DNA of 64,000 nucleotides, taken from positions 13,231-77,230 of the forward strand of contig CAIJLV010000103.1 in the NCBI GenBank assembly GCA_903821635.1, read 5' to 3'. The position numbers and the translations under genes were made by a program. The stretch's first letter is position 1; every line of letters starts with the position of its first letter. The stretch is from an uncultured Verrucomicrobiota bacterium (GTDB lineage Bacteria > Verrucomicrobiota > Verrucomicrobiia > Limisphaerales > UBA9464). Below are positions 1 through 64,000 of this stretch, one piece after another. The notes below the pieces were generated by a model, which ran no database searches, had not been told where the DNA came from, and saw only the letters and a list, made by a program, of their open reading frames with translations.

Positions 1-1
1 T

Positions 2-493
2 CCCACGACGCTGCAGATCGTTCGCTTGCGTGGACTGTCAGCCACCGACCTCGATGTGGATGTGAGCGTCACTGCCGGTCGCAATTACGTCCTAGAAGCC
101 ACCAGCGACTTCAAGGCATGGACCACGGCCCAATCGTTTTCAGCAACCCAAGCTGCGACGACTGTTCGCACGCCGAGTTCCTCTGCGCCGGCCCGATTTT
201 TCCGGTTGCGCGAGGTAACCGGCGGGCCTCCGGCACCTGTGATTGTCCAGCAACCGAAGGATCAAGCCGTAATTATCGGGCAGCTCGCTTTCTTTACTGT
301 GAAGGTTGAAGGCACCGGCCCATTTACCTACCAGTGGCAACGGGGCGAAATTCCCGTTCCCAACAAGACTTCTCCGACCTTGTTTTTCATAAGTGCCAAA
401 CTAAGCGATGCGGGCACCTACAGGGTGGTGGTCACCGGTTCCGGTGGCAGCACAACAAGCGATGACGCGATGCTGATCGTCGATGGACCATGA
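2..493 (+). CDS. Ig-like (I-set type) repeat secreted protein, C-terminal fragment; 5-prime end lies outside the window
   Basis: The frame is open from the window edge, with no stop between 2 and 25. The tail QPKDQAVIIGQLAFFTVKVEGTGPFTYQWQRG...AGTYRVVVTGSGGSTTS is an Ig-like repeat. The same repeat occurs in the proteins at 19037-20173 and 33243-36365. Confidence 0.6.
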   Translation, partial: PTTLQIVRLRGLSATDLDVDVSVTAGRNYVLEATSDFKAWTTAQSFSATQAATTVRTPSSSAPARFFRLREVTGGPPAPVIVQQPKDQAVIIGQLAFFTVKVEGTGPFTYQWQRGEIPVPNKTSPTLFFISAKLSDAGTYRVVVTGSGGSTTSDDAMLIVDGP

Positions 494-668
494 TAGCCCG
501 CAGGCAACCCACAATCTGGCTTATACGAATGGGCGTGTCGCAGTTGGTGATCGCGAGCGCATACTGGCCTCGAGCCAGGCGGATCCAGGCGGGGGGGATG
601 TGCGACATCGGTAATGGCCTGCTCATCGGGGATGAGTATCTTCATGAGCCACCGTGCCTCCCACCGGC

Positions 669-1529
<861 letters not shown>

Positions 1530-1595
1530 GGGCGAAAGCCTGCCGTGGAGCTTGGCGGATGGGAAGTCGCCAACGGCGGAAGGATTTTGGCGGGT

Positions 1596-1639
1596 TTTTG
1601 AAAAACAAAACCGCGCCCCGGAGTGTGTCGGGGGCGCGG
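1596..1639 (-). terminator. Rho-independent terminator downstream of rho
   Basis: GC-rich stem ccgcgcccc (1611-1619) pairs with ggggcgcgg (1631-1639). On the minus strand it is followed by TTTTGTTTTTC. It lies 20 nt past the rho stop codon. Confidence 0.6.
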
Positions 1640-1658
1640 CTGGCTTGGGCGAATGAGT

Positions 1659-3263
1659 TTAGCGGGCGCTGGCTCCCATCGAGAGCAGGAACATGATGTT
1701 GTTCGGCGTCTTCTTGAGTTTGCCGAGCAGGAGTTCCATGGATTCGACCGGCGGCACCCCCACCAAGGCTCGGCGGAGAACCGAGATGCGGGGATATTCG
1801 TCGGGGTGATAGAGCAGTTCCTCTTTGCGAGTGCCCGAGCGCTCGATGTTGATGGAGGGGAAGATGCGGCGATCCACCAGCGCGCGGTCCAGATGGATTT
1901 CCATGTTACCGGTGCCCTTGAACTCTTCGAAGATGACTTCATCCATGCGACTGCCGGTGTCGACCAAGGCCGTGGCCATGATCGTCAGGGAACCGCCTTC
2001 TTCGATGTTACGCGCCGCGCCGAAGAAACGCTTGGGTTTGTGCAGCGCGTTGGCGTCGACACCGCCGGAAAGAATCTTGCCCGAGTGGGGTTGCACCGTG
2101 TTGTAGGCGCGGGCCAAGCGGGTGATGGAATCGAGCAGAATGACGACGTCCTTCTTGTGCTCGACCATGCGGCGGGCTTTTTCGATCACCATTTCGGCCA
2201 CTTGCACATGGCGCTCTGGTGGTTCGTCGAAGGTCGAGCTCACCACTTCGGCCCCTTTGCAGGAGCGTTCCATGTCAGTGACTTCCTCGGGCCGTTCGTC
2301 GATCAGCAGGATGATGAGGTGGCTCTCGGGGCTATTCTTCAGGATCGCGTTGGCGAGCTTCTGCATCAGCACCGTCTTGCCGGTGCGCGGTGGCGCCACG
2401 ATCAAACCGCGCGTGCCCTTGCCGATGGGGCAGACGATGTCCACGACCCGGGTGCTGAGCTCGTCGGGCGTGGTTTCGAGGAGGAAACGCCGGTTCGGGA
2501 ACAGCGGCGTCAGGTTCTCGAAGTGCGTCTTCTCCTTGGCGAGATCAGGGTCCACCCCCGCGACGCGTTCGACGCGCAGGAGGGCGTAGAATTTTTCTTT
2601 GTCCTTGGGGGGGCGCACTTGGCCTTCGACGTCGTCGCCGGTCTGGAGGTCAAACCGGCGGATCTGCGACGGCGACACATAAATGTCTTCGGGGCAGGGC
2701 AGGTAGTTGAACGCGGGCGAACGGAGGAAGCCGAAGCCCTCGCTCATCACTTCGAGCGTGCCGCGAATAAAGATCGTGCCCCCGGCCTTTAGGTTGCGCT
2801 GGACGATCTGGAAGATGATCTCCTGCCGCTTGAGTGTGCCGTAGTTCTCAATGCCGAATTCCTTCGCCACCTCGGCGAGTTGGATGATGGGCATCGGCTG
2901 TAACTCATGCAGGTTCAGCGACCGCGGCTGGACGATGAACTCGGGCTGGGGCGGGGAGTAGTCGATGTCTTCCGCGACCGGCTCCGGGTCGGGCTCAGGC
3001 GGACGCTGACGCCGCAGGACTGGTTCGGGCTCGGGTTCCGGCTCCGGCTCAGGTTCCGGCTCCGGCGTGGGCTGGAGTGAGAACTCGGCCGGTTCGGCGG
3101 TCGGTTCGGAAGCGGTGGAAGCCGTTTCAGCGACGGTAATCGTCGCTGCGGTGTCTTCGGCTGCCTCGACGGCAGATTCAAAGAGCTCGGGCGCGGCTTT
3201 GGCGGCCTTCTTCTTGGCCACTTTTTTCTTGGGAGCCGCGGGGTCTTTCGGTGCGCGTGCCAT
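1659..3263 (-). CDS. rho: Transcription termination factor Rho with a long N-terminal low-complexity extension
   Basis: Walker A PPRTGKT, the RNA-binding and ATPase core ([13 protein letters not shown]...[15 protein letters not shown]...[13 protein letters not shown]) and the C-terminus are all present. I place the start at the internal ATG 3263 (MARAPKDP...). The 614-aa track ORF starting at 3503 would overlap gatB and its upstream region. Confidence 0.93.
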
Positions 3264-3496
3264 AAAACTAAAGCTGGATGCATGACACGCCGGGGCGACC
3301 CTTGCTCCTGCGAATGGAAAGCGCCTATGCGCAACAGAAATCACCAGGGGAAAGTAATGGTGTATCTGGGGGGAGGTTCCCGGACGTGCTACGGCCGCAA
3401 CATGGCGAGGAAGCGGGCGTGTGCAAGGCCGATTTTTGATAATGGCCCCGGTATTCGCTTGGGGATTTGAACTAGGTTTGGCTTCTAGCGGCGCCC

Positions 3497-4966
3497 GTGG
3501 CACAACCAGCGTCCGACATGGAATACGAAGCGGTCATCGGCCTCGAAACGCACGTCCAGCTCAAGACGAAGTCCAAGATGTGGTGCGGTTGTCCCAACGC
3601 GTTTGGGGCGGATCCCAACACCAACGTCTGTCCGATTTGCCTAGGCATGCCCGGCGTGCTGCCCGTGGCCAACGCCGAGGCGTTGCGCCTCACCGTGCTC
3701 ACGGGTTACCTGCTCAACTGCGAGATTCCCCGCTTCGCCAAATTCGACCGCAAAAACTACTTCTACCCGGATTCAGCCAAGAATTACCAGGTCACCCAAT
3801 ACGACAAGCCCAGCACCGCCCGAGGCTGGGTCGACTTTGAGTTCAGCGGTCTCGGGGCCGGCACCGGACCCGATGGGCTGACCCGGGTGCGCATCACCCG
3901 CGCCCACTTGGAAGAAGACGTGGGCAAAAACAACCATTTCGACCGGCACAGCGGCGTGGATTTCAACCGCGGCGGCGTGCCGTTGTTGGAAATCGTCTCC
4001 GAACCCGACCTCCGCGGCCCGGAGCACGCCTACACCTACCTCAAGGCGCTCACCGACATTCTCGTGCGGGGCGGCATCAGCGACTGCGACATGGAGAAGG
4101 GGATGGTTCGCTGCGACGTGAACGTCTCCGTGCGACCCAAAGGCACCGAGCCGCTCGGGGCCAAGATCGAGATCAAGAACATGAACTCATTTTCCGGGGT
4201 TCGGCGGGCGCTGGAATACGAAATCCCGCGCCAGATTGCCGCCGTTCAACGCGGGGAAACGCTGCGGCAGGAAACCCGGCGCTGGGATGACGTCGCCGGC
4301 ATCACCGAGCCGATGCGTTCCAAGGAAGATGCCCACGACTACCGCTATCTGCCGGAGCCCGACCTGATGCCGTTCTGCCCGACCGACGAATGGCTCGCCG
4401 AAATCCGGGCGGGCGTGCCCGAACTCCCATTGCCGCGCAAACTGCGGTTGGTGCGCGAGTTTGGCTTGCCGGCCGGCGACGCTCAGGTGTTGAGCGACAA
4501 CCTCCCGCTCGGTCAATTCTTCGAACTGGCGGCGGCTGGCTTCCAGCAACCGAAGGCGATCGCCAACTGGGTCATCAACACCTTGGCGGCGAAATTGGCG
4601 GAATCCGCGGGCGCGGTCGGCGACTTGAAGTTTGCCCCCGCCGAACTCCGCCAACTCGTCGAACTCGTTGATGGCGGCAAGATCAGCCTCAAGATGGCGC
4701 AGGAGGTGTTTGCGGAGATGTTTGCCAGCGGCGAAAAGCCGGGCGTCATCGTCGAAAAGCGCGGCCTTGCCCAAGTCAGCGACACCGGCGCCATCGAAAA
4801 ACTCTGCGAGGAAGCCATCGCAGCCAATCCCGGCGCCGTGGCCGACTACCGGAGTGGGAAGGTGGCCGCGCTCAATTCGCTCAAAGGCCAGGTCATGAAG
4901 CTGTCCAAGGGCAAAGCCAACCCGGCCGTCGTTGGCGACTTGTTGGCGCAGAAATTGGCGGTGTAA
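3497..4966 (+). CDS. gatB: Asp-tRNA(Asn)/Glu-tRNA(Gln) amidotransferase subunit B
   Basis: [50 protein letters not shown] and a GatB/YqeY C-terminal domain. The start is either GTG 3497 or ATG 3518. Confidence 0.93.
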
Positions 4967-5015
4967 GCGGCCCTTTGTGGCTGCCGTGGGGCCAGTCGAC
5001 TGCGCTAAACCGAGC

Positions 5016-6332
5016 TCACATTCCCGCCCGCTTCAGCCCCCTTTGAACCGCGGCATCGCGCCCCAGCGTGCGCCACACAAAACCGTCGCGGAGGTTGGCC
5101 GCCATCAGGGCGGTGATCCCGACATCGATGCCGATGACATCAGGGTTCACCCAGTCGGTCTGCGGGTTCCAGGCATCCACGAAGCCGTAACGCTTCCAAA
5201 TCCTGCCGACGGCGCGTTGTTGGTGCAGCGTGCGCAAGCATTCCGCCGGGAGAAAGGGCAGGGAACCGGCCGCCGCGCAGGGCACGATCGTCCCATCCAG
5301 CGGCCCACTGTCGGGTGGGCCGCCCCAGCCGACGTAGCCCTTGGCCGAATCACTCGACGTCACGCCCCACCGGTCTTCCGACCACTGCGGAAACCGGGGG
5401 CGCTGAGCGACGCTCCACTTCAGGTGGGCGCGGGTGGCTGACACCGAATTGGCGAACCAATCGGTGCCGGCGTCGGGCCGGTTCCGAAAGTCGAACCACG
5501 CGTGCGAAAACTGGTGCACGAACAGCGGCGCCGGCGACCACACATAACGCTCCCCCTCGTAGTCGCGCACCGGCCGACTCCACGCCCGCCACGTTTCTGG
5601 GGCGAGCGGATGCGTGGCCGACCCGAGGCCGAGCAGGTTGATCAGCATCAGTTCGCAGTAGTGGTCCCAATGCGCGGACAGGAAGCCGCTTTCCGGTTTC
5701 CACCCCATGGAAAGCGTCGGTTTGCCGTTGAGAAACCAAGGCCACTCCGCCCGCTCGAACAAGCCGGTGGCAAGGCGTTGGATTTCGGCGTCGTCGGCAA
5801 AATAGGCGCGGGCATGCAGGGCGCCGCAAAAGAGAATCGCCGAGTCCACCGAGGACAATTCGCACTGCCAGATGCGCTCGCCGGTGCCCCAGTGGAAGAA
5901 ATGATAGAAGAAGCCGTGCTCCTGCACTTGGTCGTCGTGCAGCCAGCGCAGCGTGCGGAGGATCTGCGCCTTGAGTTCCGCCCGGGGCGCGTAGTTTCGG
6001 GCGTGCGCCAGGCACAGCACCGACAGGCCGAAACCGGTCGCCGCGATGCTCCCGATCGAGCGCGAGTCGGGTTCGCCATCGGCGAGCTTGCGGTCCAGCA
6101 CCAAGCCGGTTTCCGGATGCGCGGCCTCACGGAAAAACGCGGTCGCCGTCCGTTCCAATTCCTCCAGCAGGCGGTGGTCGGCCGGGGTTGGTTGGAAGCG
6201 TTCCCGCGGGTAACGGGCAGGCGGATTTGTCCGGCCGGCCGCACACCCCGCGAGCGCCGCGGTCGCGCCGAGCCCGGCGAGTTGTTGCAAGGCGGTGCGC
6301 CGGGAGATTGGTTCCGGTGACGGGGTGGTCAT
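5016..6332 (-). CDS. Tat-signal glucoamylase-like / GH144-type (DUF3131, beta-1,2-glucanase-like) protein
   Basis: Twin-arginine leader SRRTALQQLAGLGATAALAGC. Core motifs HGFFYHFFHWGTGER, ELSSVDSAILFCG, PLFVHQFSHAWFDFR and YGFVDAWNP match this family as I recall it. Confidence 0.65.
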   Translation of the reverse strand: MTTPSPEPISRRTALQQLAGLGATAALAGCAAGRTNPPARYPRERFQPTPADHRLLEELERTATAFFREAAHPETGLVLDRKLADGEPDSRSIGSIAATGFGLSVLCLAHARNYAPRAELKAQILRTLRWLHDDQVQEHGFFYHFFHWGTGERIWQCELSSVDSAILFCGALHARAYFADDAEIQRLATGLFERAEWPWFLNGKPTLSMGWKPESGFLSAHWDHYCELMLINLLGLGSATHPLAPETWRAWSRPVRDYEGERYVWSPAPLFVHQFSHAWFDFRNRPDAGTDWFANSVSATRAHLKWSVAQRPRFPQWSEDRWGVTSSDSAKGYVGWGGPPDSGPLDGTIVPCAAAGSLPFLPAECLRTLHQQRAVGRIWKRYGFVDAWNPQTDWVNPDVIGIDVGITALMAANLRDGFVWRTLGRDAAVQRGLKRAGM

Positions 6333-6382
6333 TCACCCGAGGTTGAACGGGGCCGGCCGCGAAAGGTCAAGCCGGCACCTTC

Positions 6383-8122
6383 TTATCTTGGTTCGCCCAG
6401 CCGGAACGCCCCAGACCGATTACCCGAGGTGGTCAACGCCTGCGCCCGCTTCAGCGCTTCGTCTACGTTCTCGCAGACATTCTCTTGGCCGACGCGGTCG
6501 ATGAATCCGGCGTTGGACAAGGCCATCAGAGGTTGGGTGTGCGGACCGGCGAGCAGCAGCCAGCGGTGATGGCGGCGCAGCTTGGCGTGCAGTTCCTCCA
6601 GCGCGTGAATGCCGGTGGCGTCCATCGCCATCACGCGTTTCATGCCGAGGATGAGCACGTCGGGTTGGCGGTCGGCGCCGCGGAGGGCGGTTTCCAATTT
6701 GTCGGCGGTGCCGAAGAGGAAGGCCCCCGCGACCTGATAGACCAGCACGCCCTTGGGCACCGCCTTGCCGTGCAAGGAATCTTCCGGTGCGAGGTCGAGC
6801 GCGCGTTCGTCCACGCTGGTGATCTGGGTGGTCTCCGAAACGCGGCGAATGAATAGGAACGCGGCCAGAATCAGGCCGACTTCAACCGCCAGTGTCAGGT
6901 CGGCCACGACGGTCAGGACAAACGAAATCAGGAACACGCTGGCATCGCTCTTTGGCCAGCCGCGCAACCGGCCAAAATTGCGCCATTCGCCCATGTTCAA
7001 CCCGACGACGACGAGGATCCCGCTCAACACCGGCAACGGAATGAACTGCGCGAGCGGAGCCGCCACCAACAGGATGCCGAGCAGGGTCGCCACATGCACG
7101 AGGCCAGCCACCGGGGTGCGGGCGCCGGAACGGATGTTCGCCGCCGTGCGGGCAATGGCGCCGGTCGCGGGCAGGCCCCCAAACACCGCCGAACCGAGAT
7201 TCGCGGCGCCTTGGGCGATCAGTTCCGTGTTGGAGTCGTGTTTGTCTTCAACCATCCCGTCGGCCACCACGCAGCAGAGCAGCGACTCGATGGCGCCGAG
7301 CAGCGCAATGGTGAACGCCGGCCGGATGAGAAATCGCATCTGATCCAAGTCGAACACCGGCAAATGTGGGCGCGGCAGCGATTGTGGAATGGCGTCGGGA
7401 CCGAAGCGCGAGCCGATGGTTTCGACGCCCAGCGGAAGCAGCGCTGCGGCCAGCGTGCCGAGCACCACTGCCGCCAGCGAAGGCGGCACCCAGCGCGACC
7501 AGTCGGCCGGCCACACTTTGATCAGCAGCGCCGCCAGCAAGGCCATCACCACGGCGGGCCAGTGGAGGTGATCCAGGTGCCGGGTGATGAAAGTGAGCTT
7601 GTGGATAAAGTCGGCTGGGACTGTTTCCGAGGGCGCAAGTTGAAGTCCCAGAAAGTCGCGGAGCTGAGTGCTGAGGATGTAAACGGCAATACCCGCGGTG
7701 AACCCCGCGATCACCGGCATCGGGATGTATTTGATCATCGCGCCCATGCGCGCAAAACCGAGCGCCATCAGGATAAGCCCGGCGAGCGCCGTGCAGATGA
7801 TCAGGTTGTCGGTGCCGTGCTGCTGGGCGACCGCCAAGACGACCGGAATAAACGCGGCTGTGGGCCCGCCGATGGCGACGCGTGAGCCGCCCAACGCGGA
7901 GACCAGAAACCCCGCCACGATACCGGTTACGATGCCAACCGCCGGCGTGGCGCCCGAAGCGATGCCGAGCGCCATGCTGAGCGACAGCGCGATGATTCCC
8001 ACAGTCAGGCCGGCGGTGAAGTCGGCGCGAAAGTCGGCGCGGCTGTAGGCGCGCAGGCAATCGAGCAACCGCGGCCGGAAAATGGGTGGTGTCGGCATGG
8101 CGCTGATCCGCATTGATGACAC
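6383..8122 (-). CDS. SulP family inorganic anion transporter with C-terminal STAS domain
   Basis: 579 aa and polytopic. It has the AGLTVGIIALSLSMALGIASG motif and a C-terminal STAS-like region (VLVYQVAGAFLFGTADKL...MDATGIHALEEL). Confidence 0.88.
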   Translation of the reverse strand: MSSMRISAMPTPPIFRPRLLDCLRAYSRADFRADFTAGLTVGIIALSLSMALGIASGATPAVGIVTGIVAGFLVSALGGSRVAIGGPTAAFIPVVLAVAQQHGTDNLIICTALAGLILMALGFARMGAMIKYIPMPVIAGFTAGIAVYILSTQLRDFLGLQLAPSETVPADFIHKLTFITRHLDHLHWPAVVMALLAALLIKVWPADWSRWVPPSLAAVVLGTLAAALLPLGVETIGSRFGPDAIPQSLPRPHLPVFDLDQMRFLIRPAFTIALLGAIESLLCCVVADGMVEDKHDSNTELIAQGAANLGSAVFGGLPATGAIARTAANIRSGARTPVAGLVHVATLLGILLVAAPLAQFIPLPVLSGILVVVGLNMGEWRNFGRLRGWPKSDASVFLISFVLTVVADLTLAVEVGLILAAFLFIRRVSETTQITSVDERALDLAPEDSLHGKAVPKGVLVYQVAGAFLFGTADKLETALRGADRQPDVLILGMKRVMAMDATGIHALEELHAKLRRHHRWLLLAGPHTQPLMALSNAGFIDRVGQENVCENVDEALKRAQALTTSGNRSGAFRLGEPR

Positions 8123-8140
8123 CGCGAAGGCGGCGCGGGG

Positions 8141-8902
8141 TCAACGTTTGGGAAAACTACCAGTGCGGGGCGGTTGGGGCGCGGCCTCCTGCATCAGATC
8201 AACCAAACCGCGGTGGGTGACGAACCAGAAAATCGCGCCCGCGAGGGTGCAACCCACCGCCGGCACCCCGAGCGCCGCAGGGCCAAACCGATCATCGGCG
8301 ATCACGCCAATCCAGCCCCCGAGTCCGAAAGCCCCGAACAGGCTGGCGAGGAACCCCAGTTTCCAAAACTCGATTTGCCGGTGGCGCAGCCAGTGGCCGA
8401 GCATCACGCCGATGTCGGTGACGACCCCGGTGACGTGAGTCGTGCGAATCATCAGGCCGCAATAACTGCTCGCCATGGCGTTTTGCAGGCCGCAGGCCAT
8501 GGCGACCGCCGGCAGGCCGAGCCGGTGCTGGGCAATCAACAGCCCGGTGGCCATGCTGAGAAGGGCCCCCTCCACCATGAGCGCCACCCCGTAACGCCGG
8601 CTAGGAACTAGCTTCAGGGCGCCCACCATCAGGCCCGCCAACATCGCGCCCACGAGGAACCCAAGGATGATTCCCAAGGAGGCAAAGGCGTCTTCCCGGT
8701 GGCCCCCATGGAGGTCGATGCCCAGCCGTGAGACGGCCCCGGTCATGTGGCTGACAGGGGTGTGAAAAAAGCCGAGGGCCGTCGAATTGATGAACCCCGC
8801 CATGGCCGTGAGCAGTAGGGCGCCGGGGTAAAGGTGGCGTATCCGACGATGTGCTTGCGCCCGGTCAAATGGTTGAGGGTGCGAGTAGGGCATCGAGTCC
8901 AA
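8141..8902 (-). CDS. YoaK/DUF1275 family membrane protein
   Basis: LTAMAGFINSTALGFFHTPVSHMTGAVS and TTHVTGVVTDIG are signature segments of DUF1275. The gene lies 18 nt downstream of the SulP gene. Confidence 0.8.
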   Translation of the reverse strand: MDSMPYSHPQPFDRAQAHRRIRHLYPGALLLTAMAGFINSTALGFFHTPVSHMTGAVSRLGIDLHGGHREDAFASLGIILGFLVGAMLAGLMVGALKLVPSRRYGVALMVEGALLSMATGLLIAQHRLGLPAVAMACGLQNAMASSYCGLMIRTTHVTGVVTDIGVMLGHWLRHRQIEFWKLGFLASLFGAFGLGGWIGVIADDRFGPAALGVPAVGCTLAGAIFWFVTHRGLVDLMQEAAPQPPRTGSFPKR

Positions 8903-9039
8903 GGGCAGAGTGGCTTCCGCGTCGGGCGATGCAAGCCGGGGGCCGGGTGGTGGCGGGGCGAATTTCCGGAAGAAGTCGGCGGCGGGTTCGGGATTTTCAT
9001 TGCCTCCACGCCGACTGGCCGGCGTGATTTGGGCACCGC

Positions 9040-9924
9040 ATGAAAGCTTCCCGTCGATTGTTTGTGGCTGCGTTGGGCGCGGCCGTTCTCTTTGCCTCCG
9101 GCTGTGCGACGTCGTCGTCGGTCGGCACCGGCGGCTCGTTCAAGGGGCCCGTCGGCCTTCAACTCTACAGCCTGCGCGGCCTGTTCACCAAGAGCGTGCC
9201 GCAAGGCTTGGTCCTGACCAAAAGTTACGGCGTCCGGGACGTCGAACTCGCCGGCACCTACAATCTGCCGCCGGAAAAATTCAAGGCGATGTTGGACGAG
9301 CACGGCTTGAATCCGATCGCCGGCCACTTTTCGTTCGATAAATTGCGGGACGATCCCGAAGCCGTGGCCCGGGAATCCAAAGCACTGGGGCTGAAATACG
9401 CCGGCTCCGCTTGGATTCCCCACCAAGGCGCCTTTGACGAAACCCAAGCCAAAGCCGCCGCCGCGGTGCTTAACCGCGCGGGTGAGGTGTTCGCCAAGCA
9501 CGGGCTCAAGGTTTATTACCACTGCCATGGCTTTGAGTTTCAGCCCGGTGTGATCCCCGACGGCCGCAAGGGCATGGATGTGCTGATGGCCGAGACCAAT
9601 CCCAAGTATGTGGATTTCCAGATGGACATCCTGTGGGTCACTTTCCCCGGTGAAGACCCCGCCGAATGGCTCGCGAAGTATCCCGGCCGCTGGGTTTCGC
9701 TCCACATGAAAGATCTGAAGAAAGGGGTGAAGACCGGTTCCCATGTCGGCGGCACGGATCCGAACAACGACGTGGTGCTCGGCACTGGCCAGATGAATTG
9801 GCCCAAGATCCTTGCTGCCGCGAAGCGGGCCGGCGTGAAGTATTACTTCATCGAAGACGAATCGGCCGACGCGGCGAACCAGATCCCGCAGACCCTGAAG
9901 TTCCTCGAACAGGTGAAGTTCTGA
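9040..9924 (+). CDS. Sugar phosphate isomerase/epimerase (xylose isomerase-like TIM barrel) lipoprotein
   Basis: Lipobox LFASGC. TIM-barrel family pattern (VELAG...YYHCHGFEF...WVSLHMKD...YYFIEDE). Confidence 0.75.
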   Translation: MKASRRLFVAALGAAVLFASGCATSSSVGTGGSFKGPVGLQLYSLRGLFTKSVPQGLVLTKSYGVRDVELAGTYNLPPEKFKAMLDEHGLNPIAGHFSFDKLRDDPEAVARESKALGLKYAGSAWIPHQGAFDETQAKAAAAVLNRAGEVFAKHGLKVYYHCHGFEFQPGVIPDGRKGMDVLMAETNPKYVDFQMDILWVTFPGEDPAEWLAKYPGRWVSLHMKDLKKGVKTGSHVGGTDPNNDVVLGTGQMNWPKILAAAKRAGVKYYFIEDESADAANQIPQTLKFLEQVKF

Positions 9925-9940
9925 GCGAAGCCAATTCCTT

Positions 9941-9970
9941 CCGGCCCGCCTTTTTGGCGGGCCTTTTTTG
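9941..9970 (+). terminator. Rho-independent terminator
   Basis: ccggcccgcc (9941-9950), loop ttttt, ggcgggcc (9956-9963), then TTTTTTG. It lies directly after the stop at 9924. Confidence 0.75.
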
Positions 9971-9995
9971 TGCCCCATCCCGCGGCGCCGGGGGG

Positions 9996-10943
9996 CTATT
10001 TCTCCCCGGTTGCGAGGAGGGTTTCGAAGTTGGGCTCCTGCTCTTCGCGGGCGACGACACTGATCTCGACCTTCTTGAAGCCGGCATTTTCTAGCCATTG
10101 ATGCAGGTCGCTTTCCGCAAAACCCAGCCAGCGATCCCCATAAAGTTCCTGGGCCTTTTCGAAGCGATGTTTCACCAGATCCAGCACCAAGACTTGGCCG
10201 CCGGGGCGCAGGATGCGGTGGGCGCTGGCCAAGGCGAGGGCCGGATTGTCGGCGTGATGCAGCGCCTGGCTTAGGATGACGAGATCCACGCTCGCATCCG
10301 TGATCGGCGGGTGTTCGAGGTCCCCTTGGCGAAACTCCAGGTTGGTGAGCCCGTTTTCCTTCGCCTTGCGGGCTCCGAATTCGACCATCTTTTCGGAGTT
10401 GTCCACGGCGATGACGCGCTTGCAACGGCGGGCGAGCAGTTCGCTCAGCAACCCTTCGCCAGAACCGAGGTCGGCGACTTCCAGCGGCGGCAGGATACGC
10501 AGCAGCAAGTGGCCGAAGGCCTGCCACGAACGGCCCGGCCCATAACTGCGGTCAAAACGGCCGGCGACTTGGTTGAAATAGACCTGCGCCTGCTCGGTGC
10601 GCCGCGCGTGGACTCGGCGCAGGTTCACCAGATCGCTGTCGTGTTCGGGCAGTTCCTTGGCACCCCGGATCGCGAACTGGGTGAATTCGCGGATGTGCGC
10701 GTCGGCGTGTGGGCTGAGCCGGTAAAAAGTGCGCTTACCGTCGCGGCGCGCGCTGACCAGGCCCGTTTCGGCGAGCAGGCCGAGATGGGTGGAAATGCGG
10801 GACTGGCCGAGGCAGGTAATTTCCTGCAATTCGTTGACCGACAGCTCCTCCTTTTCCAGCAATGCCACGATGCGCAGCCGGGTCGGATCGGCGAGCGCGC
10901 GGAGGGATTTCAGGGTGGAGGACATGCCAGTTCTGGCCGCCAT
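9996..10943 (-). CDS. ArsR/SmtB-family HTH fused to a class I SAM-dependent methyltransferase
   Basis: The N-terminus LADPTRLRIVALLEKEELSVNELQEITCLGQSRISTHL is an ArsR-type HTH. The central VADLGSGEGLLS motif and the VILSQALHH region are methyltransferase type 11-like. Confidence 0.85.
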   Translation of the reverse strand: MAARTGMSSTLKSLRALADPTRLRIVALLEKEELSVNELQEITCLGQSRISTHLGLLAETGLVSARRDGKRTFYRLSPHADAHIREFTQFAIRGAKELPEHDSDLVNLRRVHARRTEQAQVYFNQVAGRFDRSYGPGRSWQAFGHLLLRILPPLEVADLGSGEGLLSELLARRCKRVIAVDNSEKMVEFGARKAKENGLTNLEFRQGDLEHPPITDASVDLVILSQALHHADNPALALASAHRILRPGGQVLVLDLVKHRFEKAQELYGDRWLGFAESDLHQWLENAGFKKVEISVVAREEQEPNFETLLATGEK

Positions 10944-11005
10944 AGAAGCGGACTGGCCGAGGCTTGGCGAGTGGGGAACCGGGGGGGCCGCCTTTGGGCC
11001 AAGCT

Positions 11006-12715
11006 TTAGAAGCCCGCGGCCGAACCTTCGTTGCGAGGATCGGCCGTGCCGACGAAGCCGCCGTCTGGCGCGAGGCCGACGGCTTGGGCCGCGCCGAGGG
11101 ATTTTTCGATCACGACCTGGTGGCCGCGCTTCCGGAGTTCGGCGATCACCGCGTCGCCGAAGGCCGCTTCGACATGCAGTTCATCCGGCTTCCACTGGTG
11201 ATGCAGGCGGGCCCCGGCGAGGGCTTCGCGAGGTGATTTGCCGAAATCCACGGTGCGCAGGATCGCCAGCAACGTCTGCGAAATGATCGTGGGTCCGCCC
11301 GCGGCGCCGACGCTCAGGATGGGTTTGCCGTCCTTGAGGACGAGCGTGGGGCTCATGCTGGAAAGCGGGCGTTTGCCGGCGGCGATGGCGTTGGCCTTGG
11401 CGCCGACGAGGCCGAAGTAGTTCGGCACGCCGGGCTGCGCGGAGAAGTCGTCCATGTGGTTGTTGAGCAGGATGCCGGTGCCGGGCACGACGACCTTGCT
11501 GCCGAAGCTGGTATTAAGCGACGCCGTGCAAGCAACCCAGTTGCCCTCCGCGTCGGCGGTCGAGAAGTGCGTGGTGTGGCGGCTTTGCTCCCGCCGGAAG
11601 AAGTCCGCGTCGGCGAACGGCGGCGTGCCCGCGCCCGCGACCGTGGTGGCGCGATCCGGCCGGATGCCTTTTGCAAGTCCGGCGGCATAGCTCTTGGAGA
11701 TCAGGCCGGTGGGCACCTTGGTGAAGTCGGGATCACCCAGCCATTTCGCGCGGTCGGCGAAGGCGAGCTTCATCGCCTCGGCCACGGTATGGACGAAGTC
11801 GGCCGAGGTGTCGCCCATGGCCCTCAGGTCGAAGCCTTCGAGCAGGTTCAGGATTTCGACGATATGGACGCCGCCAGAGCTGGGCGGCGGAAAGCTCACG
11901 AGCTCGTAACCGCGGTAGGTGCCGCGCACGGGTTCGCGCGGAACCACTTCGTAGCGGGCGAAGTCGGCGGCGGTGACGAGACCGCCGTTGGCCTGCATCC
12001 ACACGGCGGTTCGCCGAGCGAAGTCACCGCGGTAGAACCAGTCCACACCCTGGGTGGCCAGCGCCCGATACGACTTCGCGAGGTCGGGTTGCTTGAGTAA
12101 GTCGCCCTTGGCCGGGACGGTTGGCAGGGCGCGGAGAAAGATCGTGCGCGCGTCCGGGAAGGCGGCCAGTTCGTTCCGGGTGGCCCGAACGCGGCTGGCG
12201 TAGTGGCTATCAATCGGGAAACCGATTTCGGCGACCTTGGCCGCGGCTTCGAGCAGTTGAGCCAGCGGCAGGCGACCGAAGTTGGTGCTGGCGTAGGCGA
12301 GCGTGGCCAGTTCGCCCGGAATGCCCACGGCCAGCGCGCCGTCTTGGCTGAGTTTGGAATCGGCCTTGCCCTCGCGCAGGAACATGTCGCGGGTGGCTCC
12401 AGTCGGGGCGGTTTCGCGGCCATCCAGCGTGAGGAGGCGCCCATCGGCGAGTCGAAGGGTCATAAAGCACCCGCCGCCGATGCCAGAGTTGTGGCCGTCC
12501 ACCACGCCCAACGTCAGCGCGCAGGCGATGGCGGCATCCACGGCGTTGCCCCCAGCCCGGAGCGCGTCGAGGCCCGCTTGAGTCGCGATGGGGTTGACGG
12601 TGGCGACGCTGCCGCGCTGAGCCGAAGGCGACTCCCGGGGAATCGGCGAAGTGGTAGCGCGGAGCCCGAAAATCGTGCCGAGCAGGAGAAAGAGGGTTAA
12701 GGCGGGCCGCTTCAT
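11006..12715 (-). CDS. ggt: Gamma-glutamyltransferase
   Basis: THFSTADAEGNWV carries the autoprocessing Thr, and GSKVVVPGTGILLNNHMDDF and GAAGGPTIISQTL are also present. The start is set at ATG 12715 (MKRPALTLFLLLG signal peptide) rather than the track start at 12790. Confidence 0.9.
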   Translation of the reverse strand: MKRPALTLFLLLGTIFGLRATTSPIPRESPSAQRGSVATVNPIATQAGLDALRAGGNAVDAAIACALTLGVVDGHNSGIGGGCFMTLRLADGRLLTLDGRETAPTGATRDMFLREGKADSKLSQDGALAVGIPGELATLAYASTNFGRLPLAQLLEAAAKVAEIGFPIDSHYASRVRATRNELAAFPDARTIFLRALPTVPAKGDLLKQPDLAKSYRALATQGVDWFYRGDFARRTAVWMQANGGLVTAADFARYEVVPREPVRGTYRGYELVSFPPPSSGGVHIVEILNLLEGFDLRAMGDTSADFVHTVAEAMKLAFADRAKWLGDPDFTKVPTGLISKSYAAGLAKGIRPDRATTVAGAGTPPFADADFFRREQSRHTTHFSTADAEGNWVACTASLNTSFGSKVVVPGTGILLNNHMDDFSAQPGVPNYFGLVGAKANAIAAGKRPLSSMSPTLVLKDGKPILSVGAAGGPTIISQTLLAILRTVDFGKSPREALAGARLHHQWKPDELHVEAAFGDAVIAELRKRGHQVVIEKSLGAAQAVGLAPDGGFVGTADPRNEGSAAGF

Positions 12716-12742
12716 TTCCGAAGGTAGGATGACCAAAATGCC

Positions 12743-12804
12743 CGTTGACCGCGACGGCAACTTACCTATCGTCGCATCCTGATACGTCAATACGTTGACG
12801 CGAC
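12743..12804. promoter_or_regulatory. Repeated boxes in the ggt/metK divergent intergenic region
   Basis: Direct repeat cgttgaccgcgac (12743-12755) and cgttgacgcgac (12793-12804). Inverted repeat GCGACG-N13-CGTCGC (12751-12775). GTCAA-N4-TTGAC (12786-12799). Tandem ATACGT (12782-12787 and 12790-12795). Confidence 0.3.
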
Positions 12805-12828
12805 AGTTATCAAAAAATCACGAAGTTC

Positions 12829-14007
12829 ATGAGCAAACGTTTCATCTTCTCGTCTGAGTCCGTCGGCGAAGGCCATCCCGACAAGGTTGCCGATACCATT
12901 TCCGATGCGGTGCTCGACGCCTGCCTTGCGCAGGACAAGCACAGCCGCGTGGCCTGCGAGACCTATGTGAAGTCCAACATCGCCATCGTCGGCGGTGAGA
13001 TTACGACGCGTGCCAGCCTCGACTTCGTGAAGATCGCCCGGGAAGCCATCCGCGAGATCGGTTACGTGAACGACGACGACGTGTTTCACGCCGACAAGGT
13101 GTTCGTGAACACGATCATCACCCAGCAGTCCCCCGATATTTCGCAGGGTGTGGATGCCAAGGCCGCCAAGGGCAAGAAGAAGGCCGAGCAGGGCGCCGGC
13201 GACCAGGGGTTGATGTTTGGTTACGCCAGCGATGAGACGCCGGAGTTGATGCCCGCGCCGATCATGTTCGCGCATCGCTTGGGCCGTAAGCTCACGCAGA
13301 TCCGCAAGAGCGGGAAAATTCATTGGCTGCGTCCGGACGCGAAGTCGCAGGTGTCCGTCGTTTACGAGAACGACCAACCGGTCGCGATTTCCAACGTCGT
13401 CATTTCCACGCAGCACACCGCCGATGTGGAGCACAAGCAGATCGAAGAGTTCTGCATCGAAGAGGTCATCAAGAAGGTGTTGCCGAAGGGTCTGCTCACG
13501 CCGGACACCCTGTTTTTGATCAACCCGACCGGCCGGTTTGTGGTCGGTGGGCCTCAGGGCGACACCGGCTTGACCGGTCGCAAAATCATCGTGGACAGCT
13601 ACGGCGGCTTCGGTCGGCACGGTGGGGGTGCCTTCTCCGGCAAAGATCCGAGCAAGGTGGACCGCAGCGCCGCTTACATGGGTCGCTACGTGGCGAAGAA
13701 TATTGTGGCTGCGGGTCTCGCCGCACGGGCTGAGATTCAGTTCGCCTACGCCATCGGGTATCCCGAACCCGTCAGCGTTTACGTCAACACCTTCGGCTCC
13801 GCCAAGGAGGGTCTGTCCGACGAAGCGATCACCACCGCCGTGCAAAAGGTCTTCTCCTTCAAGCCGGCCGACATCGTGGCGCAGCTCAAGTTGCTCCGAC
13901 CGATCTACGGCAAGACCACGAATTACGGCCACTTCGGAAAGGACGACAAGGAACTCACCTGGGAAGCCACCGACAAGGTCAAGGCGCTCCAGAAGGCCGT
14001 CCGCTGA
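12829..14007 (+). CDS. metK: S-adenosylmethionine synthetase
   Basis: [37 protein letters not shown] and [19 protein letters not shown] are canonical MetK motifs. Confidence 0.97.
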
Positions 14008-14113
14008 ATCTCGAAGTGATCGGACTTCAAGCTCCTGCGGCCGGGCACTGCGGTGCCCCCACGCTGCCTGAAGGCTGATTACCCAACTTTGATCCCCGAT
14101 ACTCTTTAAAAAT

Positions 14114-15613
14114 ATGGCCAAAGCCAAAAAAGCCCCTGCCACCGTCGCGCTCGCCGAAGTCGCCAACGCCCTGCCCAACTTGGGCCTCTATGCGGCCAAC
14201 ACGCCGTCGGGCAAGGACTACATCGTCCGCGACCTCGCGCTCGCCGAATGGGGTCGCAAGGAAATCGCCGTCGCCGAGCATGAGATGCCCGGCCTCATGT
14301 CGGTCCGGAAGAAGTATGCGAAGACCAAGCCGCTGAAGGGCGTGCGCATCACCGGTTCGCTGCACATGACCATCCAGACCGCCGTGCTCATCGAGACGCT
14401 CGTCGCGCTCGGAGCCAATGTGCGCTGGGCTTCCTGCAACATCTTCTCCACCCAAGACCACGCCGCCTCGGCCATCGCCGCGACCGGCACGCCGGTGTTT
14501 GCGTGGAAGGGCGAGACGCTGGAAGAATACTGGGAACTCACCCTCAAGGCGGTCTTGTTCCCCGGCGACCAAGGCCCCGAACTCGTCGTCGATGACGGCG
14601 GCGACGTGACCTTGCTCATCCACAAGGGCTATGAACTCGAACAAGGCGACAAGTGGGTCGACAGCAAGAGTGGTTCGCACGAAGAGCAGGTCATCAAAAA
14701 CCTCCTGAAGCGGGTCGCGAAGGAAAAGCCCGGCATCTGGACCAAGATCGTGAAGGCTTGGAAGGGCGTCTCTGAGGAAACCACCACCGGTGTGCACCGC
14801 CTCTACAAGTTCGCCGAACAGGGCAAGCTGCTCGTGCCCGCCATCAACGTGAACGACTCCGTGACCAAGTCGAAGTTCGACAACCTCTACGGTTGCCGTG
14901 AATCGCTGGCCGACGGCATCAAGCGCGCCACCGACGTCATGCTCGCCGGCAAGGTCGCCGTCGTCTGCGGTTACGGCGATGTCGGCAAAGGCTCGGCCCA
15001 TTCGCTCCGTGCCTACGGCGCCCGCGTCATCGTCACCGAGATCGACCCCATCAACGCCCTTCAGGCCGCGATGGAGGGATTCCAAGTCAACACGATCGAA
15101 AGCACCCTCGGCGTGGGCGACATCTACGTCACCACCACGGGCAACTGCGACATCATCACGGTTCAGCACGTCCTCGCGATGAAGGACCAAGCGATCGTCT
15201 GCAACATCGGCCACTTCGACAACGAGATCCAAGTGGACAAGCTCAAGGCGACCAAGGGAGTCACCATTGAGAACATCAAGCCGCAATACGACCGCTACCA
15301 CCTCCCCGGCAATAAGAGCATCTACCTGCTCGCCGAAGGCCGCCTCGTGAACCTCGGTTGCGCCACCGGCCATCCGTCCTTCGTTATGTCCAACTCGTTC
15401 ACCAACCAGACGCTCGCACAGATCGACCTCTGGGCGAACAAGGACAAATACGAGAACACGGTCTATCGCCTGCCCAAGAAGTTGGACGAAGAGGTCGCCC
15501 GCCTGCACTTGGAAAAGATCGGGGTCGTGCTGACCAAGCTAACCAAGTCGCAAGCCGACTATCTCGGAGTCGCCGCTGACGGTCCCTACAAGCCCGAGCA
15601 CTACCGCTACTGA
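14114..15613 (+). CDS. ahcY: Adenosylhomocysteinase
   Basis: [20 protein letters not shown], the NAD-binding [12 protein letters not shown], and the C-terminal PEHYRY. The N-terminus is about 25 aa longer than I expect, so the start is uncertain. Confidence 0.95.
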
Positions 15614-15650
15614 GCGGATGGGCCGCGCGACTGCGCTGCCAACATTTCAA

Positions 15651-15684
15651 GGCGGACCACCGAAAGGTAGTCCGCCTTTTGCTA
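15651..15684 (+). terminator. Rho-independent terminator after ahcY
   Basis: ggcggac (15651-15657), a 12-nt loop, gtccgcc (15670-15676), then TTTTGCTATTT. Confidence 0.75.
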
Positions 15685-15835
15685 TTTAACGTGGTAGCCT
15701 GGAGCGCCTCAGGGGCCTTGAAGTTCGCTTTGAGCCCGACCGGCGAGCGGATCCGTTACGGGGCTTCCACGTCAGGACTGCCACCCAGTTGGGTGGGTTT
15801 TCCGGAGTGCCATGTAAGCGGTTGGCTCCCGTGCT

Positions 15836-16072
15836 TCAGGCCATCGGGTCCCGATTTTCCATCACAAACCAATCTTCCACCCGTTGCCGCGCCCATGGGG
15901 TTTTGCGCAGGAAGGTCAGGCTGGATTTCACCGTCGGATTGAACATGAAGCAGCGAATCGGAATGCGGTCGGCCATTTCCTGCCAGCCATGCCGGTCGGC
16001 TAGCGTCTGCACGATGGTTTCCAGCGTGATGCCGTGCAGGGGATCGCGGGGGTGAGAACGAGGGGTCGACAT
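15836..16072 (-). CDS. VF530/DUF2132 family small DNA-binding-like protein
   Basis: 78 aa. [59 protein letters not shown] matches the DUF2132 pattern. Confidence 0.75.
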
Positions 16073-16136
16073 CGGAGGCGGCAGGTTAGTGGGGGGCGGC
16101 CCCCGGAGTCAAAAAGACCGCGGCGACCGGGGCGAT

Positions 16137-17045
16137 TCAGGGTTTGAGCGTGGCAACGTCGTTCGTCGAGAAGCGGACATACGGGAAACACTCGGGAATA
16201 TGCGAATCCCAGACGCGATGCGGGCTCAAAAACCAGCCGCCGGAGTCCTTGGCCGGGGCGGCCTCCTTGTAGGTGTTGAAGCGCGAGAGGTCGATCCGCC
16301 ACACGTCGCCGTCCTTCGGGGCGCCCGGTTGGCCGTCGGGGCTGAGCCACTTCATGCCGGCCCAGGGAAAGGCGAGTTCGACGGTCCAACCGCGGTCCCG
16401 GTCCGCGTCGTGGTTGAGCGAGCCGTCGATGAAGACCGCGGTGCGTTTGCCGGGGAAGTGCCAGTCGAAGTGGCCGAGGCGTGGCCCGCGCGGATGCGTG
16501 GTGAAGCCGACCCCGTTGAACGGGCGCAGGTTCTTCCGGGCAAACTCCGGCGCCGCCGCAAAACCGGCGGTCTGGTAGGCCGCTTCCCAGAGGAAGAAGA
16601 CTTCGTAACTGGTGTTGTGGGCGTTGAGCTCGAACTCGTAATAGGCGTTGGGGCCCGCGATGAAGACTTCGATGTCGTTGTCTTCGTAGATCGGTGAGTT
16701 GTTTTCCGTGAATTTGGCCCGCACGAACGGTTCTTCCACCCGGATGCCGAGGTAGAGATTTTCGTGGTCCCACACGATGGTGGCCCGGGTGTCGTGGAGC
16801 GTTGGCGCCCCCGTCAGGATGTCCACGTAGCGGGCCGAGGCGGGCGCCAGTTTCCACACCGGTTCGTCGAGCCGGCCATCGATCACCAACGGCTGGGTCG
16901 TCCGATACGCCGAATAGTGGGCCACTTCGCGGTCGGGGCAGGGCAGTTTGGAACCGGTCGCGGTTTCAGCCGCGGTTCCCACCCACGCAAGGCCGGCCGC
17001 CAGCAGCAGCCTGCCGGGGAGGGAGAGGTCGCCGAAGTTTAACAT
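16137..17045 (-). CDS. Carbohydrate-binding family 9 (CBM9/DOMON-like) secreted protein
   Basis: IDGRLDEPVWKLA...WDHENLYLGIRVEEP...DNDIEVFIAG...YYEFELNA is the CBM9-like pattern. The start is set at ATG 17045 (MLNFGDLSLPGRLLLAAGLAWVG signal peptide). Confidence 0.7.
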   Translation of the reverse strand: MLNFGDLSLPGRLLLAAGLAWVGTAAETATGSKLPCPDREVAHYSAYRTTQPLVIDGRLDEPVWKLAPASARYVDILTGAPTLHDTRATIVWDHENLYLGIRVEEPFVRAKFTENNSPIYEDNDIEVFIAGPNAYYEFELNAHNTSYEVFFLWEAAYQTAGFAAAPEFARKNLRPFNGVGFTTHPRGPRLGHFDWHFPGKRTAVFIDGSLNHDADRDRGWTVELAFPWAGMKWLSPDGQPGAPKDGDVWRIDLSRFNTYKEAAPAKDSGGWFLSPHRVWDSHIPECFPYVRFSTNDVATLKP

Positions 17046-17161
17046 CGCCCCAGCGTGTCGGTCGGGGCGAGCGGCGACAACCGAAAGCGCGGAAACATGG
17101 GGCGCCAAGGTGAGCTTAACCGGACAAAATTCATCTGCTTCCATTTGCTAAACTGCCCGCC

Positions 17162-19009
17162 ATGCAGTTTTCTAGGGGCACGATTATGGCAGCGGTTCCG
17201 ATCAAATTTACTACCAAGCCGAAGACCAACGGGTTTCTGCCGATGTCCCGGGCCGAGATGAATGCCCGTGGCTGGACCGAGCTCGACGTGCTGCTCATCA
17301 CTGGCGATGCCTACGTGGATCACCCTTCGTTCGGGGCGGCGATGATCGGGCGCGTGCTGGAAGCCATGGGGTTGCGGGTTGGAATCGTGGCGCAGCCGGA
17401 TTGGACGGACATCGAGTCCATCCAAGTCATGGGCGCCCCCAAGCTCTTCATCGGCGTCACGGCGGGCAATTTAGACTCGATGTTGTCGAACTACACCGCG
17501 GCGCGCCACAAGCGGAAGGACGACGTTTATAGCGCCGGGGGCGTGCCGGGAAAACGGCCCAACCACGCCGCCGTGGTCTATTCGCAGATGGCTCGCCGGG
17601 CGTTTCCCCGGGTGCCGGTGGTGCTCGGTGGCATGGAAGCCTCGATGCGGCGGGTCGCTCAATACGACTACTGGGAGGACAAGCTGAAGCCGTCGATCAT
17701 GGCCTTCGCCAAGGCCGACGTGCTGGTTTACGGGATGGGCGAGAGTGCCATCCGCGAAATCGTCACCCGGCTCCGGGCCGGCAACTCGGATTTCAGCAAC
17801 ATCCGCGGCACGGCCCTCTTTCTTGGCAGCAAGGCGACGGCCGAGGCGGATTTCAGCGACTGCATCATCCTGCCCTCATGGGAGGAATTGCAGGCGGACA
17901 AGACGCTCCTGATGCGGCTGACCAAGGTCGTCGAGGCGCAGCAGACGCCCTACAGCGGCAAACGCCTCGTCCAAATGCACGGCAACCGCGCCCTGCTGCA
18001 AGAGGCGCCCGCCTTTCCCGTGGATGGCCCGGAGCTCGACGCCCTCTACGAACTCCCGTTCATGCGGTTGGCGCATCCCAGCTACCAGGAGCCCGTGCCT
18101 GGATTCGCCACGATCAAGGATTCGATCATCGTCTCCCGCGGCTGCCCGGGTGGCTGCACCTTCTGCGGACTCGGCTTTCATCAGGGCAAGTTCTTGTCTA
18201 GCCGCAGCGTGGAATCCGTTATGAAGGAAATTCGCACGTTGACCGAGTCCGATACGTTTCGGGGCACCGTTTCCGACTTGGGCGGCCCGACCGCCAACCT
18301 CTACGGCGCCAAGAATGGGCACGCCGAGGAATGCAAAAAATGCCACCGGCCGAGCTGCCTGTGGCCGAGCATCTGCCCGATCTTCGGCATCGATGAAAAA
18401 GCGGGGCTGGATCTGCTCCGCGGCGCCCGGGCTCAGCCCGGCGTGAAGCACGTCTTTGTGCAGTCCGGCATCCGCATGGATGTCGCGCTCCGCACCCCGG
18501 AATACATGAAGGAACTGGTGCAAAACCACGTGTCCGGCCACATGAAGGTCGCGCCCGAACACATGGACCCCGCCACGCTGCGCCGTATGCGCAAGCCCGC
18601 GGCCGATTTCCCGGCCTTCATGGAAAAGTTCTTCGAACTCAGCGAAGAGGCCGGCAAAGAGCAGTATCTCGTGCCGTATTTCATCTCGAGTTTCCCCGGT
18701 TGCACCGAAAAAGAAATGGGCGCCGTGGAATCGTTCCTCAAGGAGGAGAAGTGGAACCTCCAACAGGTGCAGGACTTCATCCCGCTGCCCATGACCGGCT
18801 CGGCGGCGATGTATGTCACCGGCCTCGACATCAACACCGGCCAACCGATCCCCGTGGTTCGCGGCGCCGGTGACCGCGAACGCCAGAAACGCATGCTTCG
18901 GCCGAATCCGGTCAACGAGGTGCGTGTCACCGGCAGTCGCCGGCGCATGGCCTCCGCGGAGTTCTGCTCCGGTGCCCCGATGGGCGCCCAGATGGACACG
19001 GTGGATTAG
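17162..19009 (+). CDS. ygiQ: YgiQ family radical SAM protein (UPF0313)
   Basis: FLPMSRAEMNARGWTELDVLLITGDAYVDHPSFG is the YgiQ N-terminal domain. The radical SAM cluster is CPGGCTFCG. The start could instead be 17186. Confidence 0.88.
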   Translation: MQFSRGTIMAAVPIKFTTKPKTNGFLPMSRAEMNARGWTELDVLLITGDAYVDHPSFGAAMIGRVLEAMGLRVGIVAQPDWTDIESIQVMGAPKLFIGVTAGNLDSMLSNYTAARHKRKDDVYSAGGVPGKRPNHAAVVYSQMARRAFPRVPVVLGGMEASMRRVAQYDYWEDKLKPSIMAFAKADVLVYGMGESAIREIVTRLRAGNSDFSNIRGTALFLGSKATAEADFSDCIILPSWEELQADKTLLMRLTKVVEAQQTPYSGKRLVQMHGNRALLQEAPAFPVDGPELDALYELPFMRLAHPSYQEPVPGFATIKDSIIVSRGCPGGCTFCGLGFHQGKFLSSRSVESVMKEIRTLTESDTFRGTVSDLGGPTANLYGAKNGHAEECKKCHRPSCLWPSICPIFGIDEKAGLDLLRGARAQPGVKHVFVQSGIRMDVALRTPEYMKELVQNHVSGHMKVAPEHMDPATLRRMRKPAADFPAFMEKFFELSEEAGKEQYLVPYFISSFPGCTEKEMGAVESFLKEEKWNLQQVQDFIPLPMTGSAAMYVTGLDINTGQPIPVVRGAGDRERQKRMLRPNPVNEVRVTGSRRRMASAEFCSGAPMGAQMDTVD

Positions 19010-19036
19010 GTGGAATACGTTCGCCGCGCTGCCGCT

Positions 19037-20173
19037 ATGTTTCCCCGGTGTCTCATGCGCCTGCTGACACTTTTCGTCGGGTTGTTCAGCGCGGTCGGCG
19101 CCGTAGTCGTGGACAACTTCACAGGCGGAGTCTCCGGTTGGCTGATGCAGGGGAACTGGACGTTGGTCGAACAATCCGACGGGCAGACCGTGTTTCGCGG
19201 CGAAGGAACCGGCGATGCGTTTGCCCGGCACCGCACGCTGCGGCTGGGGACGTCTTGGCGGATCGAGGTGGATGTCCGCTTCCGGCGGTATTACGCGGAT
19301 GGCTACAATCGCGCGCTGGCGGCGTTTGCGCTATTTTCAGCCTTGGATTCCGGCGTCCAACTGGAGGCCAATCTGGGTCATCGCACCAACAACAGTGTTC
19401 AGGTCGACACTCAGTGGTTCAATCCGTCGGATGCCACCTGGCGCAATGTGTTGCAGACCGCCTGGTCGCCCAATTCGGCTGCGACCTACCGCCTGCATCT
19501 TTATCGGGCTCCCGGTGCCGACCGTTTGATCCTGAAAGCCGTCGGCACGAACGGAAGCCAGTTCATCGCCCAGTCGTCCCCGATTCCAGTCGAAGTGCTG
19601 GACCGGATGCAGGTTCCCGGCCTGCGGGTGAATTCCGGCCAGGTCGAATTCGACAACTTCCGCTTGGAAAGCCCCTACACGCCGCCCGCTCCGCCGGCCA
19701 TCCGGGTCCAACCGCAGGGGCAGACCGTGCTCACCGGAATTGACGTCAACCTGAGCGTGGAAGCGTCAGGCTCCGGGCCGTTGAGCTACCAGTGGTTCAA
19801 AGGGGTTGCTCCCGTCGCCGGCGCCACCAACGCGACCTACGCTCTGGGCAAGACGCGTCCCGCGAACGCCGGCAATTACTCGGTTCAAGTCAGCAACGGA
19901 GAAAGCCTCAGCGTCAGTCCAGCCGCAGCGTTGAAAGTGATTGATGCGTGGCTTCGTCCGGCCGTGTCGGTGCGAACCAACGGGCTGGTGGGTGACCGTT
20001 TTCCTATCGAAGTTCGGGCCCCGGCCGGCACGGCCTTCGAGATTCAGCACACGGTCGATTTTTCGGCTTGGACCAAGCTCACGCAGTCCGTCGGCACCGG
20101 CTTGCCAGTGGAACTATCAGTCCCGGTTGGGGAAGTGGGACAGGGTGGTTTTTTGCGCCTAGTCGTGCCCTGA
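19037..20173 (+). CDS. Secreted protein with an N-terminal beta-sandwich-like region, one Ig-like repeat and a conserved C-terminal module
   Basis: Signal-like MFPRCLMRLLTLFVGLFSAVGA. Ig repeat VQPQGQTVLTGIDVNLSVEASGSGPLSYQWFKG...AGNYSVQVSN. The C-terminus is AFEIQHTVDFSAWT...GGFLRLVVP. The start is ambiguous (19010, 19037 or 19055). Confidence 0.6.
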   Translation: MFPRCLMRLLTLFVGLFSAVGAVVVDNFTGGVSGWLMQGNWTLVEQSDGQTVFRGEGTGDAFARHRTLRLGTSWRIEVDVRFRRYYADGYNRALAAFALFSALDSGVQLEANLGHRTNNSVQVDTQWFNPSDATWRNVLQTAWSPNSAATYRLHLYRAPGADRLILKAVGTNGSQFIAQSSPIPVEVLDRMQVPGLRVNSGQVEFDNFRLESPYTPPAPPAIRVQPQGQTVLTGIDVNLSVEASGSGPLSYQWFKGVAPVAGATNATYALGKTRPANAGNYSVQVSNGESLSVSPAAALKVIDAWLRPAVSVRTNGLVGDRFPIEVRAPAGTAFEIQHTVDFSAWTKLTQSVGTGLPVELSVPVGEVGQGGFLRLVVP

Positions 20174-20184
20174 ATCTTCGCCGC

Positions 20185-20745
20185 TCACGCTGGTTGATCC
20201 GGATAAAAATCCCGGCTGAGCGTGAACTGGAGCGCGCTCACGGCCAGAGTCAGTTCGCCATAGGCTTCCGCGGCTTCCGCCCAAGTCAGCCCCGCAGGAG
20301 GTTGGCCGGATTCGAGGGCTCGCTTCGCGCTGCGGAACCGTTTGCTCAAGGGTAGGGCCGTGTCGTGGTCGCCGAGGGTCGCAAGCGCCCGCTGGACGGC
20401 GTCACGCTGCTTCCGAGCCTCGCGGATGCGCCGGAGCGCGACGTCGGCTGACCGTTCGCCGGCCGACACGGAACGGAGCAGCGCACAGTCGAATTCCCGA
20501 CAACGGGCGGGCCGCTCCGCGTAGAACGCGCACCGGCAGTCCGCTCCCAACGCCGAGCAGGGCTGGGCGAACTTGAGCACGGCCTTGCCTTCGGCCTCCT
20601 TGCCCCGACGGAGTTTTTGTCCGAGCGCCCGGAGCCGTTCCGCGGCATCACCCGACTGTAGCTCCACGTCGGCAAAGAGTGTGCCGTCGCAACACAGCCC
20701 GCAGGTGAGGCACAGGCGAGCCGACGCGTCAGCCGATGAGCTCAT
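20185..20745 (-). CDS. YkgJ family cysteine-cluster (zinc/iron-chelating) protein
   Basis: CLTCGLCCDGTLF at the N-terminus plus a later C...C pair (PCSALGADCRCAFY...CREFDC). Confidence 0.7.
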   Translation of the reverse strand: MSSSADASARLCLTCGLCCDGTLFADVELQSGDAAERLRALGQKLRRGKEAEGKAVLKFAQPCSALGADCRCAFYAERPARCREFDCALLRSVSAGERSADVALRRIREARKQRDAVQRALATLGDHDTALPLSKRFRSAKRALESGQPPAGLTWAEAAEAYGELTLAVSALQFTLSRDFYPDQPA

Positions 20746-20777
20746 GGAGCGAGGGGGGCTGGAGCCTGCTCGTCGGG

Positions 20778-22208
20778 TTATTCCGCGACGTAAACATTCT
20801 TCACCTCAGAGTAGCCTTCCATCGCCGCCATGCCGAGGTCGCGGCCGAGTCCGCTGGCTTTGAAGCCGCCGAAGGGTGCCTCGACGTGGACGCTGCTGTG
20901 CGAGTTCACGCTCAGCACGCCGCTTTGCACCGTGCGGCTGACGCGCAGAGCGCGCGACAGGTTGTTGGTCCAGATCGAGCCGCTGAGGCCGTAGGGGGAG
21001 GCATTGACCTCGCGCAGCATCTCCGCTTCGTCGTCGAACGGCGTGATCGCCACGACCGGGCCGAAGATTTCTTCGCGCCAGCAGCGGTCGTTCTTGCCCA
21101 CGTCGAGCAGGACGGTGGGTTCGAGGTAGAAGCCCTTGGAGTGGGGGCGGCCGCCGCCGGTGGCGAACGTGCTGCCCTGCTTGCGTGCGTCGGCTAGGTA
21201 TTCTTCCACGCTGGCGCGCTGGCTGGCGCTGACCATGGGCCCGAGCTGGGTTTCGGCCTTGGTGGGATCGCCGACGATGAGCTTTTGGGTCGCGGCGACG
21301 AACTTCTCGACGAAGGCGGCATAGACGCTGCGTTCCACGAACATGCGGCTGCGGGCGCAGCAATCCTGACCGGTGTTGGCAAAGACGCTCATCGGCGACG
21401 ATTCCGCGGCGCGCTGCCAATCGGCGTCGGCAAAGACGATGTTGGGCGACTTGCCGCCGAGTTCGAGGGACACGCGTTTGATGTCGCGGGCGGCGAGTTC
21501 CATGATGCGCCGGCCAATCTCGGTCGAGCCGGTGAAGGACACTTTGCGGATCAGCGGGTGCGTGACCAGTGCGTCACCGACGGCGGCGCCGGGTCCCGAC
21601 AGCACTTGCAAGACACCTGGGGGCAGGCCCGCCGCGTGCGCGATCTGGCCGAGTGCCAAGGCGGTCAAGGGCGAGAGTGAAGCAGGCTTGAGCACTACGC
21701 AGTTACCGGCGGCGAGGGCCGGGGCGGCTTTCCAAGCGGCGATGGGAAAGGGGAAATTCCACGGCACGATCGCCGCCACGACGCCCATGGATTGGCGGAG
21801 TGTATAGTCGAGTCCGCCGCGGGCGACGGGGATGGTTTGGCCGCAGAACTTGCCGACGGCGCCGGCGTAATACTCGAACACCCGGGCGCCCAGCAGCACC
21901 TCGTCGCGGGCATCGCTGATGGGCTTGCCGATCTGGAGCATCTCAAACTCGGCGAGGTGTTCGGCGTAGTCGCGGAGGAGTCGGGCGATGGCGAAGAGAA
22001 TTTCGGCGCGTTTGCCCGGTGCCAAGTCCCGCCAACCGCCTTCCCAAGCGCGGTGGGCGGATTCCACCGCGGCATTTACATCTTCGGCGCCCGCGGCGGC
22101 GACTTCGGCAAAGGGCTGTTCGGTGGCGGGATTGATCAGGTGGGTTGTGCGGCCGGATTTTGCGGCGTGCCAGGCTCCGTCCACGAACAACTGCGAAGGT
22201 AACTTCAT
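20778..22208 (-). CDS. NAD(P)-dependent aldehyde dehydrogenase family protein
   Basis: 476 aa. VSLELGGKSPNIVF carries the catalytic Glu region, GQDCCARSR the catalytic Cys, and EEIFGPV is also present. Confidence 0.92.
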   Translation of the reverse strand: MKLPSQLFVDGAWHAAKSGRTTHLINPATEQPFAEVAAAGAEDVNAAVESAHRAWEGGWRDLAPGKRAEILFAIARLLRDYAEHLAEFEMLQIGKPISDARDEVLLGARVFEYYAGAVGKFCGQTIPVARGGLDYTLRQSMGVVAAIVPWNFPFPIAAWKAAPALAAGNCVVLKPASLSPLTALALGQIAHAAGLPPGVLQVLSGPGAAVGDALVTHPLIRKVSFTGSTEIGRRIMELAARDIKRVSLELGGKSPNIVFADADWQRAAESSPMSVFANTGQDCCARSRMFVERSVYAAFVEKFVAATQKLIVGDPTKAETQLGPMVSASQRASVEEYLADARKQGSTFATGGGRPHSKGFYLEPTVLLDVGKNDRCWREEIFGPVVAITPFDDEAEMLREVNASPYGLSGSIWTNNLSRALRVSRTVQSGVLSVNSHSSVHVEAPFGGFKASGLGRDLGMAAMEGYSEVKNVYVAE

Positions 22209-22347
22209 GGGCGAAGCCTCCCGATGTGGTCGCCGCGGAGCAATCCCCCATGTTTGTGAATCGGGGGGTGAATTTTGTTGGGTGAAGTTCCCAAATTCCC
22301 GCTCGCCGCCCGCCGCCGGACATGGTTCAACAGGGGCTTGCGATCGG

Positions 22348-22424
22348 GCACCGATAGCTCAATTGGATAGAGCTTCTGACTTCGGATCAGAAGGTTGCAG
22401 GTTCAAGTCCTGCTCGGTGCACCA
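22348..22424 (+). tRNA. tRNA-Arg (anticodon TCG)
   Basis: Manual cloverleaf. Acceptor GCACCGA/TCGGTGC, D arm GCTC-AATTGGATA-GAGC, anticodon arm TCTGA-CTTCGGA-TCAGA, T arm GCAGG-TTCAAGT-CCTGC, and an encoded CCA. 77 nt. Confidence 0.9.
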
Positions 22425-22503
22425 CTTCAAACGCGAACCCCGGCCAGACACACTCCAAAAAAATCCTTAGGGCGTCACCGCCCCCTCAACGTTTCACGCC
22501 GAG

Positions 22504-25500
22504 TTAGTGGAGAGTTTGGTCCAACGCCTCCAGCAGGGTTTCGGCGGTGAAGGGTTTGGTCAGAAATTGAGTGACGCCATACGACTTCAGTTTCTCGATC
22601 CGTTCCGGGTCGCCCCCTTCGATGAGTCCGCTCGCGGCGAGGCACCGGGTGCCGGGTTTGATCCGCTGGAGTTGGGAGACCAACGTGACGCCGTCCATGA
22701 TGGGCATCATGATGTCGGTGATCACCACGGCTACGTCGGCTTGGTTTTGGGCAAAGGTCAGCAAGGCATCGACGCCGTTCGCGGCTGTAAGCACGCGGTA
22801 GCCGGAGCTCTTCAGGAGGGTTTCGCCCACTTCTAGGATGCCTGGTTCGTCGTCGACCAGCAGCACTAGTTCGTTTTTCCCCTGCGGCAATTGCGGCCGC
22901 TTTTGCTGGCGTGCGTCTTCCACTTCGTCGGCCGGCAGTGCGGGCAGGAAAATTGTGAAACGGGTGCCTTGTCCGGGAGTGCTGTCCACGGAGACGGCGC
23001 CGGCATGCCCGCGGAGGATACCCACGACGGTGGATAACCCTAGGCCGGTGCCTTTGCCTTGTTCCTTGGTGGTGAAGAACGGATCGAAAATCCGGTTAAC
23101 GATCTCCGGCGGGATGCCGGTGCCGGTATCGCTCACTTCTAGGCGCACATAGTCGCCGGCGGCTAGGTTGGCCAAGGCCCGGGCCGTGGACTCGTCCAAA
23201 TGTTCGTTGCTGGCGCTGAACACGAGTTCGCCGCCCAAGGGCATGCTGTCCCGGGCGTTCACGCTCAAATTGAGCAGGACTTGATGCAACTGGCTGGCGT
23301 CCCCCCGGACGAGTCGCAGGCCCCCCGCTAGGCGGGTCTTGAGCTCGATGTTGCGGGGAAAAGTTTCGCTGACGAGGGCGGCCATTTCCTTGATCAGGTG
23401 GCGCAATTGCAACGGCACTTTTTCCCCGTCCATGCCGCGGGCAAAGGTGAGCACTTGTTTCACGATCCCGGCGCCGCGCTTGGCGCTTGTTTCGATGGTC
23501 TTCACGAGGCGGTGGAGGTCGGGCGGCAGCTCGCTCCATTGCAGGATTTCGGCGGACATCAGGATGGGGGTCAGCACGTTGTTCAAGTCATGGGCGATGC
23601 CACCGGCCAGCAGGCCCAACCCCTCCATGCGTTGCGCCCGAAGGTATTGCTGTTCGAGGCTGCGTCGTTCGGTGATGTCCTGCTTGATCGCGATGAAGTG
23701 GGTGACTTTTCCGACGGCGGACCAGAGGGGGGTAATGGTCATTTCCTCGTCAAAAATCGTCCCGTCCTTGCGGCGATTTTTCAGTTCCCCATGCCAGACT
23801 TTGCCCTGCGCGACGGTGGCCCACATTTCCCGATAAAAGTCGTCGCTCTGCACGCCTGATTTGAGGAGTCGCGGGGTTTGGCCCAGGGCTTCCGCCAGCG
23901 AGTAGCCGGTGTGCCGGCTGAAGGCGGCATTGGCCCAGACGATCTGCCCAGATTGGTCGGTGATCACGATGGCGTTGGCCGCCGCGTTCAGCGCCGCGAC
24001 TTGCAACTGCATCTGGGCCTGAGTGGCCCGTTGCTCGGTGACGTCGAGCATCACGGCCACGGCGCCGAGGGAGACGCCTTCCGTGGTCTTTACTTGGGCG
24101 GCATTGGCCAGGATGTGTCGGGGCGGCTGCCCGGCGGCGGCAATCACCATGTGGGCCGCTTTCACGTTTTTCTGCCGAAGTGCGCGGGCCAACGGGACGG
24201 TCTCGGCGGTCATCCGGGTTTCCCCGTCCGCCTCAAACAGGTCATAGAGGTTGGCCCATTGGTCTTGGGACACTTCCGCCGGCCCGAGGCCATGCCATTC
24301 GCGGGCGGCGCGGTTGAAGAGTCGCAGCTTGCCGGTGGCATCGCAGGCCACCACGCCGGCGCTCAGATTTTCGAGCAGAGCCCGGGTGAATTCCTGCTCG
24401 TGCAGGAGGGCTTCCTCGATTGCCCGTCGCTGGGTCAGGTCGAAGAAGGTCACCAACAGGTCGTCGGCCAATTCACTGCCGGAGAGCTCCACGGTTCGGA
24501 TTTGGCCACCTAGGCAGGTGACCTGGCACTCTATCGGTTCAATCGCCTGCCTGCCCGCCCGGGCTTGGGTGGCCGCTCGGGTCCAGCGGGCCACCACGTC
24601 CTGGCGATACTGGGCGTCCGGATAGGCCAGCAGCCACCAGTGCTCCACTGTCGGGAGTTCTTTGGTGGTGTAGCCGAAGTTGCGGATGAACTGGGCGTTC
24701 AAATAGGTGATACCGCCCTCGCGGCTGGAAATGGCCAGCGGAATGGGCGCCTGCTCGAACAGCCGGCGGAAACGCTCCTCGCTTTGCTGAAGCACCTGCT
24801 CCGCCTGTTTGCGTTCGGTGATGTCGGTCCAGATCGACACGAGGTATGATTTCCCCCTGACTTGCAGACCGTGGGCGCTAACTCGCACCTCCCGCAGCGT
24901 CCCGTCCCGGCGACGATGCTGGGCTTCCACCACCAGCCCGCGCGGCTGGGCCAGCATCGCGGCGACATTTGCCCGGATTTGGTCAGGAGTATGGCCGACT
25001 TCGATGTCGGCCACCGTCAATTGGGCAAACTCGTCGTAGCTGTAGCCGAGGTTGAGGTGGGCGGCTTCGTTGAATTCGACAAAACGCCACGTCTCCGCGT
25101 CCACCAAGGCGATGGCGTCCATGGCCTGTTCAAAGATGGCCGCCAAGACTTCCTCCCGTTCCCGGAGGGTTTGCTGGGCGTGCCGGGCGGCGGCATCGCG
25201 CTCCAGATTATCGACCGCAAACGAGACATCCCCGGCGGCTTCCAGCAGCAGATTGATTTCTTGGTCGCCAAAGTGATTCGTATCGGCCGCGTAAACCGAC
25301 AGCACGCCGGCGCATTTTCCGCCCCGCCGCAAGGGCAGCGCCAGCGATGACTTGATCCCCGCCTGCTGGGCGGCCTCGCGCCAAGGGCCGGTGTGGGGAT
25401 CGGCGTTGAAGTCGTTGCACAGGTAGATGCGCTCTTCGCGCAGGGCGGTTCCACTCGGGCCTCGTCCTTCCGGGCGCCCGGCGTCCGTCGAGAGCTTAAG

Positions 25501-27087
25501 TCCCTGAGTGTAACCGGTGGTATCGCCCACGACCGCCCGGGGCAGGATCAACTGCGTGACGGGGTCCAGCCAACCAATCCAAGCCAGCTTGAATGCGCCT
25601 TGGTGGACCAAAATTTGGCAGACTTGCTGGAACAGGATTTCGACGGAGGTGCTTTGGACAATCGCTTGGTTTACGCCGCTCAGGGCCGCGTAGAGCCGGT
25701 TGAATTGCCGGATGTGCTCCACCTCCTGTTGGCGCTGGGTGATGTCGCGGATGACGACAATGATTTCAAAGTGACCGTTGGTTCGGATGGCCCGGCCGCG
25801 GATTTCTACAGGCAGAACCGTTCCGTCCTTGCGGCGATGCTGCGTTTCGAAGTTCGCGCCTTCGGGCGTTTGGAACTGCTTCAAGTGGTCAGCGAGGCTG
25901 GGTTCGGTGGCTGGCGACCGGAAGGCCTGCGCCGGCAGGAGGTGCATTTCCTCGGCACTGTAGCCGTAGACTTGCAGCGCCCGTTGGTTGCATTCCACGA
26001 CGCACAGGTCCTCGTTTAGCACCAGGATGATGTCATTGGTTTCCCGCATGAGGGAAACCAGCCGGCGGTCTTTGAGCCGCAGAGCCTCTTCGGTGGCCAG
26101 TCGCTGCCGCAGCAAGGCCGATTTCTGCTGCCGCCACCACCAGCCGCCACCCAAAAACAAAGCCAGCAGACTGACCGCCACAACCAGTGAAACCTGTCTG
26201 GCTTCGGCCCGCAGTGGCGCCTCCACTTCGTCGCGATCCACCTTGGAAATCATGATCCAAGCCGTGCCGGGCACCGCCCGGATGGCCCCCACCACGGGGT
26301 GGCCGCGATAGTCCACCCCCCGCATGGGGCCGACTTTTCCTTCGTCCGTCGGCGTCGCCAAAAGCGGATTACTCGGCGTGAAGGGCAAGCCTACGGACAG
26401 GGCGGAATTCGTTCGGTGCCGGAGGTCGTTCAGGAAGACGCTCGCGTCGCCCTCGCGTCGCCCTAGCAGGGTTTCGGCGCTGGCACTGGGCGTGGGCCAC
26501 GACTGGACCAGTGGATACAGGAATTGCCGCAGGTCGTTGCGTAACACCAATACGGAGTGCACCTCGCCGCGTTCCAAGCCCAGAGGCTGGAACAGTTCCA
26601 AATGGGGGGCTGCCTCCGGTTTGTGGCGGTGAATGTCCGACCACACGGGTTTCTGGTCGCGGGCAGCCGTTTGGACCGAGCGACGGATCTGTTCATCCTG
26701 GGGCACGGTGCCGGGCGGGAAAGCCAACAGCAAATTCCCCGCCCGGTCGTAGAGGGCTGCCCCCTGATAAGAATAAGCCCCCTGCAAAGCCGCCAGCCAT
26801 TGCTGCACCGCGGCCCGCCCTCCGGCTTCGTCCTGATTCGCCAAGAAAGCGCGGATGGCCTCCTGAATCATGGGCGTGTGGGCGGCGGCCCGTGCGTCGG
26901 ACTGGCGTTCCTCCAACCAGTTGCTGATTTGGCCCACTTTGAATTCCGCGATCGTGGCGAGTTCCTGACTGGTCCTCCGCTCGGTCTCGCGCCAGCGGCC
27001 CCGATAGTGGGCGTAGCCGAGGCCGACCAGCAGGACCGCGGTCAAACCCAGCGCCGCAATCAACCAGCGTTCCTTCGGGGTGATCAT
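22504..27087 (-). CDS. Multi-PAS/GAF hybrid sensor histidine kinase with C-terminal receiver domain
   Basis: 1527 aa. Two TM segments flank an N-terminal extracytoplasmic region. These are followed by several PAS-like repeats and a GAF-like segment. H-box GGIAHDLNNVLTPIL, HATPase motif DTGTGIP...GTGLGLSTV, and receiver LVDDEPGILE...ITDIMMPIMDG. Confidence 0.9.
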   Translation of the reverse strand: MITPKERWLIAALGLTAVLLVGLGYAHYRGRWRETERRTSQELATIAEFKVGQISNWLEERQSDARAAAHTPMIQEAIRAFLANQDEAGGRAAVQQWLAALQGAYSYQGAALYDRAGNLLLAFPPGTVPQDEQIRRSVQTAARDQKPVWSDIHRHKPEAAPHLELFQPLGLERGEVHSVLVLRNDLRQFLYPLVQSWPTPSASAETLLGRREGDASVFLNDLRHRTNSALSVGLPFTPSNPLLATPTDEGKVGPMRGVDYRGHPVVGAIRAVPGTAWIMISKVDRDEVEAPLRAEARQVSLVVAVSLLALFLGGGWWWRQQKSALLRQRLATEEALRLKDRRLVSLMRETNDIILVLNEDLCVVECNQRALQVYGYSAEEMHLLPAQAFRSPATEPSLADHLKQFQTPEGANFETQHRRKDGTVLPVEIRGRAIRTNGHFEIIVVIRDITQRQQEVEHIRQFNRLYAALSGVNQAIVQSTSVEILFQQVCQILVHQGAFKLAWIGWLDPVTQLILPRAVVGDTTGYTQGLKLSTDAGRPEGRGPSGTALREERIYLCNDFNADPHTGPWREAAQQAGIKSSLALPLRRGGKCAGVLSVYAADTNHFGDQEINLLLEAAGDVSFAVDNLERDAAARHAQQTLREREEVLAAIFEQAMDAIALVDAETWRFVEFNEAAHLNLGYSYDEFAQLTVADIEVGHTPDQIRANVAAMLAQPRGLVVEAQHRRRDGTLREVRVSAHGLQVRGKSYLVSIWTDITERKQAEQVLQQSEERFRRLFEQAPIPLAISSREGGITYLNAQFIRNFGYTTKELPTVEHWWLLAYPDAQYRQDVVARWTRAATQARAGRQAIEPIECQVTCLGGQIRTVELSGSELADDLLVTFFDLTQRRAIEEALLHEQEFTRALLENLSAGVVACDATGKLRLFNRAAREWHGLGPAEVSQDQWANLYDLFEADGETRMTAETVPLARALRQKNVKAAHMVIAAAGQPPRHILANAAQVKTTEGVSLGAVAVMLDVTEQRATQAQMQLQVAALNAAANAIVITDQSGQIVWANAAFSRHTGYSLAEALGQTPRLLKSGVQSDDFYREMWATVAQGKVWHGELKNRRKDGTIFDEEMTITPLWSAVGKVTHFIAIKQDITERRSLEQQYLRAQRMEGLGLLAGGIAHDLNNVLTPILMSAEILQWSELPPDLHRLVKTIETSAKRGAGIVKQVLTFARGMDGEKVPLQLRHLIKEMAALVSETFPRNIELKTRLAGGLRLVRGDASQLHQVLLNLSVNARDSMPLGGELVFSASNEHLDESTARALANLAAGDYVRLEVSDTGTGIPPEIVNRIFDPFFTTKEQGKGTGLGLSTVVGILRGHAGAVSVDSTPGQGTRFTIFLPALPADEVEDARQQKRPQLPQGKNELVLLVDDEPGILEVGETLLKSSGYRVLTAANGVDALLTFAQNQADVAVVITDIMMPIMDGVTLVSQLQRIKPGTRCLAASGLIEGGDPERIEKLKSYGVTQFLTKPFTAETLLEALDQTLH

Positions 27088-27299
27088 TGAAATTTAATCC
27101 GCAGTGGGCCGCGTAAACGATCTCGTTTGAGCGCCAGCCCAACTCCCCCAAAGTGCCGCAAAGCGTCCGCGGAACAACTGTGAAAGCAGGGTGCTGTAGT
27201 CAGCGACGGTTGCCAACGGAAGCCCATTTCGGCGTCCCCGCGGGGCCGGTCCGCCGCTCCCTAGCCAGTGCGAGCCCAAGTGGGACTGCGCCGGACTGG

Positions 27300-27325
27300 G
27301 CCAAGGCGTTTTGCGCCTTGGCTTT
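27300..27325 (+). terminator. Orphan terminator-like hairpin in the histidine kinase/oxidoreductase intergenic region
   Basis: gccaaggcg (27300-27308), loop ttttg, cgccttggc (27314-27322), followed by TTTGG. No annotated plus-strand gene lies upstream of it. Confidence 0.3.
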
Positions 27326-27350
27326 GGCGCCGGCCGCTCGCTAAGTTTTC

Positions 27351-27391
27351 CCCGGTTGAAGCCCGGTTGGGGCCGCCTCGTGGCCCCGGTT
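27351..27391. repeat. Three phased CCCGGTT heptamers
   Basis: CCCGGTT occurs at 27351, 27362 and 27385, a spacing of 11 and 23 nt. The last copy ends 62 nt upstream of the ATG at 27453. A GGGGCC/GGCCCC hairpin (27369-27387) overlaps them. Confidence 0.3.
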
Positions 27392-27452
27392 TCGGAGCCG
27401 CAGATTGCAGGTTAAAACCCTGCGCAGCGCAGTATTTTGAATCATCCCCGTT

Positions 27453-28370
27453 ATGAGTGAACGCATCGCTTTCGTCGGAGTTGGCCGCATGGGCGCCAAC
27501 ATGGCTCGTCGGCTCAAGGAATCGGGTTGGGACCTGACCGCCGTTTACGACGCCCGCCCTGAAACCGCCGCCGCCTTGGCCCAAGAGTTGAACTGCGCCC
27601 ACGCGCGCAAACTGGCGGAGGTCACCGCGCTCGCGGACATCATTTTCACGGTCGTCACGGACGACAAATCAATGGCCCGCATCTTTGCGCCGAAAGGCGA
27701 CAGCCTGCTCGTCGGGGCGCGCGGCCGGGTTTTCATCAACTGCGCCACCGTGTCGCCGGCGACGCATGTGGCGGTGGAAAAACTCGCGGCCAAGGCCAAG
27801 GCGGCTTCGCTGGAAGCCTGCATGGCGTCGTCGATCAACCAGGCCCGCGCCGGCACGCTTTACCTGATGATCGGTGGTAAACAACCCGTCTTTGAGCAGG
27901 TAAAACCGTTGCTCACGAAGCTCTCAGACGAAGGCAAACTGCTGCGTTACATCGGCAAAGCCGGGCAGGCGGCGCAGGTCAAGGCGCTGGTCAACATGGT
28001 CATGAACATCAACACCGCCGGATTGGCGGAAGGGCTCGGACTGGGCGCTGCCCTCGGGTTGGATCTCAAGACGTTGCTGGAGGTGTTTTCCCAGACGGGC
28101 GCGAATAGCCGGGTGTTGGCGACCGACGGCGAAGACATGTTGAACCGCGACCACGCCTGTTTCTTCAGCGCCGCCCACGCGGCCAAGGACAGCGGCATCG
28201 CCTACGCCCTCGGGCAGCAGGCGAAGTTGGAATTGCCGTTGGCGAAAGCCGCGCTCAGTCAGTATCGCAAACTGGTGAAACTCGGCTTGGGCGACCTCGA
28301 TAAGTCCGGGATCGCGGAACTGACCTTCAAGGGTCGCGGCCCCAAGAAGGCGGCCTCGCCGAAGAAGTAA
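27453..28370 (+). CDS. NAD(P)-dependent oxidoreductase (3-hydroxyisobutyrate / 6-phosphogluconate dehydrogenase-like)
   Basis: N-terminal Rossmann motif IAFVGVGRMGANMARRL. The beta-hydroxyacid dehydrogenase pattern is present (GAGQAAQVKALVNM...). Confidence 0.85.
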   Translation: MSERIAFVGVGRMGANMARRLKESGWDLTAVYDARPETAAALAQELNCAHARKLAEVTALADIIFTVVTDDKSMARIFAPKGDSLLVGARGRVFINCATVSPATHVAVEKLAAKAKAASLEACMASSINQARAGTLYLMIGGKQPVFEQVKPLLTKLSDEGKLLRYIGKAGQAAQVKALVNMVMNINTAGLAEGLGLGAALGLDLKTLLEVFSQTGANSRVLATDGEDMLNRDHACFFSAAHAAKDSGIAYALGQQAKLELPLAKAALSQYRKLVKLGLGDLDKSGIAELTFKGRGPKKAASPKK

Positions 28371-28426
28371 TCCGATCGGCGCAGGGGGCCGCTTGGCGCC
28401 CCTTTCCTGGCTGAGCCTGCCCCGGC

Positions 28427-29689
28427 CTAACTCGCCGTTTCTGGGGCGGCTTGGCCTTCGGGCGGGATGTTCAGTTCGCCCTCCCAACGCGCCATGACGG
28501 CGGTGGCGAGGCAGTTGCCGACGAGATTCACGGTCGTCCGAGCCATGTCCATGAGTTCATCCACGCCGATGATCAGGATGATGCCTTCGAGCGGGAGATC
28601 GAAGGTGACGAGGGTGCCGGCGAGAATCACTTGGGATGCCCGCGGGATGCCCGCCATGCCTTTGCTCGTGAGCATCAGCGTCAGGACGATGGCAATTTGC
28701 TGGGGCAACCCCAGTTCCACCTTGGCGGCCTGCGCGACAAACACGGCGGCGACGGCGAGGTAAAGCGTCGAGCCGTCCAAATTGAAGGAATACCCCAGCG
28801 GCATCACGAAGGAGACGATTCGTTTTGGAATCCCGAACGTGATCAGGCGCTTCATGGCGTCGGGCAGCGCGGCATCGGAGGACGTGGTGGTGAACGCCAG
28901 CACGATGGGTTCCCAAAGCAGACGGATGAACCGCTTCACCGGCACGCCCGCCCACAGGGCCACCGGTAGCAGCACGCCGAGGCAGAAAACAATCAGGGCG
29001 GCGTAGAGTGTGAGGATGAGCTTCCCGAGGTTCAGCAGCACACTGATGCCGCTGTGTCCGACCGTGTAAGCCATGGCGGCGCCGATGCCGAGCGGGGCGA
29101 ATTTCATGACCAAGCCGGTGAATTTGAACATCACCTCGGTCAACGCTTCGCACCAGCGCAGCATGACTTCCCGCGGCTGGCGTTCGATTTGGGCCAGCGC
29201 CACGCCAAACATCAGAGCAAAGAAGACGACTTGGAGCACGTCGTTGGCCGCCGCCGCCTCGAAGAAACTACGCGGCACGATGTGCTCGATGATCCCCGCG
29301 GCCGTCACCTTGTTGGCCGCAATCTTTTCCCCGGTGCCGGGCGCCGGCAGGCTGAGGCCGTCGCCGGGGCGAGTGAGGTTCACCGCGACGAGCCCGATGA
29401 CGAGGGCGAGCGTCGTCACCACCTCGAAGTAGATGATTGCCTTTAGAGCGAGCCGACCGACGGACTTCAGATCGTCGCTGTGCCCGGCCACGCCGACCAC
29501 CAAGGTGCCGAAGACGAGCGGCACCAAGATGCACTTGATCATCTTTAGAAAGACGTTGGAAACGATCTTCAGATGCTGCGACTCGGCCGGGAAGGCCACG
29601 CCGATGGCCACGCCAGCCACCATCGAGATGAAAATCCACTGCGTGAGCGAAATGCGCCGGAGGAACTGCCACATAGCGCCGCGGAGCAT
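28427..29689 (-). CDS. Dicarboxylate/amino acid:cation symporter (DAACS, GltP/DctA-like)
   Basis: Polytopic, with SSDAALP, MPLGYSFNLDGSTLY and GIPRASQVILAGTL motifs. The start is set at ATG 29689; 29674 is also possible. Confidence 0.88.
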   Translation of the reverse strand: MLRGAMWQFLRRISLTQWIFISMVAGVAIGVAFPAESQHLKIVSNVFLKMIKCILVPLVFGTLVVGVAGHSDDLKSVGRLALKAIIYFEVVTTLALVIGLVAVNLTRPGDGLSLPAPGTGEKIAANKVTAAGIIEHIVPRSFFEAAAANDVLQVVFFALMFGVALAQIERQPREVMLRWCEALTEVMFKFTGLVMKFAPLGIGAAMAYTVGHSGISVLLNLGKLILTLYAALIVFCLGVLLPVALWAGVPVKRFIRLLWEPIVLAFTTTSSDAALPDAMKRLITFGIPKRIVSFVMPLGYSFNLDGSTLYLAVAAVFVAQAAKVELGLPQQIAIVLTLMLTSKGMAGIPRASQVILAGTLVTFDLPLEGIILIIGVDELMDMARTTVNLVGNCLATAVMARWEGELNIPPEGQAAPETAS

Positions 29690-29865
29690 GGCGATTTCCC
29701 TGCGGCTGTCCCAGCCCTTTGCTGGGGATGCCCCCCGAGCCCGGCTCACAATCGTTGCGCTTGCCCGGGCAACCACCCGCGCCGCTCGGGGCGAGATCCG
29801 CCCTCACACCGAAGTCTGGAGCGTTGGAGGTGTTCTCGCCCTGCCTTCGCCGCTATGCTCGTCCC

Positions 29866-30471
29866 ATGTCGTCACCAGCGGAACCGACCGCCCTCGAAAT
29901 CACCACGGCCATGCGCGAGTGGCTGGAGAAGGCGGTCATCGGGCTCAACCTCTGTCCGTTTGCCAAGGCCGTGCATGTCCGCAAGCAGATCCGGTATGTC
30001 GTCAGTGAAGCCCAAACTGAAGCGGAGCTTGCGGCTGAATTGCGCACGGAGCTACTCGCCTTGCAGGCGGCCGACCCCGCGCTCGTCGAGACGACCATGC
30101 TCATCCATCCGCGGGTGCTGCGTGATTTCGGCGAGTTCAACAACTTCCACGACGAGGCCGACGCGGCCTTGGAGGAATTGAATCTGGTCGGGGAGATCCA
30201 AGTCGCCAGCTTCCATCCCGACTTCGCCTTTGCCGGCACCGAACCAGACGACATTACCAATTTCACCAACCGGGCGCCCTATCCGACCCTGCACCTGTTG
30301 CGCGAAGCGAGCGTCGAGCGGGCGCTGGAGGCGTATCCGGAGCCGGAGAAAATTTACGAAGCCAATCTTGAAACCATGCGCCGGCTCGGCCCCGAAGGGT
30401 GGCGCCAGCTCTGGCAAAAAGACGGCGGCGGCGCCTCGCCGTCGGCGCTGCCCCCGGAAACTGGACATTAA
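29866..30471 (+). CDS. DUF1415 domain-containing protein
   Basis: VIGLNLCPFAKAV...VASFHPDFAFAG...NFTNRAPYPTLHLLRE matches the DUF1415 pattern. The start is at ATG 29866. Confidence 0.75.
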   Translation: MSSPAEPTALEITTAMREWLEKAVIGLNLCPFAKAVHVRKQIRYVVSEAQTEAELAAELRTELLALQAADPALVETTMLIHPRVLRDFGEFNNFHDEADAALEELNLVGEIQVASFHPDFAFAGTEPDDITNFTNRAPYPTLHLLREASVERALEAYPEPEKIYEANLETMRRLGPEGWRQLWQKDGGGASPSALPPETGH

Positions 30472-30533
30472 ATTCGTCGGTTGCCCGACTGAATCCCCAG
30501 TCCACAGTGCACGTCGGAATCAGGTCTCGGGTC

Positions 30534-32402
30534 ATGCGTTTTTCTTTCTTCAAGACAATCGCCCTACTGTGGGTGGGGGGCGTGGCGTTGGCGGCGGAGG
30601 ACCGCTTCCTGCGCGACGTGCAGCCGCTGCTGAAACAGCATTGCTACGACTGCCATCGCGGGGCCAAGGCGAAGGGCGGGGTGAACCTCGCCGCCTTTAC
30701 AAACACCGCCTCGCTTTACGCGAATCCCAAGCTCTGGGAGACGAGCATCCGCCAGATCGAAGATCGCCAGATGCCGCCCAAGGATGAAGAACAACCCGCG
30801 GAAGCCGTGCGGCTCAAGCTAGCGGAAACGCTCACCGAACTGCTCGACAATCCGGCCCCGGAATTCGTCGTGCGTGATCCTGGCGCCAAACTCATCCACC
30901 GGCTGAACCGCACCGAATATAACCACACGATCCGCGACCTGCTCGGTGTGGACCTGCGGCCGGCGGATCGTTTCCCGGCCGATGGCGGCGGTGGCGGCGG
31001 CTTCGACAACAACGCGGACACGCTGTTCGTGCCGCCGATCCTGATGGAGAAATACCTCGCCGCCGCCGACGAGGTGCTGGCGGCGGCGCGCCCCGAATAC
31101 TTGGTGTTGACCCACCCGGTTTGGTTTCGCCGGGAGCGCGTCGTGGCGGCGGACAACGTGGAGTGGTTTGCCCGCCGCGCGTTTCGCCGGCCGGTGGAGG
31201 CGGAGGAAGTGAACCGCCTGCTCGGGCTATATGACGCGACGCGGGCCCAAGGGCATCCGTTCGCCGTGGCGCTGAAGTCCGCCTACAAAGCCGTGCTGGT
31301 TTCGCCGTCCTTCCTGTTTCGCAGCGAAGGGGAGCAGCCGGGCCAACAGCCGTGGCGCCTCAATGACCACGAACTGGCGGCGCGCCTCAGTTACTTTCTC
31401 TGGTCGTCCCTGCCGGATGCGGAACTGTTCCGGTCGGCCGAGCGCGGCCGCCTGCACGAGCCGGACGAATTGGAGGCTCAGGTGCGCCGTATGCTGCGGG
31501 ATCCCAAGGCGCGCGCACTCGCGGAAAACTTCACCGGTCAATGGCTCGGCACCAAACGCCTGCACACGACCGTGAGTCCGGATCGGCGCCGGTTTCCGCA
31601 GTTCACCGACGGGCTCCGCGACGCGATGGCGGCCGAACCGCTAGAATTCTTCGCCTCGCTGCTGGCTGAGGACGCCAGTCTACTGCGGTTGCTGGATGCG
31701 GATTACACCTTTGCCAATGCGGAGCTTGGTCGCCTCTACGGTTTGACCAACCTAGTCGGCACGAACCTAGTGCGCGTGGTGCTGCCGAACCGCCAGCGCG
31801 GCGGGATCGTGGGCATGGCCGCCGTGCTCACGCAGTCGAGTTATCCGCTGCGCACCAGCCCGGTGTTGCGCGGTCGCTGGATTCTCGAAGAAGTCCTCGG
31901 CACCCCGCCGCCGCCGCCGCCGCCGCTCGTCGCGACGCTGCCGGCGGATGACAAGGTGAAGGAGGGGCTCACCTTCCGGCAACGGCTGGAGAAGCACCGG
32001 CAGGACAAGAATTGCGCCGCCTGCCACGACCGGCTCGACCCGATGGGTTTTGCGTTGGAGAACTTTGATGCCATCGGGCGCTGGCGCACCGAAGTAGACG
32101 GCCAACCGGTGGAAGCCCGCGGCGTGCTGACCAACGGTGAAGAGGTGAACGGACCGGTGGAACTCAAGGCCGCGCTGCTGAAGCGGAAACAACTGTTTCT
32201 GCGGCATCTCACCGAAAAAATGTTGGCCTACGCCCTCGGGCGTGGCTTGGAGCATTATGACGTGATGGCGGTGAAGGAAATCGCCGAGCGCGTGGCGCAG
32301 AGTGACTACCGGGCGACCGCGCTCGTGTTGGAGGTGGCGCGAAGTTATCCGTTCCAGTGGCGGCGCGGCGAACAAGCGCCCCTCGCCGGGGTGGCCAACT
32401 GA
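30534..32402 (+). CDS. DUF1587/DUF1592/DUF1595/DUF1588/DUF1585-type (PSCyt3-like) heme-motif protein
   Basis: Signal peptide MRFSFFKTIALLWVGGVALAA. CxxCH motifs are CYDCH and, near the C-terminus, CAACH. The overall pattern is that of the PVC DUF1592 family. Confidence 0.7.
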   Translation: MRFSFFKTIALLWVGGVALAAEDRFLRDVQPLLKQHCYDCHRGAKAKGGVNLAAFTNTASLYANPKLWETSIRQIEDRQMPPKDEEQPAEAVRLKLAETLTELLDNPAPEFVVRDPGAKLIHRLNRTEYNHTIRDLLGVDLRPADRFPADGGGGGGFDNNADTLFVPPILMEKYLAAADEVLAAARPEYLVLTHPVWFRRERVVAADNVEWFARRAFRRPVEAEEVNRLLGLYDATRAQGHPFAVALKSAYKAVLVSPSFLFRSEGEQPGQQPWRLNDHELAARLSYFLWSSLPDAELFRSAERGRLHEPDELEAQVRRMLRDPKARALAENFTGQWLGTKRLHTTVSPDRRRFPQFTDGLRDAMAAEPLEFFASLLAEDASLLRLLDADYTFANAELGRLYGLTNLVGTNLVRVVLPNRQRGGIVGMAAVLTQSSYPLRTSPVLRGRWILEEVLGTPPPPPPPLVATLPADDKVKEGLTFRQRLEKHRQDKNCAACHDRLDPMGFALENFDAIGRWRTEVDGQPVEARGVLTNGEEVNGPVELKAALLKRKQLFLRHLTEKMLAYALGRGLEHYDVMAVKEIAERVAQSDYRATALVLEVARSYPFQWRRGEQAPLAGVAN

Positions 32403-32520
32403 CCGCTCTGCACGGGTTTCACCGTGCCACCGCCGTGCCGGCTGGCAGGAGCCCCGCCCCGTTGTGGGGTAGGCTTCCTTTGCGGTTGCCGCGGCGCGCG
32501 AGTTTTCCGACGGTTCGCCC

Positions 32521-33210
32521 ATGTATTCCCCCGCCGATCTCTTTGACCTGACCCAGACGGAACACGCCGCCCTATTTGACGACTGCACCTATTCTTGGGA
32601 GGTGCTCCGCAAGCTCGCCGCTTACTGCCTTCACCGCGCCAAACCAGTGCAACTCCATCGCGCCATGGGCGCGGTCCACATCGGGGAACACGTCCAGATC
32701 GGAGAAGGCACGGTGCTCGAACCTGGCGTCATGATCGTCGGGCCGGCCATCATTGGGAAAAACTGCATCCTACGGCACAATGCCTACATCCGCGAAAACG
32801 CCGTCATCGGGGACGACTGCACCGTGGGAAATTCGTGTGAAGTGAAGAATTCGCTGCTCTTTAACGGTGCCCAAGTGCCCCACTTCAACTATGTGGGCGA
32901 CTGCGTGCTGGGCTACAAGGCGCACCTCGGAGCCGGCGCCGCCCTGTCCAACCTCAAGTTGGATGAATCCAACGTCTGGGTCGAAGGCCCCGAAGGCGTG
33001 CCCCTCGACACCGGTCTCCGCAAGTTCGGCGCGTTGCTCGCCGACTATGTGGACGTCGGTTGCAACGCCGTGCTGAACCCCGGTTCCGTCATTGGCCGGC
33101 ACTCGATGATCTACCCCAACCTCTCGTGGCGCGGTTACCTGCCCGCCAACATGATTGCGAAACACAAGGCCCGCCCCGACGTCGTGGTCCTGCGTCCGCG
33201 TGGGCTTTAA
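32521..33210 (+). CDS. Left-handed beta-helix (hexapeptide repeat) acyltransferase-like protein, GlmU C-terminal-like
   Basis: Repeated [LIV]-G-x4 hexapeptides: IGEHVQIGEGTVLEPGVMIVGPAIIGKNCILRHNAYIRENAVIGDDCTVGN. Confidence 0.7.
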   Translation: MYSPADLFDLTQTEHAALFDDCTYSWEVLRKLAAYCLHRAKPVQLHRAMGAVHIGEHVQIGEGTVLEPGVMIVGPAIIGKNCILRHNAYIRENAVIGDDCTVGNSCEVKNSLLFNGAQVPHFNYVGDCVLGYKAHLGAGAALSNLKLDESNVWVEGPEGVPLDTGLRKFGALLADYVDVGCNAVLNPGSVIGRHSMIYPNLSWRGYLPANMIAKHKARPDVVVLRPRGL

Positions 33211-33242
33211 GCCGGGCGCCGGAAGCCGCGGCGGGGGCCGCG

Positions 33243-36200
33243 TCAGGGGGCGGTGACTCGCACCCATGCGGAAGCGCCACTGACCGGCACGGAAACCGTC
33301 TTCGTCGCGCCGTCGCCGGCGAAGGTCTGGACGGGAGTCCAGACCGGGAGGTTGATGTTCTCCGCTTGTTCCACCCGGTAGCTGACCCCTTTGACCGTGG
33401 GCAGACTGAACTGGAGTGCTCCGCCTGCCGCGGCGAACTGGGCGAGCGTGATGGGACCGGGTTCGGGATTACCGCCCGTGGTCACGGTCAGCGCCACCGG
33501 CGCAGCGCGCACACTGCCGCCGCCGATGCCCGAGACGAGGGCGACATAATTGCCGCTGTTGACGGGTTGGGCGTTCGTAAATTCGAGCACTGAGTTGGTC
33601 TGACCCGCCAAGGTTACGCCCTCCTTGAGCCAAGTGTAGCGGTATTGAGTGAACCCGGTGGCCGCGACCGAGAATCTCGCGGTGCCGCCAGCGGCCACCG
33701 AAACCGACGTCGGCGACTGCGTGAGGATCGGCACCACTGAGACGCTGACGGCGTTGGTCACCGCGCCGGCCGCATTGCCCACGACGACGTCGTAGGCACC
33801 GTGTTCATTGGTGGTGACTTGGTTCAGCGTCAGGGCACTGCCGGTTGCGTCGGCGAGAGGCAACCTAGCTTTGCGCCATTGGTAAGTCAGTGGGCCGGTG
33901 CCGGCGGCAATGACGCTCAACGTGGTCGAACCGCCGATGGGCACCGTGACGACCGCCGCGGGCAGAATGCCAAACCCGAGCGGCCGCGTCGGTGCCGCCG
34001 TCAGCGTCAACAACGCCGGGGCACTGGTGACCGAACCGCGGGCGTTGGACAGCACGACGTCGTAGTGGCCGAGATCCTTGGCCGCCGGGGAATACACGGT
34101 GAACACCGACTGGGTTGCCCCCATCACCGGTTGGCCGGCGTGGCGCCACTGGTAAGCGAGCGGACCTTCGCCGGTGGCGGCCACCGAGAACACCGCTGGC
34201 ACCGTGGCCGGTCCGGTCACGGGGCGGGGTTGGGCGAGGAGGCGCGGCGCGCCGGTGGTGGCTTCACCGAAACAGCCATAGACGCCGATCAGGCCATCCT
34301 GAAATTCCACGCCCACGGTCACGTCATTGCCCTGCGCCTCGACGTCGAAGAAGCGTTTCACGCGCCGGCAGTCGATGACCGACCCGGTGTTGGCGACCAC
34401 TTCCGTTATTCCATCGGTCCAGCGCGTGACGCTGCCCGAATTACCGAAGTAAACCTGCCGCGGGCCGCCCGCGACGAGAAAGTCGCCGTTGCCTAACACG
34501 CGGGCGGTGCCATCCGCCTCAAAGGCCACGATCCGGTTCTGCGTGCTGACAGAGACGCGGATCCCCACCACGGCGAAGACGAGTCCGCCCTCCACGTCCA
34601 CGTCGCCGAACGTCATCACGGCGTTCGTCAGACCGGGCAAGGTGTCCCCGGAATCCAGCAGTTTGGTGACCTCGACTTCGGGGGTGGCGCGATACACGCC
34701 CCCTTGGCCGGCGAGTCCTTCCATCGTGGAAAAAACCACCGTCGCGCCGTCGAAGTTAACCGAATCCTCCGTCAACCGGCCGCCGTAGCCGGTCATGACG
34801 CCGGGCAGGTCGGTGGTGTTGTCGGCGAGGCGGGTGAGGGTGGTGCCTCGACGCAGATACACGCCCGCGCCGGCCCCGGAGCCGTCGGCTTGGCGCAGGG
34901 TGGCGCTGATGACGACCCCGTCACCCCGCCGGGCAAAAGAGCCGGGCCCGGAGAACGTGACCCCGGGGCGCCCCGGCGCCGGCGTGTTGGTGGTGATCAC
35001 GGCGGTGAGGAGGCCGTTGCGCCGTTCATACATTTCGTGGAACGCGAAGTTCACCGCGCCGTCGCCTTCGTCGGTTGGGTAAAACGGGTAGCTGAAGTTC
35101 TCGCCCGGTTGGCCGCCGGGCACGGCGTCGTTGGTGAACACAAGCGGCGTCACCACGCCGTCCCGCCAGCGCAGCAGCGTGGTTTGGAACGTGGGTTTGT
35201 CTGCGAGATTGTCGTCTGCCCGGGCCGTGGCGTGAACGGTCTGGTTCCACAGCGTGAAGGTCGGTTCGAACGGCGTCTTGAACGGCCCCAGTCGATTCGC
35301 CGTTCCGGGTAGGGGGTCTTCCGTGGCGAAGAGTTTTATCCAAGGCCGGCCGTTGAACGTGCTGTCGAGGGCCACGGCGCAAACCTCCAACCGGGCGGGT
35401 GCACTGAGCACTTGTCCGGCGTTGTTTTGGATCGCCACGCTCCAAACTCCGGCCTGCGTGGCGGTGACATTCGTAAGTGTGATCGTGGGGGCGTTGGCGC
35501 GGCCGGAGCGGAGGCCGTTGAAGAACCACTCGTAGTTCAGCTCCGCGCCCGTCACCGCGACGTTGAAGGTCACGGAATCTCCCTCCAAGACTCGCGCCGG
35601 CAAGGGCTGCGCGGAGATCATCGGCGGGTTGAGGAGGGCCACGGTGGCGACCGCGCTGGTGATTGATCCCAGCGGATTGGAAACCGTGACGCGGTAGTCG
35701 CCCACGTTGGTCGCGCCGATCGGACCGAGGGCCAGCGTGCGCTGGTTGGCGCCGGCCAGCGGCGCACCTCCTTTGAACCACTGGTAGGCCAGTTCAAAGC
35801 CGGCGACCCCGACCGAAAGCGTCGGCGAATTGCCCGCAGTCACGTTGAGGTCGGCGAGATCTTGCCAGAGTCGCGGGGCGATGTTTGGACCCGCGCTGAG
35901 TTCGAACGGCCCGGCGAACTGCTGCGTGCCCGGCACCGAGCTGAGCGTGACGTCCAGCGCGTAGGTGCCGCGGGTCGGAGTGGCGAACGTCAGTCGGTAG
36001 CGGTTGGTGATCCAAAACGGGGTCGCGCCGAACTGGTCGGTCGAGCTGAGCGTCAGCACCGCTTGGTCTGGCCCCACGCCAGCGCGGGTATAGTCCGCCC
36101 GGTTGGTTTTGTAGGTCGGTCCTTCGACTCGGCCGTCGGCCAGCAACCGCGCCGCGTCAATAAAGCCGTTGGGGGCGGTGCGCACGAACACGCGGTTGGC

Positions 36201-36365
36201 GAGTTCGGCGTAACTCGCGGGCTGGGCTTGCGCAGAATGAGCGATTACGAACGCCAGCAGCCCGGCCAATCCCCCCCAAGCGGACCCCAAACGCGCCCAC
36301 CCTCGCCCGTTTTGGCGGGTGCAACTCACTGGATTCGACCCGCCTGCGAAAGCAGAAGTTGTCAT
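33243..36365 (-). CDS. Large secreted multi-Ig-repeat surface protein
   Basis: 1040 aa with an N-terminal signal-like segment. It has at least six Ig-like repeats with G-P-L-x-Y-Q-W and G-x-Y-x-V-V-x-S/N signatures. A central non-Ig region spans about 400 aa. The C-terminal module is SYRVEQAENINLPVWT...AWVRVTAP. Confidence 0.75.
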   Translation of the reverse strand: MTTSAFAGGSNPVSCTRQNGRGWARLGSAWGGLAGLLAFVIAHSAQAQPASYAELANRVFVRTAPNGFIDAARLLADGRVEGPTYKTNRADYTRAGVGPDQAVLTLSSTDQFGATPFWITNRYRLTFATPTRGTYALDVTLSSVPGTQQFAGPFELSAGPNIAPRLWQDLADLNVTAGNSPTLSVGVAGFELAYQWFKGGAPLAGANQRTLALGPIGATNVGDYRVTVSNPLGSITSAVATVALLNPPMISAQPLPARVLEGDSVTFNVAVTGAELNYEWFFNGLRSGRANAPTITLTNVTATQAGVWSVAIQNNAGQVLSAPARLEVCAVALDSTFNGRPWIKLFATEDPLPGTANRLGPFKTPFEPTFTLWNQTVHATARADDNLADKPTFQTTLLRWRDGVVTPLVFTNDAVPGGQPGENFSYPFYPTDEGDGAVNFAFHEMYERRNGLLTAVITTNTPAPGRPGVTFSGPGSFARRGDGVVISATLRQADGSGAGAGVYLRRGTTLTRLADNTTDLPGVMTGYGGRLTEDSVNFDGATVVFSTMEGLAGQGGVYRATPEVEVTKLLDSGDTLPGLTNAVMTFGDVDVEGGLVFAVVGIRVSVSTQNRIVAFEADGTARVLGNGDFLVAGGPRQVYFGNSGSVTRWTDGITEVVANTGSVIDCRRVKRFFDVEAQGNDVTVGVEFQDGLIGVYGCFGEATTGAPRLLAQPRPVTGPATVPAVFSVAATGEGPLAYQWRHAGQPVMGATQSVFTVYSPAAKDLGHYDVVLSNARGSVTSAPALLTLTAAPTRPLGFGILPAAVVTVPIGGSTTLSVIAAGTGPLTYQWRKARLPLADATGSALTLNQVTTNEHGAYDVVVGNAAGAVTNAVSVSVVPILTQSPTSVSVAAGGTARFSVAATGFTQYRYTWLKEGVTLAGQTNSVLEFTNAQPVNSGNYVALVSGIGGGSVRAAPVALTVTTGGNPEPGPITLAQFAAAGGALQFSLPTVKGVSYRVEQAENINLPVWTPVQTFAGDGATKTVSVPVSGASAWVRVTAP

Positions 36366-36401
36366 AGTGACGGCAGGCTAGGCCAGTCTGGTAAGGCCAA
36401 A

Positions 36402-36421
36402 AATACGTAATAATACGTAAT
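36402..36421. repeat. Tandem 2 x 10-bp AATACGTAAT repeat with a TACGTA palindrome in each unit
   Basis: aatacgtaat at 36402-36411 and again at 36412-36421, inside a visibly AT-rich patch. It sits 37 nt upstream of the start at 36365 (minus strand) and about 130 nt upstream of the fabF ATG. Confidence 0.5.
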
Positions 36422-36549
36422 TAAATGACCGGGCCTAAGGGTGAGAAATGATGCGGTCGAAGGAGTTTGCTGGCGGAGGGTTCGGCGAGGGGGGCTTTTT
36501 TTCCTTTGCCCGGCGACGCCTGTTTCCCCGCTAATCCGTCTCCAAATCT

Positions 36550-37806
36550 ATGAGTTCATGGTCTGAACGTCGGGTTGTCGTCACGGGTATCGGTTGCGCG
36601 AGCAGCCTGGGATTGGATGCCGACACGCTGTGGAACAACATTCTCGCCGGCCAATGCGGCATTGATCGCGTCACGGCGTTCGATGTCACGGGCTACGACA
36701 GCCAGATTGCGGCCGAGGTGAAAAACTTCGACCCGAACCCGGCGTTCCCGAACCCCAAGGAAGTGCGCCGCACGGATCGTTTCACCCACTTCGGCGTCTA
36801 CGCCGGCTGGGGTGCCCTCAAGGACTCCGGCCTCGACCTCGAAAAGGAGGATCGCAACGAGATCGGCGTCTATCTCGGTTCGGGCATCGGCGGCCTCTAC
36901 ACCACCGAGGAACAGCACAAGATACTGCTCAACAAGGGGCCGGGCCGCGTCAGCCCGTTCATGATTCCGATGCTGATCCTGAACATGGCGTCCGGCCTGT
37001 TCAGCCTCTACTACAAGCTGCGTGGACCCAATTTTGCCACCTGCACCGCCTGCGCCACCGCCACCCACGCCCTCGGTGAGGCGTGGGCCACGATCAAGCG
37101 TGGCGACGCCACGGTGATGTTCGCCGGCGGCACCGAGGCCACGGTGGTGCCGCTCGGCCTCGCGGGTTTTGCGGCGATGAAGGCGATGAGCACGCGCAAT
37201 GATGAGCCCAAGAAGTCGTCCCGTCCGTTCGACCGGGATCGCGATGGGTTCGTGATGGGCGAAGGCGCAGCGGTCGTCGTATTGGAAGAACTGGAGCACG
37301 CCAAGAAGCGCGGCGCCCGCATCTATTGCGAAGTCGTGGGCTACGGCAACACGGCCGACGCCAACCACATGACCGCCCCGGATCCTGAGGGGGAAGGCGC
37401 TGCTCGGGCCATGCGCATGGCCTTGCGCCACGCGCAGCTCGCGCCGGAGGCGGTGGACTACATCAACTGTCACGCCACCAGCACGCCGGTGGGCGATCTG
37501 TGCGAAATCCGCATGATCAAACATGTCTTCGGCGACCACGCCTACAAGCTGGCAGCGAGCGCCACGAAGAGCATGACCGGCCACATGTTGGGGGCGGCGG
37601 GCGCCATCGAAATGGCCATCTGCTGCAAGGCGGTCGAGGCGCAGGTCGCGCCGCCGACCATCAACCTCGACAACCCCGATCCGGCGGCGGACATCAACCT
37701 CGTTCCGCACACGCCGCAGGAGCGGAAGATCGACGTGTTTACCAACAACTCGTTCGGTTTCGGTGGCCACAACGCCATTGTGATCGGCAAGCGGTTCGTC
37801 GGCTGA
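36550..37806 (+). CDS. fabF: Beta-ketoacyl-ACP synthase II
   Basis: 418 aa. The active-site Cys lies in FATCTACATATHALGEA, and the HATSTPVGD and NSFGFGGHN motifs are present. Confidence 0.95.
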   Translation: MSSWSERRVVVTGIGCASSLGLDADTLWNNILAGQCGIDRVTAFDVTGYDSQIAAEVKNFDPNPAFPNPKEVRRTDRFTHFGVYAGWGALKDSGLDLEKEDRNEIGVYLGSGIGGLYTTEEQHKILLNKGPGRVSPFMIPMLILNMASGLFSLYYKLRGPNFATCTACATATHALGEAWATIKRGDATVMFAGGTEATVVPLGLAGFAAMKAMSTRNDEPKKSSRPFDRDRDGFVMGEGAAVVVLEELEHAKKRGARIYCEVVGYGNTADANHMTAPDPEGEGAARAMRMALRHAQLAPEAVDYINCHATSTPVGDLCEIRMIKHVFGDHAYKLAASATKSMTGHMLGAAGAIEMAICCKAVEAQVAPPTINLDNPDPAADINLVPHTPQERKIDVFTNNSFGFGGHNAIVIGKRFVG

Positions 37807-37821
37807 GGCCCCGCGCCCACG

Positions 37822-37855
37822 AAAAAGGCCGCCGGAAGTTCCGGCGGCCTTTAGT
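37822..37855. terminator. Bidirectional terminator between the convergent fabF and prepilin genes
   Basis: AAAAA-ggccgccgg (37827-37835), loop aagtt, ccggcggcc (37841-37849), then TTT. Confidence 0.7.
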
Positions 37856-37882
37856 TGCGTCGATGCAGAATCGGCGTGGGGC

Positions 37883-38791
37883 TTAGTAGCCGTATTGCCG
37901 GGTGCCGTCCTTGGCGAGCACGTAGCCGGTCCGTTCCTTATACCAAGCGTAGTCGAGCTTGCCGCTGGCATCGAAGGGCAGGGTGGTCGGGTAGGCATAC
38001 TTCACCGCCGTATATTTGGAGGCGCGGCTCAGCCATTTTTTGATTTCGGAATGGCCATCGGCAAAGGAGAAGCCGCACGCCCCGTTGTGGTAGGAGGCGG
38101 GAATGTCCTGCCAGTTGTTCGCGTCCGGGTTGTTGATGAAGTAGCCATCGTTGATCGAGTCAGGATGCTCGTCCAACACCAGCCAAGTCTTGGCCGGAGC
38201 GGGCACGCTGGTTTGCTTCAAGAACTGGAGGCGGTCTTGGAAGCCCCAGTTCTTCCCGGTGGCGGTGGGATCATTGCCAATGCTGAAACGGCCGAAAAAT
38301 GAGTTCATGGCCAGACTGCGGTTGCGTTGTTTCCAGCCTTTGGCGCGCTGCTGGGTTTGCAGGTAGATGTCCGCCGGGCATTTGTAGATGCCGATGGCGC
38401 CTCCGGTGTATTTGCCGAGCACCCCGTTGACCACCCATTCGGCGTTGGTGTTGCTGCGATCCGCCGTGCCGCCGGTGCTGCCCCAAGTCATCACGTTGTT
38501 GACCCAGTTCTGATATTTCTTGGAAACGTCGGCGACTTCGATGGTTTGGATCGTTTCGGAGACCCCGTAGTTGTTGGCCACGGAATCATTGTAATCGGTG
38601 GAGTAAAGGTGCCAGCCGATCGTCAACTGCTTGGTGTTGCTCAGGCAGAGGATGCCTTGGGCCTTGGTTTTGGCCTTGCCCAGAGCGGGCAACAACATGC
38701 CCGCCAAGATGGCGATAATGGCGATGACGACGAGCAGCTCGATCAGGGTGAAACCCCGGCGAGCCGGCGAAGGGAATTTTAGGAGGCGCAT
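37883..38791 (-). CDS. Prepilin-type N-terminal cleavage/methylation domain protein with H-X9-DG motif (DUF1559-like)
   Basis: [31 protein letters not shown] at the N-terminus. [14 protein letters not shown] is the H-X9-DG motif near the C-terminus. The start is set at ATG 38791. Confidence 0.88.
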
Positions 38792-39065
38792 AGGATGAGG
38801 AATTCGCGTTTTGATCCTGCAAGCGGCCGGAGTTGGCAAGGCAGGATTGTCTCCCAACCTACCCTCCGGTCGCGGAAAATCATCACTCCGTGAGCCACTA
38901 ATCTCGTTTTGATGACCCATTGCTTCATTGGGAGATTTGAGTTCGCGTGTATGATAACTCCCAAACAGATGCAACGAAGCGGGGCCCTTGGCAAGGCTGA
39001 GTTTGGGTTTGGGAGCAGGGGCCGCGGGCCGCGGGCGAAAAGGCCGTCACACGGCTGGCGGGGCG

Positions 39066-40763
39066 TCATTCCGTCGCCACCGGGAGGAGATAACAGGCGG
39101 CCTCCTGATCGTTGCGCACGAGCAGATAGGGGCCGGCCAGTGCGGGGTTGTTCCACGTTTTCGCGGACAAGGCAGCGATTCGGCCCAGTTCGGTGTAGCC
39201 CTCCGGTTTGGCTTCCGCGAGCGCCACGAAGCCGGGTTCGCTCTGGATTAGGACGAGTTCGTTCACCAGCAGGCTTTGGCCGGACCCGTAGCGCCCGTCC
39301 TTCCACAAGCGTTTGCCGGTGGCGAGGTCCACGCAGGCAAGAAACCCATCGTCGAGGCCGTAAAGGTGGCCGGCGCGCTGCGCGACGTTGTTGAACTGGG
39401 TTTTCATTGAACGACCGCGCCAGACTTCGGTGGCGGCAAGGGTGCCATCCGCGCCGGCCTTCACTTCCAGCAGCAGGCAGCCCATCGAATAACCGGCGGA
39501 AACAAACACGTGGTTGGAACTGACGACGAGCGGCTGCGAGCACTTGGGCCACTGCTCGTTGCCCCACGCGAATTCCCAGAGTCGGGTGCCGGTTTGCGGA
39601 TCGAGGCCAGCGACGGCCCGGGCGCCATTGACGAGAATCTGGGCGCGGCCGGCCAAGTTCCCCACCGCAGGCGAGGCGTAGGTCGCGGCGTCGCCATGAT
39701 CGGACCAAAGCGGTTGGCCGGTCGCGGCGTCGTAAGCGAGCCCGCCGCGCACGGCGCCGGTGCCACCGCTGACGATTACTCGGCCGTCGGTCACGAGCGG
39801 GGAAGAGCTTTTGCCCCAGGTAAGGTTGTCGAGGTGGTTCGTGGCGAGCACGTCCACGGACCACAGGAGGCGGCCCGTGGCGAGTTCGAGACAATCAAGC
39901 AGGCCCGTCGCGCCGAAGGCGTAGAGGCGATTGCCCACGAGAGTGGGGGTCGCGCGCGGGCCGTCGCCGCCCTGCCATTCGTGGAAGCGGACGCGGTTGG
40001 TGTGCGCCCAGACGGGTTCCCCGCCCGTGAGCGTGTAGGCGGTGACCAGTTCCTCGTCGCCACGTTGTTCCTGTGTGAACGCGAGTCCTTCGGCGACGAC
40101 GAAGCCGGACCACCCGAGTCCGATGGGCCGGCGCCAAAGTTCCTTTGGCGGCTGGGTGCTCCAGTCGCGGGCGAGCTTCACTTCGTCCATGCGCCCAGCG
40201 CGCTCGGGTCCGAGAAATTGGGGGAAGCGAAAGCGAGCTTCGGCCGGGGAGATGGCGGCGGGTTTTGCCGGCGGCCCGCTGGTCGAAACGTGGGCGAGCC
40301 GTTGATCGGCGGTGGGTGTCCAGCGCCAGACAAACCGTGGCAGACCGGTGCCGCTGACCGTGCCCTCGACCCGGGTGACGGCTTTGAAGCCCAAGCCCAA
40401 GCCGGCCACGATCACGACCGCGGCGAGGCGGCGCCACCCGGGCAGCCGGCTGAACAGGAGCAGCCAGAGCAATTGCGCCCCGCCTCCGAGCAGCACGATG
40501 GCCGAAGTGATCCACGCCCGGATGTTGCGGTCGGTTTCGCTGCGCGCTTGCACGAGGCCCAACGCCAGCAGGGTCAGCGCGAGCAGCACAAGCGGGCCGA
40601 TCCAGCGGCGCGGGGAAGGCGGCGCTGAGGGCGGAGAGGTGGGTTCAGTCACGGTCGGACTGTCGGCGAAAAGGGCGGTGGGGCAATGGGCGGAACGGTT
40701 GCTCCGCACCTTGGGATGCCGCCCGGCCCAACGTGGTGCCCGCTCAAGCCCGCGACTCCACAC
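39066..40763 (-). CDS. PQQ-like beta-propeller repeat protein with an N-terminal multi-TM anchor
   Basis: Three hydrophobic helices at the N-terminus are followed by repeated propeller blades (GRLLWS, GQPLWS, GTRLWEF, GKRLWKD). An alternative GTG start lies at 40652. Confidence 0.7.
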   Translation of the reverse strand: MWSRGLERAPRWAGRHPKVRSNRSAHCPTALFADSPTVTEPTSPPSAPPSPRRWIGPLVLLALTLLALGLVQARSETDRNIRAWITSAIVLLGGGAQLLWLLLFSRLPGWRRLAAVVIVAGLGLGFKAVTRVEGTVSGTGLPRFVWRWTPTADQRLAHVSTSGPPAKPAAISPAEARFRFPQFLGPERAGRMDEVKLARDWSTQPPKELWRRPIGLGWSGFVVAEGLAFTQEQRGDEELVTAYTLTGGEPVWAHTNRVRFHEWQGGDGPRATPTLVGNRLYAFGATGLLDCLELATGRLLWSVDVLATNHLDNLTWGKSSSPLVTDGRVIVSGGTGAVRGGLAYDAATGQPLWSDHGDAATYASPAVGNLAGRAQILVNGARAVAGLDPQTGTRLWEFAWGNEQWPKCSQPLVVSSNHVFVSAGYSMGCLLLEVKAGADGTLAATEVWRGRSMKTQFNNVAQRAGHLYGLDDGFLACVDLATGKRLWKDGRYGSGQSLLVNELVLIQSEPGFVALAEAKPEGYTELGRIAALSAKTWNNPALAGPYLLVRNDQEAACYLLPVATE

Positions 40764-40807
40764 TTCCCCTCGTCCCGCTTCTTCGGCATTGCTCAGCCGC
40801 CGCCTGC

Positions 40808-41599
40808 ATGAAGCTGCTGTTCTCCGAAGCCACGCCTGACTACGCGCATTACTGCTATCCCTACGCGATCTGGGGATTCCTGGAAGCGGGTGAGACGCCG
40901 GCCGATGCCTACGCCGCCGGCTTTTTGCCCGGGGTTGCGTCGCTGGACCGGTTCTACCTGACCCGTCAGTTGCGCGTGGTGCTCGCGGGCTGGAGTCCGT
41001 CGTCCGAAAACCGTCGCGTCTTGCGCAAGGCGGAGGGATTGCGCTGTGAGCTGATTCCGCGGGCGGACTTTGCCTACAGCGAGGTCCGGCGGGACGCTTG
41101 GCTCGCCTACGCCGCCGCCAAGTGGGGCGCCGAGGTCATGCCGTGTGACCGGCTCGACCGGCTCATGGCCGGCGCGGTCATCAGCCACGTGTTGCACTTC
41201 ACCGACGCTGCGGGGGCCGACGCCGGGAGTGTGCTCTGCTATGTGGAGTCGCCGCGCGTGGCGCATTATTATTATGCGTTTTACCCGCTCAGCGCCGAAA
41301 CCAAGCACCACGGCATGGCGATGATGACGCACGCCGTCGCCGACTTCGCCGGCCGCGGCCTGGAGCACCTTTACCTCGGCACCTGCTACTCGGAGATGGC
41401 GCTCTACAAGACGCAGTTTGAGCCGCTGGAATTCTTCAACGGCTGCCGTTGGTCGCGCGACGTGGCCGAACTGAAGCACCTCGTCCGGCGCCTGTTGCCC
41501 GAGGGGAAACACCGGTTGGAGACGCCGGAATTCCTCGCGTTCCAACCAGGGCCGCTCGCGGAGTTGGCCGCGGAAAGTCGGTTTCGAGTCGCCCGGTAG
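40808..41599 (+). CDS. Arginyl/leucyl-tRNA--protein transferase (ATE/Bpt)-like protein, divergent
   Basis: The C-terminal half AHYYYAFYPL...HGMAMMTHAVADFAGRGLEHLYLGTCYSEMALYKTQFEPLEFFNGCRW parallels Bpt/ATE_C (FYDP...YLGYWI...KMxYKxxFxPxE). SENRRVLRKAEGL parallels the QRRxLKRN segment. Confidence 0.55.
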   Translation: MKLLFSEATPDYAHYCYPYAIWGFLEAGETPADAYAAGFLPGVASLDRFYLTRQLRVVLAGWSPSSENRRVLRKAEGLRCELIPRADFAYSEVRRDAWLAYAAAKWGAEVMPCDRLDRLMAGAVISHVLHFTDAAGADAGSVLCYVESPRVAHYYYAFYPLSAETKHHGMAMMTHAVADFAGRGLEHLYLGTCYSEMALYKTQFEPLEFFNGCRWSRDVAELKHLVRRLLPEGKHRLETPEFLAFQPGPLAELAAESRFRVAR

Positions 41600-41729
41600 C
41601 TACGTTCACTGAAGGGGGCTGCAACGCTCTCCGACGGGCGCTCCACAAGCACCGCTCGGCTGATTTCTGGCCCCGCGTTGGCGGCGGCGAAATCGACCGC
41701 CCACCCGGCTTCCAATTCAACAGTCCAGG

Positions 41730-43694
41730 TCAATTCACCTTGGTCTCCGCCAGCAGGTGTTGTTGCCAAAACTGGATCGTGCTCAGGAATTGGAAGTCGG
41801 CGTTTTTCTTCTTCTGAAAGCCGTGGCCTTCGTCCTTGGCCATTAAATACCAGCAGGTGCCGCCGTTGGCGCGGACGGCTTTCACCATTTGCTCGGCTTC
41901 GGTCACGGGCACGCGCGGATCATTTTTGCCCTGCACCACAAACAGTGGCACGCCGATTCGCTTCACTTGAGTGGTTGGGGAAATCTGCTCCAAGTGCGTG
42001 CGCATCGCCGGCTCGCGTTCGTCGCCGTATTCCACGCGGCGCAGGTCGCGGCGATAGTCCTGCGTGTTCTCCAGAAAGGTCACGAAGTTGGAGATGCCCA
42101 CGACGTCCACGCCGCACTTCAGGCGGTCGCTGTAGTGCGTGAGCGCGGCGAGCGTCATGTAGCCGCCGTAGCTGCCGCCCGTGACCGCGATGCGCCCGCC
42201 GTCGAAGTCGGGCTGCGCCTTGGCCCAGTCGATGAGCGCGCCGATGTCCTTCACCGAGTCTTCGCGTTTGAAGCCGTTGTCGAGCGTCAGGAAGGTTTTC
42301 CCGTAGCCGGCGGAGCCGCGGACGTTGGGAAACACAAGCACGACGCCAAGTTGGTCGAGGTAGTAGTTGTTCCGGGCTTGAAAAATGGGGCGCGACTGCG
42401 ATTCCGGCCCACCGTGGATGTTGATGAGCACGGGTCGCTTGCCGGGGAATTTTGTTGGGTCGGGGCGGTAGACAAAGGCGCTAAAGGTCACCCCGTCAAA
42501 AGACGGGGTGCGAATCAGGGTCGGCTGCCGGAATTGCGAGGCGTCGAGACCGCCAGTTTCGCTCTCGGTCCAGCGGGTCAACGCACCGGTGGTCACGTCG
42601 AGCGAATAAGCGTCGGCAGGGGAATTGGCATGCGCCAGCGAGAAGCCGAGGTCCCGGCCGTTCGAGTGCCACTCCAAGCCGGCGAGCACGCCGAGGGGAA
42701 GTTTGGGGGCGGCCTGCTCGGTCAGGCTCGGCACGTCGAGCAGATGGAGCCCGCTGGCGCCGTCCTCGTTGGCGGCGTAGGCGAGCGTCTGGCCGTTGGG
42801 TGCCAGTTCGAAGGCCTCGACGTCCCAGTTCAGCGCCGGCGTCAGCACGGTGAGCTGGCCGGTGGCGACCTTGATCTGGGCGAGCCGACGGAATTCGGAA
42901 TTCTTGTCCGTAGTGGTGAAGACTGACTTTCCGTCCGCGCTGAATTGCGCGCCCGCATAAGCGACGCCCCGCTCGCCCGCCGGCGTGAGCGGCGTGAGTT
43001 GGCCGGACTTCACGTCGAGCAGGTAGAGGTGGCTCTCGTTGATCGAGAGGCGTTCGGTGACCAGCAGTTTGGTTTCGTCGGCCGACCAATCGTTCACGGA
43101 CCAGCCGCCGCCCTTCATCGGCGCCACCAACCGGTCGGACTTCGGTTCGGCCGGATTCAGCACGTAAAAGTCGGTGTCCTTACCCGTGCGGCGGGTGCTG
43201 CAGTAGGCGAGTTGTTGGCCGGACTTGGCCCAACGTGCGCCGGTGTTCCGGGACTTGCCGTCGGTGAGTAGGGTCACGCGGCAGTCGAGGTCGAGGCGGT
43301 AAAACTGGAAGAATTCGCCGCCGCCGGAGTCTTGGGTGAACACGATGTAATTGCCGTGGCGCGGCTGATAACTGCCCCCGTTCACGGGTTCATTCAGGAA
43401 GCTGAGCTGTCGCCGCGCGCCCCCCGGCGTCTGCACGAGGTGGAGTTGCGCGGTGTCGGCGAAGCGCGTGGAGATGAGCAACTCACGGCGTTGCGGATGC
43501 CATGACTGAAAGACCGCGGTGCGGAATTCCAAGTAGCGGCTGACGTCGCGCTGGAGTGTAGCCGAAGGCGCCGGGACGCCTTCGACGACGAGATTGTCGG
43601 GGATTTGAGAGAAGGCGGTAAGCACGGCGAGAGGCAGGACAGCAAGAAGCGCTTTCACGTCGCCGAGGTTGGCGTGGAAGCCGGTGCCGGGCAA
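41730..43694 (-). CDS. S9 family serine peptidase (beta-propeller plus alpha/beta hydrolase)
   Basis: Nucleophile elbow GGSYGGYM. Asp lies in GKNDPRV and His in DEGHGF. The N-terminal propeller is TolB-like. An alternative GTG start at 43658 (VKALLAVLPLAVL) would give a signal peptide. Confidence 0.85.
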   Translation of the reverse strand: MPGTGFHANLGDVKALLAVLPLAVLTAFSQIPDNLVVEGVPAPSATLQRDVSRYLEFRTAVFQSWHPQRRELLISTRFADTAQLHLVQTPGGARRQLSFLNEPVNGGSYQPRHGNYIVFTQDSGGGEFFQFYRLDLDCRVTLLTDGKSRNTGARWAKSGQQLAYCSTRRTGKDTDFYVLNPAEPKSDRLVAPMKGGGWSVNDWSADETKLLVTERLSINESHLYLLDVKSGQLTPLTPAGERGVAYAGAQFSADGKSVFTTTDKNSEFRRLAQIKVATGQLTVLTPALNWDVEAFELAPNGQTLAYAANEDGASGLHLLDVPSLTEQAAPKLPLGVLAGLEWHSNGRDLGFSLAHANSPADAYSLDVTTGALTRWTESETGGLDASQFRQPTLIRTPSFDGVTFSAFVYRPDPTKFPGKRPVLINIHGGPESQSRPIFQARNNYYLDQLGVVLVFPNVRGSAGYGKTFLTLDNGFKREDSVKDIGALIDWAKAQPDFDGGRIAVTGGSYGGYMTLAALTHYSDRLKCGVDVVGISNFVTFLENTQDYRRDLRRVEYGDEREPAMRTHLEQISPTTQVKRIGVPLFVVQGKNDPRVPVTEAEQMVKAVRANGGTCWYLMAKDEGHGFQKKKNADFQFLSTIQFWQQHLLAETKVN

Positions 43695-43757
43695 CCGCGA
43701 GCACCGGGCGCCCCGCTTGGCTGAGGCTGAGGGGAGGCTCGTTCTGGGGCTGCCTGC

Positions 43758-45248
43758 TTAGAACAACCGCGGCTTGGAACGGCGGGCCTTCACCTTGCCG
43801 GCCAGTTGCTCAAGGGCGTTGGTGTGGCGACCGTGGATCCAGTCCTTGAGCGGCAAATCGTCGATCTCAACCTGCTCGGGAAAGGACCACGGGCGGAAAT
43901 CCAAGTGCGCGTATTCGCGGTCGAACCGGGGCTGGCTCACAGCCCCTTGGTTTGGCTTCGAAATACCCAGCACCGTCCGCTCGAAGTCGGCGCGGGCGCG
44001 TTTGGTTTCGGCCCAGACCACCGGCTGCGTCACGGTCGCGAGGCGTTCGAGGTCGGCGACCAACCGATCCGGCACAAAGACGTTCGTGAGCAACTCCCCG
44101 CAGAGCGCGCGATAGCGCGCGCCAAACGTCGGGTCGTTGAGGAACCGTTCGACCAGCGGATTGGGATCGGCGTTGGGCCGGAGGATGCTGGTCTGCATTT
44201 GAAAGCGGGACGGACCGGAGACGGGATGCAGGCCGAAAGCTTCGTTGAGATCCCACGGGATGAACGTCGCCCGGCGCGAGGCCGAACCGAGAAAAAGGTA
44301 GTAATTGTGGCCGTTGCCGATGAACGAATCCACGTTGGCGAGGATGGAGTTCAACGCGACGAAACGTAGGAACGGCTCCGGTTCGAGATAGTTTGTGATG
44401 CCGTGGGTGAACTGTTCGGGCGAGGCGGTGCGGATGAAGTTTACGAACTCGATGAAGCGCGCGGTATCGGCCGGGGCGGTGTCGCCTTTGGGTTGGTAGC
44501 GCGCCGTGTAATTGTCCCAGTCGTCGCCGAGGTAGGGAATTCCCTGCATCATCTCCGGCTTGAGCAACAGCCCGTCCGAGGAGCCGAAGGTGCGCTGCAA
44601 GAACTCCTCCTCCACCGCCTCGACCAGCGTGTAGAGCCCGAGGTGCTGCTGCGTCACGCGCCCGGGAATGGTCAGGTAGACTTGGGCGAAAGCCGTGCGC
44701 GGCGCCGGCAGTCCGGCCCGGCGAAACAATTCATACGCCAGCACTTCCCGCAGTTGGGTGGCGTCGTTCACGTTGTTGTTCAGGTAAACTTCTTCGACGT
44801 CGAGGAACCGGCGCCCCTTTGCCCCGCGGTTGAAGTCGAGCTTCAGCGGCCGTTTGTAGCCATTCGGAGCCCGCGCCACGGAGCTCACACCCTTCATCCG
44901 CACGGCGACATTCGTGAAGGTCTGGCCGGCGCTGGAAAACGTGCATTGGGTCCAAGGATACCGGGAGTTGCCGTCCGGGGCCGGCGAACCCGCCGAGGGC
45001 TCGCTGCCGAAGACGCCGCGCAGAAATCCTTCCCACGCCCCGCCACCGCCGGAGTTGCGTTTCACCACACCCCGGGAGCCGAGCAACTGCCAGTCGGCCG
45101 GAGTGAGGGTGAGGTGCACCGTCCAGAGGTTGGTGAAGCCGAAGAGCGACTGCCCGGCGTGAGGTGATCCGGCGGCCTGGCTCCGGGGTGATCCGGCGAT
45201 CAGCAGGAGCAGGCACGATGTCAGCAGCAACGACAGGCGGTAGTTCAT
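43758..45248 (-). CDS. CotH kinase family protein, secreted
   Basis: Signal peptide MNYRLSLLLTSCLLLLIAG. YLNNNVNDATQLREVLAYELFRRAGLPAPR and GHNYYLF are CotH-like segments. Confidence 0.7.
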   Translation of the reverse strand: MNYRLSLLLTSCLLLLIAGSPRSQAAGSPHAGQSLFGFTNLWTVHLTLTPADWQLLGSRGVVKRNSGGGGAWEGFLRGVFGSEPSAGSPAPDGNSRYPWTQCTFSSAGQTFTNVAVRMKGVSSVARAPNGYKRPLKLDFNRGAKGRRFLDVEEVYLNNNVNDATQLREVLAYELFRRAGLPAPRTAFAQVYLTIPGRVTQQHLGLYTLVEAVEEEFLQRTFGSSDGLLLKPEMMQGIPYLGDDWDNYTARYQPKGDTAPADTARFIEFVNFIRTASPEQFTHGITNYLEPEPFLRFVALNSILANVDSFIGNGHNYYLFLGSASRRATFIPWDLNEAFGLHPVSGPSRFQMQTSILRPNADPNPLVERFLNDPTFGARYRALCGELLTNVFVPDRLVADLERLATVTQPVVWAETKRARADFERTVLGISKPNQGAVSQPRFDREYAHLDFRPWSFPEQVEIDDLPLKDWIHGRHTNALEQLAGKVKARRSKPRLF

Positions 45249-45294
45249 GGGCAGCGCACGGGTAAACAAAACGTCGGGCAATGTTCCGCCGAAT

Positions 45295-46767
45295 TCAACC
45301 GGCGTGAATCGGTTGGACCGGCAAGGCCCGAACCAGGTCCGGAAACCGACAGCCGGCGCAACGGGCGTCGGCCTGGTCACAAAAATCCCGCGTGAGCTGC
45401 AACAATCCCTGCTGGCTGGCGGCGGTGCGGGGCAACGCCCGCGGGGCGGGGCCGAACAGACGGTCGCGCGCCAGCTTCAACACCGCGTTGTCCTCGCTGG
45501 CGGGCCAACTGAAATAGCGGCGCTCGATTTCCCCGAGCAGGGTCGCGTGGCCGCCGATGGTCGCCCGGGCGTGCAGCCAGGGTAGCACGACGTTCAACGC
45601 CAGATCGGTCACCCGCGGCGCGCCCAACAAGGGTTGTGCCCGGGCGAAGCGTCGCGAGCGAAGCGTCCAGTGGTGGGCCCAAAAATCATCGGGTTCAGCC
45701 GGCCCCGAAAGGGTGGCCAGCAACTGAGCCACAAATGCCCGGCCGGCGGTGGGCGGCTCGCTGAGCCAAGCCTGCAGGCGGGCCGGCAGGTCGCCGGCGG
45801 CCAACCAGCGTGCGGCTAGGGCTAGGCGGCGCTGGGGCTGGTTGGCGGGGCGCAGGCCGGCCAGTTGCCAAGTCGCGGCGGGCAGGATCCGGTCCGCCAG
45901 CGCGTCGCGTTCGCGCCACCAACTGTCCCAGATGGTTTTGGCATAGGGCGCGTTGTCGCCGGCGGGCAATTGGCTGGGAAGCAGGCCGGCGAGCCCCAGC
46001 AGTCGGGCTTCCCAAACGGGAACCGCGGCGCGAGTGGCCGGTTCCCCACTTGGGTGGCCGTCGAGTTCAGCGGCGATCTCCGCGAGCCGCCGCATCGGCC
46101 AAGTGTTGTGTCGGTAACCGAGCGCGCCCAAGAGCCCGACCCACAACGCTCGCTCCCAGCCGACGTGCCGGGCGTGGATGGCAAATTCACCCGCCTTGCG
46201 TTGGAGCCGGACGCGGGCGGCTTGTTGGAGCAGGGCGGCGAGCGTGCCGGCGTTCACCGCGGCGAGGGGGGCGCAACATTGGCCGAGGGTTTCCACGGGT
46301 AGCAGCGCGGCGGCTTCGTCGTCGAGCCAAGGGGCCAGTTCCGCGAGTGGGGCGTCGAGAAAGGGGCGCAACGCCAACACCGGCGGTTGCCGGTCGGGGG
46401 TGGGTAAATCCCAAACGACGTGGAGAATCACCTGGTGGTAGCGGGCGTTGCGAGCGTGGCCGTGCTGGTGCCAGCCACTGAGGTTGAGATCGATTTCCAC
46501 GTCGCCGCTGACCGGAGCGTCTTGGCCGAATTGGAGGACCGCCCGCTGAAAGTCCGGCCCGGGCCCACGGTTCCAAAATCCAGGGTGGAGCACGCGCACG
46601 GGCCGTCCGTCGTGACCGGTGAGTTCGGCGCGCCGCAGGCGTTGGTGCCGCCAGATTTGTTGCAGCCAACGTTCCGGGGGGCCGGCCGGACTGTCTTCGA
46701 CCGCCCCGGCCGGGCGGCGATCTCGCTGGCGCCACGACGCGTAGAAATCAGGAGGCAGCGGGGTCAT
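45295..46767 (-). CDS. DUF2851 family protein
   Basis: ERWLQQIWRHQRL...VRVLHPGFWNRGPGPDFQRAVL...GDVEIDLNLSGWHQHGH...YHQVILHVVW matches the DUF2851 N-terminal pattern. Confidence 0.7.
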   Translation of the reverse strand: MTPLPPDFYASWRQRDRRPAGAVEDSPAGPPERWLQQIWRHQRLRRAELTGHDGRPVRVLHPGFWNRGPGPDFQRAVLQFGQDAPVSGDVEIDLNLSGWHQHGHARNARYHQVILHVVWDLPTPDRQPPVLALRPFLDAPLAELAPWLDDEAAALLPVETLGQCCAPLAAVNAGTLAALLQQAARVRLQRKAGEFAIHARHVGWERALWVGLLGALGYRHNTWPMRRLAEIAAELDGHPSGEPATRAAVPVWEARLLGLAGLLPSQLPAGDNAPYAKTIWDSWWRERDALADRILPAATWQLAGLRPANQPQRRLALAARWLAAGDLPARLQAWLSEPPTAGRAFVAQLLATLSGPAEPDDFWAHHWTLRSRRFARAQPLLGAPRVTDLALNVVLPWLHARATIGGHATLLGEIERRYFSWPASEDNAVLKLARDRLFGPAPRALPRTAASQQGLLQLTRDFCDQADARCAGCRFPDLVRALPVQPIHAG

Positions 46768-46871
46768 TTGGTGCCGCTGATTTCTCCTGAGCGTGGCGGC
46801 CGGTCAAGCGGGGAAGCCATGCCGGGAGTTTGCCGGATAAGCGGGCGGCGGGCGGCCCGGCGGGCGCCCAC

Positions 46872-48374
46872 TTAGCTCAGGATGTTTTTCACCACGTCGC
46901 CTTCGACGTCGGTGAGCCGGCGCTCGATGCCGTTGTGGTAGTAGGTGAGCCGCTCGTGATCGAGGCCGAGCAGGTGCAGGATCGTGGCGTGCAGGTCGTG
47001 CACGGTGACGATTTGCTCCACGGACTGGTAGCCGAACTCGTCGGTGGAGCCGTGACTGAAGCCCTTTTTCACGCCGGCCCCGGCCAGCCAGCAGGTGAAG
47101 CCGTTGGGGTTGTGGTCCCGGCCTTGCGACCCTTTTTGAAAAGTGGGCATGCGGCCAAATTCCGTGCACCAGACGACCAAGGTGTCGTCCAGCAACCCGC
47201 GCTGTTTGAGGTCGATGAGCAACCCCGCGGTGGGGCGGTCGAGCACCGGCCCGTGCAGGCTGTATTGGTTGAGCAGGTCCTTGTGGCCATCCCAATTGCT
47301 GACGCCTTCGCCCCCGGTCTGATAGGCGCCGTTGAACAGTTGCACGAAGCGCACGCCCTGCTCCACCAACCGCCGGGCGAGGATGCAGTTGCGGGCGTAG
47401 GCGGCGCGCAGTTCGTTCGTCTTGGAGCCACCTTCGTCTGCGCCGTAGAGGCGGAGGATGTGGGCGGGTTCGCTCGACAGGTCGGCTAGCTCGGGAATCG
47501 TCAACTGCATGCGCGCGGCCAGTTCGTAGCTGGCGATACGGGCTGCGAGCTGGCTGTCGCCGGGGAATTGTTCCGCGTGCCGCTCATTGAGCCGGCGCAG
47601 AAAACTGCGGGTGGCCTGGTCGTGCTCCGCGGTGAACGCCGGGGGGCGGGCAAGATTCCGAATGGGTGTCGTGGCGTTGAATTCCGTGCCTTGGAACGCC
47701 GCGGGCAAAAACCCCGGCGCCCAATTGTTCACGCTGTTCTGGGGTTTGCCTCGCGGGTCGGGAATCGCCACGTAGGCGGGCAGGCTCTGGTCCGCGCTGC
47801 CGAGCGCGTAGGTGGCCCAAGCGCCGAGGCTGGGGAAGCCGTCCAGCGTGTAACCGGTGGACATGTAGTTCTCTCCGGGCCCGTGGGTGTTGGTTTTGCC
47901 CTTCATCGAATGGATGAAGCACAGGTCGTCCGCCAGCGCGCCCAAGTGGGGCACGAGGTCCGAGATCATTTTCCCGCATTGGCCCCGGGGGCGGAAAGCC
48001 CACGGACTGCGATTGAGGGCGCCCTGTTCGCCCTGAAACGTGATGATTTTCTCGGTGCCCGGCAGGGGTTGGCCGTGGCGCCGGATCAGCTCCGGTTTGT
48101 AGTCAAAGGTGTCGAGTTGGCTGCAACCGCCGCTGCAAAAGATCAGGAGCACGTTCTTGGCTCGCGGCGCAAAATGTGCTGGCCGCGGAGCATACGGTTG
48201 TCCCGGTGGGATGAGCGGGCGGATGGGTTCCTGACCCGACACGCTGGCCCCCAGCAGGCCCTGCCGGCTCAAGAGGTGCGTCAGGGCGATGGCTCCGAGT
48301 CCGATGCTGGTGTCGGCGAAGAAGCGCCGTCGATTCGTCAGTGGACCCTGGAGGGAAGCGGCGGGCTGGCTCAT
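46872..48374 (-). CDS. DUF1501 domain protein (sulfatase/alkaline-phosphatase-like) with Tat signal
   Basis: [18 protein letters not shown] is a Tat-like leader. [18 protein letters not shown] and the family pattern are present. The ATG at 48374 overlaps the upstream stop codon (ATGA). Confidence 0.8.
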
Positions 48375-51267
48375 GGGATGAAGAGAAATTCGTTGGCGTT
48401 GAGCACGGCGCGGCAGAGGGCGGCCAAACCGTGGGTGCGGGTGAAGGCTACCGCTTCCTTTGCCTCGGCCCGGGCGGGCTTGCGGTTGAAGGCCAGTTGC
48501 CACGCGTGTTGCACCTGGGCCGCGGGATTGGGACCGGCTTCCCGCTGCAACCGGGCGGCCAAGATCTCCGCCTGTTGCAGCATGAAGCGGCTGTTAAACA
48601 GGTTGAGCGCCTGGAGTGGCGTGGTCGAAAGGTTGCGCCGGGGCATCACCAAGCTGCCGTCCGGACAGTCGAAGGCCCCGAAGATGCCGTCCTGCTCCAT
48701 TCGCACCTTGAAGGCGTAAACCATGCGGCGCGCTTCGGCGGGGCTGAACACTTCCTTCGGGTGATAGTGGTAAACGTTTTCCCGATCCACTTCGTGCAAG
48801 AAGAAGCTCGGTCCGCCCGGGGTGGAATCCAGATTGCCGCTAACCGTGAGGATGCTGTCGCGGATGGCCTCGGCCTCCAGGCGGCGCGGGGGAAAGCGCC
48901 ATAGCAAACGGCTGGCCGCATCCACCTTCAAGGCGTCAGGGCGGGGCGTGTTTGCCTGGCGCCACGTTGCGCTGGTCAAGATGAGGCGGTGGAGGTGTTT
49001 CAGGGACCACGGCTGCACGGGGCCGGGGCCGGGGTTCACCGTGGGCTCGACCAGTTCCCGGGCCAACCAATCGAGCAGTTCTGGATGGGTCGGCTTTGAC
49101 CCGTTGCGGCCAAAGTCGCTCGGCGTATCCACGAGCCCCACACCGAAATGATGCTGCCAGAGTCGGTTCACTATGACCCGGGCCGTCAGCGGATTTTCCG
49201 GACTGGCCAGCCAATCGGCCAACTGCGCCCGGCGGTCTGGCTCCGGCGTTTCCGGGGCCAGTTGGCGCGGTTGGAAGAGGCCCAACGTGCCGGGGGCCAC
49301 GCGTTCGCGTTTTTGCATCGGGTCACCGCGGTGCAACCGGTGCGTGGCGGCGGGTTGGGTAAAGGTGCCGGCGTAGAGCAGGGTTGGCTTGGCGACCGAA
49401 TCGCGCTCCTGACGCAAGCTCTGGAGTTCGGCCAAACGCTGGCGGCCCTCGGCGGCGTCCGTAGCGGAGAAGTGTTCGAAGTAATAGACGGGCTTCGGGG
49501 CGGGTTGGGGCGCGCCGGAGAAGGGTTTTCTGCCCGCGGAGCTGGCTACTTCCCGCCATTGGCCGGGTTCGGTCGCGACCTCGATCAGGTAATCCGTCGC
49601 CAAGCGGTCCTTGAAGCGGCCTTCGCGGTCCCGGCCCCAAGTCAGGCGCTCGACCCGCTCGGTTTGCGCCAACTCCAACTGCACCCAACCGCGGCCTGGC
49701 TCGCTCGAAATCCAAGAGTGGTCATTGCCCAAGCGGCCGTCATTCAGATGTTGCAGCCGATGGATTTCGTAGCCCGGCAGCGTGCCGGAGGCGGTGACTT
49801 TGGTGCCGGTGGTGGCCAGCGCGACGTTGTGGTCACCGGCCCAGACTTCCAGTTCGTCCAAGCCTGGCTCGCCCCCGGTGGTGGCGCGGATGGTGAACCG
49901 GACGAACTTCGCCGCCACCGGCGGAAAGCGGTCGTCGTTGCGCAAAAAATCGACGGCGGGCCGGGGCGCATTAGTGGCGGTGGGCGGCGGCAAGAGGAAG
50001 CGGGCCAACTGTGTTTCCCGCTCACGGATGCGGGCTTCGAGCGCTTGCAGGCGGGCCTGCTGGGGAGTCGGCAGCGGTTGGGCGCGTTCGCCGTGCTGCA
50101 CGCCGGCAAATAGCGCGGTCAGCGCGTAATACTCCCGGTGCGAGATGGGGTCGAACTTATGCGAGTGGCAGCGCGCGCACCCCAAGGTCAGGCCGAGGAA
50201 GGCCGTGCCGGTGGTGTTGACCATGTCGTCCAATTCATCGGCCCGTTGCTGCGCGGTCAGCACGGGGTCGGGGCTCTTCACGATGTCCACCGGTCCGCCC
50301 ACGAGGAACCCGGTGCCCACTGCCGCCCCGAGGGTGTCGCCGGCGATCTGCTCGCGGATGAACTGGTCGTAGGGTTTGTCGTCGTTGAAAGCGGCGATCA
50401 CATAGTCCCGGAAGCGCCACGCGTTCGGTCGTTCCCGGTTGGTCTCGAAGCCGTTGCTCTCGGCGAATCGGATCACGTCGAGCCAATGACGGCCCCAGCG
50501 TTCGCCGTAGCGCGGGTCGGCGAGGGCCCGCTCCACCAACCGCTCAAAGGCACCGGGTTTCCGGTCGCCGACAAACGTGGCCAACTCCGCCGGCGACGGC
50601 GGCAAGCCGAGCAGCACTAGGTAAAGTCGGCGGATGAGGGTCACCCGGTCCGCAGCGGGCGAGGCGCTGAGTTGGTGGGCCGCCAACTGCACGTGGATAA
50701 ACGCATCGATCGGATTTCTGGTCGCCGTCCGCTTCGCCCCGTCCACCGGCACCGGGGACGCTGCACCGGGCGAAACGACCAGTGCGTGGGGGGCGGATCC
50801 CCCGGCGGACGCGAAGCTTCCGGCCACCCTGCGCCCTGATCGATCCAAGCCCGCAACCGGCCGATTTCCGCGGCGGTGAGCGGCGCCCCCTTGGGTGGCA
50901 TCTGACGTTCGGGCACGAGGCCGGCGACGAAATGGATCAAGGGGCTCGCCGCACTGTCGCCCGGCCGGATCACCGGCGCATGTTCGTCACCCCCTTGGAG
51001 GGCGGCCTCCCGGCGGTCCAGTTGCAGGCCGCTCTTTTGTTGGGTGGGCCCGTGGCATTCCACACAGTGCTGGGCGAACAACGGCTGAATGTCTCGGACG
51101 AAGTCGATGGTCTGGTCGGCCGCTGCGGGCAACCGGGTAAGATCCACCGCGGCGCCCGCCGGCAGGGCCAACAAACTGAGGGCTGCCGCGGCAAGTTGCG
51201 CCCGCCAAGTGCGCCCAATGGGTGACCGGAGGCGACGGTCGTTCGCCTTACTCAATGCAGGAGTCAT
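48371..51267 (-). pseudogene. PSCyt1 (CxxCH) - DUF1549 - F5/8 type C (discoidin)-like - DUF1553 protein, interrupted by a 1-nt frame break
   Basis: The ORF 50641-51267 encodes a signal peptide, FAQHCVECHGP and ...THWSFRPVQRP. The family sequence then continues in the other frame as PVPVDGAKRTATRNPIDAFI... in ORF 48371-50848, whose track start is only a TTG artefact. The break maps to GGGG at 50754-50757. The total span is 2897 nt, one short of a multiple of three. Confidence 0.7.
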
Positions 51268-51269
51268 AG

Positions 51270-51289
51270 CCGCTTCGGTCGCGAAGCGG
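51270..51289 (-). promoter_or_regulatory. Stable hairpin ending 2 nt upstream of the PSCyt gene start codon
   Basis: Read on the minus strand it is CCGCTTCG-CGAC-CGAAGCGG-CT-ATG. The stem is 8 bp perfect with a 4-nt loop, and it covers the position where a ribosome-binding site would lie. Confidence 0.35.
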
Positions 51290-51786
51290 ATTCAACGTGC
51301 CACCGCCGCGGGGCCCTTGGGAAGACCAACCCGTGTCCGCCGCGATCCCCAGTTGGGGCCGTCCCGCCGGGCCCGGGCCGAAGCCGGTCGCGACTCAACG
51401 GCCTGACTTCATGGCGCGGTTGAAAGCGAACTGCGGCAACCCGGTGCTGGCGGTCATGGCGTCGGCGGGAAGTGGTAACCCCTGATCAGGCTGGCCGGCC
51501 CATCCGAAAGGGCGGGATTGCCTCGTCCGGGGCTTGCTCGGTTGGCTGTCCCACGGCTCACGCCGTGGGCTGCTATCTACCGCTGTTCCGCAGCTTTCAT
51601 CGGCCGCCCGCCACGAACTGGATTTCCTTGGGGCTACGCCTTCACGGCGCTGAAAATCTCCTCCCGTGGAACGGCTGAAATATCCATGGCGAGGCGGGCG
51701 CTGGGCTTACCAAACTGTTTCAGCAGGGGATTCGGTTCGAGTTGAGTTGGGGGTAACTCAATGCGGTTTAACCGCTTGGAATCAAT

Positions 51787-51871
51787 GGTGCGCCCGGCAG
51801 GACTTGAACCTGCACGATGTTACTCACTAGAACCTGAATCTAGCGCGTCTGCCAATTCCGCCACGAGCGCA
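51787..51871 (-). tRNA. tRNA-Leu (anticodon CAG)
   Basis: Manual cloverleaf on the minus strand. Acceptor GCGCTCG/CGGGCGC with one G-U pair, anticodon arm CTAGA-TTCAGGT-TCTAG, long variable arm, T arm GCAGG-TTCAAGT-CCTGC, and an encoded CCA. 85 nt. Confidence 0.9.
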
Positions 51872-51948
51872 CAAATCGTCAGGAGGAAGTAGGCGGCGCG
51901 CCCAATTCCGACAAGTCCTTTTTCCATGGACCGGGAGAAAGATGCGAG

Positions 51949-53076
51949 TCACCTCACCGCGGCGCTCGACCGATAGAGCGTGGCCAACTCCCGAAGCAGG
52001 ATCTCCAAGCGGGCTTCATATTCGATTTCAGTGAACTCGGCCTTGCGATCCCGGAGGCTCGCGACGTCGACTTCGAGGCGATCCCGGCGGGTGCGTTGTT
52101 CGGGTGTCAGCCGGGTTTCGGCGGCGCTCCGGACCAGGTGCCATTGGTGGGCGCGCAGGCCGTCCAAAGCGTGTTTTCCCTCGGCCTTCTGGGTGGCTCG
52201 GAGGCCCCGGAACCAATCCGCCGGCGTGCCGAATCCGTCCCCGTTGTCGTCGATCAGAGCGTGCTCCGAGGCCAGCCGACTCTGGGTGCGGTAGAAATCC
52301 AGCACGTTGGCCGAGGCATGGAGGAACGATTCCAGCAGCGAGGTCTGGCCATCTTGGTCCAAGTCGGCCACGGGGGAAGCGGCGGCCCGGGCAAGCTCCA
52401 GTCCGAACCGGGCAAAACTCGTCTCGTAGCCGCTCCGGGTGGCGGTGATGACGATGCGGTTTGGGCCCGCGAGCGGCTTGAGGAAGGGGCCGCTGGCCGA
52501 AGCGGTGTTGATGACTGCGACTGGGCGCGTGAATGGTTTCAGGATCGAAGCCAGTTCAGTCACCGTCAGGTCGGGGCCGCGCAGGTTGAAGCGGGCCTCC
52601 TTGCCGTCAAAAGTCCCGTGACCGATCAGCACGACCCAGAGTTCGGCCAAGCCCGCCTTGGGTTCGGCTTCGAGCTGCTGCTTCAGGTCATGCAGGTCGT
52701 TGGTGCCGCCGGGTGTCCGGCCCAGTTCAAGCTTGCGTGCGCCCGCGGTCTCGCTGGCTTGGCTCCAAAGCGAAGCCTGTTCGACGAACTGGGCGGCGAA
52801 CTCGGGATCCCCCGGGGCACCGAATACGAGCAGCACGGTGGGGACGGCGTTGGTGGTCGCGTGCAGCGGCCACGAACCGAGGGTCAACCACACCAGTAGT
52901 CCGATCAGCCAACCCAACGGAGCGCCGCCGGTTATGGCCGAGCGCTCACGGCACCTGGGTGCTGGCGAAAGGCGGAAGGTGGAACATGGAGCCGGGCGAG
53001 GCTTAAAACCGCCGCTGCCGTCGCCGTCAGGGGATGAACCCCTCGCCTGACAGCCGCCGTTTGGATTTCGCTTCAT
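51949..53076 (-). CDS. Membrane-anchored clan CD / peptidase C13 (legumain)-like protein with Ser at the expected catalytic Cys position
   Basis: One TM helix (LGWLIGLLVWLTLGSW). ELWVVLIGHGTFDG is a His-Gly block. VAVINTASASGPF...RIVITATRSGYETSF parallels bacterial C13 SACYSGGF...VITAA...R.SFG. The start at ATG 53076 lies 2 nt after the upstream stop. Confidence 0.5.
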   Translation of the reverse strand: MKRNPNGGCQARGSSPDGDGSGGFKPRPAPCSTFRLSPAPRCRERSAITGGAPLGWLIGLLVWLTLGSWPLHATTNAVPTVLLVFGAPGDPEFAAQFVEQASLWSQASETAGARKLELGRTPGGTNDLHDLKQQLEAEPKAGLAELWVVLIGHGTFDGKEARFNLRGPDLTVTELASILKPFTRPVAVINTASASGPFLKPLAGPNRIVITATRSGYETSFARFGLELARAAASPVADLDQDGQTSLLESFLHASANVLDFYRTQSRLASEHALIDDNGDGFGTPADWFRGLRATQKAEGKHALDGLRAHQWHLVRSAAETRLTPEQRTRRDRLEVDVASLRDRKAEFTEIEYEARLEILLRELATLYRSSAAVR

Positions 53077-53078
53077 GT

Positions 53079-55448
53079 TCACGGTAAACCCCTCCTTCGG
53101 CGCAGGCCCCATTCCGCTACGAAACAAAGCAGGGCGAACCCGAACCAAGCCGGATGGTGCCAGGCCGGCCGCGCCCAGGGCTCCATCACTGGGGCTAGTT
53201 TAGTCGGCAAACGGGCCACAAAGTCCTTTAACCGGTCGGCGGCAACGACTTCGCCGCCGGTCTTCTGGGCGAGGCGTTCGAGCAGCGCCACGTTGGGGGT
53301 GAGGGACCGGAATTCTTCCGCCGCGAGATCCGTGCTCCAACCCGCTTCAGCCCGGCCCACCGCGGCGCCGGTGGCATTCGTCACGTAGGCGGTCGCCTTG
53401 TAGCCGCCGGTGAGGCGCGGCACGTAGGTGAGTTGGTAAAGCCCGGCTTCGTTCAACGCCGGCTCGGCGGGTAGGCGGATGCGTTGGGTTGGCGCGGGGT
53501 CGGTCCCGAACACGATCGGCTCGATCTCGACCACGACGCTGGCGTTGTCGAGCGCTTGGAACTTCGCGTCGCGCACCCGGACCTGAAGTTGCCGTGCGTC
53601 TTGGCCGTCACCGACGACGGGTTCGACGGTCAGGTCCACCCGGTTTGGCACGTCGGCCACTAGCCAGCGGAGCAACTGTCGCCACGTCTGGTCCAGGTCC
53701 TGGCGTTTCTCGGCGTCCTGCATGCCCCAGCGCCAAAGGTCGCCGATGGTCAGCGCCGCACTGCGACCCCGGCCGAAGCGTTGCGTCACCAGCGCGGGCA
53801 ATTGGTGGCCCTGGTCGTCGGTGGCGGTGGCGATGACGCTCGCGCCCGGCTTGACGTCGCGCACGGGATTCACCACGCCGAACTGCGGCATGGCCGTGAC
53901 GCGAGCGCGTTCCTCGAGCTCGTTGTCGCGCACGCGGGCCCAAGGTTGCAGCCAGCCTTCGCGCGACAATTCAAACTTCACCGTATTGCCGGTGCGGGGC
54001 AGGGGCGCGCGGTCGAGGTAGACGGGCAGCACGTCGCCGATCGGGGTGCGCTCATACTTGCCCTGCGCAAACGACTCGGCGCCGCCCAGCATCAGGAAAC
54101 CGCCCCCGCGTTCCGACACAAACTTCTGGAGCAGCAACGCTTGGTCCGGCGCGAAAAAGTCCGCCTCCAAGTCGTCCACGATCACCGCGTGGTAGCTGTA
54201 GAGCTCCTCGGCTGTGCGCGGGAAACCACTGCGCAGTTCCACTTCGTCGCGCGTGTTCAGGCGCACGAGCACCGGTTGGTCGTAGCGTTCGACTTCTTCG
54301 CGGCCCTGTTCGCCGAAACCGCGAAACAGCGGATTGCTCGTTTCGCCGACCCGGCCGCGGAAGTCGAACTTCGGTTCGCGCTTCGCCACGCGGATCAAGC
54401 CGACCAGTTGAAGTTGGGGGTCTTCGGTAAGGGCGCGGTTCAAGAACTTGAATTCCCAGTTGGGCCGGCCGGCGACATAAAGAATCCGGTAGGCGTCGCG
54501 CCCGCGATCGACGGCGATCACCCGGCGGTTGTTGGCGAGCGTGGCTTCGGTGGAATTGGTGGTCACCCCGGACCGGAGTTCAGCCCGGGTGCCGACGCGG
54601 ACTTCGTAGAAGGACAGGCCCGGCTTTTCGGGTTTGAGCTGAAGCCGGAGCGTGGTCGGTTCGCTGTTCGGCCGAGCTGCCAAGCCCGTCTCCTGCACGA
54701 CCTGGCCGGTGCGGTCCACGATCTGCGCCAGCAGCGCCTCGCTGCCGAGTCCGCTCGCTGCAATCTGGGCCTGCACGGCGACCGGGGCGTCTTCAAAGGC
54801 GGATTGGTTGACGGCGACTTGGAGCAACGACACGTCGCGGGCCGGTCGTTGGTTGCCGATCACGACCGGATAGATTGGCGGCAGCCCGGCGAGGTCCGGC
54901 AGCCCCCCGCGCAGGTCGGTCGCATTGCCATCCGTGAGCAGCAGCACGCCGGCGAGCGGACGTCCCTTGAAGCGTTCGCCCAGCGTCTTCAGTGCCGCGC
55001 CAATGGCGGACGAACGGCCGGTGAAGTCGAGCTCTGCGAAGTCGCGGCTGCTCTGAACGCGCGCATCGAACAGGTAGCGGCGCACGTCGAAGTCCGTCGC
55101 GAGCGTCTCCTGCCAGTCGTCGGGCTTGGTGGCGAGCAACTCGCGCAGTTCCTCGCCACGCGTGCGCGTGGCGCCGGGATCACGAATTTGGAGTCCCTGG
55201 CTGTTGTCGGCGACGACGGCGAAGAGGTTCGCGCCGGAGCGGGCGCGTTGGCCGGTCCAGAGCGGCTCCAACAGGCAGAAGACGAGCGCCGCCAAGCCGG
55301 CGGTTTTCAGGAGCAGACAAACCCAGCGCAAACCGGGCGTGGGCGCTGTGCGGTAACTCCACCAGAGCAGCGCCAACGCTACGACCAAAGCACCGAGCAA
55401 CGGCACCAACCAGCCTAGGGCGGAAAAGGTGAGGATGGCGAAGATCAT
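53079..55448 (-). CDS. Multi-TM protein with degenerate VWA-like region and GATase1-like (DUF1355-type) domain
   Basis: N-terminal double TM (MIFAILTFSALGWLVPLLGALVVALALLWW; VCLLLKTAGLAALVFCLLEPLW). LLLTDGNATD. RILYVAGRPNWEFKFLNRAL...YHAVIVDDLEADFF...GGGFLMLGGAESF is the GATase1_like pattern. A C-terminal TM is also present. Confidence 0.65.
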   Translation of the reverse strand: MIFAILTFSALGWLVPLLGALVVALALLWWSYRTAPTPGLRWVCLLLKTAGLAALVFCLLEPLWTGQRARSGANLFAVVADNSQGLQIRDPGATRTRGEELRELLATKPDDWQETLATDFDVRRYLFDARVQSSRDFAELDFTGRSSAIGAALKTLGERFKGRPLAGVLLLTDGNATDLRGGLPDLAGLPPIYPVVIGNQRPARDVSLLQVAVNQSAFEDAPVAVQAQIAASGLGSEALLAQIVDRTGQVVQETGLAARPNSEPTTLRLQLKPEKPGLSFYEVRVGTRAELRSGVTTNSTEATLANNRRVIAVDRGRDAYRILYVAGRPNWEFKFLNRALTEDPQLQLVGLIRVAKREPKFDFRGRVGETSNPLFRGFGEQGREEVERYDQPVLVRLNTRDEVELRSGFPRTAEELYSYHAVIVDDLEADFFAPDQALLLQKFVSERGGGFLMLGGAESFAQGKYERTPIGDVLPVYLDRAPLPRTGNTVKFELSREGWLQPWARVRDNELEERARVTAMPQFGVVNPVRDVKPGASVIATATDDQGHQLPALVTQRFGRGRSAALTIGDLWRWGMQDAEKRQDLDQTWRQLLRWLVADVPNRVDLTVEPVVGDGQDARQLQVRVRDAKFQALDNASVVVEIEPIVFGTDPAPTQRIRLPAEPALNEAGLYQLTYVPRLTGGYKATAYVTNATGAAVGRAEAGWSTDLAAEEFRSLTPNVALLERLAQKTGGEVVAADRLKDFVARLPTKLAPVMEPWARPAWHHPAWFGFALLCFVAEWGLRRRRGLP

Positions 55449-55563
55449 GCTAGGTTAGGCCTTTCGGCAAAGTGAGCTAGCGCCAGTTGCAAACTGGACG
55501 CGCCGCCGAGATAAACGATCCGCTTGAACCATCGGGAGGTATACTTGGCAGAAATGCCGGGAT

Positions 55564-55700
55564 CCGCCCGCTGATGCGCTGAGACTCCACCAGCTGGACG
55601 GACGAGGACTGTTTGGGGTTTGGTCATGGCACGCGGGGCTGCATCGGAGTTCCCGGTTTTGGAATGACGCGGGGCGTGGTGAGGTTCCCAGCGGCGACCG
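55564..55700. repeat. Degenerate copy of the repeat core also found at 63195-63319 and 63843-63900
   Basis: ccgcccgctg-N27-gacgaggactgtttggggtt (55564-55620). At 63195-63251 the element reads ccgcccgctg-N27-gacgaagactgtttcgggtt, with identical spacing and 18/20 identity in the distal block. Similarity continues for about 80 nt further. Confidence 0.6.
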
Positions 55701-55766
55701 ACTGAGGCGGGTCAACGATTCCGCCCGCCCCATGCGTCGTGCGCTCCAGTGCTGGTTCGGATCCGC

Positions 55767-58700
55767 TCACTTGTCTTTCCCCAATTCTTCGTAGTAGCGG
55801 CGCACGAGTTCCGAGTAACGCGCCGGCACTGGGTCGCGGTCAATCGGCACGAGCGAGTCCTTCACGTCGCGTCGGGCGAGTTCTTCCTGCAATTTTTGAC
55901 GCACCTCGACGAGCGGTTTGACCACCTGCAACTGCACGGTCACCCAGTCGGGCTTCGTGCGCTCGCGCTTGAAGTCCTGCCGCATCAGCCGGGCGCGTTC
56001 CCGGGCCGAGGAAACTTCAGTTCGCAGATCGGGCTGATCCACCATTTCCTCGACGTCGCGCAAACGGTCGGACCACTCGGCAAAGTCGCCCCCCGTGATG
56101 GGGCCGCCGCGGGAACCCTGTCCCTCGGTGCCACCGCCATCGTTGGCCAGTGTCGGATCGAGACTGCGCAGGTCGAGCCCACCCCGCTGACCGCGCTGGT
56201 TGTTGGCCGGCTGCGGCCGATTGCCCCGACCGCCTTGGCCGGGTTGCTGCCCTTGTTGCCCTTGCGTCTGCCCCGGCTGTGGTCCGGCCGGTTGCCCCGC
56301 TTGTTCGGAAGGCTGCTGGCCTGCGCCGGGCTGACCCTTCGGGGCAGGCTGATCGGCTTTGGCTTGCTGGTTGCCGGGCCGCTCGCCGGCACCTTGCTGG
56401 CCGGCGGGCGAAGGCTGCGGTTCCGAACCGGGTTGGCCGTCACCCGCCCGCGCGGTGGTGTTAGTTCGTGAGCCGCCCGGTTGCCCTTCACGTGCCTGAC
56501 CGGACTGGCCCCCGGCGACTTGATTGGTGCCACGGTCGCCGGCTTGACCGGCCCCGCCGGGACCGAACTCGCGCTCCAGTTGGTTGGCGAGTGCCTCCAG
56601 TTCCTTCTCCGCGAGCCGGAGCGCCTCGGTGTCGTCGCCCAAGACGTTTTCCGTCGCCTTGTCCACGCCCTTGCGAAGCTGGTCGAGCGTGGCGCGGGCG
56701 CGGCGTTCGGCTTCGCGGGCGGGCGGCAGGAAACCCTCGCGCAGGACGGCCTCGGCGGAACCCAGCGCCTTGCCGTGCTCGTCCTTCGCCAGATTCTGGA
56801 GATTCTCGAACAGGCCGCGGGTCAGCGTGCCACGCTGGATCAACTCCTCCTGCGTCTGCTTGAGCGCTGCGCCGTCATCCTGCGTGAGCTTGCGGATGGA
56901 ATCGTAAAGCTGCCGCGCCACCAGCGGTTCGGTGGCTTCGGCCTGTTCGGACAACTGCGCGGCCTGGTTCACCAAATTGGTCAGCCGCTGACGTTGCTGG
57001 CCCAGTTGGTCGGCGAGCTTCTGGCGTTCGCCGTTGTCGGCGAGCGTGCGCTGCTTGTTCTGCTCCAAGTCGGCGAGCTGCTTGGCGATTTCCTCCTCGC
57101 GGCGGGCGAGGTCACGGGCCTCGGCGCGCAGTTGGCGCATCTCCTCAGACAAGCCGGACGAATTTTGCTTCCGCAGTTCGTCGCGCAGCTCCTGCAACTG
57201 CCGCTGGGCGCGTGTGCCGGCGGAAAGCGCCTGCGACATATTGCCTTGGTTGGCGGCCTCGCTGGCGCGCTGGAGGTCCTCGCGGGTCTGCTCCAACTGT
57301 TGCTTCTGCTCGGCCATCTTCTGCTGGTTCTCGGGGCGCTCCATGCGCTGTTGGAGTTCGTCCGTGTCGGCGAGCATCTGGCGCTGCTCTTCCTGGAGGC
57401 GTTTCAACTGCCGGCGCAGTTCGTCCTTTTCCGGCTCAGCCTTGGCCGCCTGTAAGGCAGTCTGAAGTTCCTTGAGCCGTTCGTTGAGGTCCTCCTGCCG
57501 CTGCGCAAGTTCACGGAGGCGGTTCAGGACTTGTTGTTCTTCCCGGCGTTGCGGGTTTTGCGCGGCCTGTGCCTGCGGTTGAGATTCATAGCGGTTGTCG
57601 GCCTGTGCCAAGTCGAGTTGTTCGAGCTGCATTTGCCGCATCTGTTCGCCCGCGCCGCTGCCCGGTGCGGCTCCCTTTTGGCCGCGCGTCACTTGAAACT
57701 CACGGTCGCGCACTTTGAGCAAGGCCTCGTAGGCGCTCTGCTGGGCCTTGAGGGCGGTGCCCAATTGCGCCGGCGATGACTTGGCCTGCGCCAGCTTTGC
57801 GAGCGCGTCGTTCAACTGCTCGATGGCCGTGGTCCAAAGACTGGCGAGGGCCGGATCTTGCTGCCGTTCCCGTGCGGCCTCGGCTTGGGAGACGGCCTCG
57901 GTCATCGCGTCATGCACGACGGTGACGTCGGCCTCGTAGCCGCCGCTGGAAGTCTTCTTGGCTTGGCCATCCACCAGCGCCTGAAGGCGCCGGGCCGGGG
58001 CGTTGTTGCCCTCGGCCCGCGGCTCGGAATCGGCGGCGGCGCGCTGGCCGAAGATGACTTGTGGCGAAGGCGGAAGGTGGAAAGCGGAAGGCGGAGCGAA
58101 ATGTTCCGAGGCGTGGGTATTCATCTCGCTGGCGGTTGCAGGCACAGCCGCAGGAGCTTGGGGGTTGCCCGCCCTCCCCCCCGAGGAGAAGGCAACGCCC
58201 GCTGACGCGAGGAGACGCGACCGGTCAGTCGGCCGAGGGCGACCCGGCTCCTTGCCCCGCCAAAACGTCGTCGGCTTCTTCGCGCCGGGCGCGGCCTTCG
58301 AATCGCTGGGTTGGCTGGTCTTGGGCTTCGCACCTTCCTGCCGTTGCAACTTCCACGTCGCGTTGATGATCTGTTTTTGAAGTTCGGCGAGTTTCGTGGT
58401 CGGGTTGCCGCCGCCGCTTTCCTCGCCCGGTTCGCCCCCGCTGCCCCCCATCTGTTCGCCTTCGCGAAAGATCTCTTCGAACGGTCGGATCTCGCCGAAG
58501 AACAGGTCGCCGTTCGTGCGCCGGATTTCGCCGTCGGGACCATAATCGTCGGCCCAGACAAACCACGCGACGAGTTGATCGGGTTGCAAGCCGAGCTCCT
58601 CCAAACGCAGCGTGTGGGCCAACGCCCGAGTCTCTTGGGCCGGCACGCTTCGGCCCAATTCCACCAAGGTGGGTTCGCCACCGCCCACCGAAAAAGCCAG

Positions 58701-59954
58701 GCCAAACGCGAGCACCCCGAAGTCGTCCCAAGTGGTGCCGTCGAAGGTCAATTCTTCCAGCGGACTCGGCCGAGCATCGCCGCGCGGTGCTTTGAGTTTC
58801 AGTTCCGGAACTCGGTTCGGTTGCACCTCGAAGACGAATTGCGCCGGCAGTTTGTTGGTGCGCCCGTCCGCATCCACCAACTGCAATTCGTAACTGGCGC
58901 TGGCCCTCAAGGGCAGCGGCCCCAGCGCCACGGCCGGTCGGTTGGTCTCGATGCGCAGCGCCAGATTCGTCACGCCGGCTTGGCGGCCGACCAGCGTCGC
59001 GGCGACGACCGGTTTATTGAGCTGCAGGGAAAGGCCGAGTTGCGAACCCTCGACCGCCGTGACGCGTCGGGTGTCCTCAATGTGTTTTGGCGGCAGCCCG
59101 GTGTAAGCCGGGTAAGTTAGGTCGGCGTCGGAACGCTCCAACCGCGGATATTCGAAGACGGTGACGCGGTAGTCGCGCGTGCGTTTGCCGGCGTAGGCGA
59201 TGTGATAGGCAAAACTGTCGTTGAGATCGGGCACGGTCACGCCGAACACCGGGTCCCCGAGACTGCGCACCAGCGGCAGGCGTCGGGCGGTCGCCGCGTT
59301 GGTGCCGAGGACGAGTTCGGCCGACTCCGGCGCGCCGGCCCCGAAACGCACCAGGACGACCAAGGTGGAGCCGCGCTCTAGGGTGCTGTCGCCCGGCGTG
59401 ACTTCGAGTCCGGTGTTCCGCGTGACGAGCACGGGCGCACCCGGCTTGAACGGCAACCGCCCCGCCCACAGCGCGCCGGCCAGCAAGGCCAAGGCGAGCC
59501 ACTGTCCCGCGTGGGCGAGGGCGAATTGGCGGGTCGGAATGGCGCGGCGCCAATCGCTCCGCAAGCTGCGTTCCGCGGCCTCCTCGACGACGCGTTCAGC
59601 CAGAAAGTTCAGCCTGCCCTCGGCTCCTCGGTGAATCTGGGTGGCGGTGAGTAACAGGCCGTCCAGCTCCGGATGACTCCGCTCGATTTCAGCCACCAGC
59701 GCGCCGAAGTCGGAAGGCGCAGATCGGTGCCGCCACACCACGATCACGGCGCCCAATAAGGCACCCGCGGTCAGAAGCGGGAACAACCAGGGCGAACCGA
59801 CGCCCACCAGCCGAGAGAGTCCAACCACGGCGCCCACGGCCAACGCGGCGGCGGCCCAATAACCGGCGAGCCGGCGCCAGAGTTGGAGCCGGCGCCGACG
59901 GCGCAGCACGCTTTGCAGGCGGACCTGCAAGAGGGTTTCCATCATCGTTTTCAT
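55767..59954 (-). CDS. Giant DUF4175-like membrane protein: N-terminal TM pair, beta-rich ectodomain, Q/E/R-rich coiled coil, G/Q/P-rich low-complexity region
   Basis: 1395 aa. The N-terminus RRRRRLQLWRRLAGYWAAAALAVGAVVGL is followed by a second TM. LTYPAYTGLPPK is the type of segment seen in TIGR02302/DUF4175 proteins. The heptad-rich region is long (LQ..L..L..QL). The C-terminus is IDRDPVPARYSELVRRYYEELG. The start ATG at 59954 overlaps the upstream stop (ATGA). Confidence 0.55.
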   Translation of the reverse strand: MKTMMETLLQVRLQSVLRRRRRLQLWRRLAGYWAAAALAVGAVVGLSRLVGVGSPWLFPLLTAGALLGAVIVVWRHRSAPSDFGALVAEIERSHPELDGLLLTATQIHRGAEGRLNFLAERVVEEAAERSLRSDWRRAIPTRQFALAHAGQWLALALLAGALWAGRLPFKPGAPVLVTRNTGLEVTPGDSTLERGSTLVVLVRFGAGAPESAELVLGTNAATARRLPLVRSLGDPVFGVTVPDLNDSFAYHIAYAGKRTRDYRVTVFEYPRLERSDADLTYPAYTGLPPKHIEDTRRVTAVEGSQLGLSLQLNKPVVAATLVGRQAGVTNLALRIETNRPAVALGPLPLRASASYELQLVDADGRTNKLPAQFVFEVQPNRVPELKLKAPRGDARPSPLEELTFDGTTWDDFGVLAFGLAFSVGGGEPTLVELGRSVPAQETRALAHTLRLEELGLQPDQLVAWFVWADDYGPDGEIRRTNGDLFFGEIRPFEEIFREGEQMGGSGGEPGEESGGGNPTTKLAELQKQIINATWKLQRQEGAKPKTSQPSDSKAAPGAKKPTTFWRGKEPGRPRPTDRSRLLASAGVAFSSGGRAGNPQAPAAVPATASEMNTHASEHFAPPSAFHLPPSPQVIFGQRAAADSEPRAEGNNAPARRLQALVDGQAKKTSSGGYEADVTVVHDAMTEAVSQAEAARERQQDPALASLWTTAIEQLNDALAKLAQAKSSPAQLGTALKAQQSAYEALLKVRDREFQVTRGQKGAAPGSGAGEQMRQMQLEQLDLAQADNRYESQPQAQAAQNPQRREEQQVLNRLRELAQRQEDLNERLKELQTALQAAKAEPEKDELRRQLKRLQEEQRQMLADTDELQQRMERPENQQKMAEQKQQLEQTREDLQRASEAANQGNMSQALSAGTRAQRQLQELRDELRKQNSSGLSEEMRQLRAEARDLARREEEIAKQLADLEQNKQRTLADNGERQKLADQLGQQRQRLTNLVNQAAQLSEQAEATEPLVARQLYDSIRKLTQDDGAALKQTQEELIQRGTLTRGLFENLQNLAKDEHGKALGSAEAVLREGFLPPAREAERRARATLDQLRKGVDKATENVLGDDTEALRLAEKELEALANQLEREFGPGGAGQAGDRGTNQVAGGQSGQAREGQPGGSRTNTTARAGDGQPGSEPQPSPAGQQGAGERPGNQQAKADQPAPKGQPGAGQQPSEQAGQPAGPQPGQTQGQQGQQPGQGGRGNRPQPANNQRGQRGGLDLRSLDPTLANDGGGTEGQGSRGGPITGGDFAEWSDRLRDVEEMVDQPDLRTEVSSARERARLMRQDFKRERTKPDWVTVQLQVVKPLVEVRQKLQEELARRDVKDSLVPIDRDPVPARYSELVRRYYEELGKDK

Positions 59955-62050
59955 GCGGTTGCCTCCGTCGGAAGTGCGCGGCGGGCAGTCCAGCCGGCCA
60001 GCGCGGTTTCGATCAACAGAACCAAAAGGGTGGCCAGCAGGAACCAGCGCCAGAGCTTTTGCCGCGACTCGGACTCAGCCGCCTGCAATTGCGTTTTGCG
60101 GAGGGCGCTCGCCGGCGCCGCGGCCAGCGGGTTGGCCGTTCCGATGCCGTAAGTCTCAAAGACATCGGCCGACCAGGGCGCGGTCCGGCTTTCGTTGGGG
60201 TCCAGATTCACCGCAAACCATTGCGGTGCCCCGCCGCCCTCGACGCGATAAAAACCGGGCTGGGTGGTGCCGGTGAAATTGGTGGCGCCGGCGGCCAGTG
60301 CCACCGAAGTCCCATCCGGCAGCATGACCTGCTGGCCGCCCGCCCGCAGTGCCAACGGCTCGCCGACGAGGGGTTGCGCCGGGGCCAGACCTGCCGTTGC
60401 GCCGGCGTAGTCGAGTAGGGAAAGGAGCAGCGGCACGAACTTCGTCGAGAGCGCGAGTTGGCTGTCTTCAGGCTGCCAGCCCGTGGTTAAAATGATCACG
60501 CGCCCGCGCCCCACCGGCACTTCAGCGAGGGCCGGACTGCCGGAATCAAACCGTGCCAGCACCCGTGCGCTGGGCACGGACGCCCAGTCGAGGACGCGGT
60601 GTTTCCACACGTGAATCTTGGTGAAATCGCTGAAGCGGGGGTCGGCAAACGGCGCGAACAACGGATGCTCGAAGTCCAGTTCGGCTAACATCGCATAATT
60701 CTTCACGGTCGCCTCGCGCAGCGGCAGGGCCGCGACGCCCAGCAGCGTCGCGAGTGGGGCGCCGGCGGCGGCGTTGACCGGCGCAAAAAGGATCGTCTTG
60801 CCGGCGAGCGCCGCTTCCCGCAGCAGCCCGGCTGTCGGGGCGGAGAGGGCGCCCGTGACCAGCACGAGCCCCGCTGCGGCGACGTCGCCGGCACTGAGTG
60901 CGGCTTGGCCGGTGCGGGCATCCAGCGTGACGCGTTGCCGGGGGGAATCCGGCAAGGCCCGCCGCAAAAAGAAGAGCGGTTGGCGAGCGTCGCCCGCGGC
61001 GTCGGCGCCGAGGTAAAGCACGCGCAAGGTCGTCGGTTCAGGCGGAATCACGTAGGCTACATTGTCAAAAGGTTCGTCGTCACCGCGTAACTGAACCCGT
61101 CGCGTGGGGGGCACGCCGGGGGCCGCCGGGGGCGGCAGCGGCAAGGCGACGACGCGACTCTGGCCGGGCGGCACATACACGTCGGAGGCCGGCCCGACGA
61201 ACGTGTCGCCGGCCTCGGCCCAACCGACTTGGAACTGCTCTTGGGTCGCTTCCGGCGCGTTGCTGACGCGCACCCGCACGGCGGAATTGGTGAGACTGGT
61301 GTCCGCGGCCTCCGCGACGATTTGGACGCCAGCGTTGCCGGGGGACTTGGCCTTTAACGGGGGCACCAGCAGTTGAAGATTCTTCGGCCAGTCGTAGGCC
61401 TGAAGTTTTTCCAGCCGGCCGCCTTCCTGCACGTCGCTGAGGAGCACAATCTGGCGCAGCGGGGTGGCTTGTTGGACTTCAGCTTCGGTCACCATTTCGG
61501 CGGCGGCAATCAAGGTCGTGCCGAGTTGCGTGGCACCCCAGCCGGGCTTGAGCGCCTCCAGTTTGCCCCGGGCCAAGGCGGCGCGGTCGCCCGGGGGCGC
61601 GGCTTGCCAGTCTTCAAAAGAGACGAGGCGGTTCACCTCGTGATCGAAGGCGAGCACGGCCACTTGGTCGCCGGGCGTCGTGTGGCCCAAGATGTCTGCG
61701 GCCTGCGCGAGAGCGGCGGACCAGAGTCCGGCGCGTTGCATGGAAGCGCTGCGGTCCACGAGCACCACGAGTCGGCGGGGTTGGCCGGAAACGGGTTCGG
61801 CGACCGAGGGATTTTTCAGAAACGGGCGGGCAAAACCGAAGGTGAGCAACGCCAGCGCGAGGCAACGCAACAGCAGGAGCAGGAGGTCTTCGAGCCGGCT
61901 GCGTTTCGTGAGGCGCGGCGGCGTGGGCGACAGAAACAGCAACGAACTGAACGGTAACCGTTCACGCGTGCGCCGCCGGATCAGGTGCAACACCACGGGC
62001 AGCGCCAGCGCCAACGCCCCGAACAGAAAGGCGGGGGTGAGAAAATTCAT
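59951..62050 (-). CDS. BatA N-terminal domain plus VWA-like domain membrane protein
   Basis: MNFLTPAFLFGALALALPVVLHLIRRRTRERLPFSSLLFL is the aerotolerance-regulator BatA_N pattern. A second TM follows. VVLVDRSASM is a DxSxS MIDAS-like motif. The C-terminal TM is WRWFLLATLLVLLIETALAGW. GGAGGG lies 8 nt upstream of the ATG. Confidence 0.75.
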   Translation of the reverse strand: MNFLTPAFLFGALALALPVVLHLIRRRTRERLPFSSLLFLSPTPPRLTKRSRLEDLLLLLLRCLALALLTFGFARPFLKNPSVAEPVSGQPRRLVVLVDRSASMQRAGLWSAALAQAADILGHTTPGDQVAVLAFDHEVNRLVSFEDWQAAPPGDRAALARGKLEALKPGWGATQLGTTLIAAAEMVTEAEVQQATPLRQIVLLSDVQEGGRLEKLQAYDWPKNLQLLVPPLKAKSPGNAGVQIVAEAADTSLTNSAVRVRVSNAPEATQEQFQVGWAEAGDTFVGPASDVYVPPGQSRVVALPLPPPAAPGVPPTRRVQLRGDDEPFDNVAYVIPPEPTTLRVLYLGADAAGDARQPLFFLRRALPDSPRQRVTLDARTGQAALSAGDVAAAGLVLVTGALSAPTAGLLREAALAGKTILFAPVNAAAGAPLATLLGVAALPLREATVKNYAMLAELDFEHPLFAPFADPRFSDFTKIHVWKHRVLDWASVPSARVLARFDSGSPALAEVPVGRGRVIILTTGWQPEDSQLALSTKFVPLLLSLLDYAGATAGLAPAQPLVGEPLALRAGGQQVMLPDGTSVALAAGATNFTGTTQPGFYRVEGGGAPQWFAVNLDPNESRTAPWSADVFETYGIGTANPLAAAPASALRKTQLQAAESESRQKLWRWFLLATLLVLLIETALAGWTARRALPTEATA

Positions 62051-62162
62051 GGGCTAACCCTCCGACAAAGGCGTTGCTGAATTGGGAAAACCGGAAAACC
62101 TAAAGGCGGACTGGGTTGCCAATGGCTGCCCGATTGTCGGCCTGCCTGATTCAGTTCGTGAT

Positions 62163-63104
62163 TCATCGGCTCCCCCCGTTTCGTGCCCGAGCGACGTGGC
62201 GGCGTTGGGTCCGTTCGCGCAGGAAGTCAAACAGGGCGAGTTCGAGCGGTTGATCGGTGGTCAACCGGTGGCAGTGCGCGCCCAGCTTCTGGCACAGGTC
62301 CCGCACGGCTTGGCAATGGGCCTCCAGCTTTTGGATGTAACTGGTGCGCACGGCCTGCGGATCAACGAACAGCGTGCGGCCGGATTCGAGGTCCTCGAAC
62401 AGGGTCGGTTGGTCGAAGCCGAAGTTCAGCTCGGCGGGATCGAGCACTTGGAAGACGGTCAGTTCATGCCCGGCCGCGGCGAGGGTCGTGAGGCAGCGGT
62501 CGAGGTTTTCGAGCGGCGTGAGGAAGTCCGAAACCAACACCAGAAGGCCCCGCTTGCGGACGATTTCCGCGACCCGTCGCAGCGGCGTAACGAGGTCGGT
62601 CGCAGTTCCCCCGGCGGGCTGCTCCAGCGCGAGCATCAGGTGCCGCAGGTGGCCGGGGCGATGGCGGGCGGGGAGGTATTCGCGCACGCCGGCGTCGAAG
62701 GAGAGCAGGCCGATGGCGTCGCCTTGCTGATGGAGAAACCAGGCGAGCGTGGCGCTGAGCGTGGCGGCGTATTGCGCCTTGGTGACACCGGCCGAGGCGA
62801 AGTCCATGGATCGGCTCTGGTCTACGATCAGGTGGCAGCGGAGGTTCGTTTCGTCCTCGAATTTTTTGATGTAAAAGCGGTCGCTGCGGCCGAACACGCG
62901 CCAGTCCACGTAGCGCGGATCGTCGCCCGGCGTGTATTGGCGATACTCGGTGAACTCGACGGAGAAGCCGTGATAGGGACTGCGATGGATGCCACTCCAG
63001 AAGCCCTCGACGACGGCACGCGCCCGCAACTCAAGGTTGCGGATGTTCATCAACGCCTTCGGGTCGATGAACTTCGTCGCGGGGTTGGTGGTGGAGGCGG
63101 TCAT
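62163..63104 (-). CDS. DUF58 domain-containing protein (MoxR-associated, VWA-like)
   Basis: GIHRSPYHGFSVEFTEYRQYTPGDDPRYVDWRVFGRSDRFYIKKFEDETNLRCHLIVDQSRSM is the canonical DUF58 core. The start is set at ATG 63104, because upstream of it the track ORF reads through a repeat element. Confidence 0.88.
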   Translation of the reverse strand: MTASTTNPATKFIDPKALMNIRNLELRARAVVEGFWSGIHRSPYHGFSVEFTEYRQYTPGDDPRYVDWRVFGRSDRFYIKKFEDETNLRCHLIVDQSRSMDFASAGVTKAQYAATLSATLAWFLHQQGDAIGLLSFDAGVREYLPARHRPGHLRHLMLALEQPAGGTATDLVTPLRRVAEIVRKRGLLVLVSDFLTPLENLDRCLTTLAAAGHELTVFQVLDPAELNFGFDQPTLFEDLESGRTLFVDPQAVRTSYIQKLEAHCQAVRDLCQKLGAHCHRLTTDQPLELALFDFLRERTQRRHVARARNGGSR

Positions 63105-63154
63105 CGGGTGGAGGCGGAACGTGGACCAAGAATTGGGGAAGGAGAATTGATGAC

Positions 63155-63357
63155 GCCCGCCCTCACCCCGGCCCTCTCCCCCAAGGAGAGGGAGCCGCCC
63201 GCTGGCGCAGAACAACTCCACAAACTGGGCTGACGAAGACTGTTTCGGGTTCGCCGAGGAGTGCCCGGGCTGAATCGGAGCCCGCAGCTTTGGAACGAGC
63301 ATGGACGCCGTGACCTTCTCCCTCTCCCCGGGGGAGAGGGTTGGGGTGAGGGCGGGC
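63155..63357. mobile_element. MITE-like 203-bp element bounded by about 27-bp terminal inverted repeats, each containing a GC-rich hairpin
   Basis: The left end is gcccgccctcaccccggccctctcccc (63155-63181). The right end is ggggagagggttggggtgagggcgggc (63331-63357), whose reverse complement matches the left end at 25/27. Local palindromes are CCCTCTCC...GGAGAGGG at 63172-63192 and 63320-63340. Confidence 0.55.
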
Positions 63358-63403
63358 CACCTTCCATCTTTTCAACCGCCCCGACCTTTGCCACACCGTC
63401 CAC

Positions 63404-63853
63404 ATGAATTTGCGCCCACTTGCCCGGCAATTGCGCCAGCGCGAGACGTGGGCAGAACGCCTGGTGTGGCGCTGGCTGCGCGACCGGCGTTTCGAGGGCT
63501 ACAAGTTTCGCCGGCAAATCCCCAAGGGTGACTTCATCGTGGACTTTGTCTGCGAGGAAGCCGCGCTGGTCATCGAACTGCATGGCAGCCAGCACGGGTT
63601 CCCCGAGCACCAGGCTCGGGATGCGGCCAAGGACGCTTATCTCACCAGCATGGGATTCAAGACATTGCGCTTCTGGAACGGCGAGTTGCGTCGGCGCGAG
63701 GCGGAAATCAAGGAGACCATCTTTCGGGAACTTCACGCGCGGGCGCCGCATCCTGAGCCTTCGTATTGGCGAAGCGGCATGGTTGGAAAGAAGTTTGAGG
63801 ACTCCCGACCTCACCCCAACCCTCTCCCCCGGGGAGAGGGGGACGCCCGCTGA
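63404..63853 (+). CDS. DUF559 domain (Vsr-like / restriction-endonuclease-fold) protein
   Basis: ARQLRQRETWAERLVWRWLRDRRFEGYKFRRQIPKGDFIVDFVCEEAALVIELHGSQH...LTSMGFKTLRFWNGEL is the DUF559 pattern. The last 13 codons (RPHPNPLPRGEGDAR) are encoded by repeat unit 3. Confidence 0.8.
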   Translation: MNLRPLARQLRQRETWAERLVWRWLRDRRFEGYKFRRQIPKGDFIVDFVCEEAALVIELHGSQHGFPEHQARDAAKDAYLTSMGFKTLRFWNGELRRREAEIKETIFRELHARAPHPEPSYWRSGMVGKKFEDSRPHPNPLPRGEGDAR

Positions 63854-63900
63854 CGCGCCGTTACTCAACAGGCCTGACTGACGAGGACTGCGAAGGGTGA
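63804..63900 (+). repeat. Repeat unit 3 (hairpin) plus truncated repeat core
   Basis: cccgacctcaccccaaccctctcccccggggagaggg (63804-63840), then cgcccgctg-N27-gacgaggactg (63844-63890). It has the same architecture and orientation as the unit at 63155-63251. Confidence 0.6.
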
Positions 63901-64000
63901 CGCCGGCGCCAACGAGGGACGCCCGCAATCCTAGATAGCGGAGGCTCATCAACGCCTTTGGGTCGATGAACTTCGTCGCGGGGTTGGGGTTGGGGGCGGT
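63900..64000 (-). pseudogene. Diverged partial duplicate of the DUF58 gene 5-prime end, running off the window
   Basis: It aligns without gaps to 63001-63101 at an offset of 899 bp, with 47/51 identity over 63950-64000. It translates to TAPNPNPATKFIDPKALMSLRYLGLRASLVGAG, compared with TASTTNPATKFIDPKALMNIRNLELRARAVVEG in the intact gene. Confidence 0.5.

Follow-up and report, generated by a model that had tools for sequence, protein, structure and literature searches.

The first description of operons that combine MoxR, DUF58 and BatA dates from 1999, and such operons occur widely, also in pathogens. In the Bat operons of Bacteroides fragilis (BatI), Riemerella, Francisella, Leptospira and Borrelia (BB0170-BB0176), a MoxR of the MRP type (AAA_3) and a DUF58 protein are accompanied by a protein carrying a BatA_N double-transmembrane hairpin and a MIDAS-bearing VWA domain, and then by a second VWA-like membrane protein; TPR (BatC/BatE), BatD and SH3 components also belong to this type. 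In alphaproteobacterial operons, DUF4175-type proteins are part of the MoxR–DUF58 set. In the RL3499–RL3502 operon of Rhizobium leguminosarum, MoxR and DUF58 are joined by a BatA_N protein, by a DUF4159 domain and by a low-complexity membrane protein of the DUF4175 type. These operons have been linked to stress or to the envelope. Bat and MoxR mutants of Riemerella and Francisella are sensitive to stress (PMC11834572), and RL3499 has an important role in membrane integrity and in cell morphology (PMC3893208, citing Vanderlinde 2011). Envelope-integrity and morphology defects are likewise reported for RL3499–RL3502 mutants (cited in PMC5700661 and PMC3893208). However, Leptospira batABD mutants had no phenotype (PMC3557215), which counts against the reading favored below. 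In a general mechanistic model, MoxR remodels a protein that the VWA domain has bound by capturing a peptide (PMC7159879).

Here, we analyzed a window of 64,000 nucleotides from an uncultured Verrucomicrobiota bacterium, in which five co-directional genes resemble these systems. The original prediction described a Bat-like, MoxR-associated envelope cluster with a nonclassical gene set. This description is borne out by the domains, by synteny and by the presence of MoxR in relatives, whereas the "envelope-spanning machine" that it proposed is a matter of interpretation. The reading toward which we lean takes the five genes for the distal portion of a conserved Bat/RL3499-type envelope operon, combining a MoxR/DUF58 chaperone pair with a periplasmic scaffold. 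The features of the locus are as follows.

51949-53076, minus strand: caspase-fold gene (p5), inside an open reading frame at 51949-53148
53079-55448, minus strand: VWA/GATase1-like gene, open reading frame confirmed
55449-55766: intergenic gap of 318 nt, with one repeat copy at 55565-55611
55767-59954, minus strand: DUF4175-like gene, open reading frame confirmed
59951-62050, minus strand: BatA/VWA gene, open reading frame confirmed
62163-63104, minus strand: DUF58 gene, inside an open reading frame at 62163-63302
63105-63898: insertion ahead of DUF58, splitting it from the upstream part of the operon
63155-63194, 63317-63357 and 63804-63843: 40-nt G+C-rich palindromic repeats flanking the DUF559 gene
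63404-63853, plus strand: DUF559 gene (Vsr-like endonuclease fold; Pfam DUF559, 1.3e-33)
63899-64000, minus strand: duplicated DUF58 5' end, 79% identical to 63000-63101

An open reading frame check of the window recovered all five minus-strand genes where the original prediction had placed them, and its junctions were found as well. A 112-nt spacer separates the DUF58 and BatA/VWA genes, the BatA/VWA and DUF4175-like genes share an ATGA overlap at 59951-59954, and 2 nt lie between the stop of the GATase1-like gene and the p5 ATG at 53076. The overlap and the short gaps indicate co-translation. The predicted repeat in the 318-nt gap between the DUF4175-like and GATase1-like genes belongs to the same family as copies at 63196-63242 and 63844-63890. 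No conservation was found for a 92-amino-acid open reading frame within this gap.

At the upstream end, tblastn located neither a MoxR nor a DUF4159 gene within the window. As seen in the feature list, the approximately 900 nt upstream of DUF58 are taken up by a DUF559 gene with its palindromic repeats and by a second copy of the DUF58 5' end, whose start codon would fall just beyond the window edge. An open reading frame opened in this duplicated fragment reads through the entire insertion, and its TGA overlaps the true DUF58 ATG (63101-63104). The DUF559 insertion is common to three relatives (L001, L002 and L050). In the first of these, MoxR lies upstream of DUF58 (AAA_3, 7.8e-63), as it does in L161 and in most relatives' loci. 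Thus, the expected upstream MoxR gene is present in relatives, whereas positions 63105-64000 of the window hold the insertion and the DUF58 duplicate. The lack of MoxR and DUF4159 genes in the window counts against the favored reading, and since the insertion parts DUF58 from the upstream sequence, co-transcription at this locus is a presumption.

In relatives, the genes follow the order DUF4159–MoxR–DUF58–BatA/VWA–DUF4175-like–VWA/GATase1-like–caspase-fold, an order that 42 of about 45 Verrucomicrobial genome loci with sufficient flanking sequence preserve. Most of the long metagenome loci show it as well, and independent gene calls with Pfam labels agree. All seven genes also occur in one locus of Gemmatirosa (Gemmatimonadota), in a permuted order with the two halves swapped. 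The clustering is far from chance, as the order recurs in dozens of independent contigs. Synteny of the five genes in relatives is thereby confirmed, although the unit comprises seven genes or more and is modular. Relatives have one or two stand-alone DUF4159 genes ahead of MoxR (1e-45; 1.3e-44 in Gemmatirosa), in agreement with the proposed tie to the DUF4159/DUF4175 type. Several features set the cluster apart from RL3499–RL3502: DUF4159 is, in relatives, a separate protein with a signal peptide; a VWA domain is present in the BatA_N protein; the Pfam model recognizes the DUF4175-like protein only marginally; and two genes (VWA/GATase1-like and caspase-fold) are appended. From the Bat operons, the cluster differs by its caspase-fold protein, one or more secreted DUF4159 proteins, GATase1-like domains and an Ig/coiled-coil giant resembling DUF4175, and by its lack of TPR, BatD and SH3 components; as predicted, none of these three gave a Pfam match in the five proteins or in their orthologue sets.

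Domain searches supported the assignments made for the individual proteins at the level of Pfam, of orthologues or of the fold. The 313-amino-acid DUF58 protein matched Pfam DUF58 as claimed (1.6e-48, 165 bits against a cut-off of 23.4) as well as VWA_2 (1.6e-08), and it bears a MIDAS-type motif, DQSRS. No hydrophobic or membrane segment was predicted in its translation. It is presumed to be a cytoplasmic VWA-like adaptor of the MoxR ATPase, and its gene directly follows MoxR in most relatives. The 699-amino-acid BatA/VWA protein matched Pfam BatA (1.9e-18) and VWA_2 (5.5e-11) and NCBIfam two_anch (2.5e-20). As the original prediction stated, it combines BatA_N, a VWA domain with a DRSAS motif and a C-terminal transmembrane helix: an N-terminal double-transmembrane hairpin (BatA_N/TIGR02226; residues 3-21 and 56-74) is followed by the VWA domain, a C-terminal region and a helix at 670-688 that bears a conserved Glu. 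The MIDAS is complete (D99-R-S101-A-S103, T174 and D206); in 30 orthologues, D99, S101, S103 and D206 never vary, and the conservation of T174 is 90% or more. The C-terminal region gives a weak GATase1-like/DUF4350 signal, with DUF4350 in 8 of the 30 orthologues and a GATase1_like match of 7e-4 in Gemmatirosa. The BatA-type VWA domain of Borrelia BB0173 faces the periplasm, by experiment (PMC5700661), and we infer the same location for the VWA domain of this protein.

The 1,395-amino-acid protein had been called DUF4175-like. The window protein itself stays below the Pfam threshold (E = 0.012, 14.1 bits against a cut-off of 27.3) and had no match in an NCBIfam search, whereas 18 of 25 orthologues match DUF4175 at E ≤ 0.01 (best 5e-7), and the Gemmatirosa orthologue reaches 26.0 bits against the same cut-off. 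An AlphaFold model of residues 1-520 (pLDDT 86) contains three predicted membrane helices instead of the two originally claimed. An Arg-rich N terminus is followed by two transmembrane helices, a small helical domain (83-138), a third transmembrane helix (141-166) and three tandem Ig-like beta-sandwich domains (about 184-490), and Foldseek matched the model to tandem Ig/FN3/MG domains. With three helices, the Ig-like domains would lie on the side opposite the Arg-rich N terminus, a topology based on hydropathy, the positive-inside rule and the monomer model. An Ala/Pro-rich linker leads to an A/Q/L/E/R-rich presumed coiled coil of about 470 residues (660-1130), the G/Q/P-rich low-complexity stretch that had been predicted (1130-1285, from composition by segment) and a conserved C-terminal domain of about 110 residues. 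In some relatives, the gene is divided into two (551 and 690 amino acids).

The 789-amino-acid protein contains the predicted GATase1-like domain (GATase1_like, PF07090; 2.3e-12, 47.5 bits against a cut-off of 27), which was matched in 22 of 22 orthologues and, by sequence in the PDB, by the structural-genomics proteins 3soz, 3rht and 2gk3. Two N-terminal transmembrane segments (10-28 and 42-60) precede a putative VWA-like domain, whose MIDAS is degenerate (A80-D-N-S-Q-G85 ... T172-D-G). After it come a beta-sandwich region, the GATase1-like domain, an Ig-like (Big_1/Filamin) domain and a hydrophobic C-terminal tail in which RRRR follows a conserved Glu-Trp; Filamin, MG2 and Big_1 matches were weak. 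In overall layout, the protein resembles a VWA membrane protein of the Bat type. No VWA Pfam match was obtained in the 22 orthologues, the Gemmatirosa orthologue gave one below the cut-off (6e-4), and hhalign of this family against the BatA/VWA family was weak (probability 13%). The protein is probably a second VWA membrane protein, analogous to BatB, which would make the gene set less exotic than originally stated. A class I glutamine amidotransferase with a Cys-His-Glu triad was considered for this protein and rejected: across the 22 orthologues, residues 406-597 hold no invariant or near-invariant Cys or His, and the expected nucleophile-elbow region reads F-L-M-L-G-G-A-E-S.

The last protein, p5, is 375 amino acids long from the ATG at 53076 or 322 amino acids from a TTG at 52917, which may be the true start; the 322-residue form is that of the database record, and our residue numbers refer to it. 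Its N-terminal hydrophobic stretch ends in LHA and reads as a signal peptide or signal anchor, suggesting export. The original prediction called p5 C13-like. The window protein had no Pfam or NCBIfam match, with Peptidase_C13 absent even at E ≤ 10, and among 42 relatives Peptidase_C13 appeared faintly in 4 (best E = 0.036) and EF-hand_5 in 8; Peptidase_C13 is the only clan-CD Pfam model matched by the relatives. The fold part of the claim is supported: the AlphaFold model (pLDDT 84.8, pTM 0.85) gave 50 Foldseek matches in the PDB at E ≤ 1e-3, all of them clan-CD proteins, including MALT1 (7.7e-6), the legumain-type AEP 6azt (3.5e-4), SAVED-CHAT, caspases and a metacaspase, so that p5 is predicted to adopt the caspase-hemoglobinase fold.

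As in the clan-CD peptidases (legumain, C13; caspases and paracaspases, C14; CHAT), this predicted fold comes with a Gly-His-Gly (G99-H100-G101) after strand beta3 and a loop of small residues, I-N-T138-A-S140-A-S142-G-P-F, after beta4. By its place in the predicted secondary structure, His100 would correspond to the canonical catalytic His after strand 3. Unlike these enzymes, the window protein has Thr138 instead of the nucleophile Cys, and about half of the family carries Thr, Ala, Gly or Ser there. Also unlike them, p5 is presumably periplasmic and has a C-terminal helical hairpin and an acidic DDNGDG loop, and its gene lies beside that of a GATase1-like membrane protein, which it always directly follows in relatives' loci. 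The family, of 3,142 clusters at 50% identity, is covered by no Pfam family. Among 150 representatives, the Cys position holds Cys in 77, Thr in 32, Gly in 18, Ala in 12 and Ser in 6, and among 97 operon orthologues it holds Thr in 79 and Cys in 9; all five residues occur within the same operon context. His100 is found in all 150 representatives and in all operon orthologues, and Ser142 in 146 of the 150, including members without the Cys. A dead enzyme would not usually show such conservation in its Cys-less members, which hints that some chemistry has been retained.

Two ways of reading p5 were weighed. In this organism, the protein is most likely a nonproteolytic binding subunit and partner of the GATase1-like protein, perhaps binding in a Ca2+-dependent manner; the range of residues seen at the nucleophile position within one operon context favors this noncatalytic reading. 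An active p5 would act as a peptidase or transpeptidase through Cys138, or through Ser142/Ser140–His100 where the Cys is absent, and the key step would be the maturation of cluster products, for example, in the G/Q/P-rich region or the C-terminal domain of the DUF4175-like protein. The predicted clan-CD fold with its His in the canonical place, the constancy of His100 and Ser142 and the presence of Cys in half of the representatives argue for activity. Furthermore, the C/T-A-S-A-S-G-P-F motif resembles the A-C-E-S-G-S loop of legumain, and the DDNGDG loop with the faint EF-hand matches recalls Ca2+-dependent clan-CD enzymes. However, Thr occupies the Cys position in the window and in most operon-verified orthologues, with Ala, Gly and Ser elsewhere, no Pfam peptidase model is reached at threshold, and we know of no serine-nucleophile enzyme on this fold. 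Overall, an active p5 as the key step appears unlikely. Another reading of a caspase-like protein beside MoxR is that of an effector in a biological-conflict or anti-phage system. The vWA–MoxR ternary systems (Kaur, Burroughs, Iyer and Aravind 2020, PMC7159879) join a MoxR and VWA chaperone/co-chaperone pair to further, sometimes caspase-like, proteins, and some of the systems with caspase-like effector domains come from Verrucomicrobia and Planctomycetes; their general mechanistic model applies here, and the relatives' MoxR has a secondary bpMoxR match (3e-12). Nevertheless, this MoxR fits classical AAA_3 far better, and domain searches of the window and relatives found no VMAP, iSTAND, FtsH or beta-propeller. 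Of eight cluster proteins, none matched a PADLOC defence model, the cluster encodes predicted envelope proteins, and its fixed order and single-copy, core-like conservation across the phylum differ from variable defence islands. With a caspase-fold protein that is also exported and mostly without the Cys, a conflict system is highly improbable.

A separate question is whether the genes work together at all. The cluster might consist of two independent neighbors, namely, DUF4159–MoxR–DUF58–BatA/VWA and a MoxR-independent periplasmic module of the DUF4175-like, VWA/GATase1-like and caspase-fold genes. The GATase1-like/caspase-fold pair occurs apart from the MoxR part in L081, L160 and L163, and in L164 and L165 the trio has neither MoxR nor DUF58 next to it. 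Conversely, the distal genes are missing from some DUF58 loci (L007, L009, L029 and L030). The last two or three genes are, thus, a separable module, and the halves are swapped in Gemmatirosa. Because the pair can occur without the MoxR part, the two halves need not form one machine. On the other side, the halves are adjacent and in the same order in nearly all Verrucomicrobial genome loci, and their linkage survives rearrangement in another phylum, which is hard to explain without functional coupling. The ATGA overlap joins the BatA/VWA and DUF4175-like genes across the proposed boundary, and DUF4175-type proteins are part of the alphaproteobacterial MoxR–DUF58 set. We therefore regard two unrelated systems as improbable.

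In the favored reading, that of one Bat/RL3499-type envelope operon, a cytoplasmic MoxR AAA+ hexamer would pair with the VWA-like adaptor DUF58, and the two would spend ATP to assemble or remodel inner-membrane-anchored proteins via their cytoplasmic parts. Such contact might involve the small helical domain in the DUF4175-like protein and, in the BatA/VWA protein, the conserved hairpin loop of BatA_N. In the periplasm, the large exposed portions of the anchored proteins would combine with the secreted DUF4159 and caspase-fold products into a scaffold. Its building blocks would be the long coiled coil, Ig-like domains, GATase1-like domains lacking the Cys and the VWA domain with its competent MIDAS, with p5 as a nonproteolytic binding subunit. 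Such a scaffold might support envelope integrity or stress tolerance. Gene content and order, conservation, domains, folds and motif states are what the analysis established, whereas topology, complex formation, the action of MoxR/DUF58 and the physiological role are deduced by analogy with the Bat and RL3499–RL3502 operons.

The cluster is a variant of the Bat operons, with a gene order that is fixed across Verrucomicrobiota and with a further occurrence in Gemmatimonadota. Hypotheses are constrained by the three conserved partners that it brings in, namely, an Ig/coiled-coil giant, a membrane protein that is a second one of the VWA/GATase1-like kind and an exported caspase/legumain-fold family. 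Cultured carriers, Horticoccus sp. (L121) and Gemmatirosa kalamazoonensis (L162), make genetics feasible. A bolder and rather doubtful proposal attributes to the DUF4175-like, VWA/GATase1-like and caspase-fold genes a hitherto undescribed module of the periplasm that sets envelope architecture in Verrucomicrobiota and Gemmatimonadota. There, a legumain-like protein whose Cys nucleophile has repeatedly given way to Thr, Ala or Gly, with the invariant His and a Ser-x-Ser loop kept, would perform new chemistry on the caspase scaffold (e.g., a Ser–His dyad or Ca2+-dependent ligand clamping), with the coiled coil as a tether and the MoxR/DUF58 ATPase in control. If true, a concrete output at the level of structure would be at hand for the long-enigmatic Bat/MoxR operons. 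Should the products form one complex, they would provide a defined periplasmic output for a MoxR chaperone, and the caspase-fold family would offer a natural series of Cys-containing and Cys-less members for the study of pseudo-enzyme evolution.

The five minus-strand open reading frames that the original prediction described as a Bat-like (Bacteroides aerotolerance-type) operon were found at their coordinates with uninterrupted translations:

62163-63104 (-), DUF58 protein
59951-62050 (-), BatA/VWA protein
55767-59954 (-), DUF4175-like protein of 1395 aa
53079-55448 (-), VWA/GATase1-like protein of 789 aa
51949-53076 (-), caspase/legumain-fold protein, here p5

The junctions were also as described, with a 112-nt spacer directly after the DUF58 gene, an ATGA overlap between the BatA/VWA and 1395-aa genes (59951-59954), a 318-nt gap directly after the latter, and 2 nt between the stop codon of the 789-aa gene and the ATG at 53076. 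The database version of p5 starts at a TTG at 52917 and comprises 322 aa (100% identical); residue numbers below refer to this form. The G+C content of the window is 61-68%. A 92-aa reading frame inside the 318-nt gap was rejected as a gene, being conserved in none of 160 loci.

In relatives, the synteny of the five genes extends to a seven-gene order, DUF4159–MoxR–DUF58–BatA/VWA–DUF4175-like–VWA/GATase1-like–p5. With DUF58 as the seed, a metagenome scan yielded 80 loci; the best relatives had 85% identity (97% for a 1.8-kb contig), and most of the long loci have this order. In the closest long locus (L001, 85% identity), two DUF4159 genes are followed by MoxR (AAA_3, 7.8e-63), a 258-aa unknown, a DUF559 insertion, and the DUF58, BatA/VWA, DUF4175-like and GATase1-like genes. 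A second scan, which was seeded on the 789-aa family and covered a single genome for each GTDB species, found no fewer than 587 relatives. Verrucomicrobiota make up the best 80 (Opitutae, Limisphaerales, Pedosphaera and a cultured Horticoccus), some record titles stating otherwise, and among them the full seven-gene order was found in 42 of the approximately 45 loci with enough flanking sequence. The same picture emerged from independent gene calls with precomputed Pfam labels in one relative (L161). Several metagenome-assembled genome records carrying the Verrucomicrobial-type operon (L115, L118, L122, L125, L126, L129, L133, L148 and L156) bear Klebsiella, Akkermansia muciniphila, Limnocylindrales or Binatia in their titles; these GTDB/INSDC records look mislabelled or mis-binned.

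In Gemmatirosa kalamazoonensis (Gemmatimonadota), all seven genes lie in one locus in a permuted order, GATase1-like–p5 standing ahead of DUF4159–MoxR–DUF58–BatA/VWA–DUF4175-like. The GATase1-like/p5 pair occurs alone in three loci (L081, L160, L163), and the trio of DUF4175-like, GATase1-like and p5 genes occurs without adjacent MoxR or DUF58 in two (L164, L165). Therefore, the cluster is modular, and its two parts, MoxR–DUF58–BatA and DUF4175-like–GATase1-like–p5, are usually, not always, linked.

A MoxR gene had been predicted upstream of DUF58. It is present there in relatives, but positions 63105-64000 code for no MoxR, and no MoxR or DUF4159 homologue was found anywhere within the 64,000-nt window. 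We observed instead a DUF559 gene (63404-63853; Pfam, 1.3e-33) on the strand opposite to the operon, flanked by 40-nt G+C-rich palindromic repeats (6 matches versus 0.02 expected by chance). The family core is CCCTCTCCCCNNGGGAGAGGG, which encodes peptides like GEGRGEG/PSPPGRG in both directions. One related copy lies inside the operon, in the 318-nt gap:

63155-63194, palindromic repeat
63317-63357, palindromic repeat
63804-63843, palindromic repeat
55565-55611, related repeat copy
63196-63242, related repeat copy
63844-63890, related repeat copy

Positions 63899-64000 duplicate the first ~100 nt of DUF58 (79% identical), and the DUF559 insertion is common to three related contigs (L001, L002, L050). 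A 283-aa reading frame at 63101-63952 ("unk327" in L001) was rejected as a conventional gene upstream of DUF58, as it has no Pfam match, runs antisense to DUF559 and consists of repeat-encoded sequence. In four of four related sequences (window 63101-64000; L001 8958-10004; L002 8991-10004; L050 23-1228), a bridging frame begins at the duplicated DUF58 5' fragment, runs antisense to DUF559 through the palindromic repeats, stays open for 299-401 codons over the whole insertion, and ends in a TGA overlapping the true DUF58 ATG (ATGA); the remaining two frames contain 7-12 stops each. Despite the insertion, this frame may keep translation coupled or avoid polarity. A few relatives also carry an optional 258-aa gene between MoxR and DUF58 (L001 8248-9024, L118 102-794, L129 644-1336), with hydrophobic segments at its C-terminus, an ATGA overlap with the (duplicated) DUF58 start, and neither a Pfam nor a PADLOC match to its product; it may also lie just past the window end.

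On the other side, a tRNA-Leu(CAG) gene (51786-51870, minus strand) lies 79 nt past the p5 stop codon, and just beyond it is a match to the Acido-Lenti-1 sRNA (51550-51595, plus strand; 47.6 bits versus a gathering score of 37). A typical PVC-bacterial gene set follows downstream of p5:

50641-51267 (-), PSCyt1 cytochrome c
48371-50848 (-), PSCyt2/PSD1
46872-48503 (-), DUF1501
within 41730-51267 (-), DUF2851, CotH kinase and S9 peptidase

None of PSCyt1, PSCyt2/PSD1, DUF1501, DUF2851 and CotH was syntenic with the cluster in the relatives' loci; this, together with the nearby tRNA gene, indicates that the 3' boundary is real.

The product of p5, whose N-terminal hydrophobic segment ends in LHA, had been described as C13-like. 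The clan-CD fold was correct, but the nucleophile Cys is missing in the window copy. The window protein matched nothing in Pfam or NCBIfam, and a sequence search of the caspase-fold family against the PDB gave nothing meaningful. The AlphaFold model (42 sequences; pLDDT 84.8, pTM 0.85) retrieved only clan-CD proteins from the PDB with Foldseek: MALT1 (7.7e-6), SAVED-CHAT, caspases, metacaspase 9 and a legumain-type AEP (3.5e-4). The family, for which Pfam has no model, numbers 3142 clusters at E<=1e-3; its matches to Peptidase_C13 (4 of 42 sequences) and to EF-hand_5 (8 of 42, on the DDNGDG loop) are faint.

In the window copy, G99-H100-G101 comes after strand 3, and the stretch after strand 4 reads I-N-T138-A-S140-A-S142-G-P-F. 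Among 150 family representatives (<=50% mutually identical), His100 is present in 150 and Ser142 in 146, and the residue at position 138 is most often Cys (77), followed by Thr (32), Gly (18) and Ala (12). The operon-verified orthologues have mostly Thr at this position (79/97; Cys in 9/97), and Gemmatirosa has Ala. The invariant His100 and Ser142 speak for a less likely reading, in which p5 is an active enzyme. Since Thr, Ala, Gly, Ser and Cys are all found at the nucleophile position in the same operon context, we favour a non-proteolytic role here.

The DUF4175-like assignment of the 1395-aa protein is accepted at the family level only, because the window protein matches faintly (E=0.012) and E<=0.01 is reached by 18 of 25 orthologues (best, 5e-7); the Gemmatimonadota orthologue scores 26.0 bits against a cut-off of 27.3. 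In a model of residues 1-520 (pLDDT 86.2), two long helices precede a small helical domain (83-138), after which come a third long helix (141-166) and three beta-sandwich domains; the latter gave a generic match to tandem Ig/FN3/MG domains. If the Arg-rich N-terminus is cytoplasmic, the Ig-like domains and all that follows would lie in the periplasm. Residues 660-1130 (61% A, Q, L, E and R) presumably form a coiled coil, and Gly (26%), Gln (18%) and Pro (12%) are abundant in residues 1130-1285. Many Verrucomicrobia have two genes in place of this one (L161 10001-13991; also many ~550-aa database homologues), for a TM plus Ig-like part of ~550 aa and a coiled-coil plus C-terminal part of ~690 aa.

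Pfam supported the remaining domain assignments, namely DUF58 (1.6e-48), BatA_N and VWA_2 (1.9e-18 and 5.5e-11) and GATase1_like in the 789-aa protein (2.3e-12). The BatA/VWA protein also matched the NCBIfam double-TM domain TIGR02226 and contains the DRSAS MIDAS-like motif noted earlier. Its MIDAS is complete, since 30 orthologues show no variation at D99, S101, S103 and D206 and at least 90% conservation at T174; 8 of the 30 match DUF4350. The 789-aa protein has two N-terminal TM segments, a VWA-like pattern with a degenerate MIDAS (A80-D-N-S-Q-G85; T172-D-G), no conserved Cys or His in its GATase1-like domain, and Ig-like signals past that domain. In Gemmatirosa, the 789-aa orthologue matches VWA (6e-4) and the BatA/VWA orthologue matches GATase1_like (7e-4). 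Because profile–profile comparison of the families gave a weak C-terminal match (probability 13%), the case for paralogy rests on the motifs and these cross-matches. A common architecture of the two proteins is probable, and they may form a BatA/BatB-like pair. Both end in a hydrophobic tail (BatA/VWA 667-690; 789-aa protein 763-789) in which an invariant Glu precedes Trp and Arg residues (E681 ... W, R; E779-W780 ... R783-R784), and this common charged residue may mark a common interaction site. In relatives, the DUF4159 proteins have a signal peptide. No solved structure was found for DUF58 or BatA-type proteins, and MoxR matches only the structural-genomics entry 2r44.

A defence function, as in vWA–MoxR conflict systems, is unlikely, because the cluster matches no PADLOC defence model and VMAP, iSTAND, FtsH and beta-propeller components are all absent. 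The cluster is related to the Bat operons and to the Rhizobium leguminosarum MoxR-type operon RL3499–RL3502, and would work in a similar way. As originally noted, it lacks TPR, BatD and SH3 components, and Bat membership fails on all three; its additions are a caspase-fold protein and a second VWA/GATase1-like protein. Our search of the literature on DUF4159, on DUF4175, and on MoxR in Verrucomicrobia or Akkermansia turned up neither a functional study nor a description of this variant, which seems previously undescribed.

The gene content and order, the conservation, the folds and the states of the motifs are established here. Beyond these, we infer a mechanism from the general model for MoxR/VWA (PMC7159879), the periplasmic orientation demonstrated by experiment for a BatA-type VWA domain (PMC5700661), the role in envelope and morphology that PMC3893208, citing Vanderlinde 2011, gives for RL3499 in Rhizobium, and the stress phenotypes in Riemerella and Francisella (PMC11834572). 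Leptospira mutants had no phenotype (PMC3557215). In the mechanism, MoxR would form a hexamer in the cytoplasm, use DUF58 as a VWA adaptor and act on the cytoplasmic elements of the membrane proteins, and a periplasmic scaffold would thereby be assembled or remodelled.

Follow-up and report, generated by a model that had tools for sequence, protein, structure and literature searches.

A DUF559 gene in the window

The window analysed here, 64,000 nucleotides (nt) from a Verrucomicrobiota lineage, contains an open reading frame (ORF) of 149 amino acids on the + strand (63404–63853) that encodes a YcjD-family, Vsr-fold DUF559 protein. It matches Pfam PF04480 with 115.6 bits (cut-off 20.6, E = 1.3e-33) along profile positions 3–108 of 109, and the Neisseria gonorrhoeae DUF559 protein in PDB 3HRL with E = 9e-34; the homing endonuclease I-Bth0305I (PDB 3R3P) matches at E = 0.007, and Vsr was also found as a fold relative using hhalign. 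Against the YcjD equivalog model NCBIfam NF007294 the protein scores 93.6 bits, under the cut-off of 218, and it is a relative of Escherichia coli YcjD and not its equivalog. The family is large (about 19,600 clusters at 50% identity in this search), and we know of no function assigned to YcjD, to 3HRL or to DUF559 proteins generally. An exact-sequence look-up of the window protein returned no record, a match to Y1_Tnp (PF01797 / NF047646) was absent from it, and PADLOC made no defence-system assignment, its sole match being a weak nuclease-domain similarity to DpdF (25.5 bits) with no partner genes. A single-sequence AlphaFold model of the protein reached a pLDDT of 50.7, too low for use.

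The core domain occupies 63404–63739 and the C-terminal tail 63740–63853 (both on the + strand). The tail reads into a repeat unit, unit 3 below; the stop codon lies at 63851–63853 and the downstream repeat arm falls within the final 50 nt of the ORF. In comparisons of orthologues, dN/dS was 0.02–0.09 for the core (dS about 0.5 in most pairs) and 0.4–0.9 for the tail, with a single pair at 3.2; on this measure, the core is under strong purifying selection. Upstream, a 46-nt leader that is well conserved among orthologous copies (63358–63403, + strand) separates unit 2 from the ATG, and a scan of this leader found no sigma-70-like promoter.

The window protein shares with Vsr, YcjD and 3HRL the fold and the positions of the motifs, namely the Asp of 'DF', the metal-site position of the element 'E-L-D/H-G' and a following His. 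Of the conserved putative active-site residues it carries Asp47 (in 'DF'), Glu58, His64 and RFWN, the last in place of 'VW' in Vsr, and at position 60 it has His (codon CAT, 63581–63583, + strand) instead of Asp. Unlike Vsr, the gene has no cytosine-5 methyltransferase gene next to it, its neighbours being DUF58, BatA, a 108-amino-acid membrane protein and MoxR. An earlier reading made from the sequence alone (the sequence-only reading) had given E-[LIV]-D-G as the motif of most family members and suggested that catalysis may be altered. The motif was right: alignment A1 shows Asp at position 60 with hardly an exception, His occurs only in the window copy (VIELHGSQH), and the orthologues L001, L002 and L028 retain Asp. 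As for catalysis, the substitution may leave the enzyme active, since Vsr itself has His (His64) at the matching position in a weak hhalign alignment (probability 21%, E = 1e-3).

Three repeat units at the locus

Two arms of 40 nt (63317–63356 and 63804–63843), which are 95% complementary and 447 nt apart, enclose the DUF559 gene with their third blocks facing it, in agreement with the inverted repeats originally described around the gene. The upstream arm was also said to form the right end of a 203-bp element, and it does pair with 63155–63194 (40 nt, 90%) to delimit such an element at 63155–63357. As units annotated on the + strand, these are unit 1 (63155–63194; left end of the 203-bp element, with a CCG second loop, type B-like), unit 2 (63318–63357; left bracket arm and right end of the element) and unit 3 (63804–63843; right bracket arm, inside the 3′ end of the ORF and facing the gene). 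All three are BoxC-like and show the three-block design CCCTCTCCCC-loop-GGGGAGAGGG-TT-GGGGTGAGGG. In unit 2, the hairpin CCCTCTCCCC/GGGGAGAGGG is followed by TT and then by the mirror block GGGGTGAGGG toward the gene, and unit 3 runs CCTCACCCC, AA, hairpin; both third blocks, G-rich GGGGTGAGGG and C-rich CCTCACCCC, point toward DUF559. The pattern CCCTCTCC-N3-8-GGAGAGGG has three matches in the 64 kb, and a generic pyrimidine-stem hairpin scan of the window returned the same three sites and none besides. Single-mismatch matches to GGGGTGAGGG at 34831, 34918 and 53296 are ordinary coding sequence, not units.

The 203-bp element, here E1, is a doublet of two units with outward third blocks and an inner segment of 123 nt that holds the conserved motif ACTCCACA...CTGACGA.GAC. 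Folded in silico as a DNA single strand, it forms one long hairpin (−66.6 kcal/mol, z = −6.95). Homologues of E1 are found in L001, L002 and L028, with an additional gene-less copy in L001. Downstream of unit 3, 63844–63898 (+ strand) is homologous to 63195–63242 and is what remains here of a second doublet, E2: a truncated beginning that corresponds to its left inner part. E2 is complete in L002 and L028; the direct repeat 63137–63242 versus 63785–63890 has 75% identity.

The units match the BoxC/PIT/TM repeat

BoxC has been recognized in E. coli as an orphan repeat from the early 1990s onward; earlier descriptions of BoxC/PIT repeats are reportedly those of Bergler in 1992 and Hoyne in 2000, and to our knowledge neither a function nor a mobilizing enzyme is known for these elements. 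The copy downstream of E. coli ycjD reads GGGGAGAGGGTTAGGGTGAGGGG and the window unit reads GGGGAGAGGGTTGGGGTGAGGG. Unit 2 matches the published TM type A design, and the second-loop types TT(A) and CCG of published BoxC/TM repeats are found in the window units too. By sequence and design, the window unit is thus the known BoxC/PIT/TM intrastrand-triplex repeat, an identity that the sequence-only reading had missed. Published BoxC-type TM repeats consist of a pyrimidine block, a purine block and a mirror purine block with short loops, and the E. coli motif was demonstrated to form a triplex in vitro (PMC4666352). These repeats, TM-ECO in E. coli, are present there and in over 260 further genomes, either alone or with the two types paired in inverted orientation. 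Their loci are unstable and linked to local genome instability, and the authors of the study 'never found... transposases or integrases' (Holder et al. 2015, PMC4666352). E. coli K-12 has 23 published BoxC copies, and BoxC is reported across E. coli strains.

The window units share with these repeats a near-identical sequence, the three blocks, both loop types and the occurrence as singles and inverted pairs. They differ in that the literature treats BoxC as an orphan intergenic repeat, whereas here it consistently brackets a DUF559 gene, in that the host belongs to a Verrucomicrobiota lineage and in that the pairs are doublets of about 200 bp with a conserved inner segment. A literature search with most subscription papers outside its scope returned no paper linking DUF559 to BoxC/PIT/TM repeats. 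In Rfam, no family reached its gathering score at the locus; whalefall-1 (RF01762) scored a sub-threshold 22.8 bits against unit 1 (threshold 37), and miRNA-like matches were artefacts of the hairpins. Whalefall-1 has a CUCUCC/GGAGAG consensus hairpin with AGGGUGAGGA downstream, which is the same three-block design, but its model has a 24-nt insert between blocks and it is described as a metagenomic RNA.

Such hairpins, stable at about −10 kcal/mol (computed for the Watson–Crick hairpin only), might be cis signals of DUF559, such as a terminator, an insulator or mRNA-stabilizing hairpins, or they might form a programmed-inversion switch; among predicted targets of programmed inversion, DUF559 proteins show a 14-fold enrichment (PMC9881135). 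However, no T-tract lies 3′ of the unit hairpins, and a promoter and terminator scan at the locus gave no more than chance level. Work from the Maher laboratory, as relayed in a paper citing it, reports PIT elements to be without promoter or terminator activity. The orientation of DUF559 is identical in the four orthologous loci (the window, L001, L002 and L028), and these ideas would leave the dispersed gene-less copies unexplained. We consider this family of explanations very unlikely.

Inward-facing units accompany DUF559 genes across phyla

Among 102 DUF559 loci from several phyla, a pyrimidine-stem hairpin adjoins the ORF in 99, and hairpin density is 2.82 per kb near DUF559 versus 0.255 per kb elsewhere (11-fold). 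The third, mirror block accompanies about 80% of hairpins, compared with about 1% when flanks are shuffled, and units from Alphaproteobacteria and Deinococcus retain the three blocks even though their sequences differ. The nearest units on both sides face the gene in 35 loci and face away in 2. BoxC-type arrays alternate in orientation, and inward-facing pairs with no gene between them account for 13 cases. E. coli ycjD shows the same association with BoxC. Because the query used to rank the metagenome loci extended into the tail encoded by the unit, the result for the downstream unit is biased, whereas the upstream-unit signal and a core-only check are unaffected; in that check, peptides of translated BoxC were found in the extensions of 32 of 98 homologues, versus 1 with shuffled extensions.

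Given the 65% G+C of the genome, a chance juxtaposition of GC-rich palindromes might be invoked, and high G+C content alone would favour it. This explanation is refuted by the shuffle and displaced-window controls: the three matches to the unit pattern in the window compare with 0.00 expected from shuffles, and an inverted-repeat bracket score of at least 18 was reached by 45 of 70 DUF559 loci but by only 1 of 184 displaced control windows. All three hairpins of the 64 kb, moreover, sit at the DUF559 gene. Chance retains practically no probability, and the counts support reading the bracket as a property of the family and not as a local accident. The sequence-only reading had asked whether DUF559 genes are consistently flanked by inverted units; in 99 of the 102 loci they are, with third blocks facing the gene, and none of the refutation tests proposed alongside it overturned the association.

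An old insertion in a DUF58 gene

At the window locus, the host gene is DUF58 (62163–63104, − strand; Pfam DUF58, E = 1.6e-48), part of an operon of MoxR, a small protein, DUF58 and BatA, as seen in L001, L024, L025 and L027. The insertion, about 815 bp, lies inside the DUF58 5′ end, and 84 nt of DUF58 coding sequence are duplicated. X, the copy of the duplicated 5′ coding sequence that is functional, occupies 63021–63104 (− strand), and a relic of the first 84–105 nt or so, X′, lies at 63899–64000 (− strand) and runs off the end of the window; X′ was originally where the gene began and remains attached to the upstream operon. The two are 79% identical in the window. In L001 the X′ copy is 84 nt long with 93% identity, and the ATG at its end overlaps the stop codon of the 108-amino-acid gene upstream. 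The duplication ends at a small hairpin, CGCAAC-N5-GTTGCG (insertion-site hairpin CGCAACCTCGAGTTGCG). Between the DUF58 start codon and unit 1, new sequence (63105–63154) differs from one orthologue to another; expression of DUF58 presumably depends on signals within it now.

Compared with the empty sites L024, L025 and L026, the junctions lie about 50–65 nt beyond the outer units and show GCAAC microhomology. A search of the window locus for a transposon footprint revealed neither a short duplication of the target nor a junction that coincides with a unit end, the only duplication being the 84 nt of coding sequence. L001, L002 and L028 share the insertion. L024, which is empty, is the sister of filled L002 at 3.9% divergence, which rules out a recent insertion with L024 as a never-filled site; its empty state is a precise secondary loss. 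The presence and absence polymorphism for which the sequence-only reading had asked reflects this loss and not a new insertion. That reading's possibly homing or transposing module finds little support in this copy, which is old, vertically inherited and, with its low core dN/dS, under strong purifying selection; it looks more like a domesticated or resident gene than like an active jumper. The more distant relative L027 carries a genuine RAYT and REP cluster at the same insertion point with the same kind of duplication; its gene scores 84.5 bits against NF047646 (cut-off 80).

Gene-less elements and cassettes in unrelated flanks

Gene-less doublets vary between close relatives, one copy being present only in L001, and the unit arrays differ between L028 and the window. 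The suggestion that the short repeats are gene-less derivatives of the gene-carrying form stood in part: gene-less doublets do exist and vary among close relatives, but their orientation differs from that of the cassette. Third blocks point outward in the 203-bp element and inward in the gene cassette, and the gene therefore lies between units of an alternating array and not within a longer version of the small element. As a candidate deleted cassette, the gene-less inward spacer of L028 (1474–1551) was rejected, its local alignment score of 21 not being significant beside shuffles that averaged 16 and reached 25, and the gene-less spacer of L021 likewise had no significant similarity to the cassette.

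Elsewhere, cassettes occur in differing contexts. L082 and L106 share homology in the cassette only, ending exactly at the hairpins, with unrelated flanks. The cassettes of L065, L048 and L100 end in inverted repeats of 27 bp and are flanked by target duplications of 8 bp; a search for the outer repeat of this group yielded no locus other than L048 and L065. These terminal repeats look ISL3-like, which would point to an enzyme other than DUF559. The idea of a transposing module is thus supported by related cassettes in unrelated flanks but lacks a transposon-like footprint at the window locus. Miniature inverted-repeat elements and small insertion sequences such as Correia elements are comparable in having inverted terminal units around a short segment and gene-less derivatives, and the L065, L048 and L100 cassettes resemble them further in their true terminal repeats and 8-bp duplications. 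The window locus differs from them, with no short target duplication or recognized transposase and with junctions outside the units.

One explanation for such dispersal is that DUF559 is a free-standing homing-type endonuclease gene that parasitizes BoxC arrays, with BoxC itself spreading by other means; the enzyme would cut the junction of inward-facing units, and the gene would be copied into the break through recombination between flanking repeats. The gene always lies between inward-facing units, and the 13 gene-less pairs are possible empty targets. Cassettes occur in unrelated contexts, premature stops in the DUF559 genes of L020 and L022 are typical of homing-gene decay, and the nearest functionally characterized structural relative is I-Bth0305I. 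This homing endonuclease has a distantly related catalytic domain and belongs to a selfish element, but its gene lies in a group I intron of a phage and its DNA-binding region is separate, whereas the window gene has neither an intron nor a defined target. Against homing, both here and in E. coli DUF559 is a single-copy gene that is inherited vertically and strongly constrained by purifying selection, the gene-less spacers compared had no significant similarity to the cassette, and flanking units of about 40 nt are short for homology-driven copying, even though doublets give about 200 nt. We regard homing as unlikely, though far from negligible.

Alternatively, DUF559 could be passive cargo, with the repeats moved by host replication or recombination or by an unrelated transposase acting on a composite unit. 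The arrangement E1–DUF559–E2, two direct copies of about 200 bp around a gene, resembles a composite transposon; the terminal repeats and duplications of the L065 group are typical of DDE transposases; and the window junctions, with their microhomology and 84-nt duplication, look like template switching or recombination. Passive carriage would leave unexplained why, in different phyla and with differing unit sequences, it is always DUF559 that is trapped, why orientation and spacing are uniform and why the gene is under such strong purifying selection. On balance, we judge it quite unlikely.

A candidate gene–repeat partnership

We instead propose that the locus represents a conserved module, resembling REP/RAYT systems, of which it is a single copy and in which a YcjD-family DUF559 gene lies between two inward-facing BoxC/PIT/TM units. 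The units, with blocks in the order Y-R-R′, reportedly form a hairpin plus an intrastrand triplex, and they assemble into alternating arrays and doublets of about 200 bp. The DUF559 protein would be their cognate structure-specific nicking nuclease, with a predicted Vsr-fold PD-(D/E)XK domain, and would recognize BoxC units in their folded state, for which single-stranded or supercoiled DNA is the most likely setting; recognition would then drive copying, rearrangement or maintenance of the units, with the gene kept between two of them and usually in single copy. The window copy is an old insertion of about 815 bp that has since passed on vertically, its 84-nt duplication having restored DUF58. 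The association is observed and the enzymology we infer, and we consider this proposal about equally likely to be right or wrong. Against it, the window junctions lie off the unit ends, and the sole clear transposition footprint, in the L065 group, uses extra outer repeats. We also know of no PD-(D/E)XK nuclease that transposes by itself.

The comparison with REP/RAYT extends to several features. In both, a single gene sits between inverted hairpin repeats and the repeat is dispersed as singles, doublets and BIME-like arrays; inverted doublets can form long hairpins; and the gene, present in few copies, is inherited vertically and maintained by purifying selection. The predicted fold here is Vsr-like PD-(D/E)XK, unlike the HUH/Y1 transposase of RAYT, and the BoxC unit has a third, mirror block that makes it triplex-capable. 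The narrower idea that BoxC is the cognate substrate of YcjD-family DUF559 proteins, and that the two constitute a second, evolutionarily independent REP/RAYT-like replicator whose Vsr-fold PD-(D/E)XK nuclease recognizes triplex-forming DNA, seems to us plausible but somewhat short of an even chance. BoxC/PIT/TM motifs are abundant and strikingly conserved across phyla, with no reported mobility function; if they and DUF559 are partners, each of two orphans gains a functional hypothesis, and a second lifestyle of a resident nuclease with a dispersed hairpin repeat, built on a different fold and an unusual DNA structure, would stand beside REP/RAYT.

In E. coli, ycjD is single-copy in 3378 of 5426 genomes and missing from about 38%, while BoxC is reported across strains; the units therefore persist without the gene, which counts against the proposal. 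With one ycjD and 23 BoxC copies, E. coli K-12 allows the proposed partnership to be tested directly, and this ratio of gene to repeat resembles that of RAYT to REP.

A DUF559 gene enclosed by inverted BoxC units

The ORF at 63404–63853 (+) encodes a 149-aa protein that matches nearly the full Pfam DUF559 model (E = 1.3e-33). It lies between inverted repeats of 40 nt (63317–63356 and 63804–63843; 95% complementary), the downstream arm falling inside the final 50 nt of the ORF. The upstream arm additionally pairs with 63155–63194 (90% complementarity), which defines a 203-bp element (63155–63357) predicted to fold, as single-stranded DNA, into one long hairpin (−66.6 kcal/mol, z = −6.95). The sequence-only reading, in which the ORF stands between inverted copies of a hairpin repeat, ends within the downstream copy and has an upstream copy that doubles as the right end of the 203-bp element, is thus borne out. 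The 64-kb window contains three matches to the hairpin pattern (0.00 expected), and a generic scan for pyrimidine-stem hairpins returned no sites besides the same three.

Each unit is composed of a pyrimidine block (CCCTCTCCCC), a short loop, the complementary block (GGGGAGAGGG) and, after TT or CCG, the purine block again in mirror form (GGGGTGAGGG). The unit is the BoxC repeat of enterobacteria, later named the PIT element or 'TM' intrastrand-triplex motif. It is present in 23 copies in Escherichia coli K-12 and in more than 260 genomes, forms a triplex in vitro and is accompanied by raised local genome variability, and neither a transposase or integrase nor any mobility function was associated with the motifs (Holder et al. 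2015, PMC4666352). Its two loop-2 types, TTA and CCG, are paired with each other in inverted doublets (PMC4666352). Given that the unit at 63155–63194 is of the CCG type and the two bracketing units are of the TT type, the 203-bp element is a mixed doublet of this kind. The same three-block design is found in the Rfam family whalefall-1 (RF01762), which matched 63159–63194 (−) at 22.8 bits, below the 37-bit threshold; its consensus likewise combines a hairpin with GGGUGAGG, so this 'RNA motif' may be related to the BoxC DNA repeat.

The bracket recurs across the DUF559 family

We collected 23 related loci from species genomes and 80 from metagenomes, with protein similarity as the sole selection criterion. 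A perfect pyrimidine-stem hairpin adjoined the ORF in 99 of 102 DUF559 loci, and the best inverted repeat spanning the ORF scored at least 18 in 45 of 70 loci (median 21.5), compared with 1 of 184 displaced windows of the same loci (median 9). Consistent flanking by inverted units, proposed as a check from the window alone, therefore extends to other DUF559 genes. Hairpin density was 2.82 per kb adjoining the ORF and 0.255 per kb elsewhere in the loci, with peaks 0–200 nt upstream of the ORF and at its end, and about 80% of hairpins at DUF559 carried the mirror third block (about 1% with shuffled flanks). Among the nearest units on both sides, third blocks pointed toward the gene in 35 loci and away from it in 2. 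A second upstream unit, present in about one-third of loci, produces an outward-facing doublet like that of the window, and unit arrays alternate in orientation (35 outward gene-less pairs, 13 inward gene-less pairs and 35 inward pairs with the gene). In Alphaproteobacteria, Deinococcus and Meiothermus, the unit sequences differ and the hairpin and mirror block are retained.

The query that ranked the metagenome loci contained the unit-encoded tail of the protein, which leaves the upstream signal unaffected; we therefore ran the test again, searching 1.8 billion representative proteins with the core alone, and recovered 19,648 relatives. Translated-BoxC peptides were present in the extensions of 32 of the 98 best homologues with both sequence anchors, compared with 1 when the extensions were shuffled.

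A rival explanation treats the units as cis-regulatory or invertible repeats. DUF559 proteins are 14-fold enriched among predicted inversion targets, a result left without explanation in that study (PMC9881135), and BoxC brackets probably account for it. DUF559 cassettes (unit–DUF559–unit) may also sit within hsdS loci, and this could contribute to the enrichment. Three long predicted proteins (P0191, P0192 and P0214) join a DUF559 core and translated BoxC units, by read-through, to HsdS-like sequence resembling type I restriction specificity subunits.

Several individual loci showed further features. The DUF559 copies of L020 (3001–3159) and L022 (3001–3129) contain premature stop codons and are probable pseudogenes, still flanked by units. 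In Polaromonas sp. CG9_12 (L015, 2874–2945), the doublet preceding DUF559 has its inner segment filled by a (GCAAGA)n microsatellite (about 12 copies). In locus L005, copies of an unrelated repeat family of about 106 bp lie on both sides of the cassette, one to the left (2639–2766) and two in tandem to the right (3683–3883).

An old insertion in the DUF58 operon

The host operon is a Bat/MoxR-type cluster (59951–63104, −; continuing in the orthologous locus L001 at 3597–4982) encoding a MoxR AAA ATPase, a 108-aa membrane protein, DUF58 and a BatA-like VWA protein. In L025 and L026, two empty-site relatives, the start codon of DUF58 and the stop codon of a small upstream gene overlap (ATGA), and the much closer relative L024 has the same overlap with no sequence between. 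Foreign DNA of about 815 bp separates the two genes in the window and its filled orthologues L001, L002 and L028, and detaches DUF58 and the genes that follow it from the operon's upstream part. Along with the insertion, the initial 84 nt of the DUF58 coding sequence, from the ATG as far as a small hairpin (CGCAACCTCGAGTTGCG), are present twice, with 93% identity between the copies in L001 and 79% in the window. The inserted DNA reaches about 50–65 nt past the outer units, which therefore do not mark its ends.

The insertion is old. In a tree of flanking genes (1,343–1,451 nt), empty L024 is sister to filled L002 (3.9% divergence, 100% bootstrap), and the pair is nested in the clade of filled loci, which are 12–18% apart; the empty L024 site is thus a precise secondary loss, most simply through recombination between the 84-nt direct repeats. 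That DUF559 is passive cargo is a second rival explanation, which leaves the selection on the gene unaccounted for. In the four orthologous copies, dN/dS is 0.02–0.09 for the DUF559 core (dS about 0.5 in most pairs) and the unit-encoded tail behaves as DNA-constrained, protein-neutral sequence. Judged by these substitution patterns, DUF559 has been retained here as a working gene.

The unit arrays around it are dynamic. L002 and L028 contain a complete second doublet and a fifth unit, both absent from the window. The DUF58–BatA spacer of L001 (1490–1685) holds an extra gene-less doublet of about 190 bp, with the inner motif of the window's 203-bp element and about 170 bp of extra sequence, that is missing from the equivalent spacer of the window (62050–62163), L002 and L024. 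L002 (JBIIUN010000130.1) and another DUF559 locus, L004 (JBIIUN010000035.1), are on contigs of one MAG labelled Candidatus Kapaibacterium, and the units flanking their DUF559 copies are of different subtypes (GCCCGCCCTCACCCC and TTTCCCCTCACCCC, respectively). Because L002 is syntenic with the Verrucomicrobiota locus at 81–89% nucleotide identity, the bin is probably mislabelled or mixed.

Evidence that cassettes move elsewhere

In several locus pairs, homology is confined to the cassette (76–92% nucleotide identity) and the flanks are unrelated; between L082 and L106, the boundaries of homology are the exact outer bases of the two hairpins. Three further cassettes (L065, 2417–2903; L048, about 270–760; L100, about 700–1190) lie within an additional 27-bp terminal inverted repeat (GGTTCTTTCTCAAATTGAGTGGGTAA) and are bordered by 8-bp AT-rich target duplications (AATATTAT, ATTTTTAT and AGTTTGTA, respectively) in unrelated flanks, a true transposition footprint. 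The terminal repeat looks similar to those of the ISL3 family, which would imply mobilization by another enzyme. The E. coli DUF559 gene, ycjD, occurs as a single copy in 3378 of 5426 complete genomes, at the place where other phylogroups have eefRABCD (PMC12817139).

A proposed gene–repeat partnership resembling REP/RAYT

The best-supported reading of these comparisons is a gene–repeat partnership that would resemble REP/RAYT. As there, one resident gene is framed by inverted copies of a structured repeat; this repeat is also dispersed as singles, hairpin-forming doublets and alternating arrays; and the gene is low-copy, vertically inherited and under purifying selection. The DUF559 enzyme fold differs from that of RAYT, so the system falls outside the RAYT family. 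In such a partnership, DUF559 would presumably cut or bind BoxC.

The more distant relative L027 (JGI 3300060285, Ga0590115_0000065) carries a RAYT and REP cluster (2760–4010) at the same point in the 5′ end of DUF58, whose protein is 73% identical. Its RAYT gene (2967–3782, −) matches NCBIfam REP_Tyr_transpos (NF047646) at 84.5 bits, above the cut-off, and a decayed copy of the DUF58 5′ coding sequence, starting at ATGA (about 2767–2822), precedes the cluster. One insertion point is thus occupied by two different repeat-plus-nuclease systems, each with a similar duplication; the point may be a hot spot, or else an ancient landing pad that has exchanged its content.

The closest solved structure to the window's DUF559 is 3HRL from Neisseria gonorrhoeae (E = 9e-34), followed by the catalytic domain of the homing endonuclease I-Bth0305I (E = 0.007); a third rival explanation sees DUF559 as parasitizing BoxC arrays in the manner of a homing gene. 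Profile alignment to E. coli Vsr, using a manually entered Vsr sequence, was weak (probability 21%, E = 1e-3) and placed Asp47 opposite the catalytic Asp51 of Vsr and the family Asp60 position opposite Vsr His64. The family alignment confirmed the expected E-[LIV]-D-G motif, and His60 is unique to the window copy. The sequence-only reading took this residue as a possible catalytic alteration; given that Vsr has His at the aligned position, the change is not necessarily inactivating. Unlike Vsr, the window's gene has no adjacent cytosine methyltransferase, and its locus matched no defence system.

Both the BoxC unit and the DUF559 family are already known; we found no report linking them in the searchable literature, which leaves out most subscription papers. 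The partnership is open to direct test in E. coli K-12, where GGGGAGAGGGTTAGGGTGAGGGG lies about 190 bp downstream of ycjD and the 3′ end of ycjD carries an additional degenerate unit. BoxC was first described in this fabI (envM) region. The ycjD–fabI spacer (NC_000913.3; L108, 2700–2960) also contains a partial second copy of the final ~60 nt of ycjD (GGAGACGGTGCTGGAGAATATTC...), beyond which lie, in order, degenerate unit-like sequence and a complete BoxC unit.
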